From Gammaproteobacteria bacterium (GTDB taxonomy: Bacteria > Pseudomonadota > Gammaproteobacteria > Ga0077536), in NCBI GenBank assembly GCA_965223085.1, contig OZ244981.1, positions 182,747-246,746 of the forward strand: 64,000 nucleotides of DNA, read 5' to 3'. The notes beneath the pieces were generated by a model that was given only the letters and a program-made list of their open reading frames with translations, ran no database searches and was not told where the DNA came from. The translations under genes were made by a program, and so were the position numbers. Shown one piece after another: positions 1 through 64,000 of this stretch (within the stretch, counting starts at the first letter, position 1; the number at the start of each line of letters is the position of its first letter).

Positions 1-6
1 GTGGGA

Positions 7-35
7 TTGACAAGGTCGTATCAGCACCGCATATT
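7..35 (+). promoter_or_regulatory. Putative sigma70-like promoter for rpsT (TTGACA at 7-12, 17-bp spacer, CATATT -10-like)
   Basis: Perfect TTGACA hexamer 17 bp upstream of a 4/6 -10 match; AAGGA RBS before the ATG at 71. Confidence 0.3.
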
Positions 36-70
36 TACTTGTTTGCCGTCAGATTTTTAAGGAATCGATA

Positions 71-334
71 TTGGCCAACACAACCCAAGCTCGCAAACGC
101 GCCCGCCAGGGCCAGAAACGCCGCTTCCATAACGCCAGTCGTCGCTCGCTATTGCGCACCCGTATCAAGCAAGTTGTACGCGCGATCGAGTCAGGCGATC
201 AGGAGACGGCACGTGCCGCATATCAACTCGCCGTTCCCGTCATCGACAAAATGGCGGGTTCGAATTTGATTCACAAAAATAAAGCTGCGCGTCATAAGTC
301 GCGCTTGCACGAACGCATCAAAAATATGTCATAG
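71..334 (+). CDS. rpsT: 30S ribosomal protein S20
   Basis: 87-aa basic protein MANTTQARKRARQ... is the typical S20 N-terminus and length. Confidence 0.9.
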   Translation: MANTTQARKRARQGQKRRFHNASRRSLLRTRIKQVVRAIESGDQETARAAYQLAVPVIDKMAGSNLIHKNKAARHKSRLHERIKNMS

Positions 335-357
335 CGCGATCTCATTGCCATCGGCAC

Positions 358-2564
<2,207 letters not shown>

Positions 2565-2565
2565 T

Positions 2566-2593
2566 CAAAAAACCCCGTCGGGGACGGGGTCTC
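2566..2593 (-). terminator. Rho-independent terminator/attenuator between rpmA and obg
   Basis: On the minus-strand RNA, a GACCCCGUCCCCGACGGGGUC-type GC-rich hairpin is followed by U6. Confidence 0.5.
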
Positions 2594-2619
2594 GCTCAAT
2601 TACCACGCGGGAAAACCCG

Positions 2620-2877
2620 TTACGAGGCGTCCACACTGATAAACTTACGCCCTTTCGGTCCCTTCGTCTCAAACGTGACGTGCCCCGCGGCGGTCGCAAA
2701 TAGCGTATGGTCGTGACCACAGCCAACGTTTCGGCCCGGGTGAAAACGGGTACCCCGTTGGCGCAGGATGATCTCGCCGGGTTTGACGGCCTGGCCGCCG
2801 AATCGCTTCACACCGAGGCGTTTCGATTGCGAGTCGCGGCCGTTGCGGGTGCTGCCGCCTGCTTTTTTGTGTGCCAT
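2620..2877 (-). CDS. rpmA: 50S ribosomal protein L27
   Basis: [29 protein letters not shown] is the canonical L27 sequence. Confidence 0.92.
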
Positions 2878-2883
2878 TGTCGC

Positions 2884-3204
2884 TCAACCTCTAGAAATTT
2901 TTGTGATTTCGACGTCGGTGAAATTCTGTCGGTGCCCCATTTGTTTGCGATATTGCTTTCGGCGCTTGAATTTAATGACGCGGATCTTTGGCCCGCGACC
3001 GTGCGCGAGCACTGTTGCCGTAACCTTGGCCCCCGCGACGAGCGGTCGACCGATGCTCGTCGTCTCGCCATCACTGACGAGCAATACGTCCGGAAAATCG
3101 ACCGATTGGCCGGCCTCCGCGTCCAATGTTTCTACGCGTAAACGGGTGCCTTCGGCAACGCGATATTGTTTTCCACCGGTTCTAATAATGGCGTGTGCCG
3201 ACAC
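2884..3204 (-). CDS. rplU: 50S ribosomal protein L21
   Basis: 106 aa with IIRTGGKQYRV...KFKRRKQYRK L21 signature, immediately upstream of rpmA. Confidence 0.9.
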   Translation of the reverse strand: MSAHAIIRTGGKQYRVAEGTRLRVETLDAEAGQSVDFPDVLLVSDGETTSIGRPLVAGAKVTATVLAHGRGPKIRVIKFKRRKQYRKQMGHRQNFTDVEITKISRG

Positions 3205-3381
3205 GATGACTCTCCGCTAGGGGTGATTGAGCGCAGGGCGACCTCCGCTAAGCAGCGGACAATTATAGGAAATTACTCCCGACTCATCAAATCGGGACAC
3301 GCACCTACGGATCTTGTGAGGCATGGCAATTTTGGTTTCGCGTTGGCACAATCGCACACCTACTCGCCACCACGACTCTCG

Positions 3382-4377
3382 ATGTCCACGCTAATTGATT
3401 CTTCGCCCAGCGAAATTTCTGCTATACGCAAGCTAATTGCGGCTGATCTAGCTGCGGTCGACCGCATACTCGAATCGCAACTGCAATCAGATGTGTTTCT
3501 AATTAACCAACTGAGCGACTACATCATCGGCGGCGGCGGCAAACGTTTGCGCCCGATCTTGGCGCTGTTATCCGCGCGGGCATCTAATTACGCGGGGTCT
3601 AAACACGTTAATGTCGCCGTTATCATAGAACTCGTGCATACCGCGACGTTGTTACACGACGATGTCGTTGACGCATCCCATTTGCGCCGCGGCCGGGAAA
3701 CCGCAAACTTAGTCTGGGGCAACGAGGCGAGCGTACTGGTAGGCGATTTTCTCTATTCGCGGGCGTTTCAAATGATGGTCGATATTCGCAATCTGCGCGT
3801 ACTGGAAGTTCTCGCCGACGCTACCAACACGATCGCAGAAGGCGAAGTCATGCAACTCGTCAATTGCCACGATCCCGATATCAGCGAAACGCGCTATTTG
3901 CACACTATTCGTTTCAAAACGGCAAAGCTCTTTGAAGCCGCCGCGGAACTTGGCGCAGTGGTTGCGGAGGGTGGCTCGGAAGCCGAAGCCGCAATGGCCG
4001 CTTATGGGCGCCATTTGGGCACCGCGTTTCAGCTAGTCGACGACGCCCTAGACTATACCGCCTCAGATCAATCACTCGGTAAAAACATCGGTGACGATCT
4101 CGCTGAAGGCAAACCGACGCTACCGCTGCTCTACGCCATGTGGCAGGGTGATCAGGATCAAGCGCGTTGTGTCCGGGAAGCGATAAAACGCGGCGGTCGT
4201 GAACGCATCGACGAAATACTTCGCGCGATCGAGTCTACCGGCGCCATTACCTATACTTTTGATATCGCCAACGCGGAATCAGAAAAAGCGCAACAAGCGC
4301 TCAGCGCAATTCCCGCTTCGCCGTACCGTGAAGCACTGCTATCCTTGGCACAATTCGCAGTAAATCGCCACTCGTAA
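3382..4377 (+). CDS. ispB: Octaprenyl-diphosphate synthase (trans-polyprenyl diphosphate synthase)
   Basis: LLHDDVVD and DDALD aspartate-rich motifs. Divergent from rplU as in the Pseudomonas/E. coli arrangement. The start is set at ATG 3382 (MSTLIDSS); the track ORF carries a spurious N-extension. Confidence 0.85.
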   Translation: MSTLIDSSPSEISAIRKLIAADLAAVDRILESQLQSDVFLINQLSDYIIGGGGKRLRPILALLSARASNYAGSKHVNVAVIIELVHTATLLHDDVVDASHLRRGRETANLVWGNEASVLVGDFLYSRAFQMMVDIRNLRVLEVLADATNTIAEGEVMQLVNCHDPDISETRYLHTIRFKTAKLFEAAAELGAVVAEGGSEAEAAMAAYGRHLGTAFQLVDDALDYTASDQSLGKNIGDDLAEGKPTLPLLYAMWQGDQDQARCVREAIKRGGRERIDEILRAIESTGAITYTFDIANAESEKAQQALSAIPASPYREALLSLAQFAVNRHS

Positions 4378-4431
4378 CTCCTCGACATTTTGGGGATTGG
4401 GATCGCCCCTCAATTCAGCGCAATGTCCAGA

Positions 4432-4959
4432 TTAGTTTTCGCCCTGTAGGATGGCGACGCTCGCGTGCGCGGCCCGCCGGGCACGTTCTGCGAGTTCTTG
4501 GTCAGATACGCTGCTGATGGGATGGGCAATAGTAACGAAACTATAAGCCGCCGCGCCGAGTACGCGCGCCATCAGCTCCGCCGCACTCACGAACTGCTCG
4601 GTCATGATGGCGACGGACGGTAGATTTAACCGCTCTGCGATGATCGCGTCGTGCAGACTGCACGACGAACAACTGCCTCAGTCGCCCACCCCGGCGACGA
4701 GCGCGTGCCACTTCTCCGCGCCATCGAGCACCTGGATCTCCATTGGCGCACTGTAATTTTGTTTCATCAGGCGGACGACCTCGGCGACGCCGTAGTCTTC
4801 ACTTAGCGCCATTTCATAAGCGTCGAAAAACGGCTTCGTGCCCTTTTTGCCGTTCGAGACGACGGCAATCCTTGCGCCGTCGAGCCGCGCCAGACGGGGG
4901 GCCAACTTAAAGCCACCGTTGTCACGTTCGTAGGTCGGATCGAGTACTTCGATAACCAT
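4432..4959 (-). CDS. UGSC-family selenoprotein, with Sec encoded by an in-frame UGA at 4678..4680
   Basis: The 93-aa track ORF ends in ...VAGVGD-TGA, and the same frame stays open for 81 more codons (GSCSSCSLHDAIIAERLNLPSVAIMTEQF...ILQGEN) to a TAA at 4432. This gives a D-U-G-S-C motif. A SECIS-like hairpin begins 11 nt after the UGA. Confidence 0.7.
4647..4667 (-). promoter_or_regulatory. Bacterial SECIS element (SelB-binding hairpin) downstream of the recoded UGA
   Basis: mRNA CGUCGUGCAG-U-CUGCACGACG is a perfect inverted repeat whose apical GCAGUCUGCAC closely resembles the E. coli fdhF SECIS apex GCAGGUCUGCAC. The apex lies about 22 nt 3' of the UGA. Confidence 0.6.
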
Positions 4960-4977
4960 TCTCCTGGGTTCGACGAA

Positions 4978-6045
4978 TTATGGACCGCAATCGAGACACG
5001 CGCCAACAGCCATCGAAACCGCGTGGCTCTTCGCTCCGAACCATGGCGGTATGACCGCGCCAAAGCCGCCCGCCGGACCGCCTGCCGCAATCACGAGGAC
5101 GTCATCAGGCACCGTAAAAGCGCGATACACCGCGTCACCCTTCTCGCCAACAACCGCGCCCTTGCCGCACGCGGACCAGTCGCTTCGCTTTATATGCGCG
5201 TGCTCGAAAACATACTCACGTACATCCGCCTTAGACCAGTTCGCCGCATCGAAATGCGCGCGCAATTGTGGCGGCACGATCAGCGCATAGTTGCCGGGCC
5301 AGATCGAATAATGCCGCATATTCGTGCGGATCTCCGCAACATAGGTATCGAGAATCTCCTCCGGCAGCGTGGTCCATTCGTTCATGAATTGGCGCGGCGC
5401 GCCGGCCGCCATCACGGTCACGGAGGAAGCATGCCGCGGCACATTTCGTTCTTCCGCCAATGGTAACCACGGCGTGTTTTCTTCGTCCTCTGCCAGGCAA
5501 TAACTGATCTTGCCTGGGTGTCCCAAGGTCGCGCGATCGACTTCGCCCGGGCGCACGTCGAGCAAATTGTATAAGGCGAGGCGTATTGCGCGGCCGATGC
5601 AGGTACTCGCGCGCTCGGTCGAAGCCAGCGCGTTGAAGGTTCCATCCATATCGAGTTCTTTGCGAATGGGCCCATTGACGATGACGAGAATCGCACAGCC
5701 AGCCGTGCTCGCCGTCGCACCGTGCAGCAAAAAAGGCGCTTGCAACATAGCCATAAACGCGGTCACCACCAGCGGAAAGTGCGGCGCTAAACATCCCGCC
5801 ATGACCGCGTTGATGGCGAGCTTCTCGGCGCTGATGGCCCGCTCGCGTACCGGTTCAATACCGATCAATTGATCTGGTGTCATCAACGCCCCCTCGAGAC
5901 AGGCGTTGACGGCGTCCGCGGTAGGGGGCACAACGGGCAAGCCGTCGGTCCACTTGCGGCGGTGAAAAAATTCTTGCGCAGCGGCGAAGTCTTTTATCTT
6001 ATGGCGTGCCGAGGCCAACCTCGGCTTCACCGTAGCGGTAGCCAT
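4978..6045 (-). CDS. Conserved hypothetical protein (355 aa) immediately upstream of, and likely co-transcribed with, the selenoprotein gene
   Basis: Long ORF with good codon usage, an 18-nt gap to the selenoprotein start, and Gly/Ala-rich motifs (AAGGPAGGFGAV, GACLDCGP). I could not place it in a family. Confidence 0.5.
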   Translation of the reverse strand: MATATVKPRLASARHKIKDFAAAQEFFHRRKWTDGLPVVPPTADAVNACLEGALMTPDQLIGIEPVRERAISAEKLAINAVMAGCLAPHFPLVVTAFMAMLQAPFLLHGATASTAGCAILVIVNGPIRKELDMDGTFNALASTERASTCIGRAIRLALYNLLDVRPGEVDRATLGHPGKISYCLAEDEENTPWLPLAEERNVPRHASSVTVMAAGAPRQFMNEWTTLPEEILDTYVAEIRTNMRHYSIWPGNYALIVPPQLRAHFDAANWSKADVREYVFEHAHIKRSDWSACGKGAVVGEKGDAVYRAFTVPDDVLVIAAGGPAGGFGAVIPPWFGAKSHAVSMAVGACLDCGP

Positions 6046-6417
6046 GTTGTGTGGTCTTCCATAAGCGCTCGCCCTAAATCCTACCGAGCACGTCCCCCTG
6101 AATGCAACCGCATCATAGATCTCAAATTAAGCAAATTAAGGACAGGCACAAAACTTGATGAACCCCACAAGGAAATGAAGTAATGTGTTTCACACCGGCC
6201 CGCATATTGCCCGAACGTCACGGATGACGGCGAAGAGGAGGCCGATCTCAGGACCAGCCTAAAACCGAAACGCGGCCGCAGTTTCGCTCTGAGCATGATC
6301 ACGAAGCTTAGGCGACGCTGACCGAAACCAGGCCGCAGCGGTGAACAAATGCACTAAGCGCGTCGTGCAATAGCTGGGGCTTGTTAGCCAAATCAAACTT
6401 GTCAAGGAGGACGAGCG

Positions 6418-6900
6418 ATGACACAACCCAGACACAGCTTAGTGTCCGTATCAGAGACCCCGTACTATCACGTGATTTCCCGTTGTGTGCGCCGCGCGTT
6501 CCTGTGTGGTGACGACCGTTATTCGGGTCGCAACTATGACCACCGCCGCGATTGGGTACTCGAACGTCTCAAGATTTTGAGTGAAGTCTTTGCCATAGAC
6601 GTTTGCAGCTACGCCATCATGAGCAATCATTTTCACCTAGTTGTGCATCTTGATATCGGGAAGACAGCGACCTGGACTGTCGATGAGGTGATTGACCGTT
6701 GGTGTCGGTTATTTAAAGGCCCAGAGCTTATCCAACGCTATCGCGCCGCGGATACCTTGAGCGAAAACCAATATGCTGACGTTAGCCAAATTGCCGAGGG
6801 GTGGCGTAATCGCCTCGGCAGCTTAAGTTGGTATATGCGGTGTCTGAACGAACATATTGCACGCAAAGCGAATGCTGAAGACGAATGTACCGGCCATTTC
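6418..6900 (+). pseudogene. N-terminal fragment of a long-form Y1/HUH (IS200-like, Transposase_17-type) transposase-like gene, interrupted by an IS
   Basis: AGGAGG RBS; the HUH motif SNHFHLVVH; the native frame ends ...ECTGHF at the IS junction. The track ORF reads on into the IS. Confidence 0.7.
6893..6900. repeat. 8-bp target-site duplication (GCCATTTC), left copy
   Basis: Identical octamer directly flanks both IS ends. Confidence 0.7.
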
Positions 6901-8224
6901 GGTAGTGTCAGAAATTCTGTGTTTGAGCCGTTTAAAGAAATCAATCGTTTAAATTAAACCGCTCTCCGAACTGGATTGCAAACTGGGTTTTGGCATGAGA
7001 CCAGGCGATGGGTGGGTTCTTCCATTTCGCCGTGATATTTCTCAATGCCAGCCAGATCAATTTCGTTGCCGCTTCATCATTCGGGAAGTGGCCTTTATTG
7101 CGGATGCTTTTTCGCACGCCGCTGTGTAGCGATTCAATCGCATTTGTCGTGTAGATAATCTTTCGCACGGGTTTAGCGAAAGCAAAGAACGGGATGATGT
7201 GCTCCCAATGCCGTCGCCAGCTTTGTCCGACCGTCGGAAACTTTTCACCCCAATCACTTTGTTCGAATTCGCTTAGCGCCTGCTCGGCCGCTTCGACAGA
7301 ATCAGCTTGGTAAATCGGCTTGAGCGCCGACGCTAGCGCCTTACGATCTTTCCATGAGGCCAACGCGAGTGAATTGCGGATGAGATGGACGATGCAGGTC
7401 TGCACAACCGTATCGGGAAACACCGATGTGATAGCGTCGGGGAATCCTTTGAGGCCATCGACAACTGCGATGAGGATGTCGTTGAGGCCGCGGGATTTGA
7501 GTTCGTTCATCACACGGAGCCAAAATTTAGCGCCTTCAGTTTGTTCGATCCATAAGCCCAATACTTCCTTGTGGCCCGAGCAACGCATCCCGATGGCCAG
7601 ATACACCGCCTTGTTGCGGACCAGGCCTTCGTCACGGATTTTCACGCGCAACGCATCGAAGAATACCACCGCGTAGGTGGATTCCAACGGACGCGATTGC
7701 CACGCCCTCACTTCGTCGATAACTGAATCAGTCACCACCGAAACGAGATCCGGTGATATCGATACGCCATACAGTTCACCAACGTGCGATTGAATATCCC
7801 GGGTACTCATCCCTCGCGCATACAGCGCGATGATCTTTTCATCGAAGCCTGGGAATCGGCGTTGATATTTTTTGATTAACGCCGGGTCGAAGTGACCGTG
7901 ACGGTCTCGGGGAATGTCCAGAACAATCTCGCCATCGTCGCTCAACACCGTCTTCTGGCTTGAGCCATTACGGTGGTTGCCAGCTTGCTGCTCGGCTTCG
8001 CCGTCGAGGTGCGCATCCATCTCTGCGTTGAGCATTCGCTCAGCCAGGGCCTTCTTAAGGTCGCCAAGCAACCCCGCCGAACTCAACGCCGTCGCCGGGT
8101 CTTGTCCTTTGAGAAGCTCGTCTAAGATATCGGCGTCGAACGCCGGGGATTTTGCTTTTGCCATACTGCTCTCCTTCCCATAGCAGGATAGTATGGCTCA
8201 AAACACAAAATTACTGACAGTCTC
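6901..8224 (-). mobile_element. IS256-family insertion sequence (1324 bp)
   Basis: Single 407-aa IS256/mutator-type transposase. Imperfect ~26-bp terminal inverted repeats (GGTAGTGTCAGAAATTCTGTGTTTGAGCC versus the reverse complement of GGCTCAAAACACAAAATTACTGACAGTCTC). 8-bp TSD. Confidence 0.8.
6941..8164 (-). CDS. IS256-family transposase
   Basis: 407 aa with conserved IS256 regions (MSTRDI, YLAIGM, FPDTVVQTCIVHLIRNSL, TTNAIESLH). Confidence 0.88.
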   Translation of the reverse strand: MAKAKSPAFDADILDELLKGQDPATALSSAGLLGDLKKALAERMLNAEMDAHLDGEAEQQAGNHRNGSSQKTVLSDDGEIVLDIPRDRHGHFDPALIKKYQRRFPGFDEKIIALYARGMSTRDIQSHVGELYGVSISPDLVSVVTDSVIDEVRAWQSRPLESTYAVVFFDALRVKIRDEGLVRNKAVYLAIGMRCSGHKEVLGLWIEQTEGAKFWLRVMNELKSRGLNDILIAVVDGLKGFPDAITSVFPDTVVQTCIVHLIRNSLALASWKDRKALASALKPIYQADSVEAAEQALSEFEQSDWGEKFPTVGQSWRRHWEHIIPFFAFAKPVRKIIYTTNAIESLHSGVRKSIRNKGHFPNDEAATKLIWLALRNITAKWKNPPIAWSHAKTQFAIQFGERFNLND

Positions 8225-8232
8225 GCCATTTC
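8225..8232. repeat. 8-bp target-site duplication (GCCATTTC), right copy
   Basis: Matches 6893..6900. Confidence 0.7.
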
Positions 8233-8745
8233 TGGGAAAGTCGCTTTAAATGTCAGGCCTTGTTAGACCAAACCGCCCTGGTAACCGCCATGGCCTATGT
8301 GGACTTGAACCCAGTCCGGGCAAATCTGGCAACAGGTATTTCAGACAGCGACAAAACATCCGCCCAACAACGGCTTAAGGTCGCAGTGCGAAAAGACATC
8401 GACGATCGCATTCGGCTAATGGACTTCCAAGGCAGTGCAAAAGAAAAAGCCTCGCCCAAGATTCAGTTCAGTTTGCGAGATTACCTTGAACTGATCGATT
8501 GGACAAGCCGCTGTATTCGAGAAGAAAAACACAGCACCATTGATCGCAATTCACCCCGCTTATTTACCCAACTCGATATTAATCAACACGAGTGGTTACC
8601 GAACGTGACTGCGATGCAATCCCGCTATGAAAAAGTAATGGGTTCGCCCAGACGGATGCGACATCATGCCCAATCACGTGGCGGCAAATTTTGTCGCGGT
8701 CACCGCTATGCCGAACGGCTTTATCGACGCCTAAATACACGGTAA
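8225..8745 (+). pseudogene. C-terminal fragment of the interrupted Y1/HUH transposase-like gene
   Basis: The frame resumes HFWESRFKCQALLDQTALVTAMAYVDLNPVRANLA, which is the conserved catalytic-Tyr region. Joining 6418..6900 to 8233..8745 restores ~331 aa. Confidence 0.7.
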
Positions 8746-8798
8746 CGAACGTCCGTTATACCTCACGGCTGCAAGAATCTGGCACCAACTTTTCATGC

Positions 8799-8986
8799 CT
8801 GTCCCTGAGTAATCCCTGAGTAATCCCTGAGTAATCCCTGAGTAATCCCTGAGTAATCCCTGAGTAATCCCTGAGTAATCCCTGAGTAATCCCTGAGTAA
8901 TCCCTGAGTAATCCCTGAGTAATCCCTGAGTAATCCCTGAGTAATCCCTGAGTAATCATCTGCGTAATCTCTGCGTAATCACCCTG
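8799..8986. repeat. 11-bp tandem repeat (TAATCCCTGAG): 13 perfect copies plus about 4 degenerate flanking copies
   Basis: Perfect 143-bp array at 8810..8952. Degenerate units GTCCCTGAG / TAATCATCTGCG / TAATCTCTGCG / TAATCACCCTG sit at the edges. It lies in a convergent intergenic region. Confidence 0.9.
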
Positions 8987-9104
8987 CTAGGAGTTTGCAA
9001 TGAGTCACATCGCTGTGCTTGGGAAACGTCATCGCGGCATAAACAATAACTCGAGCTTATAAAGCGCACGCAAGCCGCCGGTGTCGTACGCGGCGAATAA
9101 CGCC

Positions 9105-10262
9105 TCAGCAAACCCCAGTGCGGTGCAGCTGTCGTCGCCTCGCTTCGTCGTACCCTAACCTTTCTAGTATCTCATCAGTGTGTTCACCTATTTCAGCGCA
9201 GGCACCCGACGGCCGCCCCGGTTCGTCACGAAATTTTATCGGCGTGCCCAGATGCTCAACGCCGTCAAGCCCTTCTTGAATCATGCCACGCTCACGCAGA
9301 TAAGGCGCGTGCCAAGCTTCATAGATATCCAACACCGGTGCGTAACAAACGCCTTTGTCCGCGAGCCAGGCGTCCCATTCATCACGAGTTTTCTCGACGA
9401 ACGTCGCAGCCAGAAAGTCGCGTACCGGTGCTTGTGCCGCTCCCCAGGGCTCACGACACAAGGCGATCAGATCTGGTCGTTCCAAAGCATTCAACAGGTT
9501 TTCAACAAAGTTCATTTCTGCACCCGACAAAACGAGATAACGGTCATCAGCGGTCTTATAAATGTTGTAGAAAGCGGCGCCACCATGCAGGCGCTCCCGC
9601 GCGAGCTCCGGCGGACGGTGCTCGGCGATGACGCTGCTCAGAATATGCGGCGTCCACGCCATCAGGGTATCCAGCATCGCCGCATCGATGAAATCCCCTT
9701 TGCCAGTCGTCTCACGCCGCAAAAGTGCCATCAGGATCGCAGCCAAGGCGCTGGAGCCCAACGCGATATCGGCCATCGGCAAGCTCGGTAAGATCGGCGG
9801 CGCACCGTCGCGCTGGCCCAAACTCAGCACCCCGGTCAACGCCTGCGCGCCGATATCATGCGATGGGCGCTCAGCGAGTGCACCGGTTTGGCCAAACGCG
9901 GATAACGAACAATAGACGATCCGAGGATTGCGCGAGCACACGGCGTCATAGCCAATTCCGAGTCGATCGACGACACCGGGGCGAAACGATTCAATGATGA
10001 CATCGGATTCATCGGCGAGGCGCAGAAAGATCGCTAGACCTTCTGCCGTTTTTAGGTTTAAGCGCAAGCTTTGTTTACCGCGTTGCGTATTGCGAAAGTA
10101 CGCGGTGAAGCCCTTCACTTCGTGGCCGAGCTTGCGCGTCGTCTCGCCATCAAAACTCTCGACTTTGATTACCTCCGCACCATGATCCGCGAGCGTCAAT
10201 CCGGCATGGGGACCTGGTAGAAAACGTGACAGATCGAGGGCGCGAATACCTTCAAGTTTCAT
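9105..10262 (-). CDS. CoA-transferase family III (CaiB/BaiF) protein
   Basis: MKLEGIRALDLSRFLPGPHAGLTLADHGAEVIKVE is the typical family III N-terminus. Confidence 0.8.
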   Translation of the reverse strand: MKLEGIRALDLSRFLPGPHAGLTLADHGAEVIKVESFDGETTRKLGHEVKGFTAYFRNTQRGKQSLRLNLKTAEGLAIFLRLADESDVIIESFRPGVVDRLGIGYDAVCSRNPRIVYCSLSAFGQTGALAERPSHDIGAQALTGVLSLGQRDGAPPILPSLPMADIALGSSALAAILMALLRRETTGKGDFIDAAMLDTLMAWTPHILSSVIAEHRPPELARERLHGGAAFYNIYKTADDRYLVLSGAEMNFVENLLNALERPDLIALCREPWGAAQAPVRDFLAATFVEKTRDEWDAWLADKGVCYAPVLDIYEAWHAPYLRERGMIQEGLDGVEHLGTPIKFRDEPGRPSGACAEIGEHTDEILERLGYDEARRRQLHRTGVC

Positions 10263-10672
10263 TGCTTTCCCCGTTGCAGTAAGTCAATCGCTCACACCGA
10301 TCACTGATGTCAGCCTCAGGGCCCGTTCCGCGTGTGCCTCCAAGGTCCGCCGCCTGCGCCTTGTGAGCGCATGATAAACAGATTCACAACCGTGTCGACC
10401 GCCAAGATCCACACGCTCTGCCTATACATATCACGAGTCGCGCTAGTTCCACCCGCTGAGTGCGGCACCGTCGGAGAAAGACAATGCGCCGCGGGCGTCG
10501 ATCTTCGCGAGGGATCGGGATTTGATTCGAGCACTGCAAGCGATCGCTGCCGTTAACGGTCGCGGACTCGATGTGCTGTGGCGGCGTGATTTGCTAGCGG
10601 GAATGGAATGTTAGTTCCTAATCTCGAGCATTAGCGCCTCGCTTAAAGCACGGCTAGCAGTCTAGGTGCCGA

Positions 10673-12235
10673 CTACGCGAATCGCCGTGCCAAACTAACT
10701 AACTCTTCAGCGGTTTTTTTCAGTGTGACGCCAGAATGATAAGTGCGTTCGGCATGATGTGTCGCTTCTTCTGAGGACTGCTTGATACGCTCGACATTGG
10801 AGCTGATTTCTTCAGAGACACTGCTTTGTTCGTCTGTGGCCGAGGCAATTTGGGTGATCATGTTTGACACGGAGTTGATCGCTAATTTTATTTGATTAAT
10901 GCTTTCTTCCACATCAGCGGATAGTTGCACGGTATTGTTCGTGATCGACTGTCCTTTTTCCATTAATCCGGCCGCATTCGTCGACGATGTACGCAAGCCC
11001 TCGATCGTTCCACGAATCGTTTCGGTCGAGATCTGTGTTTGACTCGCGAGCGTCCTGACTTCGTCTGCGACTACCGCGAAGCCACGCCCACTTTCTCCGG
11101 CTCTCGCGGCCTCTATAGCGGCGTTCAAGGCTAATAAATTGGTCTGCTCGGCGATGCCTTGAATGACGTCCACAACCGAACCTATTTGCGCGCAGCCCTT
11201 TTCCAGTTCGCCGATCGCACCCGACAGATCAGAGATCTCGTTGGATAACTGGTTGATGATGGTCGTTGATTTATGCACCAGCTCCAAACCGGCATCGGAT
11301 TGCGCTATCGCTTTTTTCGTTTCCTTGGCGGTCTCAGAGGCGTTCTTCGCAACTTCTTGCACCGTCTGAGACATTTCGTGAACGGCAACGGCCGCTTGTT
11401 CTAGCTGCGAAAATTGCGAGTCGATGGCTTGCTTCGATTGCTCAGCGATAGTCTGCGCTTGATCTGCAGCATTAGAAACACTGTCGGCCTCATGTTGAAC
11501 ACTTTGCAGCAGCGTGTTGGTTCGAAATTCCTGCATGCGAGCCACAAAAAACAAACTACCGAGTTCGTCGCGACGCCCAGTATAGACTTCCTTGCAAAGT
11601 TCGCTCACATAATCGTCACAAGCTTCGGCTTGTTTGGCAAGCGGGATGAATACAGTCCGTAACCAATAAGCCATTAGCGCGACTAATATCAGCAGCGGCA
11701 ACAATGTTGCGATGGAAGGCCCCGCCGCCAAGATTGGTGCCGCCGTGCCCACGACGGCCAACACAGAGAAAAGCCAGAACTTTTTCAATAACGTGCGCGG
11801 GAGTAAATTTTTCAACTTCTGTAGCGGGTGAGCGTCTTGAATACCGTAGAGTTTCTCCGCGCGGTCAACTAAATCACGCTCAGGCATGCGACGCACCGAT
11901 TGATGGCCGACGATTTCATCCCCTTGCTTGAGCGGGGTAACGAAGGCATCGACCCAGTAGTGATCGCCGTTCTTGCAACGGTTTTTGACCACCCCCATCC
12001 ACGGCAAGCCGCGGTTGATCGTCGACCACAAATCTGCGAAGCCAGCCTGGGGCATGTCGGGATGGCGCACGATATTGTGGGCCTGTCCGACGAGCTCTTC
12101 GCTGCTAAAACCCGCGATGGTACAGAAATAGTCGTTGGCTTCCTCGATAACACCTTTCGTCGTCGTTCGTGAAATTATCCGGCGATGTGGATCTAGCCGC
12201 ACTTCAATTTGGGTGACAGGGTAGTTTTTGCGCAT
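10673..12235 (-). CDS. Aer-like methyl-accepting chemotaxis protein (N-terminal PAS, TM hairpin, MCP signalling domain)
   Basis: N-terminal PAS (NIVRHPDMP). A hydrophobic hairpin. The canonical tip [32 protein letters not shown]. Confidence 0.85.
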
Positions 12236-12607
12236 TAAGTCAACACTCCGTTCACTACCACCGAGATCTCTAGCCCGACGACATCATGAGGGCGGTAGTT
12301 GGCGCACAGTTTTATCCGTCGACTCGCATTATCACGAGCTCCCAGACGACATCGGCATATCGGGAAAAAACTTTATCTTTATAGGGACTTCCAATAATTC
12401 TACGGCAGGTTAAGCAGCTTAGGCGGTCTGGACCCAAAGACACGCCTAAATCGTCGTCGCCCGATCCGACCCCATGGCTTTTGCGTGCGTCTCGTCGCCA
12501 CTACTGATACCGCCCCGCTACTTGCGTAAAACGAACATCCTTTCTATCTTGTTGCGGTCGCCCGACGAAGCTTAGGACCTGACTGTGCAACAAGCTACGG
12601 CGCTGAA

Positions 12608-13228
12608 GTGGTGTTGAAACCGCTGCAACGAGGGCTCTGCATAGTCCTGCCTAGCCTTGCGTTATGGGCAAGCTATTCTTCGTGCTCAGCCTACGATCGG
12701 GCCGCCTACCCGCATTGGCTAGACCTCGATGATGACGGCCAAGATACGCGCCAAGAGATCTTGAGCCGGGACAGTCAAATTCCCGTTGAACGCGGCTTAA
12801 ATGGAAAGATTCGCAGCGGCTTATGGGTGTGCCCCTACACCGGGAAGATCACGCGGGATCCGAAAAATATAGACATCGACCATCTCGTGGCGCTAGGCGA
12901 GATCGACGCTGCCGGCGGCCATGCCTGGCCGCAAGCGCGCAAAGCGCAATTTGCAAATGATCCAGACAATCTCGTCGCGGTCTACAAAGGTTCAAATCGT
13001 TCAAAGGGTGATAAGGATGCCTATCTTTGGTTACCTCCAAACATCACCAACTGCACATGGTACCTCGATAAGCGCCTCGCTGTGTGGGGGAAATACGACG
13101 TCACGGTCGATGACACCGAGAAAAAATCCGTCAAGTTCTTCCGCGCAAAGTGTCCGAAACATGAAATTGGGATAAAACTCAATCGCGTGCGGCGCTGGCT
13201 AGGCACCTGGTTTGACGGTCTTTTTTAA
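12608..13228 (+). CDS. Secreted HNH/DUF1524-type endonuclease domain protein
   Basis: GTG start; N-terminal hydrophobic signal-like segment; NIDIDHLVAL...H...N HNH-like core. Confidence 0.5.
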   Translation: MVLKPLQRGLCIVLPSLALWASYSSCSAYDRAAYPHWLDLDDDGQDTRQEILSRDSQIPVERGLNGKIRSGLWVCPYTGKITRDPKNIDIDHLVALGEIDAAGGHAWPQARKAQFANDPDNLVAVYKGSNRSKGDKDAYLWLPPNITNCTWYLDKRLAVWGKYDVTVDDTEKKSVKFFRAKCPKHEIGIKLNRVRRWLGTWFDGLF

Positions 13229-13341
13229 CCAGACGGGCACGGCGCAGTTTCGGTTTCTAGTGTGTGAATTATCATTTTCCTCCGCTCGGGTTCCATCGTT
13301 ATAGTTACAGTAGTGCTTAGCTAAATTACCCAATAACCGCA

Positions 13342-14916
13342 ATGAACGAAGTGGATCCCAGCTTACAACTATGGGGATGGTTCTTTCTGGCCATCTATAT
13401 CTCCGCAATGCTATTTTTCGGTGCGCTCGGCATGCGTCGCATCAAAAGCAGTGATGACTTCGCAACCGCGCGCGGAAGCTACGGCCCGCTGTTTTTGGCT
13501 TTTGCCCTAACCGCGACAGCCGCAAGCGGCGGCACGTTTCTCGGGATCCCCGCGATTGCTTACAAATCTGGATTGTCGGCTATGTGGTATGCCACCGCCT
13601 ATCCGCTCGGCACCTATCTCAGCTTACTTATCTGCTTGCGGGGCATTCGGCGTGCCGGCGCGAACTTCGGCACCCGCTCTATTCCCGAATATCTAGGCGA
13701 TCGCTATGATTCTGAGGCATTACGGATCTGCGTCGCGATTTTTTCCATGCTGTTGTTGTTTTACCTCGCCGCGCAACTGCTTGCCGGGGCAGTGATGTTC
13801 AACAAAATGATGGGCTTGGATTTATTGACCGCCTTGATTGTCACCGCGCTAATCGTCATGTTCTACATCGTTGCCGGGGGCGCGCACGCAGACATATTGA
13901 CCGACGGGGTGCAAGGCGCGTTGATGCTATTGCTGTCGATCCTCGTCATTTCCATGTTCGTTAGTGGTTTTGGTGCCGCGCACGGGCTTGCGGGGGTACT
14001 GGAATCGCTGCGCCAACAAGATCCGGATCTTGTCGCAACGTTTAACCCTACTAACCCAGTCCTAAATTCCCCCTGGGACGTCTTTGCGATATTTCTCATG
14101 CATATGCCCTTGGGCCTGCTACCCCACGTGGCGAATAAGCTGTGGGCCTTAAAAAACGACCGCGATCAAAATACTTTCATCGCTATCGCTTTTGTTTTTG
14201 GGATGCTCTTGCCCCTGGTGACGCTGGGAGGGATCTTATGCCGCGCGATCTTAGGTGATAGTTTGCTCGTCGAAGGCGCGAGTCCGAACGATGCGATCCC
14301 CGCGTTGTTCATCGCAACCATGCCGACCTGGCTGGCGGCAATGATCGGCGCCGGTGTGCTTGCCGCGATCATGTCGACGGCCGATGGGCTGGTCGTTTCT
14401 ACCTCGCAAGTTTTTGCTAATGATATCTATCGACGCTCTATCGCGCCCCGCTTAAGCGTAAAACCGGCTGACGCAGATATCGATCGCATCGCACTCAACA
14501 TCAGCCGCCTTGCCACCGTCGCGATCGTAGCGGTGGCGATCTGGCTCGCCTGGCAATCGCAAACGATGAACGTGGCGATTTTGATCGCGGCCGGCGTGGG
14601 CGGCATGGTCGCGGTAATTTCCGGCCCAATTTTCATGGGTATCTTGTGGCCGGGCACGACCAAGGCTGGTGCGCTGACCGGATTCGCGGCCGGCGTGCTG
14701 ACCTTCGTGCTGGCAAAAATGGCCTGGCTACCGCTGCGCTGGTTCGCAGATTCCCGTCTTGAAGGCGCCGCGCAGTGGTTTATCGAGCAAGCACCGAACC
14801 CCTTCGCCTGCGGCAGTCTGGGCATTATCACATCGATCGTGGCCACCATAGCAGTATCACTGGTGACGAAACGGCCTAGCGAAGCGCATTTGCGCCGGGT
14901 ATTGAATCAAGCCTAA
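13342..14916 (+). CDS. Sodium:solute symporter (SSS) family transporter
   Basis: 524-aa polytopic protein with SSS-like helices. Sits upstream of the aromatic-acid (hpa) genes, like the SSS-family phenylacetate permease PaaL. Confidence 0.7.
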   Translation: MNEVDPSLQLWGWFFLAIYISAMLFFGALGMRRIKSSDDFATARGSYGPLFLAFALTATAASGGTFLGIPAIAYKSGLSAMWYATAYPLGTYLSLLICLRGIRRAGANFGTRSIPEYLGDRYDSEALRICVAIFSMLLLFYLAAQLLAGAVMFNKMMGLDLLTALIVTALIVMFYIVAGGAHADILTDGVQGALMLLLSILVISMFVSGFGAAHGLAGVLESLRQQDPDLVATFNPTNPVLNSPWDVFAIFLMHMPLGLLPHVANKLWALKNDRDQNTFIAIAFVFGMLLPLVTLGGILCRAILGDSLLVEGASPNDAIPALFIATMPTWLAAMIGAGVLAAIMSTADGLVVSTSQVFANDIYRRSIAPRLSVKPADADIDRIALNISRLATVAIVAVAIWLAWQSQTMNVAILIAAGVGGMVAVISGPIFMGILWPGTTKAGALTGFAAGVLTFVLAKMAWLPLRWFADSRLEGAAQWFIEQAPNPFACGSLGIITSIVATIAVSLVTKRPSEAHLRRVLNQA

Positions 14917-14958
14917 ATTGCAAAACCCGCCCGGATAGTACACCAGGTGCTCGTTGCG

Positions 14959-15834
14959 CTACGCAATCGTCGGGTCATCCTCAACGCGGTTACGCAAAAC
15001 CCCCACCCCCGGTACTTCGACTTCAATGGTATCGCCGGGCCGCAAATACCGCGGTGGTTGAAAACGGGCGCCGGCGCCAAGCGGCGTACCCGTAGCAATC
15101 ATGTCACCGGGTTTGAGAATAAAAAACGTCGACAAATAGTGAATGATGTAGGCAAAGGAAAACATCAGGTTGGCGGTGCAATCGTGCTGACGTTGGGTGC
15201 CATTGACGCGGGTAGTAACGGTAAGTGCGGCATAGTCGTCAAACTCGTCCGCGGTAACGAAGTAGGGGCCGACGCCGCCGGAGCGGACAAAATTCTTTCC
15301 AGGCGTAACGTTAAATTTTCCGTGCCGCAGCCAGTCCCGCACGGTACCTTCGTTCATGATCGTCAAACCCGCGATATGATCGCACGCCGCGCGTTCCGGG
15401 ATCCGGTGACCCGTCTTGCCGATCACGATGACAATTTCGCCTTCATAGTCGAACTGATGTGACTCGGGTGGCCGCCACACGCTTTGCTCATGACCCGCAA
15501 GCGAGTCGATTGTGCGCATGAAGACGCTCGGGTAGGCAGGCGCTCGAGTATCATCACGATATTCATCGTTGCGCCGCGCGTAGTTAACGCCGATGCAGAC
15601 GATTTTCTCCGGGGCATGGATCGGCGGCAGCAGCGTGACGTCGGTGAAATCAAAATCGACATCGACTCGTGCCTGCCTGGACGCGACAGCACCCAAACCG
15701 TTGGACTGCAACGCGACCAGCAAGCTGCCCCCTTGCCGCGCCCCTAAATCGATGATGCCGGCGTCTGTAGCGAGCCCCCAGGACGTTCCCGAGGACGTTC
15801 TAAACGTCACGCATCGCATCGTTTTTTTGTGCAA
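14959..15834 (-). CDS. Fumarylacetoacetate-hydrolase family protein, single domain (HpaG-like decarboxylase/isomerase)
   Basis: FAH-fold motifs (KIVCIGVNY, PGDTIEVEVPGVGVL). Divergent from the hpaE operon. The start may be ATG 15819. Confidence 0.7.
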   Translation of the reverse strand: MHKKTMRCVTFRTSSGTSWGLATDAGIIDLGARQGGSLLVALQSNGLGAVASRQARVDVDFDFTDVTLLPPIHAPEKIVCIGVNYARRNDEYRDDTRAPAYPSVFMRTIDSLAGHEQSVWRPPESHQFDYEGEIVIVIGKTGHRIPERAACDHIAGLTIMNEGTVRDWLRHGKFNVTPGKNFVRSGGVGPYFVTADEFDDYAALTVTTRVNGTQRQHDCTANLMFSFAYIIHYLSTFFILKPGDMIATGTPLGAGARFQPPRYLRPGDTIEVEVPGVGVLRNRVEDDPTIA

Positions 15835-15931
15835 TTTTGCACATCACCCTCCGACCGTATTGGGCGCCACTTGAACCCATGTTCGCGCAATTTGGTGTAT
15901 CTTTATTGTAGGCTTAACAAGCGCATTCCAC

Positions 15932-17449
15932 ATGCCAGATTTCACCCACAACCGGGAAACCGCGACCGTCTACCTGCAACGGTTCGCACAGAATATTACC
16001 GGGCATTACATCGACGGTTGCTTTGTCGCGCCCCGAGATCGGGAGGTTTTCGAGAACCTATCACCGAGTGACAACACCTCCCTAGGACAAGTGCAAGCCG
16101 GTAACCAAGAGGATATCAACAACGCGAGCGTGGCCGCCGCTCGGGCGTTCCCCGCCTGGCGTGACATGAGCGGCAAGGAGCGCCGTGCGCTGTTGCATCG
16201 CTGCGCTGATCTCATCGAAGCGCGCGCCGAGGAGATCGCCCTCATCGAAAGCATGGACTGTGGTCAGCCCATCCGTTTCATGAAACAGGCAGCCGTACGC
16301 GGTGCGGCGAATTTTCGTTTTTTTGCGGATAAAGCACCGGAAGCCCGCAATGGTCTGGCCTTGCACCAAGACCAACATACAAACTATACGCTGCGCAATC
16401 CGATCGGCCCGGTCGGCATCATTACCCCTTGGAATACCCCGTTTATGCTCGCGACCTGGAAGATCGCGCCGGCGCTCGCTGCGGGGTGCACGGTCGTGCA
16501 CAAACCCGCCGAGCTCAGCCCGCTCAGTGCTATGCTGCTCGCGGAGATCAGTCGCGAAGCTGGCCTCCCCGCTGGCGTGTGGAATACCGTGAACGGCTAC
16601 GGCGAAGTGGCTGGTAGGACACTCACCGAACACGCGGCGATCAAAGCCGTTGCTTTAGTGGGCGAGACCGTTACCGGCAGACACGTCATGCGTCAGGGGG
16701 CGGACACCCTAAAACGCGTGCATTTTGAGCTCGGCGGCAAAAACCCCGTTATCGTCTTCGACGATGCCGACTTCGAACGCGCGCTCGACGCTGTGGTTTT
16801 CATGATTTACAGCCTCAACGGGCAACGCTGCACGTCCAGCTCACGCCTGTTGATCCAACACGGGCTCGAAGACCGCTTTGTTAGCGCGCTCGAAACGCGT
16901 GTGCGGGCATTGCGCGTTGGCCATTGCCTGGATCCGCGCACCGAAGTAGGACCGCTTATTCACGCAGATCACCTCGCCAAAGTCATGCGCTACATGGACA
17001 TCGCGCGCACCGAGGGCGCCACGATTGCCGTCGGCGGTGAACCGCGCAAAGACCTCGGTCCGGGGAACTACTTGAGCCCAACCTTGTTCACCGGTGCAGA
17101 CAATTCAATGCGCATCGCGCGCGAAGAAATTTTTGGTCCCGTACTCACCGTGATCGGCTTCGAGACCGAAGACGATGCGCTACAGATTGCTAACGACACG
17201 CCCTACGGTCTCAGCGCTTACATCTGGACCCGCGATGTCGGCCGTGCAGTACGCCTCGCCGAGCGCGTAGAGGCCGGTATGCTATGGGTAAATTCGGAAA
17301 ATAATCGCAACCTGCCCTCGCCGTTTGGGGGCGTGAAAATGAGTGGTATTGGTCGTGACGGCGGCGACTACAGTTTTGACTTTTACATGGAAACGAAAAA
17401 CGTGTGCATCGCCCACGATACCCATAAAGTACCCCTATTAGGTCGCTAA
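15932..17449 (+). CDS. hpaE: NAD-dependent aldehyde dehydrogenase (5-carboxymethyl-2-hydroxymuconate semialdehyde dehydrogenase-like)
   Basis: ALDH superfamily (ELGGKNP, NGQRCTSSSR catalytic Cys region). First gene of the meta-cleavage operon. Confidence 0.7.
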   Translation: MPDFTHNRETATVYLQRFAQNITGHYIDGCFVAPRDREVFENLSPSDNTSLGQVQAGNQEDINNASVAAARAFPAWRDMSGKERRALLHRCADLIEARAEEIALIESMDCGQPIRFMKQAAVRGAANFRFFADKAPEARNGLALHQDQHTNYTLRNPIGPVGIITPWNTPFMLATWKIAPALAAGCTVVHKPAELSPLSAMLLAEISREAGLPAGVWNTVNGYGEVAGRTLTEHAAIKAVALVGETVTGRHVMRQGADTLKRVHFELGGKNPVIVFDDADFERALDAVVFMIYSLNGQRCTSSSRLLIQHGLEDRFVSALETRVRALRVGHCLDPRTEVGPLIHADHLAKVMRYMDIARTEGATIAVGGEPRKDLGPGNYLSPTLFTGADNSMRIAREEIFGPVLTVIGFETEDDALQIANDTPYGLSAYIWTRDVGRAVRLAERVEAGMLWVNSENNRNLPSPFGGVKMSGIGRDGGDYSFDFYMETKNVCIAHDTHKVPLLGR

Positions 17450-17464
17450 CCCGGTAATCATCGC

Positions 17465-18313
17465 ATGGGCACACTCGCGCTGGCAGCAAAAATAACCCAT
17501 GTGCCGTCGATGTACTTGTCGGAGCAGGCAGGCCGCCACTACGGTTGCCGCGACGCTGCTATTCAGGGACATTATGAAATCTCCCGCCGTTGTCGCGACC
17601 TCGGGGTCGATACGATAGTGGTCTTTGATAGCCATTGGCTCGTTAACTCTGGCTATCATATAAACAACGCACCTCACTTCAAGGGCTTGTATACCAGCAA
17701 CGAACTCCCCCACTTCATCAAGAACATGCCTTACGAATATGATGGCAACCCTGCCTTAGGCGACTTAATCGCGACATCCGCGAGCGCTGCCGGTGTGTTT
17801 ACGCGCGCGCACAAAGACACGAGCTTGGGGCTGGAATACGGCGCGCTCGTGCCGATGCGCTACATGAACCCGGATCGCTATTTCAAGCTCGTCTCGGTCG
17901 CGGCCTTGTGCACCGTGCATAATCTCGAGGACAGCGCGACCTTAGGTGCGGCGCTGCGCGCAGCAGTTGAACGCGACTACGACGGCATCGTCGCGATCCT
18001 TGCGTCGGGTTCTTTATCGCACCGCTTTGCCCAGAACCCGGTCGCTGAAGCGTATTTTGATCGGATCTGGTCGCCGTTTTTAGAGGCCTTCGATCGCAAC
18101 GTCGTGACAATGTGGCAAAACGGTGACTGGAAAACGTTCACCGCACTATTGCCAGAGTACGCTGAGAAGTGTCACGGCGAAGGTTTTATGCACGATACCG
18201 CAATGCTCTTGGGGGCACTGGGCTGGGATCAGTACCAAGGCAAGGTCGAAGTCATCACGCCCTACTTTGGCAGTTCGGGCACCGGCCAGATTAACGCGAT
18301 TTTTCCGCTCTAA
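17465..18313 (+). CDS. hpaD: Class III (LigB-type) extradiol dioxygenase, 3,4-dihydroxyphenylacetate 2,3-dioxygenase-like
   Basis: 282 aa with LigB-family architecture. Same size and position as E. coli HpaD/HpcB. Confidence 0.7.
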   Translation: MGTLALAAKITHVPSMYLSEQAGRHYGCRDAAIQGHYEISRRCRDLGVDTIVVFDSHWLVNSGYHINNAPHFKGLYTSNELPHFIKNMPYEYDGNPALGDLIATSASAAGVFTRAHKDTSLGLEYGALVPMRYMNPDRYFKLVSVAALCTVHNLEDSATLGAALRAAVERDYDGIVAILASGSLSHRFAQNPVAEAYFDRIWSPFLEAFDRNVVTMWQNGDWKTFTALLPEYAEKCHGEGFMHDTAMLLGALGWDQYQGKVEVITPYFGSSGTGQINAIFPL

Positions 18314-18316
18314 GTC

Positions 18317-18685
18317 GTGGCGCATTTCATCTATGAATATTCTGCCAACCTGCCCACGGAGGTCCTCGACCTGCCCGGCCTCATGGCAAAATTGCACCGC
18401 GTCGCGGCGGATACGAACGTCTTTCCACTCGCAGCGATGCGCAGCCGCGCGATTCGGTGCGAAGAATATTTGCTTGGCGATGGTGACCCGGCCAATGGAT
18501 TTGTGAACGTGAGCATGAAGGTTGGTAGCGGACGTGACTTGCATACCCGGCGGCACTGCGGTGAATTGTTATTCGAAGCATTAGTTCAACACCTACAACC
18601 CTTGCTAGCTAGCATGCCGCTGGCGATTTCATTCGAAATGCGCGAACTCGATGAATACGTCAAATTCAACAAAAAAAACTATTGA
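18317..18685 (+). CDS. hpaF: 5-carboxymethyl-2-hydroxymuconate isomerase
   Basis: 122 aa beginning (M)AHFIYEYS, a CHMI-family size and N-terminus. GTG start. Confidence 0.7.
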   Translation: MAHFIYEYSANLPTEVLDLPGLMAKLHRVAADTNVFPLAAMRSRAIRCEEYLLGDGDPANGFVNVSMKVGSGRDLHTRRHCGELLFEALVQHLQPLLASMPLAISFEMRELDEYVKFNKKNY

Positions 18686-19488
18686 TCATGTTAAGTCCAG
18701 AGCAGATCGCGACTGCCGCTGAGCGGCTCTACGAGGCGGAGAAAACAGGTACGCAAATCCCCGCCTTGACGCTAGAGTACGACATGGACATGGACGACGC
18801 TTACGCCGTGCAAAAGCAGTGGGTTGAACGCAAGATCCGGGAAGGCGCCGCAATCCTCGGTTACAAAATCGGCCTTACCTCGCGGGCCATGCAAGCAGCG
18901 GTCAATATCGACCAGCCCGATTATGGTGTCTTATTGGACACGATGGCCTTTCCCAACAGAAGCCGCATCCAGACTGGGGACTTCACCGATCCGCGCGTTG
19001 AAGTTGAATTAGCATTCAATTTAAAAAAACCGTTGCGGGGAGAAAATATCACCGTCGCTCAGGTTTTGGATGCGACAGACTATGTCGTTCCGGCCGTGGA
19101 GCTGATCGCGGCACGCAGCTTTCGCGTCGATCCTAATTCCGGTTACGTGCGCAAAATCTACGACACCATTGCAGATAACGCCGCGAACGCCGGCGTCATC
19201 GTGGGCGACCACCGCGTCGCGCCCCATGCGATCGATCTGCGCTGGACGGGCGCGCTGCTTTACCGAAATGAGCAAATCGAAGAGACCGGTTTGGCGGCTG
19301 GTGTATTGGATCATCCCGCGCATGGCATCGCCTGGATCTGCAAACGTTTCGCCGCGCACGGCATCGGGCTAGCACCGGGACAATTATTATTATCGGGTTC
19401 TTTTACTCGCCCCGTCGATGTAAGTAGCGGCGATAACATTCGCGCCGATTATGGTCCCTTGGGCGAAATCACGATCGATTTCATCTAG
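18682..19488 (+). CDS. hpaH: 2-oxo-hept-4-ene-1,7-dioate hydratase (MhpD/HpaH family)
   Basis: 268 aa. Hydratase-decarboxylase family. 4-bp overlap with hpaF. Confidence 0.7.
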   Translation: MIMLSPEQIATAAERLYEAEKTGTQIPALTLEYDMDMDDAYAVQKQWVERKIREGAAILGYKIGLTSRAMQAAVNIDQPDYGVLLDTMAFPNRSRIQTGDFTDPRVEVELAFNLKKPLRGENITVAQVLDATDYVVPAVELIAARSFRVDPNSGYVRKIYDTIADNAANAGVIVGDHRVAPHAIDLRWTGALLYRNEQIEETGLAAGVLDHPAHGIAWICKRFAAHGIGLAPGQLLLSGSFTRPVDVSSGDNIRADYGPLGEITIDFI

Positions 19489-19508
19489 GCGACGAGGCGG
19501 TAGTTGCG

Positions 19509-20291
19509 ATGGAACACCCACGGAACACATTGAAGCGAGCGCTAGCGAGCGGTGACCCGCAGTTTGGTCTGTGGCTAGGTTTACCTGACAATAGCGCCGC
19601 GGAAATCATTGCCGGCGCGGGCTTCGATTGGTTGCTCATCGACCACGAGCACGCACCGTTCGAGCTCGCGACGATACTGAGCCATCTGCAAGCGCTTGCG
19701 CCTTATGATGTCGCTCCGGTCGTAAGGCCGGTTACGGATGATATCGCACTGATAAAAAAGCTCTTGGACATCGGCGCACAGAATTTGCTGGTGCCGATGG
19801 TAGACACGGCGGAACAAGCCGCCGCAGCGGCGCGCGCTGTGCGTTATCCGCCGCAAGGTCGACGCGGGCTTGGCACCTCCCTCGCGCGCGCGGCGCGCTG
19901 GAATCAGATCCCGGACTATACCGCCACCGCCAACGACGAGATCTGCCTTATCGTGCAAGTCGAAACGGCCCTAGCCATGAAAAACTTAGCGGCGATTTTG
20001 GCGGTTGATGGTGTCGACGCCGTGTTTATTGGCCCGGCGGATCTCGCCGCGTCGATGGGATACCTGGGAGAACCGGGGCACCCCGACGTCGTTGAATCCA
20101 TCTCCTCCGCACTGCAGACAATCAGAGCGGCGGGAAAACACGCCGGCGTGCTGTGCTTAGAGACGCGTTTGGTGAAAACCTATATCGCTCAGGGTGCAAA
20201 TTTTGTCGGTGTCGGTGTGGACACCTTGATCCTAGCGCAGGGTGCGCAACAGCTCGCCGCATGTTTCAAAGGCGAGAAAGCAATAGAATAA
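19509..20291 (+). CDS. hpaI: 4-hydroxy-2-oxoheptanedioate (HpaI/HpcH-type) class II aldolase
   Basis: 260 aa; the DHEHAP motif of the HpcH/HpaI aldolase family. Confidence 0.75.
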   Translation: MEHPRNTLKRALASGDPQFGLWLGLPDNSAAEIIAGAGFDWLLIDHEHAPFELATILSHLQALAPYDVAPVVRPVTDDIALIKKLLDIGAQNLLVPMVDTAEQAAAAARAVRYPPQGRRGLGTSLARAARWNQIPDYTATANDEICLIVQVETALAMKNLAAILAVDGVDAVFIGPADLAASMGYLGEPGHPDVVESISSALQTIRAAGKHAGVLCLETRLVKTYIAQGANFVGVGVDTLILAQGAQQLAACFKGEKAIE

Positions 20292-20358
20292 GCAGATCCG
20301 CGCACGGCCATCGCCGGCCACGGGTTTATGTTAGCGCGCGAGTGAGAGGGTCATACCA

Positions 20359-21663
20359 ATGAGCACAGCTGACCAGAACGCTTATCACAAGATCCGGGCA
20401 CGCGCGGCAAAGCCGCCGAGCGGCTGTCCAATAAACCATGATTTTACCCCCTTTGATCACGGCTATTTACGCAACCCCTACCCACCGCTCGAGCGGCTCA
20501 GCGAGGAACAGCCGACATTCTATGCCGAACAATTAGGCTACTTAGTGATCACGCGCATGGATCACATCTTGGAAGTGTTCAAACAACCGGAGATATTTTC
20601 ATCGGAAAATGTACAAGATCCGGTTTTCCCCGTATGCAAACGTGCATCTGCCGTATTGTCCGCCGCCGACTACAACCCCGTGGCGGTAATGTCCAACCGA
20701 CAACAACCTGATCACACCCGTATCCGCAAATACACGCGTGAAGGTTTTTCCCCGCGCCGCCTGAAAATTCTCGAACCGTATATCCGTGATAAGAGCAATG
20801 ATTTGATCGATCGCATGTTGGCCGCAGGCAGCCCCGCAGAATTCGTCAGCGCCTTCGCACACCCGCTGCCAGGCCATATCATTTTCCGTTTCATCGGCTT
20901 CCCCCTGGGCGACGATGAGCAACTCACTTATTGGACCTCCAACCGCTTGGCTTTTACCTGGGGCAAGCCCTCGGACGACGAACAAGTCGAAATAGCCGAA
21001 AACATGTTGCGTTACTGGCGCTATTGCCGCGACTTTGTTGCGCAACGTAAGGCGCAGCCTGCCGACGATCTAACCTCGGAGTTACTCGCTGCTCACGCTG
21101 AGAACCCCGATGACTTAAGTTATCGCGAAGTCGAATCGGTGATCTATGGCCTGTCGTTCGCGGGGCACGAGATCGTGAGTAATTTTCTCGCCAACACGTT
21201 ATTAAACGTGCTGCCAAAGCCGGATCAGTGGGGCACGCTGCGCGATGATCCAACGCTGATCCCCAACGCGCTCGAAGAAGTTCTGCGCTGCGACTCGCCC
21301 CAGATCAGTTGGCGCCGGGTGGCGACGGCCGATACACGTGTGGGTGACATCGACATCCCGGCAGGTACGCAGATTTTTCTTAGCCTCGGCGCGGCGAATC
21401 ATGAAAGAGATATTTTCCCCAAGCCCTCGAGCTTCGATATTTACCGCGATAATGCTGGTAAGCATATTTCTTTTGGCCACGGAATTCATTTTTGCCTCGG
21501 CGCACGGCTCGCGCGCCTGGAAGGACGGATTGCTATAGAGACTCTGACGAAACGCTTGCCGAGCCTACGCTTGGTCCCGGATCAAAACTTGCACTGGTCG
21601 CCCAACATCACGTTTCGCGGCCCGGCAAAACTCGCAGTGGAATGGGATACTGCGACAGCTTAA
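20359..21663 (+). CDS. Cytochrome P450
   Basis: Heme loop FGHGIHFCLGARLA, EEVLR (ExxR). Sits 67 bp downstream of hpaI on the same strand. Confidence 0.88.
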   Translation: MSTADQNAYHKIRARAAKPPSGCPINHDFTPFDHGYLRNPYPPLERLSEEQPTFYAEQLGYLVITRMDHILEVFKQPEIFSSENVQDPVFPVCKRASAVLSAADYNPVAVMSNRQQPDHTRIRKYTREGFSPRRLKILEPYIRDKSNDLIDRMLAAGSPAEFVSAFAHPLPGHIIFRFIGFPLGDDEQLTYWTSNRLAFTWGKPSDDEQVEIAENMLRYWRYCRDFVAQRKAQPADDLTSELLAAHAENPDDLSYREVESVIYGLSFAGHEIVSNFLANTLLNVLPKPDQWGTLRDDPTLIPNALEEVLRCDSPQISWRRVATADTRVGDIDIPAGTQIFLSLGAANHERDIFPKPSSFDIYRDNAGKHISFGHGIHFCLGARLARLEGRIAIETLTKRLPSLRLVPDQNLHWSPNITFRGPAKLAVEWDTATA

Positions 21664-22496
21664 GCGGCTTTTGCGGCGCCGCTACTTTTCTCGCTCAAAC
21701 CAACCTCCAGCGCTTCGAACCAATCGAGAAAACGCCCGACATCGTCACCGCGAAACATGCGCCCATGCTGGGGTGCCATAATCTCGATATCTAGCGCACG
21801 TACGCGTGCAATCCAATCGTTCTTGGCGAGATTCGACGGCATCCAGCGTTTATGGAATAGCTCCATTTTCTGAACGTGGGCAGCAAAATCATCGACGAAC
21901 AAAGGACTGCCGTCAGGTTCTAAGGCGGCCCCGACATCTCCTGTCATCAAGATTTTGGCGACCGGATCGTAGACATGAAAATTTCCCGAGGAATGAAGGT
22001 AATGGGCCGGGACGAACTGCAATCTCACCGACGGCAGTGCGAGCTCCATGCCCTCATCAGGAATGCCGACGTACTCGATATTTTGACAACCAAAATGTCG
22101 CAGAAAACCTTCCCACAACCACGGTGCGTAGAGCTTCGCGTGCGGTATAGTTTTGTCCCACAGCCCCAACGAAGAAATAATGTCAGGGTCTTGATGCGAG
22201 GCGAACAAATATTTGAGTTCCGCGAAATCGCAGCAACTGGCTACGGCTGGCAACATAGCCGCAAATGTCTCTATACCGCCCGGATCGAGCAACACGTTCG
22301 CACCCCGGTCGCAAATCAGATACTGATTCGTATCGATAATTCGATCGAGCTTGTTGGGATCGCGGCCAAACGAGTACCAAGTATGTTGACCTCGATAAAC
22401 TTCGGTGCGCTGCACTAGGTTTCTCCTGTTTCTATTGTTCTGTTCACTGAATGCCGCGTAGCAAGGCAGCACATTTCGTGACGACATCGCGAACAT
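21660..22496 (-). CDS. Oxygen-binding diiron protein (ODP-like; FprA-type metallo-beta-lactamase-fold diiron domain only)
   Basis: FDP-like ligand pattern (SHQDPD, PAHYLH, MTGDVG, APQHG). N-terminal ...YLICDRGANVLLDPGG matches flavodiiron N-domains. No flavodoxin domain is present. Confidence 0.6.
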   Translation of the reverse strand: MFAMSSRNVLPCYAAFSEQNNRNRRNLVQRTEVYRGQHTWYSFGRDPNKLDRIIDTNQYLICDRGANVLLDPGGIETFAAMLPAVASCCDFAELKYLFASHQDPDIISSLGLWDKTIPHAKLYAPWLWEGFLRHFGCQNIEYVGIPDEGMELALPSVRLQFVPAHYLHSSGNFHVYDPVAKILMTGDVGAALEPDGSPLFVDDFAAHVQKMELFHKRWMPSNLAKNDWIARVRALDIEIMAPQHGRMFRGDDVGRFLDWFEALEVGLSEKSSGAAKAA

Positions 22497-23049
22497 GCTG
22501 CGCGGCTTGTTCTACGGTATCGGCGACGCTTTCGAGACTTGCTTGATAATTGCCTGCGACTGTCGCCTCTACCCGCGAACACGAAGCTACCATCGTGGCC
22601 GCACGCGCGTGGTCACTAATTGTGCTAAGCAATTCGATCAGTTGTGAGAGATTTTCCAAGGTGGTCTCGCGTGCAACGGAGTGCTGCTTTTGCAGCTCGT
22701 GCGCGACGTCGCTCAGATAAGGGGAGGGGGCCTCAATATCTGCCATGCCCCGCTCCATGCGCGTCACGCAATCGACGAACCGCTCCGCGGCGACCATATC
22801 GCGCACCGTGCGGCGAGCGTCTAGATTGACACGATCAACAAGTTCGGCCGTCTCACGGCCCATCGCATCGATAGAATCTGTAATCGGCACAAAACCAGCA
22901 GCCCGGTTACCCACACGGGCAGCGACCGCTTTCGCATTGCTGGCGGCCAGCGAGATATCGTTCGCTACTTGGCGCACGCCATTGAGTTCGGTCAGTACTG
23001 TCGCCGTACGGGAAAAAAAATCGTCGTGATTTCGCGAAGACCGTGTCAT
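22444..23049 (-). CDS. Soluble mini methyl-accepting chemotaxis-like protein (signalling-hairpin domain only)
   Basis: LNGVRQVANDISLAASNAKAVAARVGNRAAGF aligns to the MCP tip consensus (D)G..Q(T)N(IL)ALNAA(V)EAARAGEQGRGF. It is coiled-coil-like throughout and its 3' end overlaps the ODP start. Confidence 0.5.
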   Translation of the reverse strand: MTRSSRNHDDFFSRTATVLTELNGVRQVANDISLAASNAKAVAARVGNRAAGFVPITDSIDAMGRETAELVDRVNLDARRTVRDMVAAERFVDCVTRMERGMADIEAPSPYLSDVAHELQKQHSVARETTLENLSQLIELLSTISDHARAATMVASCSRVEATVAGNYQASLESVADTVEQAAQHVRDVVTKCAALLRGIQ

Positions 23050-23256
23050 GCGGAATAATGCATAGTCATAGACAACCTATATTGGCGGCACCAATCGCCA
23101 CGACTGTAGGGTATTTCGATGTCGGCGCTGACGCTCGCTGTTGCCTTGACTTTGTGCCACCGCGAGTTTTACGGTGGCGCACTGAACCTGGATTACATCG
23201 AGCTGCTGCGAACGGCACAGGACACTAGTAGAAGCTTCGAGTAGAACTTCGCAATC

Positions 23257-23970
23257 ATGCATCTCGGCGTATTAAAATGCGATGACGTACCAGACCCGTT
23301 AGCGAATGATTTCGCTGACTATCCGACGATGTTTGCGGAATTGCTGAAACCGACCGGCAGCCCAATTCAATTCTCGACTTATGACGCGCATCGCCGCGTA
23401 CTGCCGCAAAACCCCGGCGCGTGTGACGCTTATCTCGTTACCGGTTCGCGTTGCTCTGCTTTCGATGACCACGACTGGATAGCAGAACTCAGCACTTTTA
23501 TTCGCTCAGTCTACGCCTGCCGCCGACCGGTCGTCGGCATTTGCTTTGGCCACCAACTCCTTGCCATCGCCCTGGGAGGCCGCGTGGCACCCGCGAGGAC
23601 TGGTTGGGGCATCGGCCGACAAGAAACGACCATTACCGAGCAGGCAGCGTGGATGATACCGCTGCGGCAAAGCTACGCCTTATTCGTACATCACCGCGAT
23701 CAAGTTTGCGCCCTGCCAGCGCGCTCGACGCTTCATGCTGCTAACGAGCATTGCCCCATCTCGATGTTTTCGATCGACAATCTGCTGCTCGGCATACAAG
23801 GGCATCCGGAGTTCTCGGTTGCCTACGTCACCGCACTGCTCGATCTCTATGGCGAGCGCTTCGACGACGCTACGGCGCAAAAAGCGCGTGCAAGCTTCGC
23901 TTACCCGACCGATCACGATATTATCGCCTGCTGGATCGCGCGGTTTCTTAAGTTGGAACGAAACGCATGA
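23257..23970 (+). CDS. Class I glutamine amidotransferase-like protein
   Basis: VVGICFGHQLLA catalytic Cys-His region. Confidence 0.7.
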   Translation: MHLGVLKCDDVPDPLANDFADYPTMFAELLKPTGSPIQFSTYDAHRRVLPQNPGACDAYLVTGSRCSAFDDHDWIAELSTFIRSVYACRRPVVGICFGHQLLAIALGGRVAPARTGWGIGRQETTITEQAAWMIPLRQSYALFVHHRDQVCALPARSTLHAANEHCPISMFSIDNLLLGIQGHPEFSVAYVTALLDLYGERFDDATAQKARASFAYPTDHDIIACWIARFLKLERNA

Positions 23971-24539
23971 GCGGCACTGCAAAATATGACCGTCGCGCCC
24001 TGATGCGCAACAGCGGACTAGGCGCCTTAGCGTTCACGGTTGGCACGCGGGTGCAATGGTTGACACCACGACAGGCCCATGCTCGCGACGTCGCGTTCAA
24101 TCAACTCGATGCCGCAGACGCGGCGCTGCTCACGAGCTTCGGCGAGCACTTATTGCCCGGCGCCGCGAGCGCCGGGCTCACCCACTTCGTCGATCAACAA
24201 CTCGGCGTCGACCCCCAAGACTGCCTGTTAATGTGCAAATACTTTCCGCACATCAACGCGCCTTATCGGGACTTCTACCGCGACGGCCTCACCGCCTTGC
24301 GCGACGCAGCACTAGCGTTGAATTCAGCAGGATTTGATGCACTTAGTGAGACGCAAAAAAATGCGCTCACGGACAGCTTGTGGGGCGCGAGCGTCGCCGC
24401 CTGGTCCGGCCCCCCGCCGCCGTTGTTTTATATGTCCGTGCGCAGCGACGCCGTCGACGTCGTCTACGGCACGGAGCAAGGTTTTGACACCCTCAAGGTG
24501 CCGTATATGCCCCACATTCGTCCACCGCGCGCATGGTAG
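23967..24539 (+). CDS. Tat-signal small subunit of a GMC-type dehydrogenase (gluconate 2-dehydrogenase subunit-3-like)
   Basis: RRALMRNSGLGALAF twin-arginine signal. 4-bp overlap with the upstream gene and overlaps the GMC gene start. Confidence 0.65.
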   Translation: MSGTAKYDRRALMRNSGLGALAFTVGTRVQWLTPRQAHARDVAFNQLDAADAALLTSFGEHLLPGAASAGLTHFVDQQLGVDPQDCLLMCKYFPHINAPYRDFYRDGLTALRDAALALNSAGFDALSETQKNALTDSLWGASVAAWSGPPPPLFYMSVRSDAVDVVYGTEQGFDTLKVPYMPHIRPPRAW

Positions 24540-26104
24540 CCACCGACAAAGTCGATGTCGTCGTCGTCGGCGCTGGCGCAGCCGGCAGCATTTTTGCCGC
24601 GGTACTTGCCGAAGCGGGGCGCAGTGTGAGCATCTTGGAGGGCGGCAAAGCCCGTTCCTTGAGTGACCTATACAGTTCTCAAATTTGGGCGCGGCGTCTG
24701 AAATGGGGCGCGACTACGGTTGAGGAAACCGGGCAACATCCCATCTGGTATAACTTCAACGCCGGTCATGGATTCGGCGGGGCAGCCATGCATCATTACG
24801 GTGTGTGGCCGCGCTACCACGCCGAAGACATGCGCATGCGGTCCCTCTACGGCCGCGGCTTGGATTGGCCGTTTAGCTATGATGTGCTCCGCCCCTACTA
24901 CGATATAGTGCAACGCGATGTCGGGATATCCGGGGACGCGGGGGCGGAAATTTGGCGCCCTCCCGGTGATCCTTACCCGCTTCCGCCAGTTTTGATCAAT
25001 GACCACGGTCACACGCTCGCGAAAGGTTTCAAGGCCCGCGATCTTCACACGAGCCCGATCCCCATCGCGGTATTGTCGCGCCCTTACCACGGACGACCCG
25101 CGTGTATTTGGGATGGTTGGTGCGATGCCGGTTGCCCTACGGGGGCGCTGGCGAACCCCCTGACGACATATTTGCCCCGCGCACGCGCTGCCGGTGCCGC
25201 ACTACGCGCGGAAGCCCAGGTAACCCGCGTGTTAATGAGCGCGGACGGCAAGCGGGCAGTGGGCGTGGAATATGTCGATAGCCTCGGTGAGCGCCAGGTG
25301 CAGATGGCAGATGCCGTCGTGCTCGCTGCTTTCACGATCGAAAATCCGCGCATTCTACTCAACTCTACCACGACCTCGGCGCCAACAGGCGTGGCCAATT
25401 CTAGCGGCTTAGTCGGTCACTATTTGATGAGCCATGCTGCGGTCATGGTCTTCGGCATGTTTGCGCACGCCACACATTGCTATTTTGGCACTACCGGCGG
25501 TCAACTCCTGAATCAAGACGCGTTTGATAAAGAGTCCGATAAAGGTGCCTTCGGATCACGCCAATGGGAAATTGCCCTAGCCACGAAGCCGAATGATTTG
25601 CTGGGCATCGCCATGAGTCGGCCAGAGATCTATGGCGCCGCGCTGCATCGCTTCATGCACGAGGGCGCAGAACGCCTCGGCGCTATGGTCGGTGTGTGCG
25701 AAGATCAGCCCCGCCGCAGCAACCGGGTGGTGTTATCAACTCACAAGGATCGCCATGGGATGCCACTGGCACGCACAGTTTATGAATATTCAGATGATGC
25801 GCTGCGCCTGTGGAAATACGCGAGCGCAGAAGGGATCGAGATCATGAAAGCTGCGGGTGCGGTTGACGCTTGGCATGGTCCGCTCGGTGGCCAACATATT
25901 ATGGGCGGCACGATCATGGGCAACGACCCCACGCAATCCGTCGTTAACGCCCACGCTCAAGCGCACGACGTCGGGAATCTCTTTATCGGTGGTGGTGGTG
26001 TTTTTCCCACCAGTTCTTGCGTCAACTCCACGTTCACACTGCACGCCACAGCCATGATGTCGGCCCACTATTTGCGCGATCATTGGTCTGAGATAGCCTC
26101 TTAA
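24533..26104 (+). CDS. GMC-family FAD oxidoreductase (dehydrogenase flavoprotein subunit)
   Basis: N-terminal Rossmann VDVVVVGAGAAGS. C-terminal GMC region with the active-site His (HIMGGTIMGND). Confidence 0.8.
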   Translation: MVATDKVDVVVVGAGAAGSIFAAVLAEAGRSVSILEGGKARSLSDLYSSQIWARRLKWGATTVEETGQHPIWYNFNAGHGFGGAAMHHYGVWPRYHAEDMRMRSLYGRGLDWPFSYDVLRPYYDIVQRDVGISGDAGAEIWRPPGDPYPLPPVLINDHGHTLAKGFKARDLHTSPIPIAVLSRPYHGRPACIWDGWCDAGCPTGALANPLTTYLPRARAAGAALRAEAQVTRVLMSADGKRAVGVEYVDSLGERQVQMADAVVLAAFTIENPRILLNSTTTSAPTGVANSSGLVGHYLMSHAAVMVFGMFAHATHCYFGTTGGQLLNQDAFDKESDKGAFGSRQWEIALATKPNDLLGIAMSRPEIYGAALHRFMHEGAERLGAMVGVCEDQPRRSNRVVLSTHKDRHGMPLARTVYEYSDDALRLWKYASAEGIEIMKAAGAVDAWHGPLGGQHIMGGTIMGNDPTQSVVNAHAQAHDVGNLFIGGGGVFPTSSCVNSTFTLHATAMMSAHYLRDHWSEIAS

Positions 26105-26112
26105 TACCGTGC

Positions 26113-26424
26113 CTAGTCCGCGAACGCCTTCTCGACCGCCGCCCGTACCGCGTCGTGCGCATCACTCGCCAGGAAGCTGCCGTGCGCTGAGAGCAAGCTG
26201 TCGAAGCGCCATTCGAGCAGGCGATCGAAGTCTGAGCGCAACGAGCCGCCTGCCGGTGTCAACCGCATCGGGTTGATCAGCGTCAGCTCGCGCTGATGGC
26301 GAACGATGACCATGTTGCGGCTGATGCGCATGATGGGGTTCATGCGAATACTGCCGCGTACCATGAAGATATCCGCTGCGATCTCTGCGGCGGGATCGTG
26401 CGGATAGGCCGGCGGATAGCTCAT
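26113..26424 (-). CDS. Hypothetical protein (103 aa)
   Basis: Stand-alone ORF with an in-frame stop shortly upstream. No recognisable motif. Confidence 0.35.
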   Translation of the reverse strand: MSYPPAYPHDPAAEIAADIFMVRGSIRMNPIMRISRNMVIVRHQRELTLINPMRLTPAGGSLRSDFDRLLEWRFDSLLSAHGSFLASDAHDAVRAAVEKAFAD

Positions 26425-26646
26425 TCGGTCTCTCCCTATTGGCGAATAGAGTATAAACCGCCGTTTCGGTGGCTCGCGGCAATCAGTCGCTGTTTATCTA
26501 TGGCGGCACCCACGGGCGGCGGGCCGTGCCGGGTCACCCATCGGTGCCCAGCTTGGCGTCACGACCCCCGCATCCGCCCCGGCAACGGACTCACCGATCC
26601 ACTTCTCCCTGCGCTTGTCCGGACTGGTGCCGTTGGGTGTCGCCGA

Positions 26647-27519
26647 TTAACTGCTACGTATCAACTGGTTCGCAAAACCACTGAGCCAAGCTTCGACTTT
26701 GGCTGGGTTCGCGACGTCTTTCATACCAAAACCAATCAATAAGCGATCCGCGCCCGCTGCCGCCATGGCTGCAACCAGCGCGCTGTCCGGTTTGCCGAGC
26801 ACAGCGGTAATTTCGATCTCCTTCGCGTCACGGCCGATGCGCGCGCATTCGTCTGTCATTACCTTGACGATGTCGCTAAGTTGTTCTGGTGAAAAAACGC
26901 CAGGGAAGAAACCATCGCCTAAACGGGCCGCGCGCTTGGCCGCCGCCTCGCTGTGACCGCCGACGACGATGGGGACGCCCTTATCGTTGCACGGTTTCGG
27001 GTAGGATGCGACCTCTCCCCAGCCGAAATATTCGCCGTCGAAAGCTTCCATGGTACCTTTCCACAGGGCGCGCATCGCGCGTACCGTCTCGTCCGTGCGC
27101 GGCCCGCGTTCCGAGAATGGGATACCGAGGGCGTCAAATTCTTCTTCCAACCACCCGACGCCAATGCCCAACAGCAGGCGACCTCCGCACAAACGATCCA
27201 AAGTCGCGGCCTGCTTCGCGATATAAAAAGGATGGCGTTGGGGCAGAATCACCACGCCAGTGCCAAGTTTAATCGTCTTCGTTAACGCGGCCGCGTAAGC
27301 CAGCGGCAACAAAGGATCCGGTAGGGGCGTTTTTTTGGACAACGGCATTTTACCGCTGGGATCGTAAGGATAGGTTGCTTCATAACCGACCGGGATAACG
27401 ACATGTTCAACGGTCCACACGGATTCGAAACCATGTTGTTCCGCGGTGGTGACTAAATGCGCAAAAGCCTCGCCTTCGGCAAATGGCCCGATATTGGCGT
27501 AGAAGATCCCGTATTGCAT
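26647..27519 (-). CDS. Luciferase-like monooxygenase (LLM) class oxidoreductase, short subfamily
   Basis: 290 aa with the LLM TIM-barrel pattern (ESVWTVEHVV..., GIGVGWLEEEF). Confidence 0.75.
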   Translation of the reverse strand: MQYGIFYANIGPFAEGEAFAHLVTTAEQHGFESVWTVEHVVIPVGYEATYPYDPSGKMPLSKKTPLPDPLLPLAYAAALTKTIKLGTGVVILPQRHPFYIAKQAATLDRLCGGRLLLGIGVGWLEEEFDALGIPFSERGPRTDETVRAMRALWKGTMEAFDGEYFGWGEVASYPKPCNDKGVPIVVGGHSEAAAKRAARLGDGFFPGVFSPEQLSDIVKVMTDECARIGRDAKEIEITAVLGKPDSALVAAMAAAGADRLLIGFGMKDVANPAKVEAWLSGFANQLIRSS

Positions 27520-27882
27520 GAAACATACCTCTGGTCCATGGGGGTAAATTGAGGGTAACGCATTACTTTGACCGTTTCATTGCGTGATCTTCGACACGGC
27601 GCAATGGCTGATCCTGCCGCTGAAGACTTCCGACACCGGCGTTTGGCGCGGCGTCAGGCCAAGCAATGCGCATGACGCTTAGTTCGCAAGGAAGGATAAG
27701 CGGACATTCCGCTTTTTTTCGCGCCTTTCGTAATTTCATAGGAAATGTGGAATGCGCCCTTTATCCCCCGCCCGTTGTTGCTCCCGCCTGGTTGGTGGGC
27801 GCCAACATAACGCGGCATTCTCGTCGGCCATGTCACATTCGGGCCGGGTCGTTCGCATCAATAAAGCCTTAGAGGAGAATAA

Positions 27883-28590
27883 ATTTGTCTTTACGCTCAA
27901 ATAATACGGCCGCTATCTGGTCGGGGAAATACGAGTTACGAACTGCTACTCCGGTTAACAGATGGCGATGAAATCATTGCCCCCAGCATTTTTTTAGCTG
28001 CAACGGAACGATACAACTTAATGCCAAAGCTCAATCGTTGGGTCGTACACTCTGCTTTTCAGCATTTCAAGGAAAATCCTGATTTTCTTGCAGTCAATTT
28101 CCGTTCAATGAATCTATCGGGTCAGTCCGTGGTCGAACCCGAATTCTTGGATTACATGATTACCCAATTCGGTGAATTCGATATTGATCCATCGAAAATT
28201 TGTTTTGAATTAACTGAAACAGCCGCCATATCCAACTTGGGTAGGGCTATTAAGCTCATTTCCACACTGAAGGGTTTCGGTTGCTCGTTTTCTTTAGACG
28301 ATTTCGGCAGCGGTTTTTCGTCTTTTGCATATTTGAAAAACTTACCGGTCGATTATCTAAAAATAGACGGTCTATTTGTGCGCGACATATTAGAAGATCC
28401 GGTCGATTTAGCGATGGTGAAATGCATCAAAGAGATCAGCCAACTGACGGGCATGAAAACTATCGCCGAGTTCGTGGAAAACGAAGAAATCAGAGACGCG
28501 CTCAAAAGCATGGGGATTGACGATGTCCAAGGGTATGGAGTCGGCAGACCCGCACTCTCAACGCGGCTCTTGCACGATCGCGTAGCCTAG
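27883..28590 (+). CDS. EAL-domain (c-di-GMP phosphodiesterase) protein with no conventional start codon. It may be a remnant of a truncated or frameshifted gene
   Basis: The full EAL core (YELLLRL, ELTE, DDFGSG, EFVENEE) reads in frame from just after a TAA at 27880. The first in-frame ATG/GTG/TTG is the ATG at 28021, which lies inside the domain. GAGGAG sits at 27872. Confidence 0.5.
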   Translation: MCLYAQIIRPLSGRGNTSYELLLRLTDGDEIIAPSIFLAATERYNLMPKLNRWVVHSAFQHFKENPDFLAVNFRSMNLSGQSVVEPEFLDYMITQFGEFDIDPSKICFELTETAAISNLGRAIKLISTLKGFGCSFSLDDFGSGFSSFAYLKNLPVDYLKIDGLFVRDILEDPVDLAMVKCIKEISQLTGMKTIAEFVENEEIRDALKSMGIDDVQGYGVGRPALSTRLLHDRVA

Positions 28591-28712
28591 TAAAACGATT
28601 GTAAGCTGGCATTGGGCCAGCTAAACACGGAACCGGCCACCAGCGACGACTAAGAGAACCGGCAGCAGCGGCGCAGTACCGAGATAGATACGAATGCTCA
28701 TACTGGCCGTAG

Positions 28713-28937
28713 TTAGTGCGCTAAGGTGCAGTCTTCCACTTGGATGGCGCCGGCTGGGCAGTTGTGCGCGGCTTGCTTGGCGGCCTCGACCTCGGCACCT
28801 TCAGCCTCGTCTTTGACAAGCACTACGGTGCCATCCGAATCGTCTTGATCAAAAATTTCTGGGGCTGCTAACACGCAGTTGCCGGATGCAATGCATCGCT
28901 TGCGATCGACGTGGATAATCGTGTTGGAGCGTGACAT
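28713..28937 (-). CDS. 3Fe-4S/4Fe-4S-type ferredoxin (P450 redox partner)
   Basis: 74 aa with a CIASGNC...CP cysteine pattern. Lies immediately 3' of a P450 gene. Confidence 0.8.
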   Translation of the reverse strand: MSRSNTIIHVDRKRCIASGNCVLAAPEIFDQDDSDGTVVLVKDEAEGAEVEAAKQAAHNCPAGAIQVEDCTLAH

Positions 28938-28940
28938 CGT

Positions 28941-30146
28941 TTACCACCGAACAGGCATCGCATAGATGCCATAGATCTGACTATCGTCTTTGAATCGTAT
29001 CTCGATCACCGGCACGGCGAGTTCAAGCGTCGGGATGCGCTGGAACAAAGCAGGAAAAACGGTGCGCAGTTCGAAACGGGCGAGCATTTGACCGAGACAT
29101 TGGTGAATACCATAACCAAATGCGCAGTGATTGCCCGCATTGCGCCGGACGTCGAAGCGATCGGGATCCTGAAACATCGTCGGATCGCGATTAGCAGCCG
29201 GTGTAAGTCCGAACACGCCCTCTCCTTTTTTGATCACGATCCCGTCGATCTCCACATCTTCGAGTGCCACCCGTCGCGGTGCAAATTGAACGGGGCTTAA
29301 ATAGCGCAGCAATTCTTCGACAGCAGCGTCGATCAGGGACCAGTCGTGGCGCAATGCGGTGAGTTGAGCAGGCGTTTGCAATAACAGCAAGGTGCCGAGC
29401 GCAATCATATTCGCGGTCGTATCGTGACCCGCGCGCAGCAACATAGCGCCGATGTGCGCGAATTCCTCCACCGAGAGCTTGCCGGGTTTGACGTATTCAT
29501 CGACGATCCGAGAGATCATATCGTTACCGGGTCGCCGTATTTTTTTTGCGATGAGTTGGGCCGCGTATTCGACCAGGGCTTGCGCACTAGTGCGGGCTTG
29601 CTCGGGCGTTTGCGAAAGGCCGTGTCGTCCGGCGGCACAAGCCATAATGAACTCGTGATCCTCGTAAGGAGAACCGAATAGATCGCACATCACCAATGCG
29701 GGAAACTTTTGCGCGAGAGCCGTGATGAAATCGACGGGAGGTGAACATGACAACATGTCGTCGATAAGCTCGTTTGTGATTTGCTCAATGCGCGGCTTTA
29801 ACGCCAACATGCGTTTAACCGTGAATTCACCGCTTAACATGCGTCGGTAATGATCATGTTGCGGATTATCCATGCCGACGAAGGCTCTCTCCTGCTTATC
29901 TATAGCAACGCGAGCCTCCGTCACCGCTGGAAAATCAGCGCGACCGAACTCGCCACTAAAGCGAGGATCGAGCACAACTGCCCGCAGGTGGCCATAGCGG
30001 GTCAACAAGTACGCACGCCGACCGTCCCACAACGTAACCGGGAAAATCGGTCGTGATTCGCGCGCTCGTGCGTACAACAACGGTGGATCGAAAGCGCGCT
30101 CCCGCTTAAACGGGAACTGCGGGGCATCGGGTAGAGATTTACTCAT
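28941..30146 (-). CDS. Cytochrome P450
   Basis: FGYGIHQCLGQMLARFE heme loop; EELLRY. Confidence 0.88.
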   Translation of the reverse strand: MSKSLPDAPQFPFKRERAFDPPLLYARARESRPIFPVTLWDGRRAYLLTRYGHLRAVVLDPRFSGEFGRADFPAVTEARVAIDKQERAFVGMDNPQHDHYRRMLSGEFTVKRMLALKPRIEQITNELIDDMLSCSPPVDFITALAQKFPALVMCDLFGSPYEDHEFIMACAAGRHGLSQTPEQARTSAQALVEYAAQLIAKKIRRPGNDMISRIVDEYVKPGKLSVEEFAHIGAMLLRAGHDTTANMIALGTLLLLQTPAQLTALRHDWSLIDAAVEELLRYLSPVQFAPRRVALEDVEIDGIVIKKGEGVFGLTPAANRDPTMFQDPDRFDVRRNAGNHCAFGYGIHQCLGQMLARFELRTVFPALFQRIPTLELAVPVIEIRFKDDSQIYGIYAMPVRW

Positions 30147-30176
30147 GTGCTAACACGTAGTCGCTGGCCTGCGGCA

Positions 30177-30929
30177 CTACCAATTACCGCTGATGGTAGC
30201 GCCGCCGTCAACAACGACAGACTGGCCCGTGACGTAACTCGCCGCTGGTGACAACAGGAAGCCGACAACTTCGGCAACTTCCCGCGGTTCGCCTAAGCGT
30301 GCCAGGGGGATGGCGTTGTGCAGCGCAGTGAGCTCGGAACGGCCTGTCGCGATGTTTTCGCGAACCAGGCGCGTATTGATGAACCCCGGCACGACCGCAT
30401 TGACCCGGATCCCCGCGGGGGCCCACTCCACCGCGAGGCTACGCGTCAGCGATTCGATCGCGCCCTTGGCGGCGGAGTAAGCGCCACGCTGCACACGGCC
30501 GACGCGTGCGGCGATCGAGGAGAAATTGACCACCGCACCGCGACCGACTTGCAACAGCGGGAAACTCGCGCGACACAAGCGCACTACGCCGCCGACGTGA
30601 ACGTCGATCAGCGCCCGCCATACATCATCATCTATCTCCGCAACAGCTTGGTGATGATTATATCCCGCGGTGTTGACGAGTGCGTCGAGACGCCCGTGCT
30701 TATCGCGCACACGGTTAATGACCGTATCAACCGCTGCCGTATCGGTAACATCCAAGGCAATGCGGACATGTTCGAAGTCGGCATCTTCGCTAGCATCGCG
30801 TGCAAGGTCTAGATCACCGACGATCACGTGCCAACCCGCAACATGCAGGGTTTTCGCAACGGCCAAACCAATACCGCGCGCGCCACCGGTAATCAACGCT
30901 ACTGGTTCACTTTCGGATTCGACATCCAT
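30177..30929 (-). CDS. SDR-family oxidoreductase
   Basis: TGGARGIG; YSAAK catalytic motif. Confidence 0.8.
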   Translation of the reverse strand: MDVESESEPVALITGGARGIGLAVAKTLHVAGWHVIVGDLDLARDASEDADFEHVRIALDVTDTAAVDTVINRVRDKHGRLDALVNTAGYNHHQAVAEIDDDVWRALIDVHVGGVVRLCRASFPLLQVGRGAVVNFSSIAARVGRVQRGAYSAAKGAIESLTRSLAVEWAPAGIRVNAVVPGFINTRLVRENIATGRSELTALHNAIPLARLGEPREVAEVVGFLLSPAASYVTGQSVVVDGGATISGNW

Positions 30930-30968
30930 AGCATGGGCTTCAAATCTACAAATAGTTTATCCTAAACT

Positions 30969-31922
30969 GTGGCGTTATTACCGCAAATCTTGCGACTGTC
31001 ATACGTTGGAAAAACGTTCATCGTGAACATTCAGGGAGGCGATGGCATGCAACTGGACCATGGGATCGGGGTGCGCGAAGACGATTTGCCTTGGGTAGAC
31101 ATCGGCGTACGACCCGGCTACAAACAACGCTATCAAGGTTTTTTCGACCGATCGCGATACATCGCTGCCCGCATCGGGAGTCTTTACGCAGAGCCCTATT
31201 ATCACTCGCCGCGTCACCGTCACACTTTTCAACAGGTGCGCTATGTCTACGGCGGTAAAATGAAATATGGCGACGAAATTTACGGCGTCGGTGACTGTTT
31301 GTATATTCCCGAAGGTGCGTATTACGGGCCGATTAAGCCGGTCGACGACGGCACGGAAGAGCAATTACATTTTGTTGATATCCAACTAGAAGGACCGAGT
31401 GGCATTCCTTACCCCGATCCGGACGTCGTCGTTAACGCCCAGCGCGAGTTGGCGGAGAGCGGCTCCTTCGAAGAAGGGGTGTATACGTTTGCGGACGGAC
31501 ACAAACGGGATGCATACGAAGCGATCCTGGAAAAAATCACCGGCGAGCCTATCAGCTACCCAGCCGCGCGCTTGAGCGACTATGTCGTGATGCGCTCCCA
31601 CGCTTATCCTTATGTCAAACACCCGCAGCTAGCGGGCGTCACGCAGAAGCACTTGGGTTGCTTTTTCGAATGCGGACCCAACTTGAAAGTGATTGCGATC
31701 GCCGCAGATCAGACCCTTGCCGCTGCCCGCCCGGATGGACACCGCGCCGTGTTTCTGCTCAAAGGTGCCGTAGAATTCAACGGTCAGCACTTCACACCGC
31801 TGTCGTATTTTATGCTGCCCCACGATGAACCCTATGCCGCCTTCCAAGCTCGAGACGACAGCGAGATGCTGGTGATCGCATGGACGTATCGCGGGCATAC
31901 GATTCCTTTCGAACTCTTCTGA
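30969..31922 (+). CDS. Cupin-domain protein (probably a bicupin)
   Basis: Cupin-like His/Glu-rich beta-barrel motifs. The start may be ATG 31046. Confidence 0.5.
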   Translation: MALLPQILRLSYVGKTFIVNIQGGDGMQLDHGIGVREDDLPWVDIGVRPGYKQRYQGFFDRSRYIAARIGSLYAEPYYHSPRHRHTFQQVRYVYGGKMKYGDEIYGVGDCLYIPEGAYYGPIKPVDDGTEEQLHFVDIQLEGPSGIPYPDPDVVVNAQRELAESGSFEEGVYTFADGHKRDAYEAILEKITGEPISYPAARLSDYVVMRSHAYPYVKHPQLAGVTQKHLGCFFECGPNLKVIAIAADQTLAAARPDGHRAVFLLKGAVEFNGQHFTPLSYFMLPHDEPYAAFQARDDSEMLVIAWTYRGHTIPFELF

Positions 31923-31934
31923 TTTTTCGACGCT

Positions 31935-32888
31935 ATGCGCCTCGCCACGATACGCCTGCCCGACAGCGGTGAACTTCGCTACGCGGTAGTGAGCGGTGAT
32001 GAAGTGATCGATCTCGACGCTGCTGACGCGCGGTTGAATCTTTCCGGACTACCGCGCCGATCTGTAGTTCCCCGCAACCACCATGACTGGTTCACGACCG
32101 CCGGCCGAAGTCGCGCGCAAATGCTCCTCGAACGTGCCAGCGAAGCGCGTGCTGCTGCGGGCGTGTGGTACCGCCGCGATGAGGTCACATTTGGACCTCC
32201 CATTCGACAGCCACGAAAATTCATTGCGGCGGGGCGCAATTATGCCGATCACGTACGCGAAAGTCAGCGCATTTGGGCCGCGCGCGGCAAAGAGGTGGCA
32301 CGCGCCGCGCGCCCAACCGCGTTCGCGAAATTTGCTTCGAGCATTGTTGGTCCCCACGAACCTATTCGCCTTCCCGTCGGCGTAAACAGCGTGGATTATG
32401 AAGTCGAGCTCGCCGTCATCATCGGCGCTCCCGCCCATGACGTAGACGTCTCGGAAGCACTAGAGTTTGTAGCGGGCTACACAATCTGCAACGATATCGG
32501 CGCCCGCGACATCCAGCGCTTCGAGATGGAACATCAAATTGGCATCGTCATGGCTAAGAATTTTCCGACTTTTGCACCGCTCGGACCGTGGCTCGTGACA
32601 AGCGATGAAATTCCCGATCCACAAATCCTGCGCATCGGCCTGGAAGTAAACGGCGAACCACGCCAAGACGCAAACACTGCAGATATGATTTTTTCAGTAG
32701 CTGAACTCATCGCGTATTGGTCGCGTCTGGGGCTCGAACCCGGCGATATAATTACCACCGGGACCCCGGCCGGGGTTGCGCTGGCGCGTTCGGAACCGGA
32801 GGTTTTTTATCTCAAACCCGGCGATACTGTGCGAGCTTTCATCGAAGGTATCGGCGCGTTAGTTAATCCCGTTTCGCGTTCCTCATAA
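31935..32888 (+). CDS. Fumarylacetoacetate-hydrolase family protein
   Basis: FAH-domain motifs (GRNYADHVRE, ELAVIIG, ITTGTPAGV). Confidence 0.8.
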   Translation: MRLATIRLPDSGELRYAVVSGDEVIDLDAADARLNLSGLPRRSVVPRNHHDWFTTAGRSRAQMLLERASEARAAAGVWYRRDEVTFGPPIRQPRKFIAAGRNYADHVRESQRIWAARGKEVARAARPTAFAKFASSIVGPHEPIRLPVGVNSVDYEVELAVIIGAPAHDVDVSEALEFVAGYTICNDIGARDIQRFEMEHQIGIVMAKNFPTFAPLGPWLVTSDEIPDPQILRIGLEVNGEPRQDANTADMIFSVAELIAYWSRLGLEPGDIITTGTPAGVALARSEPEVFYLKPGDTVRAFIEGIGALVNPVSRSS

Positions 32889-32902
32889 ATAGCAACTACG
32901 TA

Positions 32903-34021
32903 ATGAATAGCCGCGCCACCAACCAAGCACCTTTGTTCGGTGAGAACCGCCTGAAGCTCGGAGTGTTTTCCGCCAACGTCAGCGGAGGCGGTACGATGAC
33001 TACGGCAGCAGACGCCCTCACCTTGGATTGGTCACAGACGCTTAAGATTCATCAAGAAGCAGACCGGTTGGGCTTTGAAGTTCTGATCCCGGTTGCGCGT
33101 TGGCGCAGCTTTGGTGGGCCAAGCGACTTCAACGCGAACGCCTTCGAAACCTATTCGTGGGCGGCGGGGGTCGGTCAGGCGACCCAGCGTGTGGCGTGTG
33201 TCGCCACCTCGCACGTCACCACCGTGCATCCCTTGTTCGCGGCCAAGCAAGCTACGACTATCGACCACATCACCGGCGGGCGCTTTGCGCTTAACATCGT
33301 TTGCGGATGGTACAAAGAAGAGCTCGAGATGTTCGGCGGCAACATCATGGAGCACGATCTGCGTTACGATTACGCAGCGGAATGGGTCGAGCTGGTCAAA
33401 CGATTTTGGACGAGTGAAGAGGAATTCGATTTTGATGGCCGCTTCTTTTCAATACGTAGGGGAGTAGCGCGGCCGCGACCAATTCAGCAGCCGCGGCCAC
33501 CGCTGATCAATGCCGGCGGTTCACCGCGCGGCCGGCGGTTCGCAACCGAACATTGTGACGTAGCGTTCGTGCCGGTCGATCAGGAGGATCTCGGCGCCGC
33601 CGCAACCCATGTGAAAGCGTATCGCGAGATGGCACGCAAGGAATTCAACCGCCACCTCGACGTCTGGGCGATCGCCTACGTCATACAGCGGGATACCCAG
33701 CGTGAGGCGGAGGATTACCTCAACTATTATGCCGTCGAACACGGCGACGACGTCGCGGTCGAAAACTGTCTGGGCACGCTAGGCGTGCAATCGCAAATGT
33801 ACACGGCGGAACAATACGAGCGCCTCAAATTTCATTTGAAAGCAGGGTATTTCGGCTACCCGCTCGTCGGAACGAAGGAGCGCATCGTCGATGAAATAAC
33901 CCGCCTGTCGGCTATCGGCATTGACGGCCTCGCCCTCGTGTGGTGTGACTACTACGATGGCTTAAAGCGCTGGGGCCAAGATATTATGCCGCTACTACAG
34001 GAAGTCGATTTGCGCGCCTAG
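32903..34021 (+). CDS. LLM-class flavin-dependent monooxygenase
   Basis: 372 aa, SsuD/bacterial-luciferase-like. Confidence 0.75.
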   Translation: MNSRATNQAPLFGENRLKLGVFSANVSGGGTMTTAADALTLDWSQTLKIHQEADRLGFEVLIPVARWRSFGGPSDFNANAFETYSWAAGVGQATQRVACVATSHVTTVHPLFAAKQATTIDHITGGRFALNIVCGWYKEELEMFGGNIMEHDLRYDYAAEWVELVKRFWTSEEEFDFDGRFFSIRRGVARPRPIQQPRPPLINAGGSPRGRRFATEHCDVAFVPVDQEDLGAAATHVKAYREMARKEFNRHLDVWAIAYVIQRDTQREAEDYLNYYAVEHGDDVAVENCLGTLGVQSQMYTAEQYERLKFHLKAGYFGYPLVGTKERIVDEITRLSAIGIDGLALVWCDYYDGLKRWGQDIMPLLQEVDLRA

Positions 34022-34038
34022 GCGCCGATTCAGATGCA

Positions 34039-34455
34039 CTAAGCAACACTTTCTCGGTCGGCAAGATCACGGATTTGCTGCACGATTTCTGCAGCATCCG
34101 ATCCCGGACCGAAGGTCGCAGCAACGCCTTTGTTTTTGATTTCGTTTTTATCGTCTTGGCTAAGCACCGAACCCCCAACGACCACTGGGATGTCAAGAGC
34201 ACGGCTTTTTAGCAACTCGAACAGCTCATCAAGATAGTACAGATATTCCCAGGAATGACACGAGAGGCCGATCACGTCCACGCCTTCCTCCAAGGCGGAA
34301 TCGACGATCATTTCCGGCGTTCCAAAGCGGCCAAGATATATCACTTCCATGCCCGCATCGCGCAGCATTCGCGCCACCGCAAATGCGCCTGCCTCGTGTT
34401 GGTCCAGACCTAAAATTGCGAGCAGAATACGAACCGGCCGATCCATGGTATTCAT
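34039..34455 (-). CDS. Acyl-CoA mutase small subunit (cobalamin-binding domain)
   Basis: DxHxxG B12-binding motif (LDQHEAG), ...GLSCHS..., VVVGG. 138 aa. Fits the size of IcmB/HcmB-type subunits. Confidence 0.8.
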   Translation of the reverse strand: MNTMDRPVRILLAILGLDQHEAGAFAVARMLRDAGMEVIYLGRFGTPEMIVDSALEEGVDVIGLSCHSWEYLYYLDELFELLKSRALDIPVVVGGSVLSQDDKNEIKNKGVAATFGPGSDAAEIVQQIRDLADRESVA

Positions 34456-34479
34456 GCTTGGGTGTTCATAGCGGCGCGA

Positions 34480-36099
34480 TCACACCGGCGGCGCCATGTG
34501 ACCTAGCGGGTCATAGGGTGCCCCCACGCCGAGGCGCAAGGCACCAGCGATTTCTCCTTGGGTCAATTCGGCTTCCAACGCATCAGCGATGGGCACGATC
34601 AAATTGGCATCATCACGCTCGCCCAGCTCCTGAATACGGGCAAAATGTTCCGCCACAGCGACCCGGTCACGCCCGTCCTTGAATGCGCGGATCTCGTCGA
34701 TGCGCTGCCAGCATGGCGCTATTTTCGATTCGCTGTGATCGCGCAGCAGCGTGTCTTCCTCAGCTGGGATTTGAAACGCATTCACACCCACCTGAATTTC
34801 GCTGCCGTTTTGAATCCCATCGGCACGCCGGGTCATGGCATTCTGAAACAGTTCGCGAAACCAACCACTATCGCAGACATCTTTTAATGTGCCCATCGAT
34901 TCGATTTCGTTGATCATCGCGTCGATGCGCTGCTCCATCTCTGCGGTCAACGACTCGACGAAATACGACCCCCCAAGTGGATCGGCAACCCGATCGGCAC
35001 CGGCTTCGAGCTGCACGATTTGCTGTGTCCGCAAACTCACCAAGTGCGATTCGTGGCTCGGGGTACGATACGCTTCGTCAAAACACGAAATTTCGACTGC
35101 CTGCACCCCAGCAAGTGCGAGCGCAAGCCCCTGTATCGCACCGCGTGCAACGTTGTTGATCGGTTGCGCCATTGTCAGCGAAAGACCCGAGGTATGCGCG
35201 GTAATTGCGCACGACCAAGCGCGCGGATCTTTGGCACCAAATTCTTCCCTCATCATGCGCGCAAAAATACGTCGCGTCGCACGAATTTTTGCGATCTCCT
35301 CAAATAAATCCATTCTGCAATTGACCAGGATCGCAATGCGCGGCGCGAACGCATCGATATCGACACCGCGTTCGATCAGTTTTCGGACAATTTCCCTGAT
35401 CTCCACAAAGCCAAGCGCCATTTCTTCAACGGCGTTAAGGCCACCATCGCTGATGTAATACGTATCCTCCAAGAACGCATGAAAACGCGGCATCTCGGTG
35501 GCTGCGAACTCGATCGAATCGAGCGCCAAGCGCATGCGCAAATCATAAGGCATGTGAATTTGATAGCTGCAATCTTCACAATATGCGGGTAACAAGATGG
35601 TCGAGCCGCGCAACTCGCTGGGATCGAAGCCACGCCGTTGTGCGACGCGGTGATAAGCAGCGACGGTATAAGCGCCGGGCGGTAAGGAATGCGAAAAAGT
35701 GAGTTCGTTCAGCGGCAAGTCGGCATAGAGCTCTTCGAAATCTTGGAAACGGCAGATCGATACTCCGGTATTGCCGACGGCATGTCGCGCCAGCGGGTGA
35801 TCCGGATCCATCGCGGACATCGTGGGTGCATCGCCGATCACATCGAGGCCGCGGGCGCCTTTTTCGATTAATTGGCGAAATTGTTCGTTAGAACGGCGTG
35901 CGGTACCCTCGCCCGATAGCTCCTGTTGGATCCACGTATCGCGACGCCGGGGACTCGCCAGCCGCCCCCGCGTAAACGGATATTCACCTGGGTCAGCGAG
36001 CCACCCCTGCGCGTGCTCCGCGTCTGCCGTGGGAATATCGGCCGGGGTATAAAAAGCATGCAGCGGAAGGCCGGATTGCGTAGTACGATCAGACATCAT
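34480..36099 (-). CDS. Acyl-CoA mutase large (substrate-binding TIM-barrel) subunit, non-MCM type
   Basis: Collinear with the MCM N-domain (GEYPFTRG..., ...HTSG...). The residues aligned with the MCM carboxylate-binding Tyr89/Arg207 appear to be Gln/Ser, but my alignment is by eye. True start is ATG 36099 (MMSDRTT); the 681-aa track ORF is over-extended. Confidence 0.75.
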   Translation of the reverse strand: MMSDRTTQSGLPLHAFYTPADIPTADAEHAQGWLADPGEYPFTRGRLASPRRRDTWIQQELSGEGTARRSNEQFRQLIEKGARGLDVIGDAPTMSAMDPDHPLARHAVGNTGVSICRFQDFEELYADLPLNELTFSHSLPPGAYTVAAYHRVAQRRGFDPSELRGSTILLPAYCEDCSYQIHMPYDLRMRLALDSIEFAATEMPRFHAFLEDTYYISDGGLNAVEEMALGFVEIREIVRKLIERGVDIDAFAPRIAILVNCRMDLFEEIAKIRATRRIFARMMREEFGAKDPRAWSCAITAHTSGLSLTMAQPINNVARGAIQGLALALAGVQAVEISCFDEAYRTPSHESHLVSLRTQQIVQLEAGADRVADPLGGSYFVESLTAEMEQRIDAMINEIESMGTLKDVCDSGWFRELFQNAMTRRADGIQNGSEIQVGVNAFQIPAEEDTLLRDHSESKIAPCWQRIDEIRAFKDGRDRVAVAEHFARIQELGERDDANLIVPIADALEAELTQGEIAGALRLGVGAPYDPLGHMAPPV

Positions 36100-36169
36100 G
36101 TATGAATAGTAACATCGCCACGAAAGAATTTGGCGCGCCGCGTCTCGCAAGCCGCTTGCTGCGCTACCC

Positions 36170-37138
36170 ATGAACGACGAGCAAGCGCGCCGGGTACTGC
36201 AAGGGGAACGCGTTGCGGTTGCCACAGCTTTGAACCTCATCGATGCACGCAACGCGCAACGGCGCGCACGCGCCTTGCCATTGCTACAGGCGCTCGAGAA
36301 TGCGAACAGCACCGCGGTTGCCGTCCGCATCGGCCTCACCGGCGCACCTGGCTGCGGTAAATCAACCCTCATCGACGCCTTGATCGGCGAAATTCGCCAC
36401 CGCGGCGAGACCGTGGGGGTCATTGCCGTCGACCCATCGAGCCGCGATAGCGGTGGTGCGCTACTAGCCGACCGTGTTCGCGCCCAGCACCGCAGCAAGG
36501 ACGAGGGGGTTTTTTTTCGTTCCATGGCCGCACGCGATCGGCTCGGCGGGCTGGCAGCGGCTAGCCGCTCGGCGGTTACGGTTTTGTCCGCCGCGTTCGA
36601 CTGGGTGATCGTCGAATCCGTCGGCGTCGGTCAATCCGAAGTCGAGATCGCCGACTTGGTCGATACGCTGATCTACGTCGCGCAACCAGGTGCCGGCGAT
36701 GTACTGCAATATATGAAAGCTGGACTGCTGGAATTACCCGATATTTTTGTCGTCAACAAAGCCGACCTCGGCCCGGCCGCGCAACTGACGGAGAAGGAAT
36801 TGCGCCGCGGCCTGGCCCTCGAGGCCTCGAACGATGCGACCTGGCAAGCGCCGGTATTGCTCGCTGCGGCCAGCGAGAGCCGCGGCATTGGTGCGCTGGT
36901 CGACGCGATCATCCGCCACCGCACAACGTCCAGCCACGAAGAGCGACTCGCGAACCGCCGCCGTGACCGCATCCGCTATCTATTTTCCGAACTTGCTGAT
37001 CGTTACGGTTCTTTTGGTTTCGAGGCCCTGGGCGGACCCGCGACGGTACGCAAAATGCTCACCGACGCGGTCGATCGATCCGAAGTCGAAGTGTTAGAAG
37101 ATCTCAGTAAGCGCATCGAAACCGCATTGCGCCAATAA
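36170..37138 (+). CDS. meaB: MeaB/ArgK-type G-protein chaperone for B12 mutases
   Basis: P-loop GLTGAPGCGKST and NKAD motifs. Divergent from the mutase genes. Confidence 0.85.
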   Translation: MNDEQARRVLQGERVAVATALNLIDARNAQRRARALPLLQALENANSTAVAVRIGLTGAPGCGKSTLIDALIGEIRHRGETVGVIAVDPSSRDSGGALLADRVRAQHRSKDEGVFFRSMAARDRLGGLAAASRSAVTVLSAAFDWVIVESVGVGQSEVEIADLVDTLIYVAQPGAGDVLQYMKAGLLELPDIFVVNKADLGPAAQLTEKELRRGLALEASNDATWQAPVLLAAASESRGIGALVDAIIRHRTTSSHEERLANRRRDRIRYLFSELADRYGSFGFEALGGPATVRKMLTDAVDRSEVEVLEDLSKRIETALRQ

Positions 37139-37171
37139 CTCCGGTGACTAGCAGTCTATCGGACTTAAGGA

Positions 37172-37948
37172 TCACACGATCGTCCAGCCACCGTCGACGA
37201 CTAAGGTGTGACCCGTGATCATGCTCGCCGCGCTTGAAGCTAAGAAAATTACCGGCGCGGATATTTCCTCGGCTTCAGCAAAATCACCACGCAGCAGGTT
37301 ATTTGTTTTCATCGCCGCGGCGAACGCCGGGTTATCGCGCACCGCCACCTCCGCCAAAGGCGAACGTGTCACGGTGGGCGCAACGGCATTCACACGAAGG
37401 CCAAATTCTGCCCACTCCGCGGCCAAGGTGCGCGTGAGATTGTTAACCCCACCTTTAGCCCCGCTGTATGGTGCCCGCAATGGTGCCCCGACAACACCCG
37501 CTTGCGATGAAATATTGACGATGCTACCGCCGTCGCCTTGTGCGATCATTTGCCGCGCGGCATATTGACTGCAAAAAAACACACTTTTCAAATTTACCCC
37601 GATCAGATGATCGAATAACTCCTCGTCACACTCGAGCGCGGGGCCCAAGGTATTATCACCGGCGTTGTTAACGAACACGTCGATACGCCCATAGTGGACA
37701 GTAACCTCGTCGATAAAACGCTGAATAGACACCACGTTCGTGACATCGAGTGAGTGGTAAAAACAACGCCGCCCGAGACCTTGAATTTCTGTTGCGAGCG
37801 CCTCGAGTTCCGCTGTTGTGCGACTACCAACGGCTACGCGAGCGCCCGATCGGGCTGCATCAAGCGCGATCGCACGCCCGATGCCTCTGCCAGCACCGGT
37901 GACGACAAATACCCTGTCTTCTAAGCCGAAGCATTCGAGCTGTGGCAC
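37172..37948 (-). CDS. SDR-family oxidoreductase
   Basis: TGAGRGIG; YSGAK. Confidence 0.8.
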   Translation of the reverse strand: MPQLECFGLEDRVFVVTGAGRGIGRAIALDAARSGARVAVGSRTTAELEALATEIQGLGRRCFYHSLDVTNVVSIQRFIDEVTVHYGRIDVFVNNAGDNTLGPALECDEELFDHLIGVNLKSVFFCSQYAARQMIAQGDGGSIVNISSQAGVVGAPLRAPYSGAKGGVNNLTRTLAAEWAEFGLRVNAVAPTVTRSPLAEVAVRDNPAFAAAMKTNNLLRGDFAEAEEISAPVIFLASSAASMITGHTLVVDGGWTIV

Positions 37949-38047
37949 GTCTTGTCCCCCTCGTGAGTTATCGCTGATTTATAAGCTGGCGGTTGCGAAA
38001 AAAAGCCATTGTGTTTCGCACCGAAGCACGCATCCGATCAGGAAAGT

Positions 38048-41000
38048 TCAGGCCTTCACGCGAAACAATGTCGCGTAAAGCACCGGCACCAGCAGCAACG
38101 TCAACGCCGTTCCAAACGCCAAACCCGCCATAATTGTAACCGCGAGCCCCATCCAAAATTGATCTTGCAACAGCGGGATAACACCAAGCACAGTCGTCGC
38201 GGCAGCGAGCACAACAGGACGCGCCCGAGAGACTGCGGCATCGAGGATCGCATCGTAGCGGTTCTCGCCTGCAGCGAGATAACTGTCGGTTTGATCAAGC
38301 AAGACGACCGCATTTTTGATCATCATGCCGACTAAACTCATCGCGCCCAGCAACGCCAAAAATCCAAACGGCGCGCCAGTAGCTAGCAAACCGACCGTAA
38401 TGCCGATCACCGCGAATGGAATCGACAACGCGATGACCAACGGCGGTCGATAAGCGTTGAACAACGCTACGATAATAAACGCGATGATCGTCATGGCAGG
38501 AATGACACCTGGGATCAGTGACAATTGCGAATCGCGGGCACTTTCATACTCCCCGCCCCATTCCATGACATAAGCTTCTGGCAACGAGATATTTTCAAAT
38601 CCTGCGAGCACCGAACGCCGCAGTTCCGGCAAAGTAACGCCGTCGCGCGGATTGGCCTGCACGGTAATCGTTCGACGGCGGTCACGACGCCATACGATCG
38701 GATCTTCCCACACCATTTCGATGGCGTCGCTCACTTGACCTAGCGGCACGACGTGCCCGCTCGCACTTGCCTCCACTTGCAGCGCGAGCAAACCGCCGAT
38801 GGAGCGCCGTTCCGTTTCGTTATAGCGCAACAGGATCGGAATTAATTCGTCACTCTCGCGATACAAACCGACCACGCGCCCATCAAAGGCGCGTTTGGTC
38901 GTGTTTGCCACATCCGCACGGGTTACGCCTGCCCAGCGACCACGCTGCTCATTGTAGCGCGGCACAATAATTTTCGTGCGTTGGCGCCAATCGGTGGTGT
39001 AATCGCCGACCAAGGATGCGCGACGCAGAATATCAGTTCCCGCTGCCGCCGTGGCGCGCAACACCTTGGGGTCCGCAACCGCCGGCCCGCTAATGCGCAC
39101 TTCAAACTTCCACGTATTGCTGGGGCCTACGCCATATTTCCGTAGCGGGATTTGGGCATCGGGAAATTGTTCCAGCAACCACGGCCCAAGGTCGGCAATG
39201 ATGTCATCGATCGCGCCGACATCGCGCACATTGACGATAAACTGGCCATACGCTGCGTTGTGCGGCTCGGGCTCGATAGGCAAATAAAAGCGTGGCGGCC
39301 CGGCACCAACAAACGTCGCCACGTTCTCCACGCGCGTATCTTGCAAGAGGCGTTTTTCGATGCGCTGCATTTCTGCACTCGTGACACCGATTTGGGTGCC
39401 CTCGGGAGCCCAATAGTCGATCATGAACTTAGTCATCGAAGATGCCGGGAAAAAAAGCTGCTTTACTTGACTAAAACCCGCCAATGATGCCAACAATAAA
39501 GTAACCGCCGCGATGCAAGTGAAACCGCGTTTGCCGATCGCGCGCTGGAGAACACGGCGAAACGCCCGTAGCATCGGCGTAGCGTGCGGGTCATCCGTCG
39601 TACCGCCACTGGGATCCGGGATCAAATCGAGGCACTGTACCGGTGTCACCGTGATAGACACGATCCAGGAAAGCAGTAAAGAAATAGCCACGACGCTGAA
39701 TAATGAGGCGCAGTATTCACCCGCATTTTCCTGCGAGGCGGCGATTGGATAGAACGCCATCACCGCGACAACGGTAGCACCCAACAAGGGGATCGCGGGT
39801 TGCGATGCGGCCTCGATGGCAGCCTGTCTGCGCCCCACGCCACGGCGAAGACGTACGATAAAACCGTCGGCGACGACAATTGCGTTGTCGACCATCATAC
39901 CGAGCGCGATGATCAGCGCGCCTAAGGACATGCGCTGCAAATCGATCCCGAACAACGCCATGAGGGTAAATGTTCCGAAAATCGTCACGATCAACGCGCT
40001 GCCGACGATCAAAGACAACCTCCACCCCATGCCAATCGTCAGCACGATGACAACGATTACCACCGCTTCTGCGAAACTCACGAGAAACCCATTGACCGCG
40101 TCACGAATAACGTCGGATTGCCAATGAACACGCCGCAATTCGATTCCGACCGGCAACTCCGCTTCCAACTGGCGCAAGCGAGCGGCTACTTGTTGCCCCA
40201 TTTCGACGACGTTGGCGCCCGGCACATTGCTGATAGAGATCGCGAGCGCTGTTTGACCGTTGAAACGCATAATCGTTTCGGCTGGCTCGGCGTAACCACG
40301 CCTCACTTCCGCGACATCGCGTATACGTATTAATTCGCTGCGAGGTGAACCCAAGGCTGGCCGACTTGAGTTCGGTGCGACTCGAATGATCAAGTTAGCA
40401 ACATCTTCCGTGGATGCGAATTCCCCACTGGGCGCAAAACGCAATCGTTGCCGCTGCAGATCTACACTACCTGCGTCGTTAACTAAGTTTTGATGGCTGA
40501 GCGTGCGTTGCAACGTGTGCTCATCCGCACCTAGTTGCGTAGCGAGAGATTCCGAGACATCGATATAGATAACTTCGTCCTGTGCTCCCCACAGATCGAC
40601 TTTCGATACCCCTTTCAGCAAGGTGATTTCTTTTTTGATGCGCTTAGCATAAGACTCGAGTTCAGCATACGAAAAACCATCGCTCACTAACGCGATTACG
40701 TGCCCATAAACGTCGCCAAAATCGTCGTTGACCAAAGACTGCCCGGCCCCCGGAGGCAACGATGGCTGCGTGTCGGCCACCTGGCGCCGTAGCTCGTCCC
40801 AAACTTGGGGTAATGTATCGGTTCTTACAGTCGGTTTGATGTTGGCCCAAATGAGCGACATGCCGGCCGTTGATTTTGAACGCACAAAATCGAGTGCCTT
40901 GAGCTGCTGCACGGCAAGTTCCAGTCTATCGGTGACTTCTAATTCGACTTCCGTAGGGCTCGCGCCCGGATAAGGTGTCGCGATAACCGCAGTCTTAATC

Positions 41001-41122
41001 GTGAAGTCCGGGTCTTCCAACTGCCCCAGCACAAAATAGCTTGCGATCCCTGCGAGCATCACTAACGCCGTTCCGAAGTACGTGACTTTTTTTTGTGCGA
41101 TAGCTACTGCGGCGATACCCAC
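38048..41122 (-). CDS. RND efflux transporter permease (AcrB/HAE family)
   Basis: 1024 aa, 12-TM RND architecture. Confidence 0.9.
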   Translation of the reverse strand: MGIAAVAIAQKKVTYFGTALVMLAGIASYFVLGQLEDPDFTIKTAVIATPYPGASPTEVELEVTDRLELAVQQLKALDFVRSKSTAGMSLIWANIKPTVRTDTLPQVWDELRRQVADTQPSLPPGAGQSLVNDDFGDVYGHVIALVSDGFSYAELESYAKRIKKEITLLKGVSKVDLWGAQDEVIYIDVSESLATQLGADEHTLQRTLSHQNLVNDAGSVDLQRQRLRFAPSGEFASTEDVANLIIRVAPNSSRPALGSPRSELIRIRDVAEVRRGYAEPAETIMRFNGQTALAISISNVPGANVVEMGQQVAARLRQLEAELPVGIELRRVHWQSDVIRDAVNGFLVSFAEAVVIVVIVLTIGMGWRLSLIVGSALIVTIFGTFTLMALFGIDLQRMSLGALIIALGMMVDNAIVVADGFIVRLRRGVGRRQAAIEAASQPAIPLLGATVVAVMAFYPIAASQENAGEYCASLFSVVAISLLLSWIVSITVTPVQCLDLIPDPSGGTTDDPHATPMLRAFRRVLQRAIGKRGFTCIAAVTLLLASLAGFSQVKQLFFPASSMTKFMIDYWAPEGTQIGVTSAEMQRIEKRLLQDTRVENVATFVGAGPPRFYLPIEPEPHNAAYGQFIVNVRDVGAIDDIIADLGPWLLEQFPDAQIPLRKYGVGPSNTWKFEVRISGPAVADPKVLRATAAAGTDILRRASLVGDYTTDWRQRTKIIVPRYNEQRGRWAGVTRADVANTTKRAFDGRVVGLYRESDELIPILLRYNETERRSIGGLLALQVEASASGHVVPLGQVSDAIEMVWEDPIVWRRDRRRTITVQANPRDGVTLPELRRSVLAGFENISLPEAYVMEWGGEYESARDSQLSLIPGVIPAMTIIAFIIVALFNAYRPPLVIALSIPFAVIGITVGLLATGAPFGFLALLGAMSLVGMMIKNAVVLLDQTDSYLAAGENRYDAILDAAVSRARPVVLAAATTVLGVIPLLQDQFWMGLAVTIMAGLAFGTALTLLLVPVLYATLFRVKA

Positions 41123-41139
41123 AAACGAGTTTCCATGTC

Positions 41140-42249
41140 TTAGCGCTTAGCTTCACGCAATAAGCGCACTGATTGCCCTTCCGCAAGGTAGTGAACACCA
41201 GCGGTTACGATCCAGTCTCCTGGTGTTAGCCCAGAGGTAACGCCGATGCCGAGGTTCGTCGGCATGCCGGTCGAGATCTTGCGCTTCTTTACCGTGTTTG
41301 ACTCGCCATCAATCAACCACACAAAGGTATCGTCACCGAGCGCGAAAGTTGCTGATGCCGGCACTACGATCGCCCCCTGCATGCTCGCAACGACCTCTTT
41401 GGGCGGTTCCCCGTGTGCGCGCCCCGACATACCGGGCAATACTTTAAAATCTTGCGGTTGATCCATGCGCAATGTCACTGGATAAGTACGTGTAAGATCA
41501 GATGCTTCCGAGCTTATTTCGATAATTTCTGCCGGGATTTCGCGGTCCGGGAATGCATCAAAAATTGCGCGCACGTTAGTAACATGCGGCGCCATGGAGA
41601 TGAGATTTTCGGGAACGTTAACGACCATCTCTATGCGCGAATCATCAACTAAGCGTGCGACGGCTTGTTTGGCCCGTACGTCTTCGAAGTTCTCCACATA
41701 AATCGCCACCACTGAACCGGAGAAAGGCGCTTTCAGCTTCGTATAAGACAGCTGATCACGCGCCGCAGTCAAAGAAGCCTGCAGCGAGGTTATATTTGCA
41801 CGCGCTCGGTCCCGTGCTTCACGGGCACGATCGATCGCGGTTTCACTCGTCGCACCCGGATCTTGGCGAAAAATATTTTGCTGTCGCTTAAGGTCGTTCT
41901 CCGCGCGAGTAAGTGCTGCTTTTGCTTCGTCTAGTTGACCGCGGACATTACGGACCTTGACTTGATAATCGCGCGGATCTATTTGCGCTAACACGTCACC
42001 TTGTTGAACCACGTCACCGACTTGAATTGGCAGGGTTATCAAGGGCCCTGAAACACGAAAAGACAACTCTACTTCTTGAACTGCTCTGGCGACGCCTGGG
42101 AAGGCACGTCCCTCGAAATTCTTTTCCGTTGCGATCTGCATGGCTTTCACCGGCCGGTTCTGCAATTTTTCCGGTGGCGGCGCTTCCGAGCAGGCCGCAA
42201 CCAATAACGCCGCGAGGCTGCCAACAATCTTCACCTTCACCTTTGCCAT
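41140..42249 (-). CDS. RND efflux periplasmic adaptor (membrane fusion protein), lipoprotein
   Basis: Lipobox LLVAAC; coiled-coil; barrel-sandwich hybrid motifs. The start is set at MAKVKV. Confidence 0.8.
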   Translation of the reverse strand: MAKVKVKIVGSLAALLVAACSEAPPPEKLQNRPVKAMQIATEKNFEGRAFPGVARAVQEVELSFRVSGPLITLPIQVGDVVQQGDVLAQIDPRDYQVKVRNVRGQLDEAKAALTRAENDLKRQQNIFRQDPGATSETAIDRAREARDRARANITSLQASLTAARDQLSYTKLKAPFSGSVVAIYVENFEDVRAKQAVARLVDDSRIEMVVNVPENLISMAPHVTNVRAIFDAFPDREIPAEIIEISSEASDLTRTYPVTLRMDQPQDFKVLPGMSGRAHGEPPKEVVASMQGAIVVPASATFALGDDTFVWLIDGESNTVKKRKISTGMPTNLGIGVTSGLTPGDWIVTAGVHYLAEGQSVRLLREAKR

Positions 42250-42259
42250 CCTATATTTA

Positions 42260-43825
42260 CTACCAAGCCGGGCGACGGCGTTGATCCGTTTGCAGATCGG
42301 ATGGTTCGAGCTCGAGCAGCTCACCCCAATCCGTGCGCGTGCCCATTTCATGCTTAAGCGTCGCCGGTAATAATTCCCTGCTCGTGCTTGCCTGCCAACC
42401 GCCGCCGAGTGCTTTGTAGGTGCTGATCAAATCACGGACAACTTTGCCCTGTGCGGCGGTGTAACTATCTTGTTGGCCGAGTAGAAAAGCCTGTGTATCG
42501 AGCACGCGCGTGTAATCGACTGCACCGTCGCGATACTGGACAAGGGCTAGCTCGACCGAGCGACGTGCCGCCGCCACGCTCTCTTTGAGGATTGCAACAC
42601 GTTGTTTGCCGCGCACAAAACTATATAAGGCGTTTTCCACCTCACGTGCAGCCTGCAGGAGGCTATCCTGGTAGGCCACAATCGCTTGTTGGAAACGCGC
42701 GTCCGCGACTCTGGCGGCGTTTTTGATGCGCCCGTAATTTAAAATATTCCAGCGGAACGACGGGCCGACGCCAGCCGCAAAATTGTCGCTGTCAAATAGA
42801 TCTGCCAGATCATTGCTAAGCACATCGTTTGCTTGCAACCCAAGATTTGCGGTTAAAGAGAACTGTGGATAGAGATCCGCCAACGCGACGCCGATCAGGG
42901 CACACTGGGCTGCAGCGCGCCGCTCCGCACGCCGCACATCGGGTCGCCTAAGCAATAGTTCGGCCGGCATTCCGAGTGCGACCGACGCTGGAGCGACAGG
43001 AATCATGCCGTTACCCGATGCCAAAGACGCTAATTCCCCGGGTACGGACCCGAGCAAAATACTGAGCGCGTTGCGCGCCTGTCGCAAACCGATTTCCAAA
43101 CTCGGGATCGATGCCGCCGTGTTTGCTAACAAGGTTCTTGCTTGTTCGACATCGAGCCCAGAGGTTACGCCGTTTTCGAATCTTACCGTGGCAATTTTTA
43201 GGCTGCGCTTTTGAATATTCATATTCTCATGCGCAATCGCTAAGCGCGCTTCGAATGTGCGCATTGAAACATAGCTGTTGGCAACCTCGGCCACTAAGCT
43301 CACCAAAGCGTCATCATAACCTGCGACTTCGGCCATTAATGTTGCGTCAGCCGCTTCTACACCCCGTCGCAAACGACCCCAGACATCGATCTCCCAGGCG
43401 GCGTCGAAGCCGACGCTTACGTCGCGTAAAGAAGATCCCACGATGGGATTGAAATTCGGATCACTAGCAGCCAATCTACGCTGGGCAAGGCCACCGCGTA
43501 GACGCTGTAATTGCGGATATTGATTGCCGACCGCAATGGCTAGCTGCGCGCGAGCTTCAAAAATTCGCAAGCTCGCTACGCGCAAAGATAAATTCTGCGC
43601 GGCGGCACGCTCGACCAGATTGCTGAGCACATCATCGTCAAGCACCGTCCACCATTGCGCGATGTCTCGCGAGGTGGTGTTAACATCCATATCCGCAAGC
43701 GGACGCCAGTCTTCGGCCAGCGGAGCGGAAGGTGTCTCGAAATCCGGCCCCAGCATCGTGCATCCGCTAGCCAACATGACGAGCAAAACGAAGCGCGGAG
43801 TCCGGATAGTGCACCAGGCGCTCAC
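42260..43825 (-). CDS. RND efflux outer-membrane factor (NodT/OprM family lipoprotein)
   Basis: Lipobox MLASGC; two OEP repeats. Confidence 0.85.
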   Translation of the reverse strand: MSAWCTIRTPRFVLLVMLASGCTMLGPDFETPSAPLAEDWRPLADMDVNTTSRDIAQWWTVLDDDVLSNLVERAAAQNLSLRVASLRIFEARAQLAIAVGNQYPQLQRLRGGLAQRRLAASDPNFNPIVGSSLRDVSVGFDAAWEIDVWGRLRRGVEAADATLMAEVAGYDDALVSLVAEVANSYVSMRTFEARLAIAHENMNIQKRSLKIATVRFENGVTSGLDVEQARTLLANTAASIPSLEIGLRQARNALSILLGSVPGELASLASGNGMIPVAPASVALGMPAELLLRRPDVRRAERRAAAQCALIGVALADLYPQFSLTANLGLQANDVLSNDLADLFDSDNFAAGVGPSFRWNILNYGRIKNAARVADARFQQAIVAYQDSLLQAAREVENALYSFVRGKQRVAILKESVAAARRSVELALVQYRDGAVDYTRVLDTQAFLLGQQDSYTAAQGKVVRDLISTYKALGGGWQASTSRELLPATLKHEMGTRTDWGELLELEPSDLQTDQRRRPAW

Positions 43826-43963
43826 CGCGTTTGTGCCCAGGGCTTGAGGTAACGCGCTTTTTCACTGCTTTCATTGCTCGGCGGTAATCTCCCCATGAGC
43901 CAAATAACATCCCACGGGTTCACTACCATGGCCCTGACTGGGTCGGACGCGGTGCAAGCGGTT

Positions 43964-45856
43964 TTAGTCACTAGGCGCAAAATTTCGGCGCTGCTGCGGC
44001 ACGCGAAATGCAAGCACAACGTTTCCCGGATTACCGCCAAACTTCGAATAACCCGAATTGAAATACAACATGCCGTCTACTGCTACCGCGCCCGCTTGAT
44101 CGATTGCACCGCCATGACCCCGCGCGCCGTTCACGGTGGCAAATTCACGTGCTGTATCGAAACGCCAAACTTCTTTGCCACTACGAGCGTCGAAAGCCCG
44201 CATTTCGCCGCTCAGCGAGCCACTGAAAATAATATCGGCGATCGCTGATACTGCTGCCGACTGCGACGGGCTGCAACGTGGACGCCCACTGCAGTCAATC
44301 GGCGCTGCCCGCCAGCGAATCTCGCCCGACAAAATGTCGACGGCCACCAAGCCACCACCAGCGTCGGGATCGAGCTCGACGGCGGCGCTAAACGAACTAT
44401 CAGACAACCAATCAGTATCGGATATCGACGCGTAGAGCAACTCACCGTCGCTTGCTTGGCCCCATTGCAGACCGCCCTGAATGCCTCCTTTGGCGAGTTT
44501 TCTAGCCCACAGCAGTGCACCGCTTTTGTGCGGATCTATGGCATGCGCGACGCCGCTTTTCTGGGTCGCGATAATGAGTTCGCGGCCGTTTTTCGCGGTG
44601 ACCAAGATCGGCGATGCACCCATGTCTTCGTCGGGCCCCTCACGTTCCGGACAATTCACTTTTGGCACCGCCATGCAGCCAACATTCCAAGCATCTCCGG
44701 CGAGACCCTGGTATACCCACAAGCGTTTTCCCGTATCGAGATCGAGCGCCAACACCGCATCGCTACTGTCTGTAGTGGGCTGCGAATAGTTGTCTCCCGT
44801 GCCAACATAGATCCGACGCCGACCTGGATCGATCGTAACCGCCGACCACACGGACGCACCGGATGGGCCCACCATGGGTTTACCGTGAGAGTCCTTGCTC
44901 GCCACGGACGCTTCGTGCTCGATCGTGTAGCGCTTCCATAACAGCTCACCAGCGTCTACATCGTAGGCGCTGACGCTACCGCGGAAGACACAACAGCGAT
45001 AATTCGGATCGAGCGCCAGCGCCTCCTCCAGCGAGGCCATCGGCACATAGAGTTTATTCTCGAAAACTTGCACACCGCCGGTGACCCGTGCAGAAGGGTG
45101 AGCATCACCGCGCTTTTTCCAACGCAACGCACCGCTCGCTGCGTCTAGCGAATAAACACGTCCCGTTTGATCCCCAAAAAATACCGCCACGTCTCCGTGT
45201 GGCGCGATTTTCGCGAGCGTTAGCGCCGACTTCACCGGGCCGTCGGCCTGAAAAGTCCAATGGCTGCAACCCGTTTTAGCATCGAGCGCATAAATCACGC
45301 CGCTAGGGCTACCGATGAAAAGGCGTCCCCCTACTACCGTAGGTTGCGATTCGACAAAAGTTTCGCCCGGAAAAGCGAATGCCCACGCCAGCTCGAGCTT
45401 GGGGATCTCTGCCGCGCGAAGACCAGCGGCGCGCGCAGATTGATAGCGGGTATTTGCGAGACCGTTGCCCCAACCATTCCAGTGGGGCTGCGTGAAAGGA
45501 TCACCTTGCGGCCACGTGCTCGGCGGGCACCGATTTGCACCACTATCAGCCCACCTCGGATCGTAAGCCTCGCCGCTGAGAAACTCCGCCACCGCAACCC
45601 GCTCCGGACCCGTCATGCTGAAGTTTCCGATCAAGCGCATCGTGCCGGTTTCCAGGGCCGCGACAATCCGCTTGCTGGACAACTGGGCGAGCGCGGACCG
45701 CGGCGGCGTACGGGCGACACCAGCGTCGTGACACGTCGCGCATACTTCTTCGTACACGGTTCCGCCGTCACGTCCAAGTGCATGGCTGTGCGCGCAGAAC
45801 AATAATAAGGCCGCTAACCTCAGCGGGTGTTTAAAAATGATCGAGACCGCGCCCAC
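43964..45856 (-). CDS. PQQ-dependent quinoprotein dehydrogenase-like beta-propeller with N-terminal cytochrome c domain
   Basis: Signal peptide; CATCHD heme-c motif; PQQ propeller repeats; vicinal Cys pair (NYRCCVF). Confidence 0.7.
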   Translation of the reverse strand: MGAVSIIFKHPLRLAALLLFCAHSHALGRDGGTVYEEVCATCHDAGVARTPPRSALAQLSSKRIVAALETGTMRLIGNFSMTGPERVAVAEFLSGEAYDPRWADSGANRCPPSTWPQGDPFTQPHWNGWGNGLANTRYQSARAAGLRAAEIPKLELAWAFAFPGETFVESQPTVVGGRLFIGSPSGVIYALDAKTGCSHWTFQADGPVKSALTLAKIAPHGDVAVFFGDQTGRVYSLDAASGALRWKKRGDAHPSARVTGGVQVFENKLYVPMASLEEALALDPNYRCCVFRGSVSAYDVDAGELLWKRYTIEHEASVASKDSHGKPMVGPSGASVWSAVTIDPGRRRIYVGTGDNYSQPTTDSSDAVLALDLDTGKRLWVYQGLAGDAWNVGCMAVPKVNCPEREGPDEDMGASPILVTAKNGRELIIATQKSGVAHAIDPHKSGALLWARKLAKGGIQGGLQWGQASDGELLYASISDTDWLSDSSFSAAVELDPDAGGGLVAVDILSGEIRWRAAPIDCSGRPRCSPSQSAAVSAIADIIFSGSLSGEMRAFDARSGKEVWRFDTAREFATVNGARGHGGAIDQAGAVAVDGMLYFNSGYSKFGGNPGNVVLAFRVPQQRRNFAPSD

Positions 45857-45954
45857 TCTGTGTTTCTCCTTATGATGCCAGTGCCCCGCGCCAACACATT
45901 ATGACGCAAGTTGGCGCGCTCGCGCTTTGCGAGCGCTATCGGTGCGTTCACTCA

Positions 45955-46602
45955 TTATTGCACGCCTTGCAGCGACTCAACTTCGTCGGCGGCCCTGAAA
46001 AACAAGCGCGCGAGCACGACGTCCCATAACAGGCCAAAAAACAACGCCACGACAGCGAGCACGATCGTCGCGCACATGCCACCGATGATGATGTTCAGCA
46101 CCGCGAAGCTATTGAGGTGGCCATAGGCGAGGTCCAATTTTTTTAGCTTTAAACCAAACAGAATCGACACGATCCCGAACGCGACCAGCAATGTAAGCAG
46201 AACCACTAACATGGGAGAAATACCTGCCGCTTGTTCAGGCACGAGTGATACAGTAATCGTCACCGCGATAACCAGTGCGATTAAAGCATAGATGTGAATA
46301 TCGAAACCGTTTTGCTCGAAGCGCGTGCGTAACAAAGCGCGCAAACTCACTAGCAAGTAAACATAGCTTGCCGTGAGGGCAATGCTCAGTATCCAGAAAA
46401 CGACCCCGGCAGAATTTGGGGTAAATAGCGATCGCCAGGCATAGGGAATGCTCAGAAAAAGATGTATGACGGCGAGCCACGCGCCGAGATAATAACGACT
46501 CGCCGGTAATGCGTTGCGCAGGTACTGTTCCGGCAACGGGGCTTGCATCAACTCCGCCTTAGGTATTGTATATGGATCGCTGCCGCTCATAAAGCGATGC
46601 AC
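45955..46602 (-). CDS. Hypothetical integral membrane protein
   Basis: 215 aa with ~5 hydrophobic helices. Confidence 0.5.
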   Translation of the reverse strand: MHRFMSGSDPYTIPKAELMQAPLPEQYLRNALPASRYYLGAWLAVIHLFLSIPYAWRSLFTPNSAGVVFWILSIALTASYVYLLVSLRALLRTRFEQNGFDIHIYALIALVIAVTITVSLVPEQAAGISPMLVVLLTLLVAFGIVSILFGLKLKKLDLAYGHLNSFAVLNIIIGGMCATIVLAVVALFFGLLWDVVLARLFFRAADEVESLQGVQ

Positions 46603-46721
46603 AAAGCTAAGGTTTTCGCGCTCACCTCGTCGATTCTCATTGCTGTCATGACTTTTTTCTCTGTTAGGATACTAAACGTCACCGCCAAGCCTTGACCTGA
46701 ACTAGTTCTACCGACAAGACG

Positions 46722-47888
46722 ATGAACCACCCTGCTGTACTCAATCTAGGCTTTCGTCCGTTTTTCAGCGGCGCCGGCGTGTTTGCACTGCTTAGCATCG
46801 GGTATTGGCTGCATATTTTTGCGCAACCCGATGCCCTATTGTTGCAACGAATGAACCCGTCTCAATGGCACGCTCACGAAATGCTGTATGGCTATAGCTT
46901 GGCGGTAATCGCGGGGTTTTTGCTAACCGCGGTAAAAAACTGGACCAGTATGCAAACCCCCCATGGTCCGCCGCTGCTCGGCTTGTTTTCCCTGTGGCTC
47001 AGCGCTCGTTTGTGCTGGTTCATGGGCGAGTCGGTATTAGTCGTCGCAGCGCTGTTCGACCTGGCATTTATGCTATTGCTCATTGTGAGCATTGCACGAC
47101 CGATAATCAAAACCAAACAATGGCGCCAAACCGCAGTGTTATCGAAACTTGTTTTATTGGGCGGCGCCAACGTTGCTTTCTACCTTGGGGCATTCGGGCA
47201 ACTCGAGCAAGGTGCGCATCTCAGTATTTATGGTGGTCTGTATTTGATCATCGGGTTGATATTGACCATGGGCAGGCGCGTTATTCCGATGTTCATCGAA
47301 GGCGGCGTCGATTATCCGGTCAAATTATATAATTCGCGCTGGCTCGACATTTCGAGCATGGTGCTTTTTCTGTTATTTTTCATTTCAACACTGTTTTTGT
47401 CACAACCTCGGTATGCCAGCTCGCTTGCTGCCGCGCTATTCGTGATTACCTCCACGCGACTCGTGGGCTGGTATACACCCGGAATTTGGCGCACACCGCT
47501 GCTGTGGGGTTTGTTTCTCGCCATCGTCTTCATCGATCTCGGGTTCTTGCTCTTCGCGTTGCGGACCTGGCTGGAAACCTCTCCATATTTAGCAACACAC
47601 GCATTTGCCATGGGCGGCATTGGCACAATTACGATGGCAATGATGGCGCGTGTTTCCATCGGACATACCGGGCGCAACTTGAAGCTGCCCCCGACGCAAT
47701 TGAATTGGGCGCTAATTCTAATTCTCATCGCTGTCGTGATTCGGGTACTGGTACCGACGGTGATTGCAAGCAACTATTCTCTGTGGGTCTTGCTCTCCGG
47801 AGGGTTTTGGCTGCTTAGCTTCACGCTGTTTTGTTGGGGTTTCTTACCGATTTTGAGCAGACCACGCATCGACCAGAAATACGGTTAA
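46722..47888 (+). CDS. nnrS: NnrS-family membrane protein (NO-response heme-copper membrane protein)
   Basis: 388 aa, ~12 TM, NnrS-like N-terminus (GFRPFFSGAG...). Confidence 0.65.
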   Translation: MNHPAVLNLGFRPFFSGAGVFALLSIGYWLHIFAQPDALLLQRMNPSQWHAHEMLYGYSLAVIAGFLLTAVKNWTSMQTPHGPPLLGLFSLWLSARLCWFMGESVLVVAALFDLAFMLLLIVSIARPIIKTKQWRQTAVLSKLVLLGGANVAFYLGAFGQLEQGAHLSIYGGLYLIIGLILTMGRRVIPMFIEGGVDYPVKLYNSRWLDISSMVLFLLFFISTLFLSQPRYASSLAAALFVITSTRLVGWYTPGIWRTPLLWGLFLAIVFIDLGFLLFALRTWLETSPYLATHAFAMGGIGTITMAMMARVSIGHTGRNLKLPPTQLNWALILILIAVVIRVLVPTVIASNYSLWVLLSGGFWLLSFTLFCWGFLPILSRPRIDQKYG

Positions 47889-47994
47889 GTCGCGCGCCTA
47901 GCAGCACTAAACATAGGGAAGGTCTCTCCCGCCACGGTAGCGTTGTGTAAAGTTAAGCTTTGCTACCAAGCCGTGATGCGCTAGCTCAGGGAAC

Positions 47995-48864
47995 TTGCCA
48001 GGACTCCGCTCGAAGTTAGCGCCTAGAGTAATGTATAATGGTGGCGATGACGATGCACATGATCGTCGCTGCGTCGTGGAGAATGCCGTGATCCGTCTAG
48101 AATTTGCTTTGCGTCGCAAGCCCGGGATGTCGCGAGCCGATTTCCAACAGTATTGGCGCGACGTGCACGGACCGCTCGTGGCGCGACATTCGACCAGCTT
48201 GGCAATTCACCGCTATATCCAACTGCATACACTCGATGATCCGATTAACGAAGGCCTGGCGGCAACGCGTGGCGGCATGGAGAGCGCTTACGATGGCGTT
48301 GCCGAGTTGTGGTGGGAGAGCCCGGATCACTTCGCCGCTTTCGCGAGTCCGGAAGGCCAAGCGGCGGCGGCTGAATTGTTGCATGACGAGAAAAATTTCA
48401 TCGACCTGCCGAATTCGCCGCTGTGGATAGCTTATGAATATCCGCAAGTCAATCCCACAGAATATATGCTTGCAACCGAGCATAGTCCGCTGGTCAAACT
48501 ATTTTTTTGTTTGCGGCAACCGCCGGGGCAATCGCTTGACGACGTACAGCTATATTGGCGCACCCACCACGGCCCGCTGATCCGCAGTGTGTCGACTGGA
48601 TTTCGCATGCAGCGCTATCTCCAAGTTCACTATACGCCGCATGAACTCGAGACCGACTTACGCGCAGCGCGCGGAACGCAAGTCGAACCCTATGTAGGAC
48701 ACGCAGAAGCGTGGTTTAACCGCGCCGACCTCATGCATATGGCCGATATTCCCGAAGCGATTCGCGCGATGGAGATCGCGATCGAAGATGAGACGCGTTT
48801 CATCGAGTTTGCGCGCTCGGCGATTTGGATCGGTAAAGAGCACGTATTCATCGATCGGCGCTGA
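47995..48864 (+). CDS. Tandem EthD-domain protein
   Basis: Two EthD-like repeats (KPGMSRADFQQYWRDVHGPL and PPGQSLDDVQLYWRTHHGPL). The start is probably ATG 48031. Confidence 0.6.
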   Translation: MPGLRSKLAPRVMYNGGDDDAHDRRCVVENAVIRLEFALRRKPGMSRADFQQYWRDVHGPLVARHSTSLAIHRYIQLHTLDDPINEGLAATRGGMESAYDGVAELWWESPDHFAAFASPEGQAAAAELLHDEKNFIDLPNSPLWIAYEYPQVNPTEYMLATEHSPLVKLFFCLRQPPGQSLDDVQLYWRTHHGPLIRSVSTGFRMQRYLQVHYTPHELETDLRAARGTQVEPYVGHAEAWFNRADLMHMADIPEAIRAMEIAIEDETRFIEFARSAIWIGKEHVFIDRR

Positions 48865-48940
48865 GCACATTGCCGCGAGTCGAATAGCTGGCTAAAGAAT
48901 TCAGGCAATCGACCCGGATCGAGTCGCTCGTTCGGGGCTG

Positions 48941-49759
48941 TCACCCAAGCTGGCGTTTTATGTCTTGCAGACGAATCATGACGTCATCGAATTCCCGCTC
49001 GCGGGCGTAGGACGAGGATTGAATATAGTGGGTTGCGCCCAACGCAGCACACTTCGCCAATTGCTCCACTGCTTGGCCTTGTGCATCCGGCAATGTACCG
49101 ATCAACACGATGTCGGCATTCGACTTGCCAGCCGCTGCTGCCATTTCTTGAAACCGCTCGATACGCGGCGCAAGCTTGTCCGGATCGATTCCGATCGGTA
49201 ACCAACCATCGCCGCAACGAACGGCCCGGGCTAAGGCCGCATCCGTCATACCGCCGACATAGATCGGCGGGCGCGCAGGCCGCGGCCGGAAGTAGAACAA
49301 CTGGCCATTCGCAGTGACGATATCGTCCGGCGTGTCAAAACAAGTGCGAATGAAATCGATCGTCTCGTCGGTTATCTTTCCGCGCCGGCGCCGATCGACA
49401 CCCAGCGCCTTGAATTCACCGTCCATCCACCCCGGGCCGATCCCAAACAACAAGCGCTCGTCCGATAAGGCTTGAATGCTGGCAAGCCACTTCGCCGTCG
49501 GCAATGGGGGGCGATACGGTAAGACTAAGACCGAGACACCCAATCCAACTCGATTTGTTACGCCAGCAAAAAACGCCAAGGCCGCGAGGGGATCGATCCA
49601 CACACCGTTCGAACCCTCCGCATCATCGGGTGGGATCGCGACGTGATCGACGACCCAAATATGATCGAGTCCAATCGCTTCGGCGTGTTGTACACAGTGC
49701 AGCATGCAGGACTTTGTGGCGGCGGTGCCCATATTGCGGATCGTTGTGCCAATTTTCAC
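48941..49759 (-). CDS. LLM-class oxidoreductase, short subfamily
   Basis: 272 aa LLM pattern (HIWVVDHV, GIGPGWMDGEF). Confidence 0.75.
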   Translation of the reverse strand: MKIGTTIRNMGTAATKSCMLHCVQHAEAIGLDHIWVVDHVAIPPDDAEGSNGVWIDPLAALAFFAGVTNRVGLGVSVLVLPYRPPLPTAKWLASIQALSDERLLFGIGPGWMDGEFKALGVDRRRRGKITDETIDFIRTCFDTPDDIVTANGQLFYFRPRPARPPIYVGGMTDAALARAVRCGDGWLPIGIDPDKLAPRIERFQEMAAAAGKSNADIVLIGTLPDAQGQAVEQLAKCAALGATHYIQSSSYAREREFDDVMIRLQDIKRQLG

Positions 49760-49980
49760 TGGGTTTCTCCGAAGTTAGTCTTGCGTCTCAGCGTCGTCGC
49801 GATCCGGGCGAGTTTAGTCGCCAACGCCCTACCCCGACGACGGCCGCCGCTATCGACAATTACCACGGCCGATGCCAAGGTACTTGCTCGACCCTACACG
49901 ACTCTATATTTTAGCGCCTTTCGACTATACGGATCGGCGCGCATGACGCTTGCTCCCGCACTGCTACGAGCACGTTTTTC

Positions 49981-51510
49981 ATGACCGAATTCGCCGCCAA
50001 GGTTTCTGAAGGGCGTTTCTTTGGCCACCCTCGTGGCCTTTCCACGCTGTTTTTTACCGAGTTATGGGAGCGCTTTAGCTACTATGGTATGCGGGCCATC
50101 TTGATTTTGTTCATGACGGCTCCTGCTGCGAGCGGCGGTCTCGGCTTCGATGTCAGCAAAGCCGGCGCGATATACGGCTTGTATACCGCCATGGTTTATT
50201 TGGCCTGCCTGCCGGGTGGATGGCTCGCCGATCGGCTGATCGGTCAACGCCGCGCAACCCTGATCGGCGGATTGATCATCATGAGCGGTCACGTCAGCCT
50301 TGCGATACCGAGCACGGCAACATTTTATTTAGGGTTATTGTTACTGATTATAGGCACGGGCTTCCTAAAACCAAATATTTCGACATTGGTCGGCCAACTC
50401 TATGCTGAGGACGATCACCGCCGTGATGCAGGCTTCTCAATTTATTATATGGGGATCAACATCGGCGCCTTTCTCGCGCCGTTGATTTGCGGGTGGCTTG
50501 GTCAAAGTGTGCAGTTTCGCACCGTACTCAGCAACGCGGGAATCGATCCCAAGCTTTCTTGGCATTTCGGTTTTGGCGCGGCCGCGATCGGCATGGCTGT
50601 GGGCCTGTGGCATTTTCTTCATGGCGGCCGTTTTCTGGGCGAGGCGGGCAAATATCCCATTGATCATGACGACCCCGACGCGCACCGGCGTACACGGCGG
50701 CAATTCTTGCGTGGACTGGCGCTTGGTTTCGGCGTGTGCGTTCTCCTCATGCTGCTCGCGGCGATTGGATTGATTACGCTGAGTGCCGAAGGCATCGCGA
50801 ACGCTTTCGGGATCGTGCTGTTGCTCGTCACGATCGGGTTTTTTACTTGGATGTTCGCACTCGCGCAGTGGACCGCGGAAGAACGTCGGCGGCTCGTGCT
50901 CGTATTAGTGCTGTTCTTGGGTGCGACGGCTTTTTGGTCACTCTATGAGCAAGGCGGCTCGACGTTAAATTTATTTGCCGAGAATCACACTGACACGACG
51001 CTATTTGGATTCGACTTTCCCGCCAGCTGGCTGCTATCGCTTAATCCGATATTTATTATTTTCGGCTTAGCCCCGGCATTTGCGTGGCTGTGGATCAAGC
51101 TCGGACCCCGCGAACCGTCGAGCCCGGCGAAATTTACCCTAGGATTATTGTTCATGGGCTTGGGTTATGCCGTAATGATAGCGGCGGGGTTGGAAGCGCA
51201 GCGCGGCGCATTGGTTTCACCCCTGTGGCTCGCGACGATGTATTTTCTCCACACCATCGGCGAGATGTGCCTATCACCGGTGGGTTTAAGCGCGATGACA
51301 AAACTCGCGCCGGCCCGCATCGCGGGGCTTACGATGGGGGTGTGGTTCTTGGCCGCCTCGATCGGATCGTATTTCGGCGGGCGTGTCGCCGGCCTCTACG
51401 ACACTTTATCGCTACCCCAGATCTTCGGCGCCCTAACCATCTTTGCTTTCCTTACAACCGCACTCATGGCCTTGCTTGTCGCACCGCTACGGCGGGCTTT
51501 GACACGCTAG
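49981..51510 (+). CDS. POT/PTR2-family di-/tripeptide:proton symporter
   Basis: ELWERFSYYGMRAILILF is the PTR2 signature. Confidence 0.85.
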   Translation: MTEFAAKVSEGRFFGHPRGLSTLFFTELWERFSYYGMRAILILFMTAPAASGGLGFDVSKAGAIYGLYTAMVYLACLPGGWLADRLIGQRRATLIGGLIIMSGHVSLAIPSTATFYLGLLLLIIGTGFLKPNISTLVGQLYAEDDHRRDAGFSIYYMGINIGAFLAPLICGWLGQSVQFRTVLSNAGIDPKLSWHFGFGAAAIGMAVGLWHFLHGGRFLGEAGKYPIDHDDPDAHRRTRRQFLRGLALGFGVCVLLMLLAAIGLITLSAEGIANAFGIVLLLVTIGFFTWMFALAQWTAEERRRLVLVLVLFLGATAFWSLYEQGGSTLNLFAENHTDTTLFGFDFPASWLLSLNPIFIIFGLAPAFAWLWIKLGPREPSSPAKFTLGLLFMGLGYAVMIAAGLEAQRGALVSPLWLATMYFLHTIGEMCLSPVGLSAMTKLAPARIAGLTMGVWFLAASIGSYFGGRVAGLYDTLSLPQIFGALTIFAFLTTALMALLVAPLRRALTR

Positions 51511-52385
51511 ACTTTTCCCACCACCGTATCGCCTACCCGTTGCACGTAGTCGACGATCTCCTGCGTAGTGACCTCTAATGACAATAGCGCCTCGTCAGAC
51601 GTCGCGGGAAACAATAAAATGAGGCGGTCGACACCTAACTCGGCGTACGCACGTGCCGCCTGAAGATCGATATTACCGCGCGGCGTGACGCTGATTTCAA
51701 GTTCGCCCAGTTCTGCGGGTCGTGTGTGCATATCTCGCGCCCGACGCAAGCCGGCGAGACAATCGCGGGTCGCATCCATATCGAGCCCGAAGCCATACCA
51801 CCCTGACGCGTGGGTAATGGCCCGTTCAAACGCACCCGGCACGTGGCCGCCAAATACCACCGACGGTCCATTTTCTTGTCGCGGTCGCGGATAGGCTTGC
51901 ACGTCATCGAACGCAACATATTTGCCCTGATAACTTGGTTGCGCTTGGTTCCAGATTGCACGCATAGCTTCAAGGTATTCCAGCGTGCGCCCCGCTTTGT
52001 CTTGAAACGGGATCCCTAGCGCTTGGAATTCCGCTTGCAAGTATCCGATACCAATCCCAAAGATTAAGCGCCCTCCCGTTAACACATCCAAACTCGCCAG
52101 TTCTTTCGCGAGCACCAGCGGATTACGTTGCGGCAAGATAATGATGCCGGTGCCAAAACGGATCTGGCGAGTCTGGGCGGCGAGAAACGCAAACGTGATG
52201 TTCGGATCGAGCATCGGATAATCGGGTGGCAGTGGTGAAGGTGGCTGCTGCGGCTGCGGTAACACTACGTGCTCACCCGCCCACAGGGATTCGAAACCCG
52301 CCGCCTCTGCCGTCGTCGCAACACGTTCAGCCGCATCCGGCTCCGCCAGAGGCCCCATGTTGATGCCAAATAATGCGATCTTCAT
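51507..52385 (-). CDS. LLM-class oxidoreductase, short subfamily
   Basis: MKIALFG...ESLWAGEHVV..., GIGIGYLQAEF. Confidence 0.75.
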   Translation of the reverse strand: MKIALFGINMGPLAEPDAAERVATTAEAAGFESLWAGEHVVLPQPQQPPSPLPPDYPMLDPNITFAFLAAQTRQIRFGTGIIILPQRNPLVLAKELASLDVLTGGRLIFGIGIGYLQAEFQALGIPFQDKAGRTLEYLEAMRAIWNQAQPSYQGKYVAFDDVQAYPRPRQENGPSVVFGGHVPGAFERAITHASGWYGFGLDMDATRDCLAGLRRARDMHTRPAELGELEISVTPRGNIDLQAARAYAELGVDRLILLFPATSDEALLSLEVTTQEIVDYVQRVGDTVVGKV

Positions 52386-52409
52386 CGCGTTTACTCCTCG
52401 CCATACCAC

Positions 52410-53972
52410 TCACGGTCGCAGCGTAAATCCAGTTTGACCGTTGAGACTATCAAGCTGGGGTTGAATTCGCCCCACCCACTCACACAACAAGGGGCGCGTT
52501 TCACGCGGATCGATCAGGTCGTCGACGGCGAACGATTCCGCCGCGCCGAGCGATGAACGCATCGCAGCGAGCCGTGTTTCAAGCTCTTCCCGTTTCGCCG
52601 CCGGGTCTGCCGCGGCGGCGATTTCGCGCCGGTAGGCGACGGCGACGCCACCCTCCAAAGGTAAGGGACCAGATTCTACCGAGGGCCAATCGAGCACATA
52701 AGTATGGGGTCCAAAATGTGCCGCCCCCGCAACACCATAGCATTTACGGATCCGGATCGAAGCCCAGGGCGTACGTGCCTCCGCGGCGGCGGCAACCGCC
52801 GCCATGCCAAAGCGGATCGTGGCGGCATGTTCTGCTTCCAGACCGATCATGAAACCGGGTTCATCGACAAAATTCACTAACGGCAAATGAAACGTGTCAC
52901 AGAACTCGATCATGCGGCGCATCTTCTGCGCTGCGGCGGCGGTCATCGCACCGGCATAATAATGAGAATCGTTTGCAGTGATGCCCACTGCTTGGCCGTT
53001 GATTCGCGCAAGTCCAGTCAATAAACCCGGCCCATAATCCCGTGCAATCACGAACAACGAACCTTGATCGACGACTAATTCGAGCAAGTGTTCTATGTCA
53101 AACGCATGGCGACGATTACGCGGGATAATCGTCGCTAGTTCTTGCGCGCAACGATCGGTGGGATCCACGCAAACCTCGCGCGCTGTCCGCTGGCAGACAT
53201 GCTGGGGTAGATAACTGAGAAAACGACGCATGGCGGCAAACGCTTCCTCTTCCGAGTCCACGACATTGTCTACTACACCCGAGGTCGCATGCACAGCTGC
53301 CCCGCCGAGTGCTTCTTTAGACAATGTCTGCCCCAATGCCCGTTTCACTAAGGCCGGACCACCGACCATTACTTGCGATAAGCCGCGCACCATGACGGAA
53401 AAATGGGACGCCACGAGGCGCCCGGCTGGGAAACCCGCTACCGGCCCTAACGCCGCTGAGACAACGGGCACTTGGGCCATTGCTTGCGCGATAATGGCAA
53501 AGCGCGGTGCCGCATAAATCGGTTCACCAACGGTGCGCGACTTCTTCCCATCGGATCGCGAAGTATCGACGCTGCCACCGCCACCCTCGAGAAGACGCAC
53601 GAGCGGCATGCGGTGCCGCACGGCGAGATGCTCGGCAGCAACGCTTTTACGCAAACCCGCGGCATTGGGCGAGCCCCCGCGCAGGGTAAAATCTTCACCA
53701 CCCACGACAACCGGGCGCTCATCGATGCGACCAAAACCGAGCACATAGTTCGCTGGTGTGTACGCTGTCATCTCGCCATCGTCGTCCAATTCAGCCGCGC
53801 CCGCGAGGCGCCCTTGTTCGCGAAAACTGTCCGCATCGAGCAATTTTTCGAGCCGCTCACGCACCGTTAAGCGGCCCTGTGCATGTTGGCGGGTTACGCC
53901 CTCCTGGCCGCCCAGGGCCTGTGCTAACTTCCGCCGTCGGTAAATTGCGGCGATTTCTTTGTCCCAATTCAT
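52410..53972 (-). CDS. Acyl-CoA carboxylase carboxyltransferase subunit (PccB/AccD5-like)
   Basis: 520 aa with two crotonase-like carboxyltransferase halves. Confidence 0.8.
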   Translation of the reverse strand: MNWDKEIAAIYRRRKLAQALGGQEGVTRQHAQGRLTVRERLEKLLDADSFREQGRLAGAAELDDDGEMTAYTPANYVLGFGRIDERPVVVGGEDFTLRGGSPNAAGLRKSVAAEHLAVRHRMPLVRLLEGGGGSVDTSRSDGKKSRTVGEPIYAAPRFAIIAQAMAQVPVVSAALGPVAGFPAGRLVASHFSVMVRGLSQVMVGGPALVKRALGQTLSKEALGGAAVHATSGVVDNVVDSEEEAFAAMRRFLSYLPQHVCQRTAREVCVDPTDRCAQELATIIPRNRRHAFDIEHLLELVVDQGSLFVIARDYGPGLLTGLARINGQAVGITANDSHYYAGAMTAAAAQKMRRMIEFCDTFHLPLVNFVDEPGFMIGLEAEHAATIRFGMAAVAAAAEARTPWASIRIRKCYGVAGAAHFGPHTYVLDWPSVESGPLPLEGGVAVAYRREIAAAADPAAKREELETRLAAMRSSLGAAESFAVDDLIDPRETRPLLCEWVGRIQPQLDSLNGQTGFTLRP

Positions 53973-54027
53973 TTAAGCTAGATCCGGCAACTCACGCTAC
54001 GTGTTATTGAACCCCGAGAGCTATTTT

Positions 54028-54672
54028 ATGCGCAAAGCCGATTGGTATTTCGATTTCATCTCACCGTTCGCCTACCTGCAGTTCTCGCAGTTGAACGCCT
54101 TAAAACCCCGTCTCGATATCAGCTTAAAACCGGTGTTATTCGCCGGTCTGCTGCAACACTGGGGTCAACTTGGTCCCGCTGAGATCCCGACTAAACGCAC
54201 TTTCACTTATCGTTACGCGCAGTGGCGTGCACAACAACGTGGGCTAAATTTTAAGACACCGCCCCACCATCCGTTCAACCCGCTGCCAGCACTGCGTTTA
54301 GCGCTTGCGACCGAGAATCACTTCCGGGCAGTGGCATTGATCTTCGATTACATTTGGGGCCAGGGTAACACCATTGAAGATGAGGCCATCATCGTAACGC
54401 TCGGCCGTGCGATCGGTCTCGAAGACCCGCTCGCTGCCATCACCGCGGAGACAACGAAAACTGCCTTGCGTGAAGCAACCGACACCGCTATCGCCACCGG
54501 TGTGTTTGGCGTCCCCACGTTCGCCATCGATGGTGAATTATTTTGGGGTGACGATGCGACCGAGATGGTGGGAGATTTTCTCGACGATCCCCACCTGTTC
54601 AAGACTACGGAAATGCAGCGCCTTACGAACTTGCCCATCGGACAGGCGCGCACGCACCCGCGGCGCAAGTAA
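54028..54672 (+). CDS. 2-hydroxychromene-2-carboxylate isomerase family (DsbA-like) protein
   Basis: DFISPFAY N-terminus; GVFGVPTFAIDGELFWGDD. Confidence 0.7.
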   Translation: MRKADWYFDFISPFAYLQFSQLNALKPRLDISLKPVLFAGLLQHWGQLGPAEIPTKRTFTYRYAQWRAQQRGLNFKTPPHHPFNPLPALRLALATENHFRAVALIFDYIWGQGNTIEDEAIIVTLGRAIGLEDPLAAITAETTKTALREATDTAIATGVFGVPTFAIDGELFWGDDATEMVGDFLDDPHLFKTTEMQRLTNLPIGQARTHPRRK

Positions 54673-54829
54673 GCGCACCGCGCGAGGCCCGTTGATCCAT
54701 TGCCACGCCGGGCGAACTGCGTATTATCCTCAGCATAAGCGACGCCGGAGCTGGATATTGCACGAGGCGCTCGCTGCGCATACGCTACTTGATTGATGCA
54801 AGGGGTTTTCATCGTTCGATGGGGAGCGC

Positions 54830-56131
54830 ATGATGTCTCACTCTGTTGACGAAATCGACATCCATTCGCCGCAGCTATATGCGGAGCAGGGTTATCCCTG
54901 GGCCGCTTGGGACTTATTGCGTCGCGACGCGCCGGTCTACTGGTATGAACGCAACGACATCGAACCATTTTGGGCGGTGACGCGTTATGCCGATGTGATG
55001 GCGATTTCAGATCACCCGCGAGTTTTCATCAACGGTGGTCCACGATTGCGGCTGGCGCTAAAGGGGGAACCGGAGTTATTGCGTGGCGGGCTTGATGAAT
55101 TTGGCGAATCACGAGGCTGGGATCCCCAGGAGCCACCCGATATTACGTTCATGGATGATCCCCGTCATCGCAAATTCCGCAAACTGTCGAGTTGGGCATT
55201 CACCCAAGGTTGCATGCGGGAGATGGCGACGCATCTAGACGAACTCGCCGAGCGCTTTACCGATGAATTCGTCGCGCGATTGGAGGCGGCTACTTCGACG
55301 ACAGCGGTATGTGATGTAGTACAGGAATTGGCAGCTAAATTGCCACTCGCTGCGATTGGAGAGATCCTTGAATTACCGCCCGATGATTGGAAAAAGTTAT
55401 TAATCTGGTCGAACGCAATCATCGGCGAAGTCGAACCGCTGCACGTCCACGCGGGCGAGACTGTAGCGCAGGCAGCAGCACGTAACATGTACGAGTTTCG
55501 CCTCTACTTAGAAGCGTTGATTCATCAACATCGGAGGCCAGGTGGCGGGCCCTCCGGCTTTGTCAACCGTCTTCTCTGCGCTACCGTCGACGGCCAGACA
55601 TTGAACGATCAGCAAGCGATCGGTTATCTGTTTTTGTTAATCGGCGCGGGTAATGACACGACCCGAAATGCAACCACCGGTGGCATCGTCGCTTTGTTAG
55701 AACATCCACAGCAACGCGATCTCCTGTGCGCCGAACCTGCACTGCTCGGACAAGCCAGCGCCGAAATATTTCGTTGGACTTCCCCCGTTATTAGTTTTTT
55801 GCGCACCGCCACCGAAGATTATGTATTGAACGGCACGACGATACGTAAAAACGATACCGTGTGTATGTTCTATCCCTCCGCGAATCGCGATGAACGTGTC
55901 TTCGATGCGCCCTACCGCTTCGACATACGCCGTGACCCAAACCCCTACATCACTTTCGGCTACGGCGCACACTTTTGTCTCGGCACTAATCTCGCGCGCG
56001 CCGAGCTCGGCGCCGCGCTAAAGGCGTTGTTACCGGTACTGCCGCACCTCGAAGTCGCCGGAAGTGGGCGCCGTATCGCCAATACGCATGTCTCGGGATA
56101 CGCCTACATGCCGGTGCGGCTCGCGGCATAA
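54830..56131 (+). CDS. Cytochrome P450
   Basis: FGYGAHFCLGTNLARAE heme loop. Confidence 0.88.
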   Translation: MMSHSVDEIDIHSPQLYAEQGYPWAAWDLLRRDAPVYWYERNDIEPFWAVTRYADVMAISDHPRVFINGGPRLRLALKGEPELLRGGLDEFGESRGWDPQEPPDITFMDDPRHRKFRKLSSWAFTQGCMREMATHLDELAERFTDEFVARLEAATSTTAVCDVVQELAAKLPLAAIGEILELPPDDWKKLLIWSNAIIGEVEPLHVHAGETVAQAAARNMYEFRLYLEALIHQHRRPGGGPSGFVNRLLCATVDGQTLNDQQAIGYLFLLIGAGNDTTRNATTGGIVALLEHPQQRDLLCAEPALLGQASAEIFRWTSPVISFLRTATEDYVLNGTTIRKNDTVCMFYPSANRDERVFDAPYRFDIRRDPNPYITFGYGAHFCLGTNLARAELGAALKALLPVLPHLEVAGSGRRIANTHVSGYAYMPVRLAA

Positions 56132-56435
56132 CTAACCCGGATATAGCACCACGCGCACCCTGCGTTGGTGCCCGTAGCTCTAGGTCACGCGCGTTTTCAT
56201 TGCTTAGCGGTGCTGATAGCCATGCTCCCAACGGCGTTGCACGGGTGCACCACCGCAACGCTATAGAGAGCCTGTGCGGTAGTTTTCAACGGACGCGTTA
56301 TCTTAATCACCTGCGCGGTGAGCCCTGAATCTAAATTATTCGTATTGCGAATGATTCTCATTATTGTTATGATTTTTATTATAGTACGCGCGATCGCGTC
56401 GCGGTCGTTAGCGGATTTCACACGTAAGAAATAAG

Positions 56436-58727
56436 TTGATAACGGCAGGTTTTTTTGTGTTTTCTAGCATAACGCTGCGTTCAAGCTACGGCCTCGGCAC
56501 CTTCTACACCCTGCTCCTCGGCGCGGTAGTCATGGCAGCGGAGCCTAGCCCCCGCACGCGGGCTGTCGAACAGGTGCAAGTCATCGGCACGCCCTCGCAA
56601 CGTTTCGAAATTCCCGGTTCTGCGCATGTGTTGGATGACCGCGACATTCGCGCGCAAAGCTATGACGACATCAATCGCATCCTGCGTAAAGTACCCGGTG
56701 TATACGTGCGCGAAGAAGATGGTTTCGGCCTGTTCCCCAACATTTCTCTCCGCGGTGTCGATACTTCGCGCAGCGCAAAAATCACTTTGATGGAAGACGG
56801 TGTACTGACCGCGCCGGCGCCGTATGCGGCGCCATCGGCTTACTATTCACCGACTGCAGGTCGCATGAGCAGTTTGGAGGTTCTAAAAGGTTCCAGCCAA
56901 GTTAAATATGGTCCGCACATCACAGGCGGCGTGCTAAATTATCTTTCCACTGACATCCCGCAAGCACGGCACGCCTACATCAAAGCGCTCTACGGCAGCG
57001 ACGACGAGATGCGTGTGCATGGGTGGTGGGGTGATTCTCTCACCACCGAACATGGGCGCATCGGTTATGTGCTCGAAACATTTTTTCGCACAACGGACGG
57101 TTTTAAGCGCATCGATGCCGCGCCGGGATTCGGGGGCAGCGACGAAACCGGTTTCACGAACATCGAACCGATGCTCAAGATCGCTTTCGAACCCAATGCA
57201 TCGCTCTATCAACGGTTTGAAGCGAAGCTGGGTTATAGCAACATGGAAGCAGATGAAACTTACTTGGGCTTGGCGGACAATGATCTTAAACAATCGCCGT
57301 TTCGTCGCTACGCGGCTTCGCGGTTCGATAACATCGACACCGAGCACTACCGTAGCTATTTGCGTTACTACCTCGAACCGAGCGCCGACGTGGCCGTCTC
57401 TATCACCGGCTACTACAATCGTTTCGCGCGTGACTGGTTCAAGCTTAACGATCTACGCAGTGTCGGTACTGGCGGCAATATGAGTTTATCGGCCGCGTTA
57501 GCAGGCGCTGCGAACGGCCAAGGGCTCGCGTGCCTGCAAGCGCGACTCGATTGTGTGCTAAGAGTCCGACACAACGATCGTGCCTATAAAAGCTATGGTG
57601 TAGAACTCAAAACCGATTGGCGCCTGCAAATTGGTAATGCGGCACATAGAGTCAGCGCCGGCATACGCTATCACGAAGACTATGAAGACCGTGAACAACG
57701 CAACGAGCGCTACACGCAAAACACGGCCGGCTTCATTGTCGATCGCACTCCTGGGCTTGCAGGCGATGCCGGCGATCGGCGTGATTCTGTCGACGCAATT
57801 GCATTCTACCTCCAGGATTCTATTACCTGGCGTGGTTGGACTTTCGTTCCTGGTTTGCGCTTCGAGACCTTAGATCTCGAACGCGACGATCGGCGCAACG
57901 ATACGCTTAAGAGCGCCGAGCTCGACATGTTCGGCGGCGGGCTCGGTATATCGTATGCGGTAGGCGAGGACCTGCTGCTGTTTGGCGGTATTTATCGCGG
58001 CTTCTCACCCCCTAGCCCGGGTGCCGCGATAAACAATCGCTTGAATGAAGAAACGAGCTGGTCTTACGAAGGTGGTTTGCGCTACGCCCGCGCAAACGGC
58101 ACGGTGGCCGCGGAGCTAGTGGGCTTTTACACTCAATTCGACGATCTGATTGTCGTCGACAATATCGGCGGCACCGGCACGGGGAATACTCAAAACTTCG
58201 GTGAAGTTGATACCTTCGGCCTAGAGCTCTCAGGCCAATACGACCTCGCGACGCACTCCAGCGGGGAATATTCAGCGCCCCTGTTTGTGGCTTTTACATG
58301 GACGAAAGCAGAGCAACAAAACGATGCCGTGTCCACCGATCCGGAATCGATTTTCAGTTTCGGAGCAGATGGTAATGAGGTACCGTATATTCCCGAAATC
58401 ACCGTTACCGTCGGCGCCGGCCTGCACCTCGAGCGCATAGGCGGCGAAATCGTCGCAAGCTTTAGCGATGAAACCTATACCAGCGCGAACAACGTCAGCA
58501 TTCCCGTCAACGGTAACGGCGATCTCGACGCGCGTTTCGGCCGCACGGACAGCTACTGGACCGTCGATCTCTCAGGCTACTATCGACTAAGCTCCACAAT
58601 TAAGCTGCTCGGCGGCATTCAAAACCTACTCGACGAAGAATACATCGTCTCACGACAACCGCACGGCGCACGCCCGGGCCCAGGGCGTTTCAGCTATGTC
58701 GGAGCCGAGTTCGAGTTCGACTTATAG
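56436..58727 (+). CDS. TonB-dependent outer-membrane receptor
   Basis: 763 aa with plug plus 22-strand barrel architecture and a C-terminal aromatic-rich beta strand. Confidence 0.8.
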   Translation: MITAGFFVFSSITLRSSYGLGTFYTLLLGAVVMAAEPSPRTRAVEQVQVIGTPSQRFEIPGSAHVLDDRDIRAQSYDDINRILRKVPGVYVREEDGFGLFPNISLRGVDTSRSAKITLMEDGVLTAPAPYAAPSAYYSPTAGRMSSLEVLKGSSQVKYGPHITGGVLNYLSTDIPQARHAYIKALYGSDDEMRVHGWWGDSLTTEHGRIGYVLETFFRTTDGFKRIDAAPGFGGSDETGFTNIEPMLKIAFEPNASLYQRFEAKLGYSNMEADETYLGLADNDLKQSPFRRYAASRFDNIDTEHYRSYLRYYLEPSADVAVSITGYYNRFARDWFKLNDLRSVGTGGNMSLSAALAGAANGQGLACLQARLDCVLRVRHNDRAYKSYGVELKTDWRLQIGNAAHRVSAGIRYHEDYEDREQRNERYTQNTAGFIVDRTPGLAGDAGDRRDSVDAIAFYLQDSITWRGWTFVPGLRFETLDLERDDRRNDTLKSAELDMFGGGLGISYAVGEDLLLFGGIYRGFSPPSPGAAINNRLNEETSWSYEGGLRYARANGTVAAELVGFYTQFDDLIVVDNIGGTGTGNTQNFGEVDTFGLELSGQYDLATHSSGEYSAPLFVAFTWTKAEQQNDAVSTDPESIFSFGADGNEVPYIPEITVTVGAGLHLERIGGEIVASFSDETYTSANNVSIPVNGNGDLDARFGRTDSYWTVDLSGYYRLSSTIKLLGGIQNLLDEEYIVSRQPHGARPGPGRFSYVGAEFEFDL

Positions 58728-59029
58728 ATTAACGCCGTCGCCGCCTCCGCGTCATCCTAACTATGAAGGCACGCCACCCCGCAGCTGTGGCGGGATCCGG
58801 TCATGCCGCGTTAGCGGTCCGCGGCGTTGAATTCGGGTATGCTGGCGATCGAGATCCATCGATGAGTTGGCCGCGTGAACCTGCAAGCCTTTAGATCATA
58901 CTTGAGCACTATGCGTTCGGTACGCCGCAAATTAGGTTTCTCCAAACCTCTACGGCGCAAGCTTATTTACGCGTGCATCGATGTGGCGGTGCAAGCACCT
59001 AGCGGTACCAACGACGAGTTATTCAACTA

Positions 59030-61105
59030 GTGTCTAAGCTCAACATCGGTATCGACGTTGGTGGTACCCATACTGATCTCATTGCCGTACGCGATGCTCG
59101 GGTGGTGCGCTCGAAAGCGCTCACGACTCACGACGACTACAGCCGAGGTATTTTTGACGCGCTTGAAAATGCTGCCAGCGAATTCAATTTCTCCGTCGAT
59201 GACATGTTGAGCGAACACACACAGATATTTGTCAATGGCAATACGATCGTGACTAACGCGGTAACTGAGCTCAAGGGTGCCAACGTAGGCGTACTCGTCA
59301 CTGCGGGATTTACCGACATTCCTCGCTTTGGCCGCGGCAATCGTTCAAATGTCTTCGACGATCACCTGCAGGTGAATCTGCCCCAGATCGTTCCTAAGGA
59401 AAATATTATTGCTATCGACGAGCGCGTCGATCGGGATGGCAACGTCGTCGTGCCTTTAGACCGCGCCCAAGTGCAGCGCGCGGTCCACACGCTATTAGCT
59501 GCCGAAGTCGACGCCATTGCCGTGTGCTTCTTATGGTGCACACGCAACGCCGCACACGAATGCGAGGCAGAAGAGATTATTCACGAGCTCGCGCCGCAAC
59601 TGTTTGTGACACGGTCGGTGGCGGCGGCGTCCGTATTCCGCGAGTACGAGCGCTGGATGACCGCGATTTTGAATTGCTACGTGCAATCACCGGTAAACGC
59701 CTTCGTGACGCGCGTCTCTGAAGGCCTACGCCAGCGTGGATACCGACACAACGTTGAGTTTTTCAACGGCCTCGGCGGGGTGTTGGGCGCCGCCGAGGTA
59801 CGCGACCTGCCGATCCTGCTCTACAGCTCTGGGCCAGCAGGGGGGGCGATCGGCGCCGCCGCGCTGGCCCGGCGTTATCGCATCGAGAGCTTATTATGCG
59901 GTGATATGGGCGGCACAAGCTTCGACACCACACTTGTGCATCGGCAGAAACCGAGCGTCGCGCAGCGTTGCCGCATCGGCCCTTTCGATACCGCGGTGAG
60001 TCTGTTGGATATCATTTCTATCGGCGCAGGTGGTGGCAGTCTCGTCGGTCTCGACACCCGGGGCGTACCTCAAATTGGTCCCCAAAGCGCGGGCTCCATG
60101 CCGGGTCCGGTGTGCTACGGCAATGGGGGTGTGGTGCCGACGATGACAGATTGCATGGTAAGCATGAGGTTCCTAAGAGCGGATAACTACCTCGGTGGCC
60201 GCCATCCACTGGATGTCGAGGCAGCCCGCAAGGCATTGGTCACAAGCGTCGGTGAGCCACTGGGATGGGATGCGGAACAAACTTCTAGCGGCGCCTACAA
60301 GCTTGCCGTAGCAAACATGGCCAACGCGCTTCGCAGCGTGTCGATTCGGCGCGGTCACGATCCGCGCAAATGCACCTTTGTCGCCTACGGTGGGGCCTTA
60401 CCGATGTTCGCCGCCGCGATCTGCCGCCAGCTAAACATCTCCGATTTGATCGTGCCAAATCACAGCGCGGCGTTTTCCGCCTATGGCCTCCTTGAAGCGG
60501 ATTATATACGGCGCAAGTCGATCACCGTTGGGTGGACGGTAGAGAATCGTGAGGCACTCGCTACTATCGTTGCTGCGCGGGACACATTGGTGCGTGAGGT
60601 GACAGCGGAAATCACTCGTGCCGGTTTTCCAAAGCACGCCGTGACGCTCCGACACGGCGCCGATTTTCGCTATACGGGACAATTAAATGAAATGTACATC
60701 GATCTGGCGTCGGACGACGTTTTGAGCGAGGGGCCCGGTGGCTTACGGGAAAAATTTGATGCCGCATATGAACAGGAGTTTGGTGCCGAGACCGCCTGGC
60801 GTAACGCGCCGTTGATGCTAATTAATTATGTCATCACCGGCATCGCTGTGCGTGACAAACCCCACTTTGATGCCGTTGTAGCGGAGCAACATCCCGCTGA
60901 TGAAGCTTTAAATGCCACCCGCTCGATGTTTCTACCCGACGTAGATGAATGGGTAGACACGCCGATTTATACTGCTGAGAAAATGAGCCCCGGTGCGTGC
61001 TTTGAGGGTCCCGGCGTCATCGAGGTTTCTGATACGACAATCTATGTACCGCATCGTGCGAGCGTGGAACGTGACGAATTTATGAACTTCAGATTGCAAC
61101 TATGA
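59030..61105 (+). CDS. Hydantoinase A / oxoprolinase / acetone-carboxylase beta-like subunit
   Basis: MSKLNIGIDVGGTHTDL is the ASKHA-fold N-terminus of the HyuA family. Confidence 0.85.
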   Translation: MSKLNIGIDVGGTHTDLIAVRDARVVRSKALTTHDDYSRGIFDALENAASEFNFSVDDMLSEHTQIFVNGNTIVTNAVTELKGANVGVLVTAGFTDIPRFGRGNRSNVFDDHLQVNLPQIVPKENIIAIDERVDRDGNVVVPLDRAQVQRAVHTLLAAEVDAIAVCFLWCTRNAAHECEAEEIIHELAPQLFVTRSVAAASVFREYERWMTAILNCYVQSPVNAFVTRVSEGLRQRGYRHNVEFFNGLGGVLGAAEVRDLPILLYSSGPAGGAIGAAALARRYRIESLLCGDMGGTSFDTTLVHRQKPSVAQRCRIGPFDTAVSLLDIISIGAGGGSLVGLDTRGVPQIGPQSAGSMPGPVCYGNGGVVPTMTDCMVSMRFLRADNYLGGRHPLDVEAARKALVTSVGEPLGWDAEQTSSGAYKLAVANMANALRSVSIRRGHDPRKCTFVAYGGALPMFAAAICRQLNISDLIVPNHSAAFSAYGLLEADYIRRKSITVGWTVENREALATIVAARDTLVREVTAEITRAGFPKHAVTLRHGADFRYTGQLNEMYIDLASDDVLSEGPGGLREKFDAAYEQEFGAETAWRNAPLMLINYVITGIAVRDKPHFDAVVAEQHPADEALNATRSMFLPDVDEWVDTPIYTAEKMSPGACFEGPGVIEVSDTTIYVPHRASVERDEFMNFRLQL

Positions 61106-63309
61106 ACCAACAACAAACAGTAAATGCAAGCATTGCGCCGCCGGTGGCCGGTGTTGACCCGATTACGGCGGAAGTGGTGCGTTGCGCGTTCGACAATATC
61201 GCCGACGAAATGGCAGTGGTTTTATTGCGCACATCCGGCTCGCCGGTACTCACAGAAGCTAAAGATTTTTCGGCTGTAGTATTCGATGCAAGCGGGCGCC
61301 AAATCGGGAGCGCCGGCTATGTGCTCGGCCATCTCGCAAGCTCACGCATTGCCGTTCAGGAAATAATTGAGAAACGTGTGCCTGAGGATCTTGAACCGGG
61401 CGACATTTTTGCGTGCAACGATCCGTATACGGTTGGCGCTCTGCATCAAGGTGACGTCGGGATCGTAATGCCGATTCACCATCAAGAAGCGCTCATTGGT
61501 TGGGCGTTTGCCAATGCGCATTTGATCGACGTCGGAGGCACTTCGATCAGCGGCATCGCACCGCAAGCGCATGATTGCTTCGAAGAAGCGATCCGTTTTC
61601 CCGGCAGTCGTATCGGACAGCGCGGCGTTCTGAATGTGGAATGGTTAGGTTTTATCGAGACCAATGTTCGAGTACCGGTATCTTTTATTAACGACGTTCG
61701 TAGCCTTGTCGCAGCGTGTTTGGCCGGGGCACGCGGAATGTGCGAACTCGTCGATGATTACGGCTTAGCGACGCTTCAGCGCTATGTAGATCACAACATT
61801 TTACTAACAGAAACAGCGTTCCGGGCCCGCATCGCAGAACTACCCACAGGGAGTGCGCGCACTTACGATTGGGTCGAGTACGACGGTCGTGGGAAATCTG
61901 ACTTGCATGCGGTTTTTTGCGACATGACGGTCACCAACGGGGAACTGCGATTTTCGTTTTCTGGCGCCCAACAGATCGATGCGTTCATCAATGCAACACC
62001 CAGCGCTGTCGCCGGCATCGGCGTCATTACACCGCTATTATGTCAACTTGCCCATGACATCCCTTTCAATGAAGGGATTTGGAATTGCATCACAATCGAT
62101 ACGGGTGCGGCAGGTACGGTCGTCAATCCACGGGTACCCGCACCCGTTACCAACGCGCACATGGAAACCGGCATGCGCATCGGGCGCATGGTCAGCGAGG
62201 CGCTATCCCTTAGCTGTAGCGCGAGTGATTCTCGCCTGCTGCGCAACCGCGCCGCCGGACAGATCGCCAGCAGTGGCGCGGGCGCCGCGTGGTTCGGCGT
62301 TAAAAATGATGGGCAACTGGCGATCATTTTTCCGCTCGATAATCTCGTTGCCATTGGCGGTGCTGCGCAAAGCTCTGGCGACGGTCAAGATCTCTATGGC
62401 TTTCAAACGACCTTGGCTGTGTCGTTCCCGGATGTGGAAGTTCATGAACTCGTCGATCCGTTTTATGTTTTGTGGCGCCGTTATTGCGTTAATTCTGGCG
62501 GCGCGGGCCGCCACCGCGGCGGCCTGGCCTTGGATCAAGCCTACGTGCTGTGGCAAGCCGATAATTTCAGCGGCTCAGGTTTCATCGCCTCGGTTGAACT
62601 TCCCGCACGTGGCTTCGCCGGCGCTTACCCCGGCGGCGCCTCACGCAGCGCCGTGCTGCGTAATTCCGACGTTGTAGCCAAACTTAAAAATGGTCAATCG
62701 GTCTCATCACCAGAAAAACTACGTGGCACACTCGAGGTATTACCGGCAAAAGTAAGCAACGTACCTCTTCGCGAGGGCGACGTGTACTGGGCGACGTCCG
62801 CGGGCAGCGGCGGACTCGGTGATCCTTTTCATCGCGCGCCGGCGCAGGTTGAGCGAGACTTAAACGACGGCAAGATCACACCCGCCGCAGCAGAAACGCT
62901 CTACGGCGCGGTCGTTACCAGGCACGATGGCCGCGCAAGCGTTGCCGCAGCAGCAAGCTGGGCACAACGGGATCGGCTACGCGCGGCACTAGTACCCACT
63001 AAGCGATATGCCTTGCAAGATGTTGCGTTCAAAAATGCTCACGACGGCGTTTTGCTTGCGGATGCGCGCTGGACTTGCGCACACTGTGAAGAAGACTTAG
63101 GCGGCATGGGAAAGAGCTGGAAGACTAGTATCATCCCGCACTACCGGGCACTCGGAGAGTTGTTCGAGCAGGCTGAAACCCAGATCCGAGTCCGCGAAGA
63201 AAACCCCGTGCTGCTCGCTGCACGGTACTGTCCCGCGTGCGCGAGCTGTTTGAGCGTAGATGTGGAACTAGAAAATGTCGAGCGCGTGCCCGCGGATTTT
63301 AACTTTTGA
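61102..63309 (+). CDS. Hydantoinase B / acetone-carboxylase alpha-like subunit with C-terminal Cys4 extension
   Basis: HyuB-family core to about residue 580. An extra ~150 aa follows, containing CAHCEE...CPACASC. 4-bp overlap with hyuA. Confidence 0.8.
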   Translation: MNQQQTVNASIAPPVAGVDPITAEVVRCAFDNIADEMAVVLLRTSGSPVLTEAKDFSAVVFDASGRQIGSAGYVLGHLASSRIAVQEIIEKRVPEDLEPGDIFACNDPYTVGALHQGDVGIVMPIHHQEALIGWAFANAHLIDVGGTSISGIAPQAHDCFEEAIRFPGSRIGQRGVLNVEWLGFIETNVRVPVSFINDVRSLVAACLAGARGMCELVDDYGLATLQRYVDHNILLTETAFRARIAELPTGSARTYDWVEYDGRGKSDLHAVFCDMTVTNGELRFSFSGAQQIDAFINATPSAVAGIGVITPLLCQLAHDIPFNEGIWNCITIDTGAAGTVVNPRVPAPVTNAHMETGMRIGRMVSEALSLSCSASDSRLLRNRAAGQIASSGAGAAWFGVKNDGQLAIIFPLDNLVAIGGAAQSSGDGQDLYGFQTTLAVSFPDVEVHELVDPFYVLWRRYCVNSGGAGRHRGGLALDQAYVLWQADNFSGSGFIASVELPARGFAGAYPGGASRSAVLRNSDVVAKLKNGQSVSSPEKLRGTLEVLPAKVSNVPLREGDVYWATSAGSGGLGDPFHRAPAQVERDLNDGKITPAAAETLYGAVVTRHDGRASVAAAASWAQRDRLRAALVPTKRYALQDVAFKNAHDGVLLADARWTCAHCEEDLGGMGKSWKTSIIPHYRALGELFEQAETQIRVREENPVLLAARYCPACASCLSVDVELENVERVPADFNF

Positions 63310-63315
63310 AACGAC

Positions 63316-63999
63316 TCATCCGCTCTCCATCGGCAAAGTGGGATCAGCAGCCCACTCCGTCATGGAACCGTCATAAACCGCGACGTTGTCGTAACCTAAA
63401 CGGGTCAAGGTCAACGCCGTGTTACAGGCGGCAATACCACCGCCGCAGTAGCAAATGATCTCGTGTTTATCGTTCACACCAACGTCGGTGTAAATTTTCT
63501 CAAGCGCAGCGTCATCGGCAAACAATTGCGTGTCCGGGTTAACAGTCACCATAAAAGGTACATTGACACTTGACGGGATGCGGCCGGCGCGCGCGTAGCG
63601 TTGTGGTGGGCGGCCAGCAAATTCATCTTCGTCTAGAGCATTAATCAAACAACTCCGACGCTCGCGGACTGCAACCTCGACACGCTCGCGCGCGGCGATC
63701 AACTCTGGTCGATAACTAGCGCGAAACGCGGCGTGTGGGTATTGCGGCGCCGCGGTCGACACGGGTCGGCCTTCTGCAAGCCACTGTGGCCAGCCACCAT
63801 CCAAGACCACCGCATTGTCGAAACCAAAAGTCCGTAGCATCCACCACATTCGCGCCGCCCACATGTTAAGCCGGCGGTCGTAGAGCACGACGGCATTACT
63901 ATTACCCACACCGATCTGTGACATTACGCGTGAAAACTGCGCCGCACTCGGTATACCGTACATATAGCGACCACCGTGCTGAGCGGATAAATCAGCCAA
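63316..63999 (-). CDS. Rhodanese-domain sulfurtransferase (3-mercaptopyruvate/thiosulfate sulfurtransferase-like). 5' end lies beyond the window
   Basis: CYCGGGIAAC active-site loop; two rhodanese modules. Confidence 0.75.
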   Translation of the reverse strand: MADLSAQHGGRYMYGIPSAAQFSRVMSQIGVGNSNAVVLYDRRLNMWAARMWWMLRTFGFDNAVVLDGGWPQWLAEGRPVSTAAPQYPHAAFRASYRPELIAARERVEVAVRERRSCLINALDEDEFAGRPPQRYARAGRIPSSVNVPFMVTVNPDTQLFADDAALEKIYTDVGVNDKHEIICYCGGGIAACNTALTLTRLGYDNVAVYDGSMTEWAADPTLPMESG

Positions 64000-64000
64000 A

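Follow-up and report, generated by a model that had tools for sequence, protein, structure and literature searches.

Does the TGA that closes a 93-codon open reading frame on the minus strand of the window (the whole 64-kb stretch of DNA analysed here) terminate translation, or is it read as selenocysteine (Sec) within a longer gene? The latter was proposed in an earlier note made from the letters of the sequence, which described a UGA-recoded gene of the UGSC family with a SECIS hairpin. According to our analysis, 4432..4959 very probably is one UGSC selenoprotein gene whose UGA is translated as Sec by means of a hairpin SECIS, its product likely being a redox subunit of, or partner to, the 355-aa protein whose gene lies beside it. 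The features concerned are listed in Table 1.

Table 1. Features of the UGSC locus and its surroundings (positions within the window)
Feature	Position	Strand	Description or basis
Complete UGSC-family selenoprotein gene	4432..4959	minus	Translation, Pfam PF24696 match and architecture common to 80 loci
Start codon ATG	4959	minus	
Sec-UGA	4680..4678	minus	In-frame UGA (4678..4680), selenocysteine (inferred); TGA in 80 of 80 genome loci, Cys in 138 of the 150 best family representatives
Final stop TAA	4434..4432	minus	
SECIS upper stem-loop (predicted)	4647..4667	minus	9-bp stem CGUCGUGCA/UGCACGACG, loop G4658-U4657-C4656
Partner gene, 355 aa	4978..6045	minus	Immediately upstream of UGSC, ends 18 nt before its start codon
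IS256/Mutator-family transposase gene	6941..8164	minus	Pfam PF00872, E 5.3e-127
CoA-transferase family III gene	9105..10262	minus	Pfam PF02515, E 6.6e-97

The reading frame on both sides of the UGA

Translation from the ATG yields 93 codons, the TGA and then 81 sense codons before the TAA, exactly at the coordinates given in the earlier note. The product is 175 aa long and carries U94 in the motif U-G-S-C-S-S-C, preceded by aspartate as had been read before. Residues around the recoded codon are GVGD-U-GSCSSCSLHD, and the sequence context of U94 is AGVGD-U-GSCSSCSLHDAIIAER. Since GC3 amounts to 0.73 5' of the TGA and 0.69 3' of it, both halves look coding. Ordinary genes of the 64-kb window end in TGA, for example at 52410, 34480 and 31922, and the genetic code is thus standard. 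Apart from UGSC, no convincing TGA-split ORF was found in the window, the rest being antisense frames of real genes. An AGGAG sequence is located only 1 nt from the UGSC ATG, and this atypical spacing counts against the explanation that we prefer. Promoter and terminator scan of 4250..6500 returned signals at shuffle level.

It had been anticipated that a gene-finder would report a truncated 93-aa protein. Gene callers have indeed recorded such a product (P0133) for the source contig, and database relatives are mostly recorded as N-terminal stumps of 94-105 aa. The correct annotation would be a 175-aa selenoprotein and not a stump of ~93-100 aa; presence of such a gene implies a Sec-decoding organism.

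Assignment to the UGSC family is borne out by profile searches. When U is replaced by C, the protein matches Pfam PF24696 end to end across the UGA, with 155.1 bits (cut-off 25, E 2.5e-45) and residues 4-172 aligned with profile positions 1-171 of 172. NCBIfam model NF041046, "UGSC family (seleno)protein", is matched by residues 27-171 with 114.2 bits (E 4.8e-33), which does not reach the equivalog cut-off of 125, so the NCBI pipeline might not name the protein from that model. Judged by its sequence, the window protein is clearly homologous to this family though it scores under the equivalog threshold. Both the [U/C]-G-S-C motif and alignment of the Sec-UGA with Cys of homologues, the marks of membership, are found. 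In Pfam, the window UGSC protein matched UGSC and no other family. A weak match to HyaD/HybD (E 0.061) was also observed for this protein and is taken as fold-level resemblance at most.

The first report of UGSC proteins (PMC1976440) places them in Hyphomonas neptunium, an Olavius symbiont and a Pacific gyre metagenome. The statement that the family was described from marine metagenomes is therefore right as to the metagenomes, but incomplete, as the first report also included Hyphomonas neptunium and the Olavius symbiont. The family is among the most abundant selenoprotein families of the GOS data, where 255 members carry Sec and 21 carry Cys (PMC2398784), and a 2016 survey lists it for 26 organisms (PMC5029168). 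In 2026 it was still listed without known function (PMC13188914), as the earlier note had it.

Homologues were collected by a scan of one genome per species, which gave 262 relatives; the best 80 of these 262 were kept, the closest relative sharing 66% identity. The 80 loci come from Alpha-, Beta- and Gammaproteobacteria, Actinomycetota/Acidimicrobiia, Myxococcota, Acidobacteriota and SAR324, that is, from at least six phyla. In all 80 (best 80 of 262), TGA occupies the aligned codon inside an invariant G[VI]GD-*-GSCSSC sequence, and homology goes on 3' of it, which is not the picture of a conserved stop followed by unconserved sequence. These loci have a common architecture, in which 91-93 codons (104 at most, where alternative starts are used) precede the TGA and mostly 79-94 codons lead from it to the real stop. 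To measure decay, an HMM was built from the other members and the post-UGA half was scored without the SECIS-encoded peptide. The post-UGA half of the window protein reaches 96.4 bits, within 1 SD of the family mean (102.1 +/- 6.0), and its pre-UGA half 131.5 bits (family mean 139.0 +/- 6.9). As the post-UGA half scores near the family mean, selection 3' of the UGA is not relaxed.

Homologues with Cys aligned to the UGA, a check that the earlier note had put forward, were found as well. They comprise P0007, P0135, P0137, P0141/143/144 and P0147, the last being an Amycolatopsis pigmentata protein named "UGSC family (seleno)protein". Further, an exhaustive search of 1.84 billion representatives returned 3,609 members at E <= 0.001, and among the best 150 of them Cys stands at the UGA column in 138, with the motif CGSC in 105. 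In the wider family [U/C]-G-x-C is conserved and the third Cys is not. Codons one base off TGA also occur at this position in database relatives (CGA, TGG, TCA, GGA and TGT), and these variants are subject to ascertainment bias, because only a mutated TGA yields a full-length ORF call.

Neither SelA, SelB nor SelD was detected among the 34 ORFs scanned in the 64-kb window, among them every ORF of suitable size, and ARAGORN found no tRNA, tRNA-Sec included, in the window, which is part of a contig of 4,741,713 bp. At one homologous locus (L030), selA (PF03841, E 3.6e-152), tRNA-Sec and selB lie directly beside the UGSC module. Indirect support also comes from the intact state of gene and SECIS and from the use of TGA as an ordinary stop elsewhere in the window, and we infer that the source organism decodes Sec.

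The hairpin downstream of the UGA

After a spacer of 10 nt (4668..4677), the UGA is followed by the perfect palindrome CGUCGUGCAG-U-CUGCACGACG at 4667..4647, which starts at the 11th nucleotide and encodes S-S-C-S-L-H-D. The earlier note had described it as a hairpin 11 nt after the UGA with a single-nucleotide loop. Position and palindrome stand, but a 1-nt loop is sterically impossible and the apex is therefore read as a 3-nt GUC loop, in keeping with the MFE structure of this segment (9 bp plus GUC, -13.3 kcal/mol for the hairpin alone).

The bSECIS consensus consists of a loop of 3-9 nt, a stem of 4-16 bp, a G at loop position 1 or 2 (mostly as G[G/U]), a distance of 16-37 nt from the UGA and an MFE of at most -7.5 kcal/mol (PMC13188914). 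The window hairpin agrees with it throughout. It has a 3-nt loop on a 9-bp stem, and the loop opens with G-U, invariant in 76 of 76 aligned sequences (columns 35-36). The UGA is separated from the loop by 19 nt (4677..4659), and the energy of the 21-nt hairpin lies well under the limit. Position and shape of this predicted SECIS thus fit SelB-dependent recoding, as had been proposed. An Rfam scan of the window at gathering thresholds gave no match to SECIS or any other RNA.

As a bare fold the hairpin is not beyond chance. Consensus-type hairpins of at least 9 bp follow 26 of the 1,812 TGA triplets of the window at the right distance (1.4%, both strands), and folding z-scores of -1.8 (66 nt) and -0.9 (181 nt) are unremarkable. 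It is the comparative evidence that goes beyond chance.

Orthologues keep the hairpin, both in its pairing and in frozen synonymous sites. Over 76 sequences, 97.2% of pair cells are formed, compared with at most 46% for slid partners, and RNAalifold gives the same helix. At pair 30-42, 37 sequences have G-C, 35 have G-U and four have A-U, and none breaks it; pair 27-45 is G-C in 57, G-U in nine, A-U in four and otherwise composed in six. Variation on both sides affects only two of the nine pairs, and covariation is thin because the hairpin sequence is almost invariant. This near-invariance extends to codon choice. Counted from the UGA, codon +6 is TGC and codon +7 is AGT, one of six serine codons, in 82 of 82 sequences, and codon +5 is TCG in 78 of the 82. 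The invariant residues Gly+1, Ser+2, Cys+3 and Pro+20, which lie outside the hairpin, use two to four codons each. Pairwise synonymous identity at +5, +6 and +7 is 0.90, 1.0 and 1.0, respectively, against a mean of 0.52 at other conserved columns.

Cys forms allow RNA and protein constraint to be told apart. In a close relative with TGT at the UGA position (L085) the hairpin is still there, which is consistent with a recent Sec-to-Cys change. A more distant Cys form with 42% identity and TGC at this codon (L083) retains SSC(T)LHD, encoded with TCC TCC and ACC; its loop G-U is gone and the segment folds with only -5.8 kcal/mol. In the Amycolatopsis Cys form (L082) neither peptide nor hairpin is present. 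The heptapeptide that follows the motif occurs in 116 variants in the 138 Cys-form representatives, whereas it is SSCSLHD in all 81 TGA forms. Since synonymous-site constraint is lost in diverged Cys forms, the nucleotide constraint follows the TGA and not the protein. The same 21 nt encode SSCSLHD and the hairpin, so that protein and RNA constraint act together, and the locus represents a clean case of one 21-nt stretch under joint protein and RNA selection across phyla.

Taken as a mechanism, the hairpin at 4667..4647 would act as a bacterial SECIS and the UGA would be decoded as Sec during translation. By extension from the established mechanism of E. coli fdhF, the element would recruit SelB-GTP-Sec-tRNA(Sec) while the UGA is in the A site. 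Sec94 and Cys97 of the product could then form a selenenylsulfide.

Predicted fold, partner gene and neighbourhood

The fold was approached through an AF2 model of P0135, a Cys-form homologue that shares 51% identity with the window protein. This confident model (pLDDT 92.6, pTM 0.87) consists of five parallel beta-alpha units, with the Sec/Cys position at the N-terminus of helix 3, right after strand 3. The best 50 Foldseek matches in PDB are flavodoxin/Rossmann-like, all with TM <= 0.5; closest types are FMN-dependent cysteine decarboxylase, lumazine synthase, FMN reductases and flavodoxin-like domains. A flavodoxin/Rossmann-like alpha/beta fold is thus predicted for UGSC. In such a model U94 and C97 would be one helical turn apart, which fits a selenenylsulfide couple. 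UGSC has been grouped with proteins of thioredoxin-like fold in the literature, including a 2026 review (PMC2398784; PMC13188914). A thioredoxin fold (beta-alpha-beta-alpha-beta-beta-alpha, with mixed sheet and a CxxC where the helix begins) was considered and rejected, given the five beta-alpha units and no thioredoxin-fold protein among the best 50 PDB matches. As the best matches of the model are flavodoxin/Rossmann-like, the suggestion made in the literature is not supported.

The 355-aa partner protein matches no family in Pfam or NCBIfam. Its homologue adjoins UGSC in 78 of 81 loci with 62-76% identity, which makes the partner better conserved than UGSC; it is absent at three loci (L010, L025 and L073). 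Linkage is retained in Cys forms: L083 has the partner upstream of UGSC (54% identity), and Amycolatopsis L082 has it downstream (32%), the gene order being swapped. Moreover, UGSC and partner are fused in seven proteins of 541-657 aa, in which the partner domain is recognized with E 1e-34 to 1e-52. A fusion termed 'UGSC/Unknown_1', in which a conserved domain of unknown function is joined to UGSC, was described by Zhang and Gladyshev in 2008 (PMC2398784, Fig. S1A), and the fusions detected here may be the same.

Invariant residues of the partner comprise C85, C183 and a C-terminal C350-x-x-C353, along with a glycine-rich AAGGPAGGFG stretch. The partner family has over 7,000 database matches, all unnamed or "hypothetical". 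Sequence-profile searches of PDB with UGSC and with the partner yielded nothing at E <= 1, and the only solved structural relatives of the partner are YjgF-like and class I fumarase-like domains.

In about 30 of 85 loci a family III CoA-transferase homologue is encoded no more than 6 kb from UGSC, and in several of them (e.g. L009 and L026) the two are direct neighbours. In the window, the CoA-transferase gene is separated from UGSC and its partner by the transposase gene, which does not belong to the system and accounts for the gap; an inverted-repeat search identified no terminal repeats of the IS element. Genes for LysR regulators, enoyl-CoA hydratase, FAH-family hydrolases and hydantoinase B also recur in the neighbourhood, all confirmed by Pfam, together with aldehyde dehydrogenase and SDR, labelled from a reading of cluster representatives, and arginase-family genes.

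Motif, model, linkage and fusion suggest that UGSC most likely serves the 355-aa protein as its redox-active subunit or partner. The two genes would be co-transcribed, and their setting appears to be catabolic, often with family III CoA-transferases. With about even, slightly lesser chances, the two proteins could be subunits of a selenium- or cysteine-dependent enzyme whose substrate, an organic acid or acyl-CoA, would come from flanking family III CoA-transferases. If this is true, a definite partner and a biochemical setting open to experiment are gained for one of the most abundant aquatic selenoprotein families. The near-obligate linkage and fusion with the partner, the recurrent CoA-transferases and the non-thioredoxin fold offer starting points for experiments.

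Alternative readings and relation to known systems

Two alternatives dispense with selenium. The UGA could be a true stop in a relic gene that was acquired from a Sec-using lineage or inherited within one, with only the 93-residue fragment made in a genome devoid of Sec machinery. The window, which contains no sel genes or tRNA-Sec, would agree with this, as would the IS element near the UGSC module, the phyletic spread that suggests horizontal transfer, and the 93-aa product that gene callers record. Decay should nevertheless have left traces: stops, frameshifts, changes in the hairpin or conversion to TGC/TGT as in L085 would be expected, whereas the 81 post-UGA codons are intact, both halves score near the family mean, GC3 is 0.69 downstream and none of the constrained SECIS positions deviates. 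We consider a relic very improbable. Scarcely credible is read-through of the UGA without selenium, for example by near-cognate insertion of Cys or Trp or in a reassigned code, with the hairpin serving mRNA stability, pausing or a coding constraint. That other residues are at least sampled at this codon is indicated by the one-base variants in database relatives, biased as their ascertainment is, and the hairpin does overlap an invariant peptide. On the other hand, TGA ends ordinary genes of the window, synonymous-site constraint vanishes in the Cys form that keeps the peptide, and loop G-U, stem length and spacing correspond to the SelB-binding consensus, with an apex nearly that of fdhF.

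The remaining alternative accepts Sec and concerns the role of the protein, which could be a free-standing thiol/selenol oxidoreductase of thioredoxin fold, the adjacent gene being a mere neighbour. UxxC does resemble the CxxC of thioredoxins and glutaredoxins, the literature places UGSC with proteins of this fold (see above), and three loci lack the partner. Against this, the confident model has five parallel beta-alpha units and its best 50 PDB matches are free of the thioredoxin fold; the partner stays beside UGSC in nearly all loci, even at 32% identity with swapped order, and seven fusions join the two. This reading is unlikely, and a redox subunit or partner of the 355-aa protein is preferred.

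As to function, the nearest parallel is provided by selenoproteins of glycine and proline reductases. GrdA (CxxU) and GrdB/PrdB (UxxC) are small alpha/beta selenoproteins with a redox pair of Sec and Cys separated by two residues, and they work solely as subunits of multi-protein reductases whose genes share their operon. They may serve as a functional analogy for UGSC and its partner; UGSC has no sequence relation to them, and the partner matches neither pyruvoyl enzymes nor Grd/Prd proteins.

With respect to recoding, the element closest to ours is the SECIS of E. coli fdhF. The 51-nt fdhF segment used for comparison proved 100% identical under annotated fdhF in 5,412 E. coli genomes. Both elements lie inside the coding region directly 3' of the UGA and have a loop with G-U; between UGA and loop there are 18 nt in fdhF, compared with 19 nt in the window. 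The apex is UGCA-GGUC-UGCA in fdhF and UGCA-GUC-UGCA here, one loop base apart, which confirms the near match described in the earlier note. In E. coli, loop G-U and a bulged U are the main contacts of SelB. The window hairpin has a GUC triloop in place of the GGUC tetraloop and a continuous 9-bp stem without the bulged U of fdhF; it is thus similar, not identical, and "fdhF-like", the term used in the earlier note, is a fair description.

Finally, the gene belongs to a family known since 2007, and its kind is not new. With the UGSC family (PF24696/NF041046; Zhang and Gladyshev 2007/2008) it shares the full-length profile, the U-G-S-C motif, alignment of Sec with Cys, a length of ~175 aa and a predicted SECIS, and the family likewise occurs in aquatic Proteobacteria and Actinomycetota. 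No essential difference of the window protein was noted, its score below the NCBIfam equivalog cut-off aside. What is added to published descriptions of UGSC is the partner gene with its fusions, the CoA-transferase neighbourhood, the non-thioredoxin fold and a quantified, dual-coded SECIS across phyla.

Residues at the Sec position

At the Sec position, close UGSC relatives called full-length in the protein collection (P0001, P0002, P0003, P0006, P0136, P0138 and P0140) have Arg, Trp, Ser or Gly. Codons one base away from TGA encode all these residues. In L001, a homologous locus of another genome, the Sec codon is CGA (Arg) at the DNA level (7280-7282), and the predicted SECIS hairpin is kept whole. 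Since a read-through ORF call arises only from mutated or mis-sequenced TGA, occurrence of these residues in full-length relatives is probably due to ascertainment bias. Existence of functional non-Cys UGSC variants is not supported by these proteins.

In database protein P0004 (170 aa), the C-terminal part of an amidohydrolase (...GSDADITILDP) runs into the N-terminal part of UGSC (ILDPTHE...), and the protein ends at the Sec codon. A genuine fusion, an assembly chimera or faulty gene calling could account for it.

UGSC and its partner gene

The UGSC ATG (4959) lies 18 nt downstream of the stop codon of the 355-aa partner gene. A Shine-Dalgarno-like AGGAG (4965..4961) is just 1 nt away from this ATG (window 4957-4965, minus strand), which is an atypical distance. 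The two genes may be translationally coupled.

Three loci with TGA-containing UGSC genes (L010, L025, L073) lack a homologue of the partner in the flanking sequence that was retrieved. In L010, the place upstream of UGSC is instead taken by a hydantoinase A/B fusion gene (1,220 aa). Because unrelated sequence replaces the UGSC N-terminus in L073, this copy may be rearranged or truncated.

Surrounding genes

Features of the window and of L030, a betaproteobacterial MAG locus
Feature	Location	Strand	Remark
obg (GTP1/OBG), then proB (glutamate 5-kinase with PUA domain)	window 358-2549	minus	
ORF, 179 aa	window 6418-6957	plus	flanks transposase
IS256/Mutator-family transposase	window 6941-8164	minus	between CoA-transferase III gene and partner/UGSC pair
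ORF, 161 aa	window 8260-8745	plus	flanks transposase
Cytochrome P450 genes (3)	window 20359-21663, 28941-30146, 54830-56131		
FAH-family hydrolase	window 31935-32888		
Luciferase-like monooxygenase	window 32903-34021		
Hydantoinase A/B pair	window 59030-63309		
selA, 473 aa	within L030 727-3643	minus	
tRNA-SeC	L030 2116-2211	minus	
selB start (MIVATAGHVDHGK...)	within L030 727-3643	minus	

Neither ORF flanking the transposase matched any family or had a homologue among the related loci, and no terminal inverted repeats of the IS256/Mutator element were found. The longest obg and proB ORFs overlap by ~180 nt; as the AA_kinase match begins only at residue 77 of the latter, the true proB start is probably further downstream.

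In other genomes, genes for FAH, hydantoinase B and luciferase-like proteins are found repeatedly in the vicinity of UGSC modules. Their counterparts in the window are 27-55 kb from the UGSC module, and therefore no link to UGSC is claimed for them.

The L030 selB ORF as read comprises only 452 aa and is devoid of the C-terminal winged-helix part, so that a frameshift or an assembly problem may be involved. In this locus, the partner/UGSC pair is situated ~2.5 kb or less from selA, tRNA-SeC and the selB start.

Follow-up and report, generated by a model that had tools for sequence, protein, structure and literature searches.

The locus described here carries two adjacent genes, one for what is by its sequence a genuine di-iron protein of the ODP family (for oxygen-binding di-iron protein) and the other for a sensor-less 201-aa protein that seems to be made of two short chemoreceptor tips in tandem, folded together in a single chain. 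Our preferred interpretation, to which we would give a probability of roughly 0.6, is that this tandem-tip pseudo-dimer and the ODP together provide an O2/Fe(II) input to the control of CheA, a function that is inferred.

Locus architecture

In the window, that is, the whole stretch of 64,000 nucleotides that was analysed, the ORF map shows that the minus strand carries both ORFs, as a previous sequence-only reading of this DNA had proposed. The two genes are adjacent and probably co-transcribed as a two-gene operon, with the mini-receptor gene first and the ODP gene second. The features of this operon are as follows.

22444..23049, minus strand: putative tandem-tip mini-receptor gene, 201 aa, stop codon included (ORF map, profile search, AF2)
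21660..22415, minus strand: ODP gene, 251 aa, GTG start, stop codon included (Pfam, PDB, homologue N-termini)
22423..22427, minus strand: AGGAG, the Shine-Dalgarno of the ODP gene, 7 nt before its GTG start (sequence read)
23050..23256, no strand assigned: intergenic region shared with a divergent GATase gene, presumed promoter region of the operon (ORF map)

The sequence-only reading had the second gene as a 278-aa ORF (21660..22496) overlapping the first by 53 nt and translationally coupled to it. While the two same-strand genes are real, this longer version is a longest-ORF artefact, which is ruled out by an in-frame GTG at 22415 preceded 7 nt earlier by AGGAG, by the N-termini of the aligned clade homologues (six out of six, 243-255 aa long, begin at this very position) and by the public sequence collection, where the exact 251-aa product is present and the 278-aa version absent. 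Since the true start of the ODP gene is GTG 22415, the genes do not overlap but are separated by a 28-nt spacer, the ODP gene having its own Shine-Dalgarno, and the proposed coupling by overlap has to be abandoned. A search of 23050..23256 for a sigma-70 consensus, a terminator or an FNR-like box found none for the operon.

The flanking genes in the window encode a P450, a LigB dioxygenase, a GMC oxidoreductase and a luciferase-like monooxygenase. Further away, at 10673..12235, there is indeed the Aer-like receptor that had been noticed, a PAS-MCP matching MCPsignal at 143 bits, and no cheA, cheW, cheY, cheR or cheB gene was found within the 64 kb.

The downstream gene encodes an ODP

The product of the downstream gene matches Pfam PF19583 over the full length of the profile (positions 1-194 of 194) with an E-value of 1.3e-73 and 247.5 bits, for a cut-off of 27.2, and it matches the two crystallised ODPs in the PDB, 6qrq/6qwo (E 3.5e-63) and 6qnm/6r9n (E 6.3e-55), homology searches showing that 6qrq is the Thermotoga-type ODP and not that of Treponema. 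Every di-iron ligand is kept (H74-x-D76-x-D78, H141, D160 and Q216-H217, in the numbering of the 251-aa protein), and the motifs that contain them are the same in the two crystallised ODPs and do not vary across the clade alignment.

22182..22196, minus strand: metal-ligand motif 2, H74-Q-D76-P-D78, invariant in 7 clade ODPs and the same in both crystallised ODPs, aligned with H-x-E-x-D of the flavodiiron protein 4dik
21993..22004, minus strand: H138-Y-L-H141, in which H141 is the counterpart of the motif-3 histidine of flavodiiron proteins (PDB alignments; invariant in the clade)
21936..21938, minus strand: D160, bridging aspartate of motif 4 (PDB and clade alignments)
21765..21770, minus strand: Q216-H217 of motif 5, with Gln, the ligand specific to ODPs, in place of the third motif-2 His (alignments; PMC7785958)

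The residues around the last motif (APQHG) are invariant in ODP alignments, and the role of Gln as a ligand has been stated for the T. maritima ODP (PMC7785958). Pfam sees nothing but ODP and Lactamase_B in this protein, with neither a flavodoxin domain nor a rubredoxin module, and NCBIfam returns a weak flavodiiron-type likeness (NF008887, E 8e-4) and nothing else that is useful. The proposed ODP-like identity, the H-x-D-x-D ... H ... D ... H ligand pattern and the lack of a flavodoxin domain were thus all correctly deduced from the sequence, and this is a genuine ODP-family protein rather than a plain hydrolase. Considering the identity of its ligands and its homology to crystallised ODPs, it would be expected to bind Fe(II) and O2 at the di-iron site.

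Two chemoreceptor tips in one chain

The 201-aa protein had been described as nothing but an MCP signalling hairpin. It does appear to be MCP-derived, sensor-less and soluble, but instead of one hairpin it displays two shorter tips in tandem, and when compared to the MCPsignal model (Pfam PF00015), which had been proposed as a check, it scores 19.7 bits and thus falls below the gathering threshold of 34.6. The tip string originally quoted is correct (residues 34-53), and it is its position near the N-terminus rather than in the middle of the chain that makes a single symmetric hairpin untenable.

22735..23049, minus strand: N-terminal hairpin, residues 1-105 (helix 1, tip 1, helix 2)
22891..22938, minus strand: tip motif 1, NAKAVAARVGNRAAGF, residues 38-53, keeping the equivalents of Tsr N381, A382, R388, G390, G395 and F396
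22723..22740, minus strand: inter-hairpin linker DIEAPS, residues 104-109, non-helical, joining helix 2 and helix 3 (coil in both AF2 models)
22447..22734, minus strand: C-terminal hairpin, residues 106-201 (helix 3, tip 2, helix 4; deep profile, hhalign)
22534..22581, minus strand: tip motif 2, CSRVEATVAGNYQASL, residues 157-172, keeping the equivalents of Tsr E385 and A386, with L at the F396 position

The best PDB match of the 201-aa protein is TM14, and among PDB MCPs the family profile matches the TM14 tip only, which it does via two separate stretches. On its own, a profile of the N-terminal half matches this tip at E 2.5e-6, all its matches being MCPs. With a deep profile of the C-terminal half (57 sequences), the top eight PDB matches are all MCPs, including TM14 (E 1.1e-7), TM1143 (5e-5) and PcaY (7e-5); with a shallow profile of this half, TM14 had come behind a de novo coiled coil, an ambiguity that the deep profile resolved. 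The two halves match the TM14 tip in the same register, and when they are aligned to each other by hhalign, using the 57-sequence alignment, they match at P 2.1e-4 over 56 columns with their tips in register. Half against half is not significant by BLASTP, nor by hhalign with 12 close sequences, so that the internal duplication is detectable only with the 57-sequence alignment and TM14 as an intermediate. By profile comparison, there is MCP-tip homology in both halves of the protein.

Translation of the coordinates listed above confirms both tip motifs, but the two tips have not kept the same residues. Among 57 members, tip 1 is characterised by N38 and A39 (57/57 each), R45 (54/57), G47 (56/57), G52 (52/57) and F53 (56/57), while tip 2 features E161 (57/57), A162 (54/57), L172 (47/57, with F in 9), G166 (24/57) and E/D167 (35/57), as well as V-A-D after the equivalents of E385 and A386. 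The near-invariant residues of a family with ~25% identity are hallmark tip residues (N38, R45, G47, G52, F53 and E161). Tip 1 is without the acidic equivalents of E385, E391 and E402 and without R404, and tip 2 is without N381 and G395, therefore canonical trimer or CheW contacts may not be preserved. Close relatives also share a conserved P-S-x-Y-L after the linker.

AF2 predicts a single-chain four-helix bundle with high confidence (pLDDT 93.9, pTM 0.86, 57 sequences), in which helices 5-50, 53-103, 110-162 and 166-200, of ~35-53 residues, are separated by breaks at 51-52, 104-109 and 163-165, and both tips lie at one end of a bundle about 75 A long. The same four helices are predicted from 12 sequences (pLDDT 84.9). 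This model is a monomer prediction, and a domain-swapped oligomer may be an alternative to the monomeric bundle. When the model was compared to the PDB using Foldseek, only designed four-helix bundles were found, with no natural match at E<1e-3. Because both halves match the TM14 tip, match each other and are modelled as one bundle, we favour two tandem tips, two per chain, over one hairpin, which suggests that the 201-aa protein might be a 'pseudo-dimer', a natural protein that imitates a receptor dimer with only one chain. It would thus fold as an intramolecular bundle and not as the single long hairpin (at least 24 heptads) that forms a homodimer. In the AF2 model there is no room for methylation helices, the helices ending ~50 residues from the tips, and the C-terminal pentapeptide is absent, the sequence reading ...LLRGIQ at its end (by reading rather than by a formal motif scan).

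A sizeable family with a constant partner

An exhaustive profile search (E<=1e-3) reveals at least 296 clusters of the mini-receptor at 50% identity, through full-length matches, nearly all of which are 195-220 aa long (about 200). Its members come from Gamma- and Alphaproteobacteria, cultured Shewanella algae among them, WP_264920064 being an example from the latter, and cultured members are named 'chemotaxis protein' by NCBI, which is annotation only. MCPsignal is matched by 33/57 members at E<=0.01 (best E 1.7e-8), mostly below the Pfam cut-off, with only a minority near the gathering threshold; chemoreceptor censuses that use the Pfam threshold miss this family. Matches to MCPsignal call for some caution, since coiled-coil proteins are able to produce them by convergence (PMC3695513).

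The mini-receptor gene is immediately upstream of the ODP gene in 19/19 loci examined, from ~11 lineages, an adjacency that persists down to 23-35% identity of the mini-receptor, with unrelated flanks. The genetic association of an ODP with a sensor-less, soluble MCP-derived protein, which had been proposed for the window, therefore holds at every related locus examined. No third conserved gene was found across the loci compared, where flanks vary (some of them are oxygenase-rich as well) and the partner is constant, and no che genes adjoin any family member in the loci examined.

How the pair might work

In the scenario that we favour, the mini-receptor would have arisen by tandem duplication of a ~100-residue tip hairpin, with roughly 7 heptads per arm, to become a covalent pseudo-dimer of the protein-interaction region of a receptor, without sensor, transmembrane or methylation region. 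Its pseudo-subunits would then have diverged in a complementary fashion, tip 1 keeping the equivalents of N381, R388, G390, G395 and F396, and tip 2 those of E385/A386 together with V-A-D. The ODP would dock on the mini-receptor and, depending on its metal/O2 state, alter the interaction of the bundle with CheA/CheW, or with mixed trimers in arrays of full-length receptors (possibly with the Aer-like MCP of the window), thereby biasing kinase output and leading to O2/Fe(II) taxis. Neighbouring receptors that can be methylated would take care of adaptation. Both the contact between ODP and receptor and the coupling to CheA/CheW are proposed by analogy.

A bolder version of this scenario, which is attractive although still tentative, is that the 201-aa protein is the smallest natural, and the first naturally single-chain, chemoreceptor module. 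It would be an asymmetric pseudo-dimer of two ~14-heptad hairpins, the halves of which have separate roles (one face could make the CheA/CheW or trimer contacts and the other dock the ODP) and which sits in a fixed orientation in arrays of full-length receptors. If true, this would be a form of symmetry breaking that is beyond the reach of homodimeric receptors.

Alternative explanations

The first alternative is that the mini protein, while derived from MCPs, works outside chemotaxis, as an adaptor or regulator of the ODP or as a soluble decoy, with the O2/Fe signal going to another output or the state of the ODP being what is controlled. We consider this unlikely, but it deserves to be taken seriously. 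It would account for the lack of che genes near any locus examined, for the strong divergence of the protein (19.7 bits, compared to 143 bits for the Aer-like MCP of the window) and for the loss of several canonical tip residues, and other signal-transduction genes have also been reported to share operons with ODP genes or to be fused to them (PMC7319448). However, it is hard to see why hallmark tip residues would be near-invariant if array contacts were irrelevant, there is no third conserved gene that could represent an alternative output, and the NCBI names of cultured members, for what annotation is worth, point to chemotaxis.

Another possibility, which we find quite improbable, is that the ODP-like protein has a catalytic role, as a di-iron oxidoreductase that scavenges O2/NO or as an MBL hydrolase, and serves the oxygenase-rich catabolic genes around it, with the helical protein as its scaffold or chaperone. 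This is prompted by the P450, LigB dioxygenase, GMC oxidoreductase and luciferase-like monooxygenase genes nearby, by the oxygenase-rich flanks of some homologous loci and by the distant flavodiiron similarity (NF008887, E 8e-4), but there is no flavodoxin or rubredoxin, as a domain or a neighbouring gene, to supply electrons, the ligand set with Gln216 is specific to ODPs, and the flanks are not conserved across loci while the mini partner is always there.

Finally, although its length is close to that of the crystallised TM14 fragment (213 aa) and TM14 is its best PDB match, there is hardly any chance that the mini-receptor is an ordinary soluble MCP, with one long hairpin forming a homodimer like TM14 or TDE2496 and a gene coupled to that of the ODP by overlap, considering that the tip is at residues 38-53 rather than mid-chain with a second tip-like motif at 157-172, that each half independently matches an MCP tip, that AF2 breaks the helices at 51-52, 104-109 and 163-165 at pLDDT 94, that true ODP-partner hairpins are 276-291 aa long with a central tip, and that the overlap vanishes with the GTG start.

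Comparison with known systems

To our knowledge, work on O2/Fe(II) sensing by ODPs has been confined to one anaerobic spirochaete and one hyperthermophile, with a conventional hairpin partner in both. The characterised pairs are ODP/TM14 in Thermotoga maritima and TDE2498/TDE2496 in Treponema denticola (Muok et al., 2019 PNAS, as relayed in PMC7666581, PMC6978683 and PMC7319448), in which soluble MCPs that lack a sensor relay the action of ODP by modulating CheA (PMC7666581, PMC6978683). The suggestion that the window mirrors these pairs is right insofar as a stand-alone ~250-aa di-iron ODP with the same ligand set adjoins a gene for a sensor-less cytoplasmic MCP-derived protein without TM, adjacent che genes being dispensable in this arrangement. 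It does not extend to gene order and receptor architecture. In the Thermotoga/Treponema type, seen in ~45 loci, the ODP gene comes first and is followed by that for a 276-291-aa canonical receptor (a single hairpin with a central tip, a strong MCPsignal match and matches to Tsr at 1e-16), while in the window type the mini-receptor gene comes first and its ~200-aa product is predicted to have two short tip hairpins in tandem per chain, mostly below the Pfam threshold. The window-type ODPs also form a clade of their own, since the clade HMM gives ~500 bits for them and 205-265 bits for the characterised type. PMC7319448 mentions a second group, with 'MCP-ODP order', to which the window type probably corresponds and which, as far as we found, has not been the subject of experiments.

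Flavodiiron proteins (FprA/ROO; 1vme, 4dik) share with the window ODP an MBL-fold di-iron domain, in which the H, D/E, D, H, D and H ligands align. The window ODP differs in having no flavodoxin, a motif-2 Asp instead of Glu and the extra ligand Gln216 instead of the third motif-2 His and, by homology, it would be a sensor rather than a reductase.

Canonical MCPs have homologous tips, the N-x6-R-x-G...G-F and E-A-x-x-A-G signatures of which are kept in the mini-receptor. Their signalling domains fall into heptad classes from 24H to 64H and, in all twelve classes described, consist of a single hairpin, at least 24 heptads long, that forms a homodimer (MiST3, PMC6943060), whereas the mini-receptor has ~14 heptads per hairpin, no methylation helices and, as modelled, an intramolecular four-helix bundle.

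Another close parallel comes from the engineered single-chain 'dimeric' Tm14/Tar tip fragments of the Crane laboratory, for which binding to CheA/CheW and regulation of the kinase have been reported (bioRxiv 10.1101/2020.03.27.011866). In both cases, two tip hairpins are covalently joined in a pseudo-dimeric four-helix bundle (a predicted one in the window) limited to the protein-interaction region. The constructs are artificial, a fused dyad of identical 71-residue hairpins that needs a foldon to trimerise, while the mini-receptor is natural, with ~100-residue hairpins and two repeats that have diverged asymmetrically. With at least 296 clusters, this is a sizeable separate clade in which a pair of tip hairpins fused into a single chain seems to be all that is left of the receptor. 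If coupled to CheA, it would (i) define a minimal unit for chemoreceptor signalling, (ii) represent a natural counterpart to the single-chain receptors engineered for structural work and (iii) offer an asymmetric probe of the receptor faces that touch CheA, CheW, neighbouring dimers and an accessory sensor.

Gene structure of the pair

The sequence-only reading placed two consecutive genes at 21660-23049, and both ORFs are found there on the same (minus) strand, the gene for the 201-aa mini-receptor being followed directly by that for an oxygen-binding di-iron protein (ODP):

22444..23049, minus: mini-receptor gene, 201 aa (ORF map)
22444..22446, minus: mini-receptor stop codon, TGA (sequence)
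22423..22427, minus: AGGAG, 7 nt 5' of the ODP GTG (sequence)
21660..22415, minus: ODP gene, GTG start at 22415, 251 aa (start assignment)
21660..22496, minus: longest ODP ORF, 278 aa (ORF map)

The same reading had the genes overlapping, which has to be abandoned. The 278-aa version, with its 53-nt overlap, was rejected in favour of GTG 22415, which (i) is preceded by AGGAG, (ii) coincides exactly with the N-termini of 6/6 aligned homologues from related loci (243-255 aa) and (iii) yields the 251-aa product present in the public protein collection, from which the 278-aa version is absent. Because the ODP starts at this GTG, a 28-nt spacer carrying a separate ribosome-binding site follows the mini-receptor stop. 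The gaps in related loci are 5-37 nt (one locus is annotated with a 14-nt overlap), and the two genes are probably co-transcribed. FNR/CRP-like sites (TTGAT-N4-ATCAA, up to two mismatches) number 39 in the window vs 23 +/- 4 in shuffles (maximum 33); none lies in the presumed promoter region of the pair, 23050..23256.

The downstream gene encodes an ODP

Judged by its sequence, the downstream product belongs to the ODPs. Its match to Pfam PF19583 (ODP) spans the entire profile (E 1.3e-73), with no second domain found by Pfam search, and in PDB comparison it matches the crystallised ODPs 6qrq/6qwo (E 3.5e-63) and 6qnm/6r9n (E 6.3e-55) vs only 1e-7 to 1e-5 for flavodiiron proteins; a follow-up homology search identified 6qrq as the Thermotoga type and 6qnm as the Treponema type. 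The ligand set, H74-x-D76-x-D78, H141, D160 and Q216-H217 (251-aa numbering), aligns to the flavodiiron ligands, is the same in both crystallised ODPs and does not vary within the ODP clade of this locus; the Gln (here Q216) is the ligand peculiar to ODPs, as described for the protein from Thermotoga (PMC7785958). The diiron ligands proposed earlier are therefore all present, and the profile match together with the complete set disposes of a plain hydrolase.

The upstream gene encodes an MCP-derived protein with two tips

On its own, the mini-receptor sequence scores 19.7 bits against MCPsignal (cut-off 34.6), vs 143 bits for the PAS-MCP at 10673..12235, which was rightly called an Aer-like receptor; among 57 family members, 33 do match at E<=0.01, and no other recurrent family was found. 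The best PDB match is the tip (the conserved turn region of the signalling hairpin) of TM14, the receptor partner of the Thermotoga ODP (PMC7666581, PMC6978683 and PMC7319448). This match spans only residues 22-85, which puts the tip motif near the N-terminus. A word-indexed search gave 12 relatives; an exhaustive HMMER search gave 296 clusters (50% identity) at E<=1e-3 and 173 at E<=1e-10, nearly all of 195-220 aa and matched over their full length.

The family profile aligns to TM14 in two separate stretches, both onto one and the same tip. The N-half profile alone reaches E 2.5e-6 and all eight of its matches are MCPs; the C-half profile (57 diverse members) matches TM14 at E 1.1e-7, its top eight matches being MCPs (TM14, TM1143, PcaY), with Tsr and Aer further down. 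The halves also match each other in a shared register (P 2.1e-4, 56 columns). Convergent coiled-coil matches to MCPsignal are a known problem (PMC3695513), an objection answered by the fact that these matches fall on the specific tip signature, not on generic heptads. By sequence homology, the protein is thus MCP-derived and carries two MCP tips, so that of the signalling hairpin read earlier the homology stands, in both halves, and the single hairpin does not.

In Tsr numbering (assigned to both tips via the Aer-like MCP; counts over 57 members), tip 1 retains N381 (57/57), A382 (57/57), R388 (54/57), G390 (56/57), G395 (52/57) and F396 (56/57), whereas E385 is replaced by a hydrophobic residue and E402 by Phe. 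Tip 2 retains E385 (57/57), A386 (54/57), L/F at the F396 position and the V-A-D next to it; R388, G390 and E391 are partly kept, and N381 and G395 are lost. The pattern reads as complementary retention after duplication.

AlphaFold2 predicts helices at 5-50, 53-103, 110-162 and 166-200, identically with 12 sequences (pLDDT 84.9) or 57 (pLDDT 93.9, pTM 0.86). In this predicted up-down-up-down bundle the tip turns 51-52 and 163-165 therefore share one end, and the model leaves no room for methylation helices.

Genomic surroundings

10673..12235: Aer-like PAS-MCP gene
6941..8164, minus: transposase of the Mutator family (PF00872, E 5e-127), at ~2.5 kb from the gene for the Aer-like receptor
20359..21663, plus: cytochrome P450 gene, convergent with the ODP gene
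28941..30146, minus: cytochrome P450 gene
54830..56131, plus: cytochrome P450 gene
28021..28590, plus: 189-aa EAL ORF (profile positions 60-236 of 236 only, E 9e-44)
46722..47888, plus: NnrS-family gene (E 5e-103)

The three P450 genes in 64 kb sit among genes for LigB extradiol dioxygenase, HpcH aldolase, FAA hydrolase, aldehyde dehydrogenase, GMC oxidoreductase, luciferase-like monooxygenase and PQQ dehydrogenase, which makes the window an oxygenase-rich catabolic region; oxygenase genes also surround some homologous loci (L001 and L005 among those fetched for comparison). The stop codons of the convergent P450 and ODP genes overlap within a palindrome, GCTTAAGC (21655..21668), and no terminator-like hairpin was found between them. 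The NnrS-family gene (NnrS is a haem/copper protein of the membrane, associated with NO stress) is another gas/redox-related one. Given its partial profile match, the EAL ORF may encode a c-di-GMP phosphodiesterase that has lost its N-terminus or been assigned the wrong start.

A possible relay to CheA

ODP works via a soluble, sensor-less receptor, which modulates CheA and probably takes its place in membrane arrays (PMC7666581, PMC6978683). Single-chain 'dimers' engineered from the tip hairpins of Tm14 or Tar bind CheA/CheW and exert control over the kinase (bioRxiv 10.1101/2020.03.27.011866). Because of these two precedents, we infer that the mini-receptor is most likely a natural single-chain tip module, which would pass the Fe/O2 state of ODP to CheA. 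The main rival, in which the module no longer belongs to chemotaxis and is of some other use to ODP, draws on several canonical tip residues having been lost and on the absence of che genes from the 64-kb window; none was found near the family loci examined either. The family is open to genetic tests, since it occurs in cultured species (Shewanella algae, S. indica, S. chilikensis, S. carassii and Litoribrevibacter albus), whose members NCBI names generically 'chemotaxis protein' (others are 'hypothetical protein'). The nearest relatives of the gene studied here are from uncultured Gammaproteobacteria.

Comparison with known ODP systems

An ODP gene lies immediately 3' of the mini-family gene in every locus examined, down to relatives at 23-35% identity (Thiotrichales, unnamed MAGs), between unrelated flanking genes. 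Across the same loci the ODP is much better conserved (60-80% identity) than its partner (24-63%).

The searchable literature, a scope that does not extend to Muok et al. 2019, yielded no account of a naturally occurring chemoreceptor that is single-chain or has tandem tips. According to PMC7319448, Muok et al. 2019 saw two arrangements of the MCP gene relative to that for ODP in such operons; the present locus probably has the one for which no experimental study was found.

Surveyed with local HMMs, the full set of 76 fetched loci splits cleanly: 19 loci (~11 lineages) have a mini-receptor (~202 aa) followed by an ODP scoring ~500 bits to the HMM of their own ODP clade, and ~45 loci of Thermotoga/Treponema type have an ODP (205-265 bits to the same HMM) followed by an MCP of ~283-290 aa. 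One further ODP (L068, 93..884) is intermediate at 305 bits, with no MCP-like ORF detected 3' of it and only 92 nt available on the 5' side. In a Thermodesulfovibrio sp. locus (L021, 5692..7362, CP144373.1), a PAS-GGDEF-EAL gene directly follows a canonical-type ODP-MCP pair, which hints that ODP systems are tied to c-di-GMP signalling in some lineages.

At the system level, ODP with a soluble MCP is a known kind; the architecture of the mini-receptor and the gene order make a distinct variant, uncharacterised so far as literature was found. It does not mirror the Thermotoga and Treponema pairs, as had been supposed: there the ODP gene comes first and its neighbour is a canonical receptor of 276-291 aa (in Thermotoga sp. 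KOL6 the 276-aa TM14 orthologue, tip near residue ~143, Tsr match 1e-16; in the Treponema type 284 aa, tip central; in Thermodesulfovibrio an MCPsignal protein of 291 aa), whereas here a ~202-aa partner precedes the ODP. Among the twelve described MCP classes the shortest is 24H (PMC6943060), while the mini-receptor has hairpin arms of ~7 heptads each.

Follow-up and report, generated by a model that had tools for sequence, protein, structure and literature searches.

Known pathways involving 2-hydroxyisobutyryl-CoA mutase (HCM) start from the monooxygenase oxidation of tert-butyl compounds (PMC7176365). RcmAB-like clusters, which are known from the ketone-degrading sulfate reducers Desulfococcus biacutus and Desulfosarcina cetonica and also from Kyrpidia tusciae, place the mutase beside a FabG-annotated SDR that oxidizes its 3-hydroxyacyl-CoA product and additionally contain MeaB (PMC7888143, PMC7176365). 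Their gene order is SDR-MeaB-small-large with a ThDP enzyme nearby, and the large subunit has a mass of 64.7 kDa in D. cetonica (PMC7888143). The solved mutases compared here are HcmAB of Aquincola tertiaricarbonis (PDB 4R3U), methylmalonyl-CoA mutase (MCM; P. shermanii 1REQ, human 2XIJ) and IcmF (PDB 4XC6).

The window, a stretch of 64,000 nucleotides from a gammaproteobacterium, harbors ten genes between positions 28713 and 37948, all of which (10/10) were found at their coordinates with the ORF list, Pfam and NCBIfam (Table 1). The gene content named in the initial annotation is completely present, including the EthD gene and the two additional P450s. Its reading of the ten genes as one pathway fared less well. 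Gene order and conservation indicate that the interval probably consists of two independently inherited modules that happen to abut, namely a conserved oxidative catabolic unit (module A) and a mutase cassette from an uncharacterized clade (module B).

Table 1. Features of the interval and related genes elsewhere in the window
Feature	Coordinates	Strand	Unit	Characteristics
Ferredoxin	28713-28937	-	Module A	74 aa; Pfam Fer4_13 1.1e-14; last gene of SDR1-P450-fdx operon
Cytochrome P450	28941-30146	-	Module A	401 aa; CYP105-like; Pfam p450
SDR1	30177-30929	-	Module A	Pfam adh_short_C2 3.7e-63; first gene of SDR1-P450-fdx operon
Cupin-like protein	31047-31922 (ORF open from 30969)	+	Module A	291 aa; weak Cupin_7 match
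FAH-family hydrolase/isomerase	31935-32888	+	Module A	Pfam FAA_hydrolase 4.2e-71
LLM (luciferase-like monooxygenase)	32903-34021	+	Module A	SfnG-like; Pfam Bac_luciferase 3.3e-51; last gene of cupin-FAH-LLM operon
B12-binding small subunit	34039-34455	-	Mutase cassette	138 aa; Pfam B12-binding 2.6e-22; TIGR00640 above cutoff
Mutase large subunit	34480-36099/36102	-	Mutase cassette	PF01642 4e-126, full length
MeaB G-protein chaperone	36170-37138	+	Mutase cassette	Pfam MeaB 3.6e-79; TIGR00750 above cutoff
SDR2	37172-37948	-		Pfam adh_short 8.9e-55
EthD gene	47995-48864		Outside interval, within window	
P450	20359-21663		Outside interval, within window	
P450	54830-56131		Outside interval, within window	

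The mutase cassette and its clade

Judged by its sequence, module B (34039-37138) is a self-contained AdoCbl-dependent acyl-CoA mutase cassette of large subunit, small subunit and divergent meaB. The postulated split into a 540-aa large subunit and a 138-aa DxHxxG subunit, accompanied by MeaB, was borne out by the ORFs and by Pfam and NCBIfam. The large subunit comprises 539 aa, or 540 if the upstream codon of an adjacent Met pair serves as start, and has an exact 539-aa match in the protein collection (P0001); the cobalamin motif of the small subunit is D18-x-H20-x-x-G23. A 70-bp intergenic region separates the large subunit gene from meaB, whose product matches MeaB in the PDB (4e-50). The divergent arrangement recurs in L005-L007, the loci of 79-82% identical relatives, and MeaB is encoded near the mutase in only five of 80 genome loci (tblastn). 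The small subunit gene is located directly downstream of the large subunit gene in 76 of the 80 related loci. In the PDB the small subunit best matches 2YXB (1e-25), a standalone B12-binding subunit, followed by HcmB (1e-23); the split organization, which the initial annotation took to be that of ICM, PCM and HCM, is not diagnostic of them.

The best 120 database matches of the large subunit (56-100% identity) carry generic names only. Its relatives are encoded at 373 genome loci from many phyla, the best 80 of which exhibit 53-85% identity. This is the identity range of the clade, and the next full-length relatives do not exceed 40%. When a library is clustered at 50% identity, one full-length representative (1007 bits) stands for the clade, and the next full-length sequences (at most 40% identity) score about 350 bits. 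The neighbor-joining tree recovers a monophyletic clade on the longest internal branch (0.155 versus a median of 0.012). Its members come mostly from uncultured Desulfobacterota, Methylomirabilota, Binatia, Chloroflexi, Actinobacteria and Proteobacteria. The clade appears to be a widespread, uncharacterized branch with a predicted pocket unlike those of the studied mutases compared (HcmA, MCM, IcmF); the specificities of RcmA, PCM, ECM and IcmA are set apart only indirectly.

Substrate pocket and proposed reaction

The pocket was mapped in P. shermanii numbering, which was verified on Y89, F117, Q197, R207, Y243, H244 and Q330. Three independent alignments agree with the initial annotation that the carboxylate-binding Tyr89/Arg207 pair of MCM is absent from the large subunit, without any Arg at or near the Arg207 position. 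Throughout the clade Y89 is replaced by Leu, H244 by Tyr or Phe, Q330 by His and Asp117 of HCM by Ile. The region around R207 exhibits a CEDxxY motif with neither a basic residue nor Gln, and the equivalent of R207 is D177, S179 or Y180 depending on the alignment. Clade-invariant residues are E61, L62, D87, I89, G90, D91, E176, D177, Y180, Y215 and H303.

The window mutase has cobalamin binding through DxHxxG and a chaperone of the MeaB/MMAA system in common with MCM, as well as the full-length barrel domain (6.5e-69 to human MCM in the single-sequence search, 3e-96 in the clade-profile search), but the identity is just 27-29%, the B12 domain is a separate polypeptide, and Tyr89 corresponds to Leu, Arg207 to Asp, Ser or Tyr according to the alignment, His244 to Tyr and Gln330 to His. 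ICM has Phe at the Tyr89 position, and the likeness to ICM/IcmF lies in this hydrophobic residue and the predicted non-carboxylated substrate; however, IcmF aligns to only part of the barrel (1.4e-29), and the window mutase lacks both Gln at the Arg207 equivalent and His244. HcmAB resembles module B in its separate subunits, its MeaB-type chaperone and the absence of a carboxylate-binding Arg, and among solved structures it ranks first for the large subunit and second, behind 2YXB, for the small one. It differs in that Ile90 and Asp117 of HCM correspond to Leu62 and Ile89, the Gln208 region to the CEDxxY motif without a Gln equivalent, the GYH His to Tyr216 and the HCQT Gln to His303. Our alignments show that the predicted mutase keeps the full barrel domain, the DxHxxG subunit and the G-protein chaperone, and that the residues defining the known specificities as well as the catalytic His are replaced. 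The loss of His244 could mean that the chemistry itself differs and that no other residue simply stands in. With Tyr89, Arg207 and His244 all replaced, the large subunit is not of the MCM type; the suggested tert-butyl or pivalate-like substrate finds no specific support, and the pocket matches neither ICM nor HCM.

Gene neighborhoods, which vary between the subclades, provide the basis for our substrate prediction; the window mutase has neither a CoA ligase nor a hydratase or thiolase next to it, and the nearest CoA-transferase is located at 9105-10262. Of 80 clade loci, 44 have a FabG/acetoacetyl-CoA-reductase-like SDR within 5 kb of the mutase, immediately upstream in at least 24 of them, 30 contain an AMP-forming ligase and 26 an enoyl-CoA hydratase; TetR, SCP2-type thiolase, ACAD and 3HCDH occur in fewer loci than the hydratase. 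L006 and L007 contain an operon of meaB and an AtoE-type short-chain fatty acid transporter, L001-3 and L082 have an ADC-family gene after the small subunit, actinobacterial loci exhibit the order hydantoinase A/B-ligase-TetR-mutase-SDR, and those of Chloroflexi an ADP-forming acyl-CoA synthetase. These neighbors suggest a short hydroxy- or oxo-acyl-CoA as substrate. The enzyme would move the CoA-thioester group of a short non-carboxylated, probably hydroxy- or oxo-substituted acyl-CoA by a 1,2 shift, thereby feeding or draining a beta-oxidation-like or ketone route as 2-hydroxyisobutyryl-CoA mutase does, and Tyr216 and/or His303 would assume the role of His244.

Isofunctionality with HCM/RCM, i.e. 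the interconversion of 2-hydroxyisobutyryl-CoA (or a C5-C6 homologue) and a 3-hydroxyacyl-CoA in a differently built pocket, is possible but rather unlikely. HcmA is the closest solved structure (4e-84 in the single-sequence search, 2.6e-117 in the clade-profile search). At the level of the whole clade, the partners include a CoA ligase as well as a 3-hydroxyacyl-CoA-dehydrogenase-like SDR, and the commonest context is the SDR-mutase pairing that also characterizes the RcmAB-like clusters; thiolase, AtoE-type transporter, ADC and the acetone-carboxylase-like hydantoinase A/B point in the same direction. Yet the identity with HcmA is only 30%, the hydroxyl-binding Asp117, Gln208 and the GYH His are among the residues lost, and a PaaK-type hcl ligase is not adjacent, nor does the window contain an hcl-type ligase. 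Compared by description rather than by sequence, the clade deviates from the RcmAB-like clusters, including that of D. cetonica with its 64.7-kDa large subunit (PMC7888143), in its order SDR-large-small, its large subunits of ~535-545 aa (~540 aa here), the rarity of MeaB and the absence of a ThDP enzyme among the conserved neighbors. Far less credible is an ordinary member of a characterized specificity (MCM, ECM, ICM or PCM) that merely seems divergent. The large subunit matches the generic models PF01642 and TIGR00641, its relatives are annotated by their sources as methylmalonyl-CoA mutase, and the Leu at the Y89/F80 position at least matches ICM and HCM in being hydrophobic. Its scores, however, are far below the equivalog cutoffs for MCM (NF006944; 305 versus 876 bits) and IcmF (129 versus 1500 bits), the three key residues are all replaced, and the canonical F...Q and Y...R signatures are found in other library sequences, which cluster with the MCM references and apart from the clade. 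The loss of His244, which is important in MCM catalysis, and of several canonical pocket residues might also point to a protein that derives from the fold but is catalytically dead or not a mutase, which we consider hardly conceivable: the clade is strongly constrained (66% mean column identity, over 100 invariant positions, among them the new pocket residues), the motifs DEA, RTQQ and DPLGGSY common to active mutases are retained, and both the conserved pairing with the DxHxxG small subunit and the dedicated MeaB in the window argue against a dead enzyme.

Conservation of module A and its relation to the mutase

Orthologs of SDR1-P450(-fdx) and cupin-FAH(-LLM) are co-inherited in three to four other genomes. 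They co-occur in L084, L085, L086 and the P0305 locus with identities of 50-74%, except for the ferredoxin (40-42% in L084 and L086). The values for L085 are 66% (P450), 56% (SDR1), 72% (cupin), 51% (FAH) and 74% (LLM), those for L086 are 62% (P450), 57% (SDR1), 40% (fdx), 64% (cupin) and 51% (FAH), and L084 and the P0305 locus have a similar content. The FAH gene follows the cupin gene in all four loci, directly so in L084, L085 and L086 (51-52% identity), where the SDR1 orthologs (56-57%) are also placed alike relative to P450 or ferredoxin. The LLM of L085 occupies the equivalent position, and no mutase follows it. Mutase and MeaB genes are absent from all four loci within up to 10 kb per flank in three of them and within the 5.4-kb contig of L084. 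The cupin-like gene is transcribed divergently from SDR1 and likely starts at 31047, which results in the length of its homologues; the family (60-76% identity, 289-293 aa) is found in many Proteobacteria, and a PDB sequence search retrieved no relative. The SfnG-like NCBIfam match of the LLM is below the cutoff.

In the pathway proposed by the initial annotation, a tert-butyl, pivalate-like or isoprenoid substrate is hydroxylated by the P450 and then oxidized by the dehydrogenases, and the mutase rearranges its tertiary or quaternary carbon skeleton. This single pathway is improbable. The genes are contiguous within 9.2 kb, the mutase is devoid of the Tyr/Arg pair, and known HCM pathways do follow monooxygenase-initiated tert-butyl oxidation (PMC7176365). 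The interval, however, comprises at least five transcription units by gene order, with alternating orientations and convergent LLM and small subunit genes, and it contains no acyl-CoA ligase or transferase. A tblastn search with the ten proteins and all window ORFs at 83 loci of clade mutase relatives, including those of 79-85% identity, retrieved only large subunit, small subunit and MeaB, and orthologs of P450, ferredoxin, cupin, FAH and LLM in none (0/83). The juxtaposition is physically real but not recurrent, and as far as sequence analysis reaches the genes belong to separate, unrelated operons. The cupin-FAH combination is moreover a classical pair for aromatic ring cleavage plus hydrolysis. 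The EthD gene and the two further P450s, which had been assigned to the same theme, do exist in the window, but EthD accompanies the cupin-FAH module in other genomes and not the mutases. Because catabolic genes crowd the window (three P450s, five LLMs, two FAH genes and an hpa cluster), an oxidative module adjoining a mutase is unsurprising. Non-conservation is no proof that a functional connection is missing here, and the mutase may have been recently recruited to module A.

SDR2 is probably part of neither module. It is convergent with meaB and absent from L005-L007, an RND pump gene (38048-41122) lies 99 bp upstream of it on its own strand, and its 27-42% identity with the SDRs adjoining clade mutases corresponds to the general SDR level.

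The top PDB match of the module A P450 is P450-SU1/CYP105A1 (4e-96), and the small single-cluster ferredoxin gene, separated from the P450 gene by 3 bp, adds to the resemblance with this system. The P450 described here differs in that it belongs to a conserved proteobacterial module that also encodes an SDR, the 291-aa cupin-like protein, FAH and LLM.

Active-site residues and cobalamin machinery of the mutase

The large subunit represents a full-length MM_CoA_mutase barrel (PF01642, 4e-126, residues 7-524 against profile positions 1-509 of 512), which passes the TIGR00641 model (362 bits, cutoff 304) and keeps the DEA, RTQQ and DPLGGSY motifs. The small subunit matches PF02310 (2.6e-22), passes TIGR00640 (95.5 bits, cutoff 57) and contains the base-off/His-on motif DxHxxG in the form D18-Q-H20-E-A-G23, read directly from the sequence. 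The neighboring divergent gene encodes a MeaB/MMAA-type G-protein chaperone (TIGR00750, 254.5 bits, cutoff 240.75; PDB MeaB match, 4e-50). Judged by sequence, the window mutase and the tight clade of its relatives are members of the AdoCbl-dependent acyl-CoA mutase superfamily, and the prediction of a functional cobalamin enzyme is well supported because of the full-length domains, the DxHxxG motif, the adjacent dedicated MeaB and the three retained large-subunit motifs.

The best PDB relative of the large subunit is HcmA (4R3U, 4e-84), followed by the MCMs of human (6.5e-69), M. tuberculosis and P. shermanii, and by IcmF with a partial barrel alignment. The chain sequences from these PDB alignments were used to build a MAFFT alignment, in which the P. 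shermanii numbering was checked by recovery of Y89, F117, Q197, R207, Y243, H244 and Q330; the HCM residues Ile90, Asp117 and Gln208 were read from the 4R3U chain. The initial annotation had suspected from a rough alignment that the carboxylate-binding Tyr/Arg pair of MCM is missing, and this proved correct. The pair Tyr89/Arg207, which belongs to MCM and the likewise carboxylate-binding ECM, is absent: Leu62 occupies the Tyr89 position, and the counterpart of Arg207 is D177 (phmmer), S179 (MAFFT) or Y180 (clade profile), with neither Arg nor Gln at this position in any of the three alignments. The catalytic His244 of the G-Y-H motif is absent as well: the equivalent stretch is D-T-Y215-Y216 in the window protein, with Y-[YF] across the clade. 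GYH is kept in HcmA and the MCMs.

Motifs of the large subunit at positions relevant for substrate specificity
Reference	Window and clade	Exchange
W-T-I-R-Q-Y89-A-G-F-S	W-I-Q-Q-E61-L62-S-G-E-G	Y89 to Leu
S-V-A-F-D-L (MCM), S-T-D117-F-D-M (HCM)	D87-V-I89-G90-D91-A	HCM Asp117 to Ile
F-M-V-R-N-T-Y (MCM), Y-M-A-Q-K-E-Y (HCM)	C-E176-D177-x-x-Y180 (clade-invariant)	R207 region
G-Y243-H244	T-Y215-Y216 (Tyr or Phe across clade)	H244 to Tyr/Phe
C-Q330-T-S-G	A-H303-T-S-G	Q330 to His

The signature of ICM is a Phe at the Tyr89 position and a Gln at the Arg207 position, and the clade departs from it with Leu62 and no Gln in the three alignments, IcmF being the ICM reference among the sequences compared. 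Ile90, Asp117 and Gln208 have roles in the specificity of HCM; here the clade exhibits Ile89 at Asp117 and no Gln at Gln208, Leu62 in place of Ile90 being conservative, and the overall identity of the large subunit to HCM is 30%. Only generic domain models of NCBIfam score above cutoff, and the equivalogs of MCM (305 bits, cutoff 876) and IcmF (129 bits, cutoff 1500) stay far below theirs. On these alignments the clade conforms to none of the signatures tested, those of MCM/ECM, ICM and HCM, and the classification of the enzyme as non-MCM-type in the initial annotation is upheld by the lost Tyr89/Arg207 pair and the low score of the MCM equivalog.

Two further specificities were compared by description. 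The large subunit of PCM (Xanthobacter) is fused to the G-protein, and MeaB of the window is, unlike in this fusion, encoded by a separate gene. In D. cetonica the RcmAB-like large subunit has a mass of 64.7 kDa and its cluster has the order SDR-MeaB-small-large beside a ThDP enzyme (PMC7888143), and both hcl and meaH are found in the operons of RCM and HCM (PMC7176365). In contrast to the 64.7-kDa large subunit of the RcmAB-like enzyme, the window protein comprises about 540 aa and has no ligase nearby, and neither the SDR-MeaB-small-large/ThDP pattern nor the hcl-meaH operon is seen in the clade. The published descriptions thus indirectly point away from an identity of the window mutase with RCM (Kyrpidia-type; RcmA, UniProt D5WTR7), and the exclusion of PCM is likewise indirect.

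Distribution, gene neighborhoods and predicted reaction of the clade

In a search of 5.8 billion proteins, the 120 best matches to the large subunit were 56-100% identical, almost all of metagenome or MAG origin and every one generically named; we found no description of the clade in the literature searched. An alignment of 30 of them exhibits a mean column identity of 66%; the invariant positions number more than 100 and comprise all tabulated pocket residues. When the library is clustered at 50% identity, a single full-length representative (1007 bits) plus fragments stands for the whole clade, and the next full-length relatives are at most 40% identical (about 350 bits). A neighbor-joining tree of 127 sequences (13 clade members, about 110 library representatives, three references) recovers the clade as monophyletic on the longest internal branch (0.155; median 0.012, 95th percentile 0.051), with HcmA and the MCMs placed elsewhere among sequences with canonical motifs. 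Many other 50%-identity clusters of the fold also have non-canonical residues in the same motif table, and the window protein therefore represents one branch of a large unexplored radiation. Dozens of metagenomic MM_CoA_mutase large-subunit clusters (P0130-P0275) are non-canonical at Y89, R207 and H244, with examples such as N-A-Y-N-L-R-E and N-M-Y-D-L-R-E where S-G-Y-H is expected; they indicate a wide, unexplored diversity of mutase-like enzymes outside the clade.

A scan with one genome per species revealed relatives of the query at 373 loci, of which the best 80 (53-85% identity) are distributed over Desulfobacterota, Syntrophia, Methylomirabilota/Rokubacteria, Binatia, Chloroflexi, Myxococcota, Spirochaetales, Actinobacteria, Bacillota, Alpha- and Gammaproteobacteria, and their named carriers include the cultured actinobacterium Actinoplanes subtropicus NRRL B-24665 with locus L069 and, from the Bacillota, the cultured Desulfotruncus alcoholivorax DSM 16058 with locus L080. 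The closest relatives are found in MAGs of marine or sediment Gamma- and 'Delta'-proteobacteria. Several paralogues are present in some genomes. One 'delta proteobacterium' MAG harbors two clade copies (L009, L026) about 300 kb apart on the same 1.14-Mb contig, and in locus L020 the clade pair is joined, tail to tail, by a second large/small subunit pair (10001-14211) of only 34-38% identity.

All ORFs of the 80 loci were clustered and representatives annotated. An SDR closest to FabG/acetoacetyl-CoA reductase is present within 5 kb in 44 loci, and in at least 24 it immediately precedes the mutase in the same orientation. AMP-forming acyl-CoA ligases were found in 30 loci and enoyl-CoA hydratases in 26, with a recurrent 295-aa form of the uncharacterised PRK12478 family; TetR regulators (10), SCP2-type thiolases (8), acyl-CoA dehydrogenases (7) and 3-hydroxyacyl-CoA dehydrogenase (5) are less frequent. 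A lead towards alicyclic acids was dismissed, as the BadI/MenB-like cluster representative behind it is atypical and only 27-33% identical to the recurrent hydratase. One example of a neighborhood specific to a subclade is provided by L001-L003 (83-85% identity), with the order LLM, nitroreductase, thiolase, ligase, large and small subunit and a convergent gene of the acetoacetate decarboxylase family, which also occurs in L082. Another example are L006 and L007 (79-80% identity), where meaB is divergent from the mutase and co-oriented with the gene of an AtoE-type short-chain fatty acid transporter. In these two loci (L006, 6938-9424; L007, 5181-7686) meaB precedes the transporter gene on the same strand and the small subunit is followed by hypD; beside the window meaB the transporter was either lost or never present. 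Actinobacterial loci have the order hydantoinase A, hydantoinase B, ligase, TetR, mutase, SDR, and in Chloroflexi an ADP-forming acyl-CoA synthetase follows the small subunit. The acetone-carboxylase-like hydantoinase A/B pairs recur directly upstream of ligase-TetR-mutase in the actinobacterial L062, L069 and L072 (Pfam check of the L062 and L072 representatives), L081 harbors a hydantoinase B gene (19615-21387), and the pair of the window is located 22 kb from the mutase. Their proximity to clade mutases may mean that the two are functionally connected through the metabolism of ketones or beta-keto acids.

The common denominator of the clade contexts is the conversion of a free short organic acid into its CoA ester, plus beta-hydroxy/beta-oxo chemistry. 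The HCM pathway shares this logic of acid activation and beta-hydroxy/beta-oxo chemistry with the clade, and so does the ketone pathway of sulfate reducers, in which the mutase is followed by a FabG-annotated 3-hydroxybutyryl-CoA dehydrogenase and accompanied by MeaB (PMC7176365, PMC7888143). The partner genes of the clade are missing in the window, where meaB and a family-III CoA-transferase gene 25 kb away are the only clues. In our best reading, the enzyme would act on a short, non-carboxylated and probably hydroxy- or oxo-substituted acyl-CoA, whose thioester group it would move in an AdoCbl-dependent 1,2 shift; Tyr216 and/or His303 might substitute for His244, and the invariant acidic residues could bind the polar substituent of the substrate.

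To our knowledge, only a handful of acyl-CoA mutase specificities have been recognized, namely MCM, ECM, ICM, PCM and HCM/RCM. Each of them opened a pathway or a biotechnological route, for example 2-hydroxyisobutyrate production or synthetic CO2-fixation modules (PMC11599936). The tight and widespread clade with its re-lined pocket, the missing His244 and its SDR, ligase and hydratase partners is therefore a candidate for a new carbon-skeleton rearrangement. We tentatively propose, with a chance that we place slightly below even, that it represents a sixth, undescribed specificity of B12-dependent acyl-CoA mutases, which rearranges short hydroxy-, oxo- or possibly amino-acyl-CoA in a pocket lined by the invariant E61, D87, D91, E176 and D177 and devoid of His244, and which contributes to the metabolism of ketones or beta-hydroxy acids in many uncultured bacteria from soils, sediments and the sea. 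The clade is moreover a candidate for testing how essential His244 is, and its proteins should not be annotated as methylmalonyl-CoA mutase.

Mutase cassette and oxidative module in a catabolic island

All genes named by the initial annotation between 28713 and 37948 were recovered in the ORF listing and by Pfam and NCBIfam, and their strands and spacing divide the interval into at least five transcription units. Operon calls were made from strand and spacing only; consensus promoter and terminator scans performed no better than on shuffled sequence, and an Rfam scan of the whole window gave zero matches, cobalamin riboswitch included. The later of the two cupin starts yields a length of 291 aa that is common to all homologues, and the 681-aa version given by the mechanical ORF list extends the large subunit upstream of its start, which lies at MSDRTTQ in the database copy (P0001) and in all relatives. 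SDR2 was considered as a counterpart of the upstream SDR of the clade, but gained no support: its identity of 27-42% corresponds to the general SDR level, it sits behind the RND pump gene and it is absent from the closest MeaB-containing relatives.

Features of the window
Feature	Position	Strand	Remarks
ORF without Pfam match	6418-6957	plus
IS256/Mutator-family transposase	6941-8164	minus	5e-127
ORF without Pfam match	8260-8745	plus
Meta-cleavage set	14959-20291
FAH/HpaG-like	14959-15834	minus	first of meta-cleavage set
Second P450	20359-21663		after meta-cleavage set
Truncated EAL gene	28021-28590		189 aa
Oxidative module	28713-34021		ferredoxin to LLM
Ferredoxin	28713-28937	minus	74 aa, single-cluster
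P450	28941-30146	minus	3-bp gap to ferredoxin
SDR1	30177-30929	minus	30-bp gap to P450
Cupin-like protein	open from 30969; 291-aa form from 31047	plus	divergent from SDR1; 12-bp gap to FAH
FAH-family enzyme	31935-32888	plus	14-bp gap to LLM
Luciferase-like monooxygenase (LLM), SfnG-like	32903-34021	plus
Mutase cassette	34039-37138		small subunit to meaB
B12-binding small subunit	34039-34455	minus	138 aa; convergent with LLM, 17 bp past LLM stop
Mutase large subunit	34480-36099	minus	539/540 aa; 24 bp ahead of small subunit
meaB	36170-37138	plus	divergent from large subunit, 70 bp between
SDR2	37172-37948	minus	convergent with meaB; 99 bp downstream of RND pump gene, on pump's strand
RND efflux operon and PQQ-dependent dehydrogenase	38048-45856
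EthD-domain gene	47995-48864		14 kb from oxidative module
Hydantoinase A/B pair	59030-63309

The initial annotation had combined P450, cupin, FAH, LLM and mutase into a single pathway of hydroxylation and subsequent rearrangement, which implies their common inheritance. When the ten proteins of the interval were compared by tblastn with the 80 genome loci, matches were limited to MeaB and the two mutase subunits, and the outcome was the same with all window ORFs against 83 loci (including L081-L083 from contig look-ups). Within the 80 loci the small subunit is located immediately downstream of the large subunit in 76, and MeaB was found in L005-L007, L071 and L078. Orthologs of P450, ferredoxin, cupin, FAH and LLM are present in none of the 83 mutase loci, including the relatives with 79-85% identity. 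The family of the cupin-like protein is well populated at 60-76% identity; a metagenome scan with it returned a single short locus only, and loci of the oxidative module were found instead by a cupin homologue search and contig look-up. L085 harbors SDR1 (56%) and P450 (66%) as well as cupin (72%), FAH (51%) and LLM (74%), both sets in the order of the window, and L086 P450 (62%), cupin (64%), FAH (51%), SDR1 (57%) and ferredoxin (40%) plus a ferredoxin reductase. The P0305 locus contains cupin-FAH-EthD and SDR-P450-ferredoxin, and the short contig L084 ferredoxin, SDR1, an EthD-like segment, cupin and FAH. A mutase or MeaB is found in none of these four loci within up to 10 kb on each side, L084 spanning 5.4 kb only.

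Both reciprocal tests are negative, thus indicating that the oxidative module and the mutase cassette are separately inherited units, which meet at the 17-bp junction between LLM and small subunit. A single co-inherited pathway finds no counterpart in either set of loci (0/83 and 0/4), and as far as sequence data reach the genes belong to separate, unrelated operons, the arrangement that the initial annotation itself had named as contrary to its proposal; its non-MCM-type enzyme stands, and the integrated P450-mutase pathway does not. The window as a whole represents a catabolic island: besides hydantoinase A/B and a meta-cleavage cluster of the hpa type, it encodes three P450s, five LLMs, a PQQ dehydrogenase, a carboxyltransferase and a TonB receptor. 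The juxtaposition of mutase and oxidative module is therefore to be expected, and contiguity in such an island is no evidence of a shared pathway. Of most value is the mutase itself, as the representative of a widespread orphan clade whose pocket is re-lined; further mutase clades that are uncharacterised evidently exist as well.

Other genomes combine EthD-domain genes with the cupin-FAH/P450 module: in the P0305 locus the gene comes right after FAH, and in L084 an EthD-like segment (2704-2877) separates SDR1 from cupin. Just outside the ferredoxin end of the module, the window contains an N-terminally truncated EAL gene that covers profile positions 60-236 only, without sensor or GGDEF, and may have been left behind at the junction of a rearrangement. 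The complete-looking homoprotocatechuate-type meta-cleavage set consists of the FAH/HpaG-like gene, aldehyde dehydrogenase, LigB-type extradiol dioxygenase, CHMI isomerase, an unassigned 268-aa ORF and HpcH/HpaI aldolase. SDR2 follows an RND efflux operon of three genes, which encode an outer membrane factor, a membrane fusion protein and an AcrB-like pump. Just past this operon, the same strand carries the gene of an N-terminally extended PQQ-dependent dehydrogenase. The IS256-family transposase has the housekeeping genes proB-obg-ispB on one side and the catabolic island on the other, and its two flanking ORFs look like halves of one interrupted gene.
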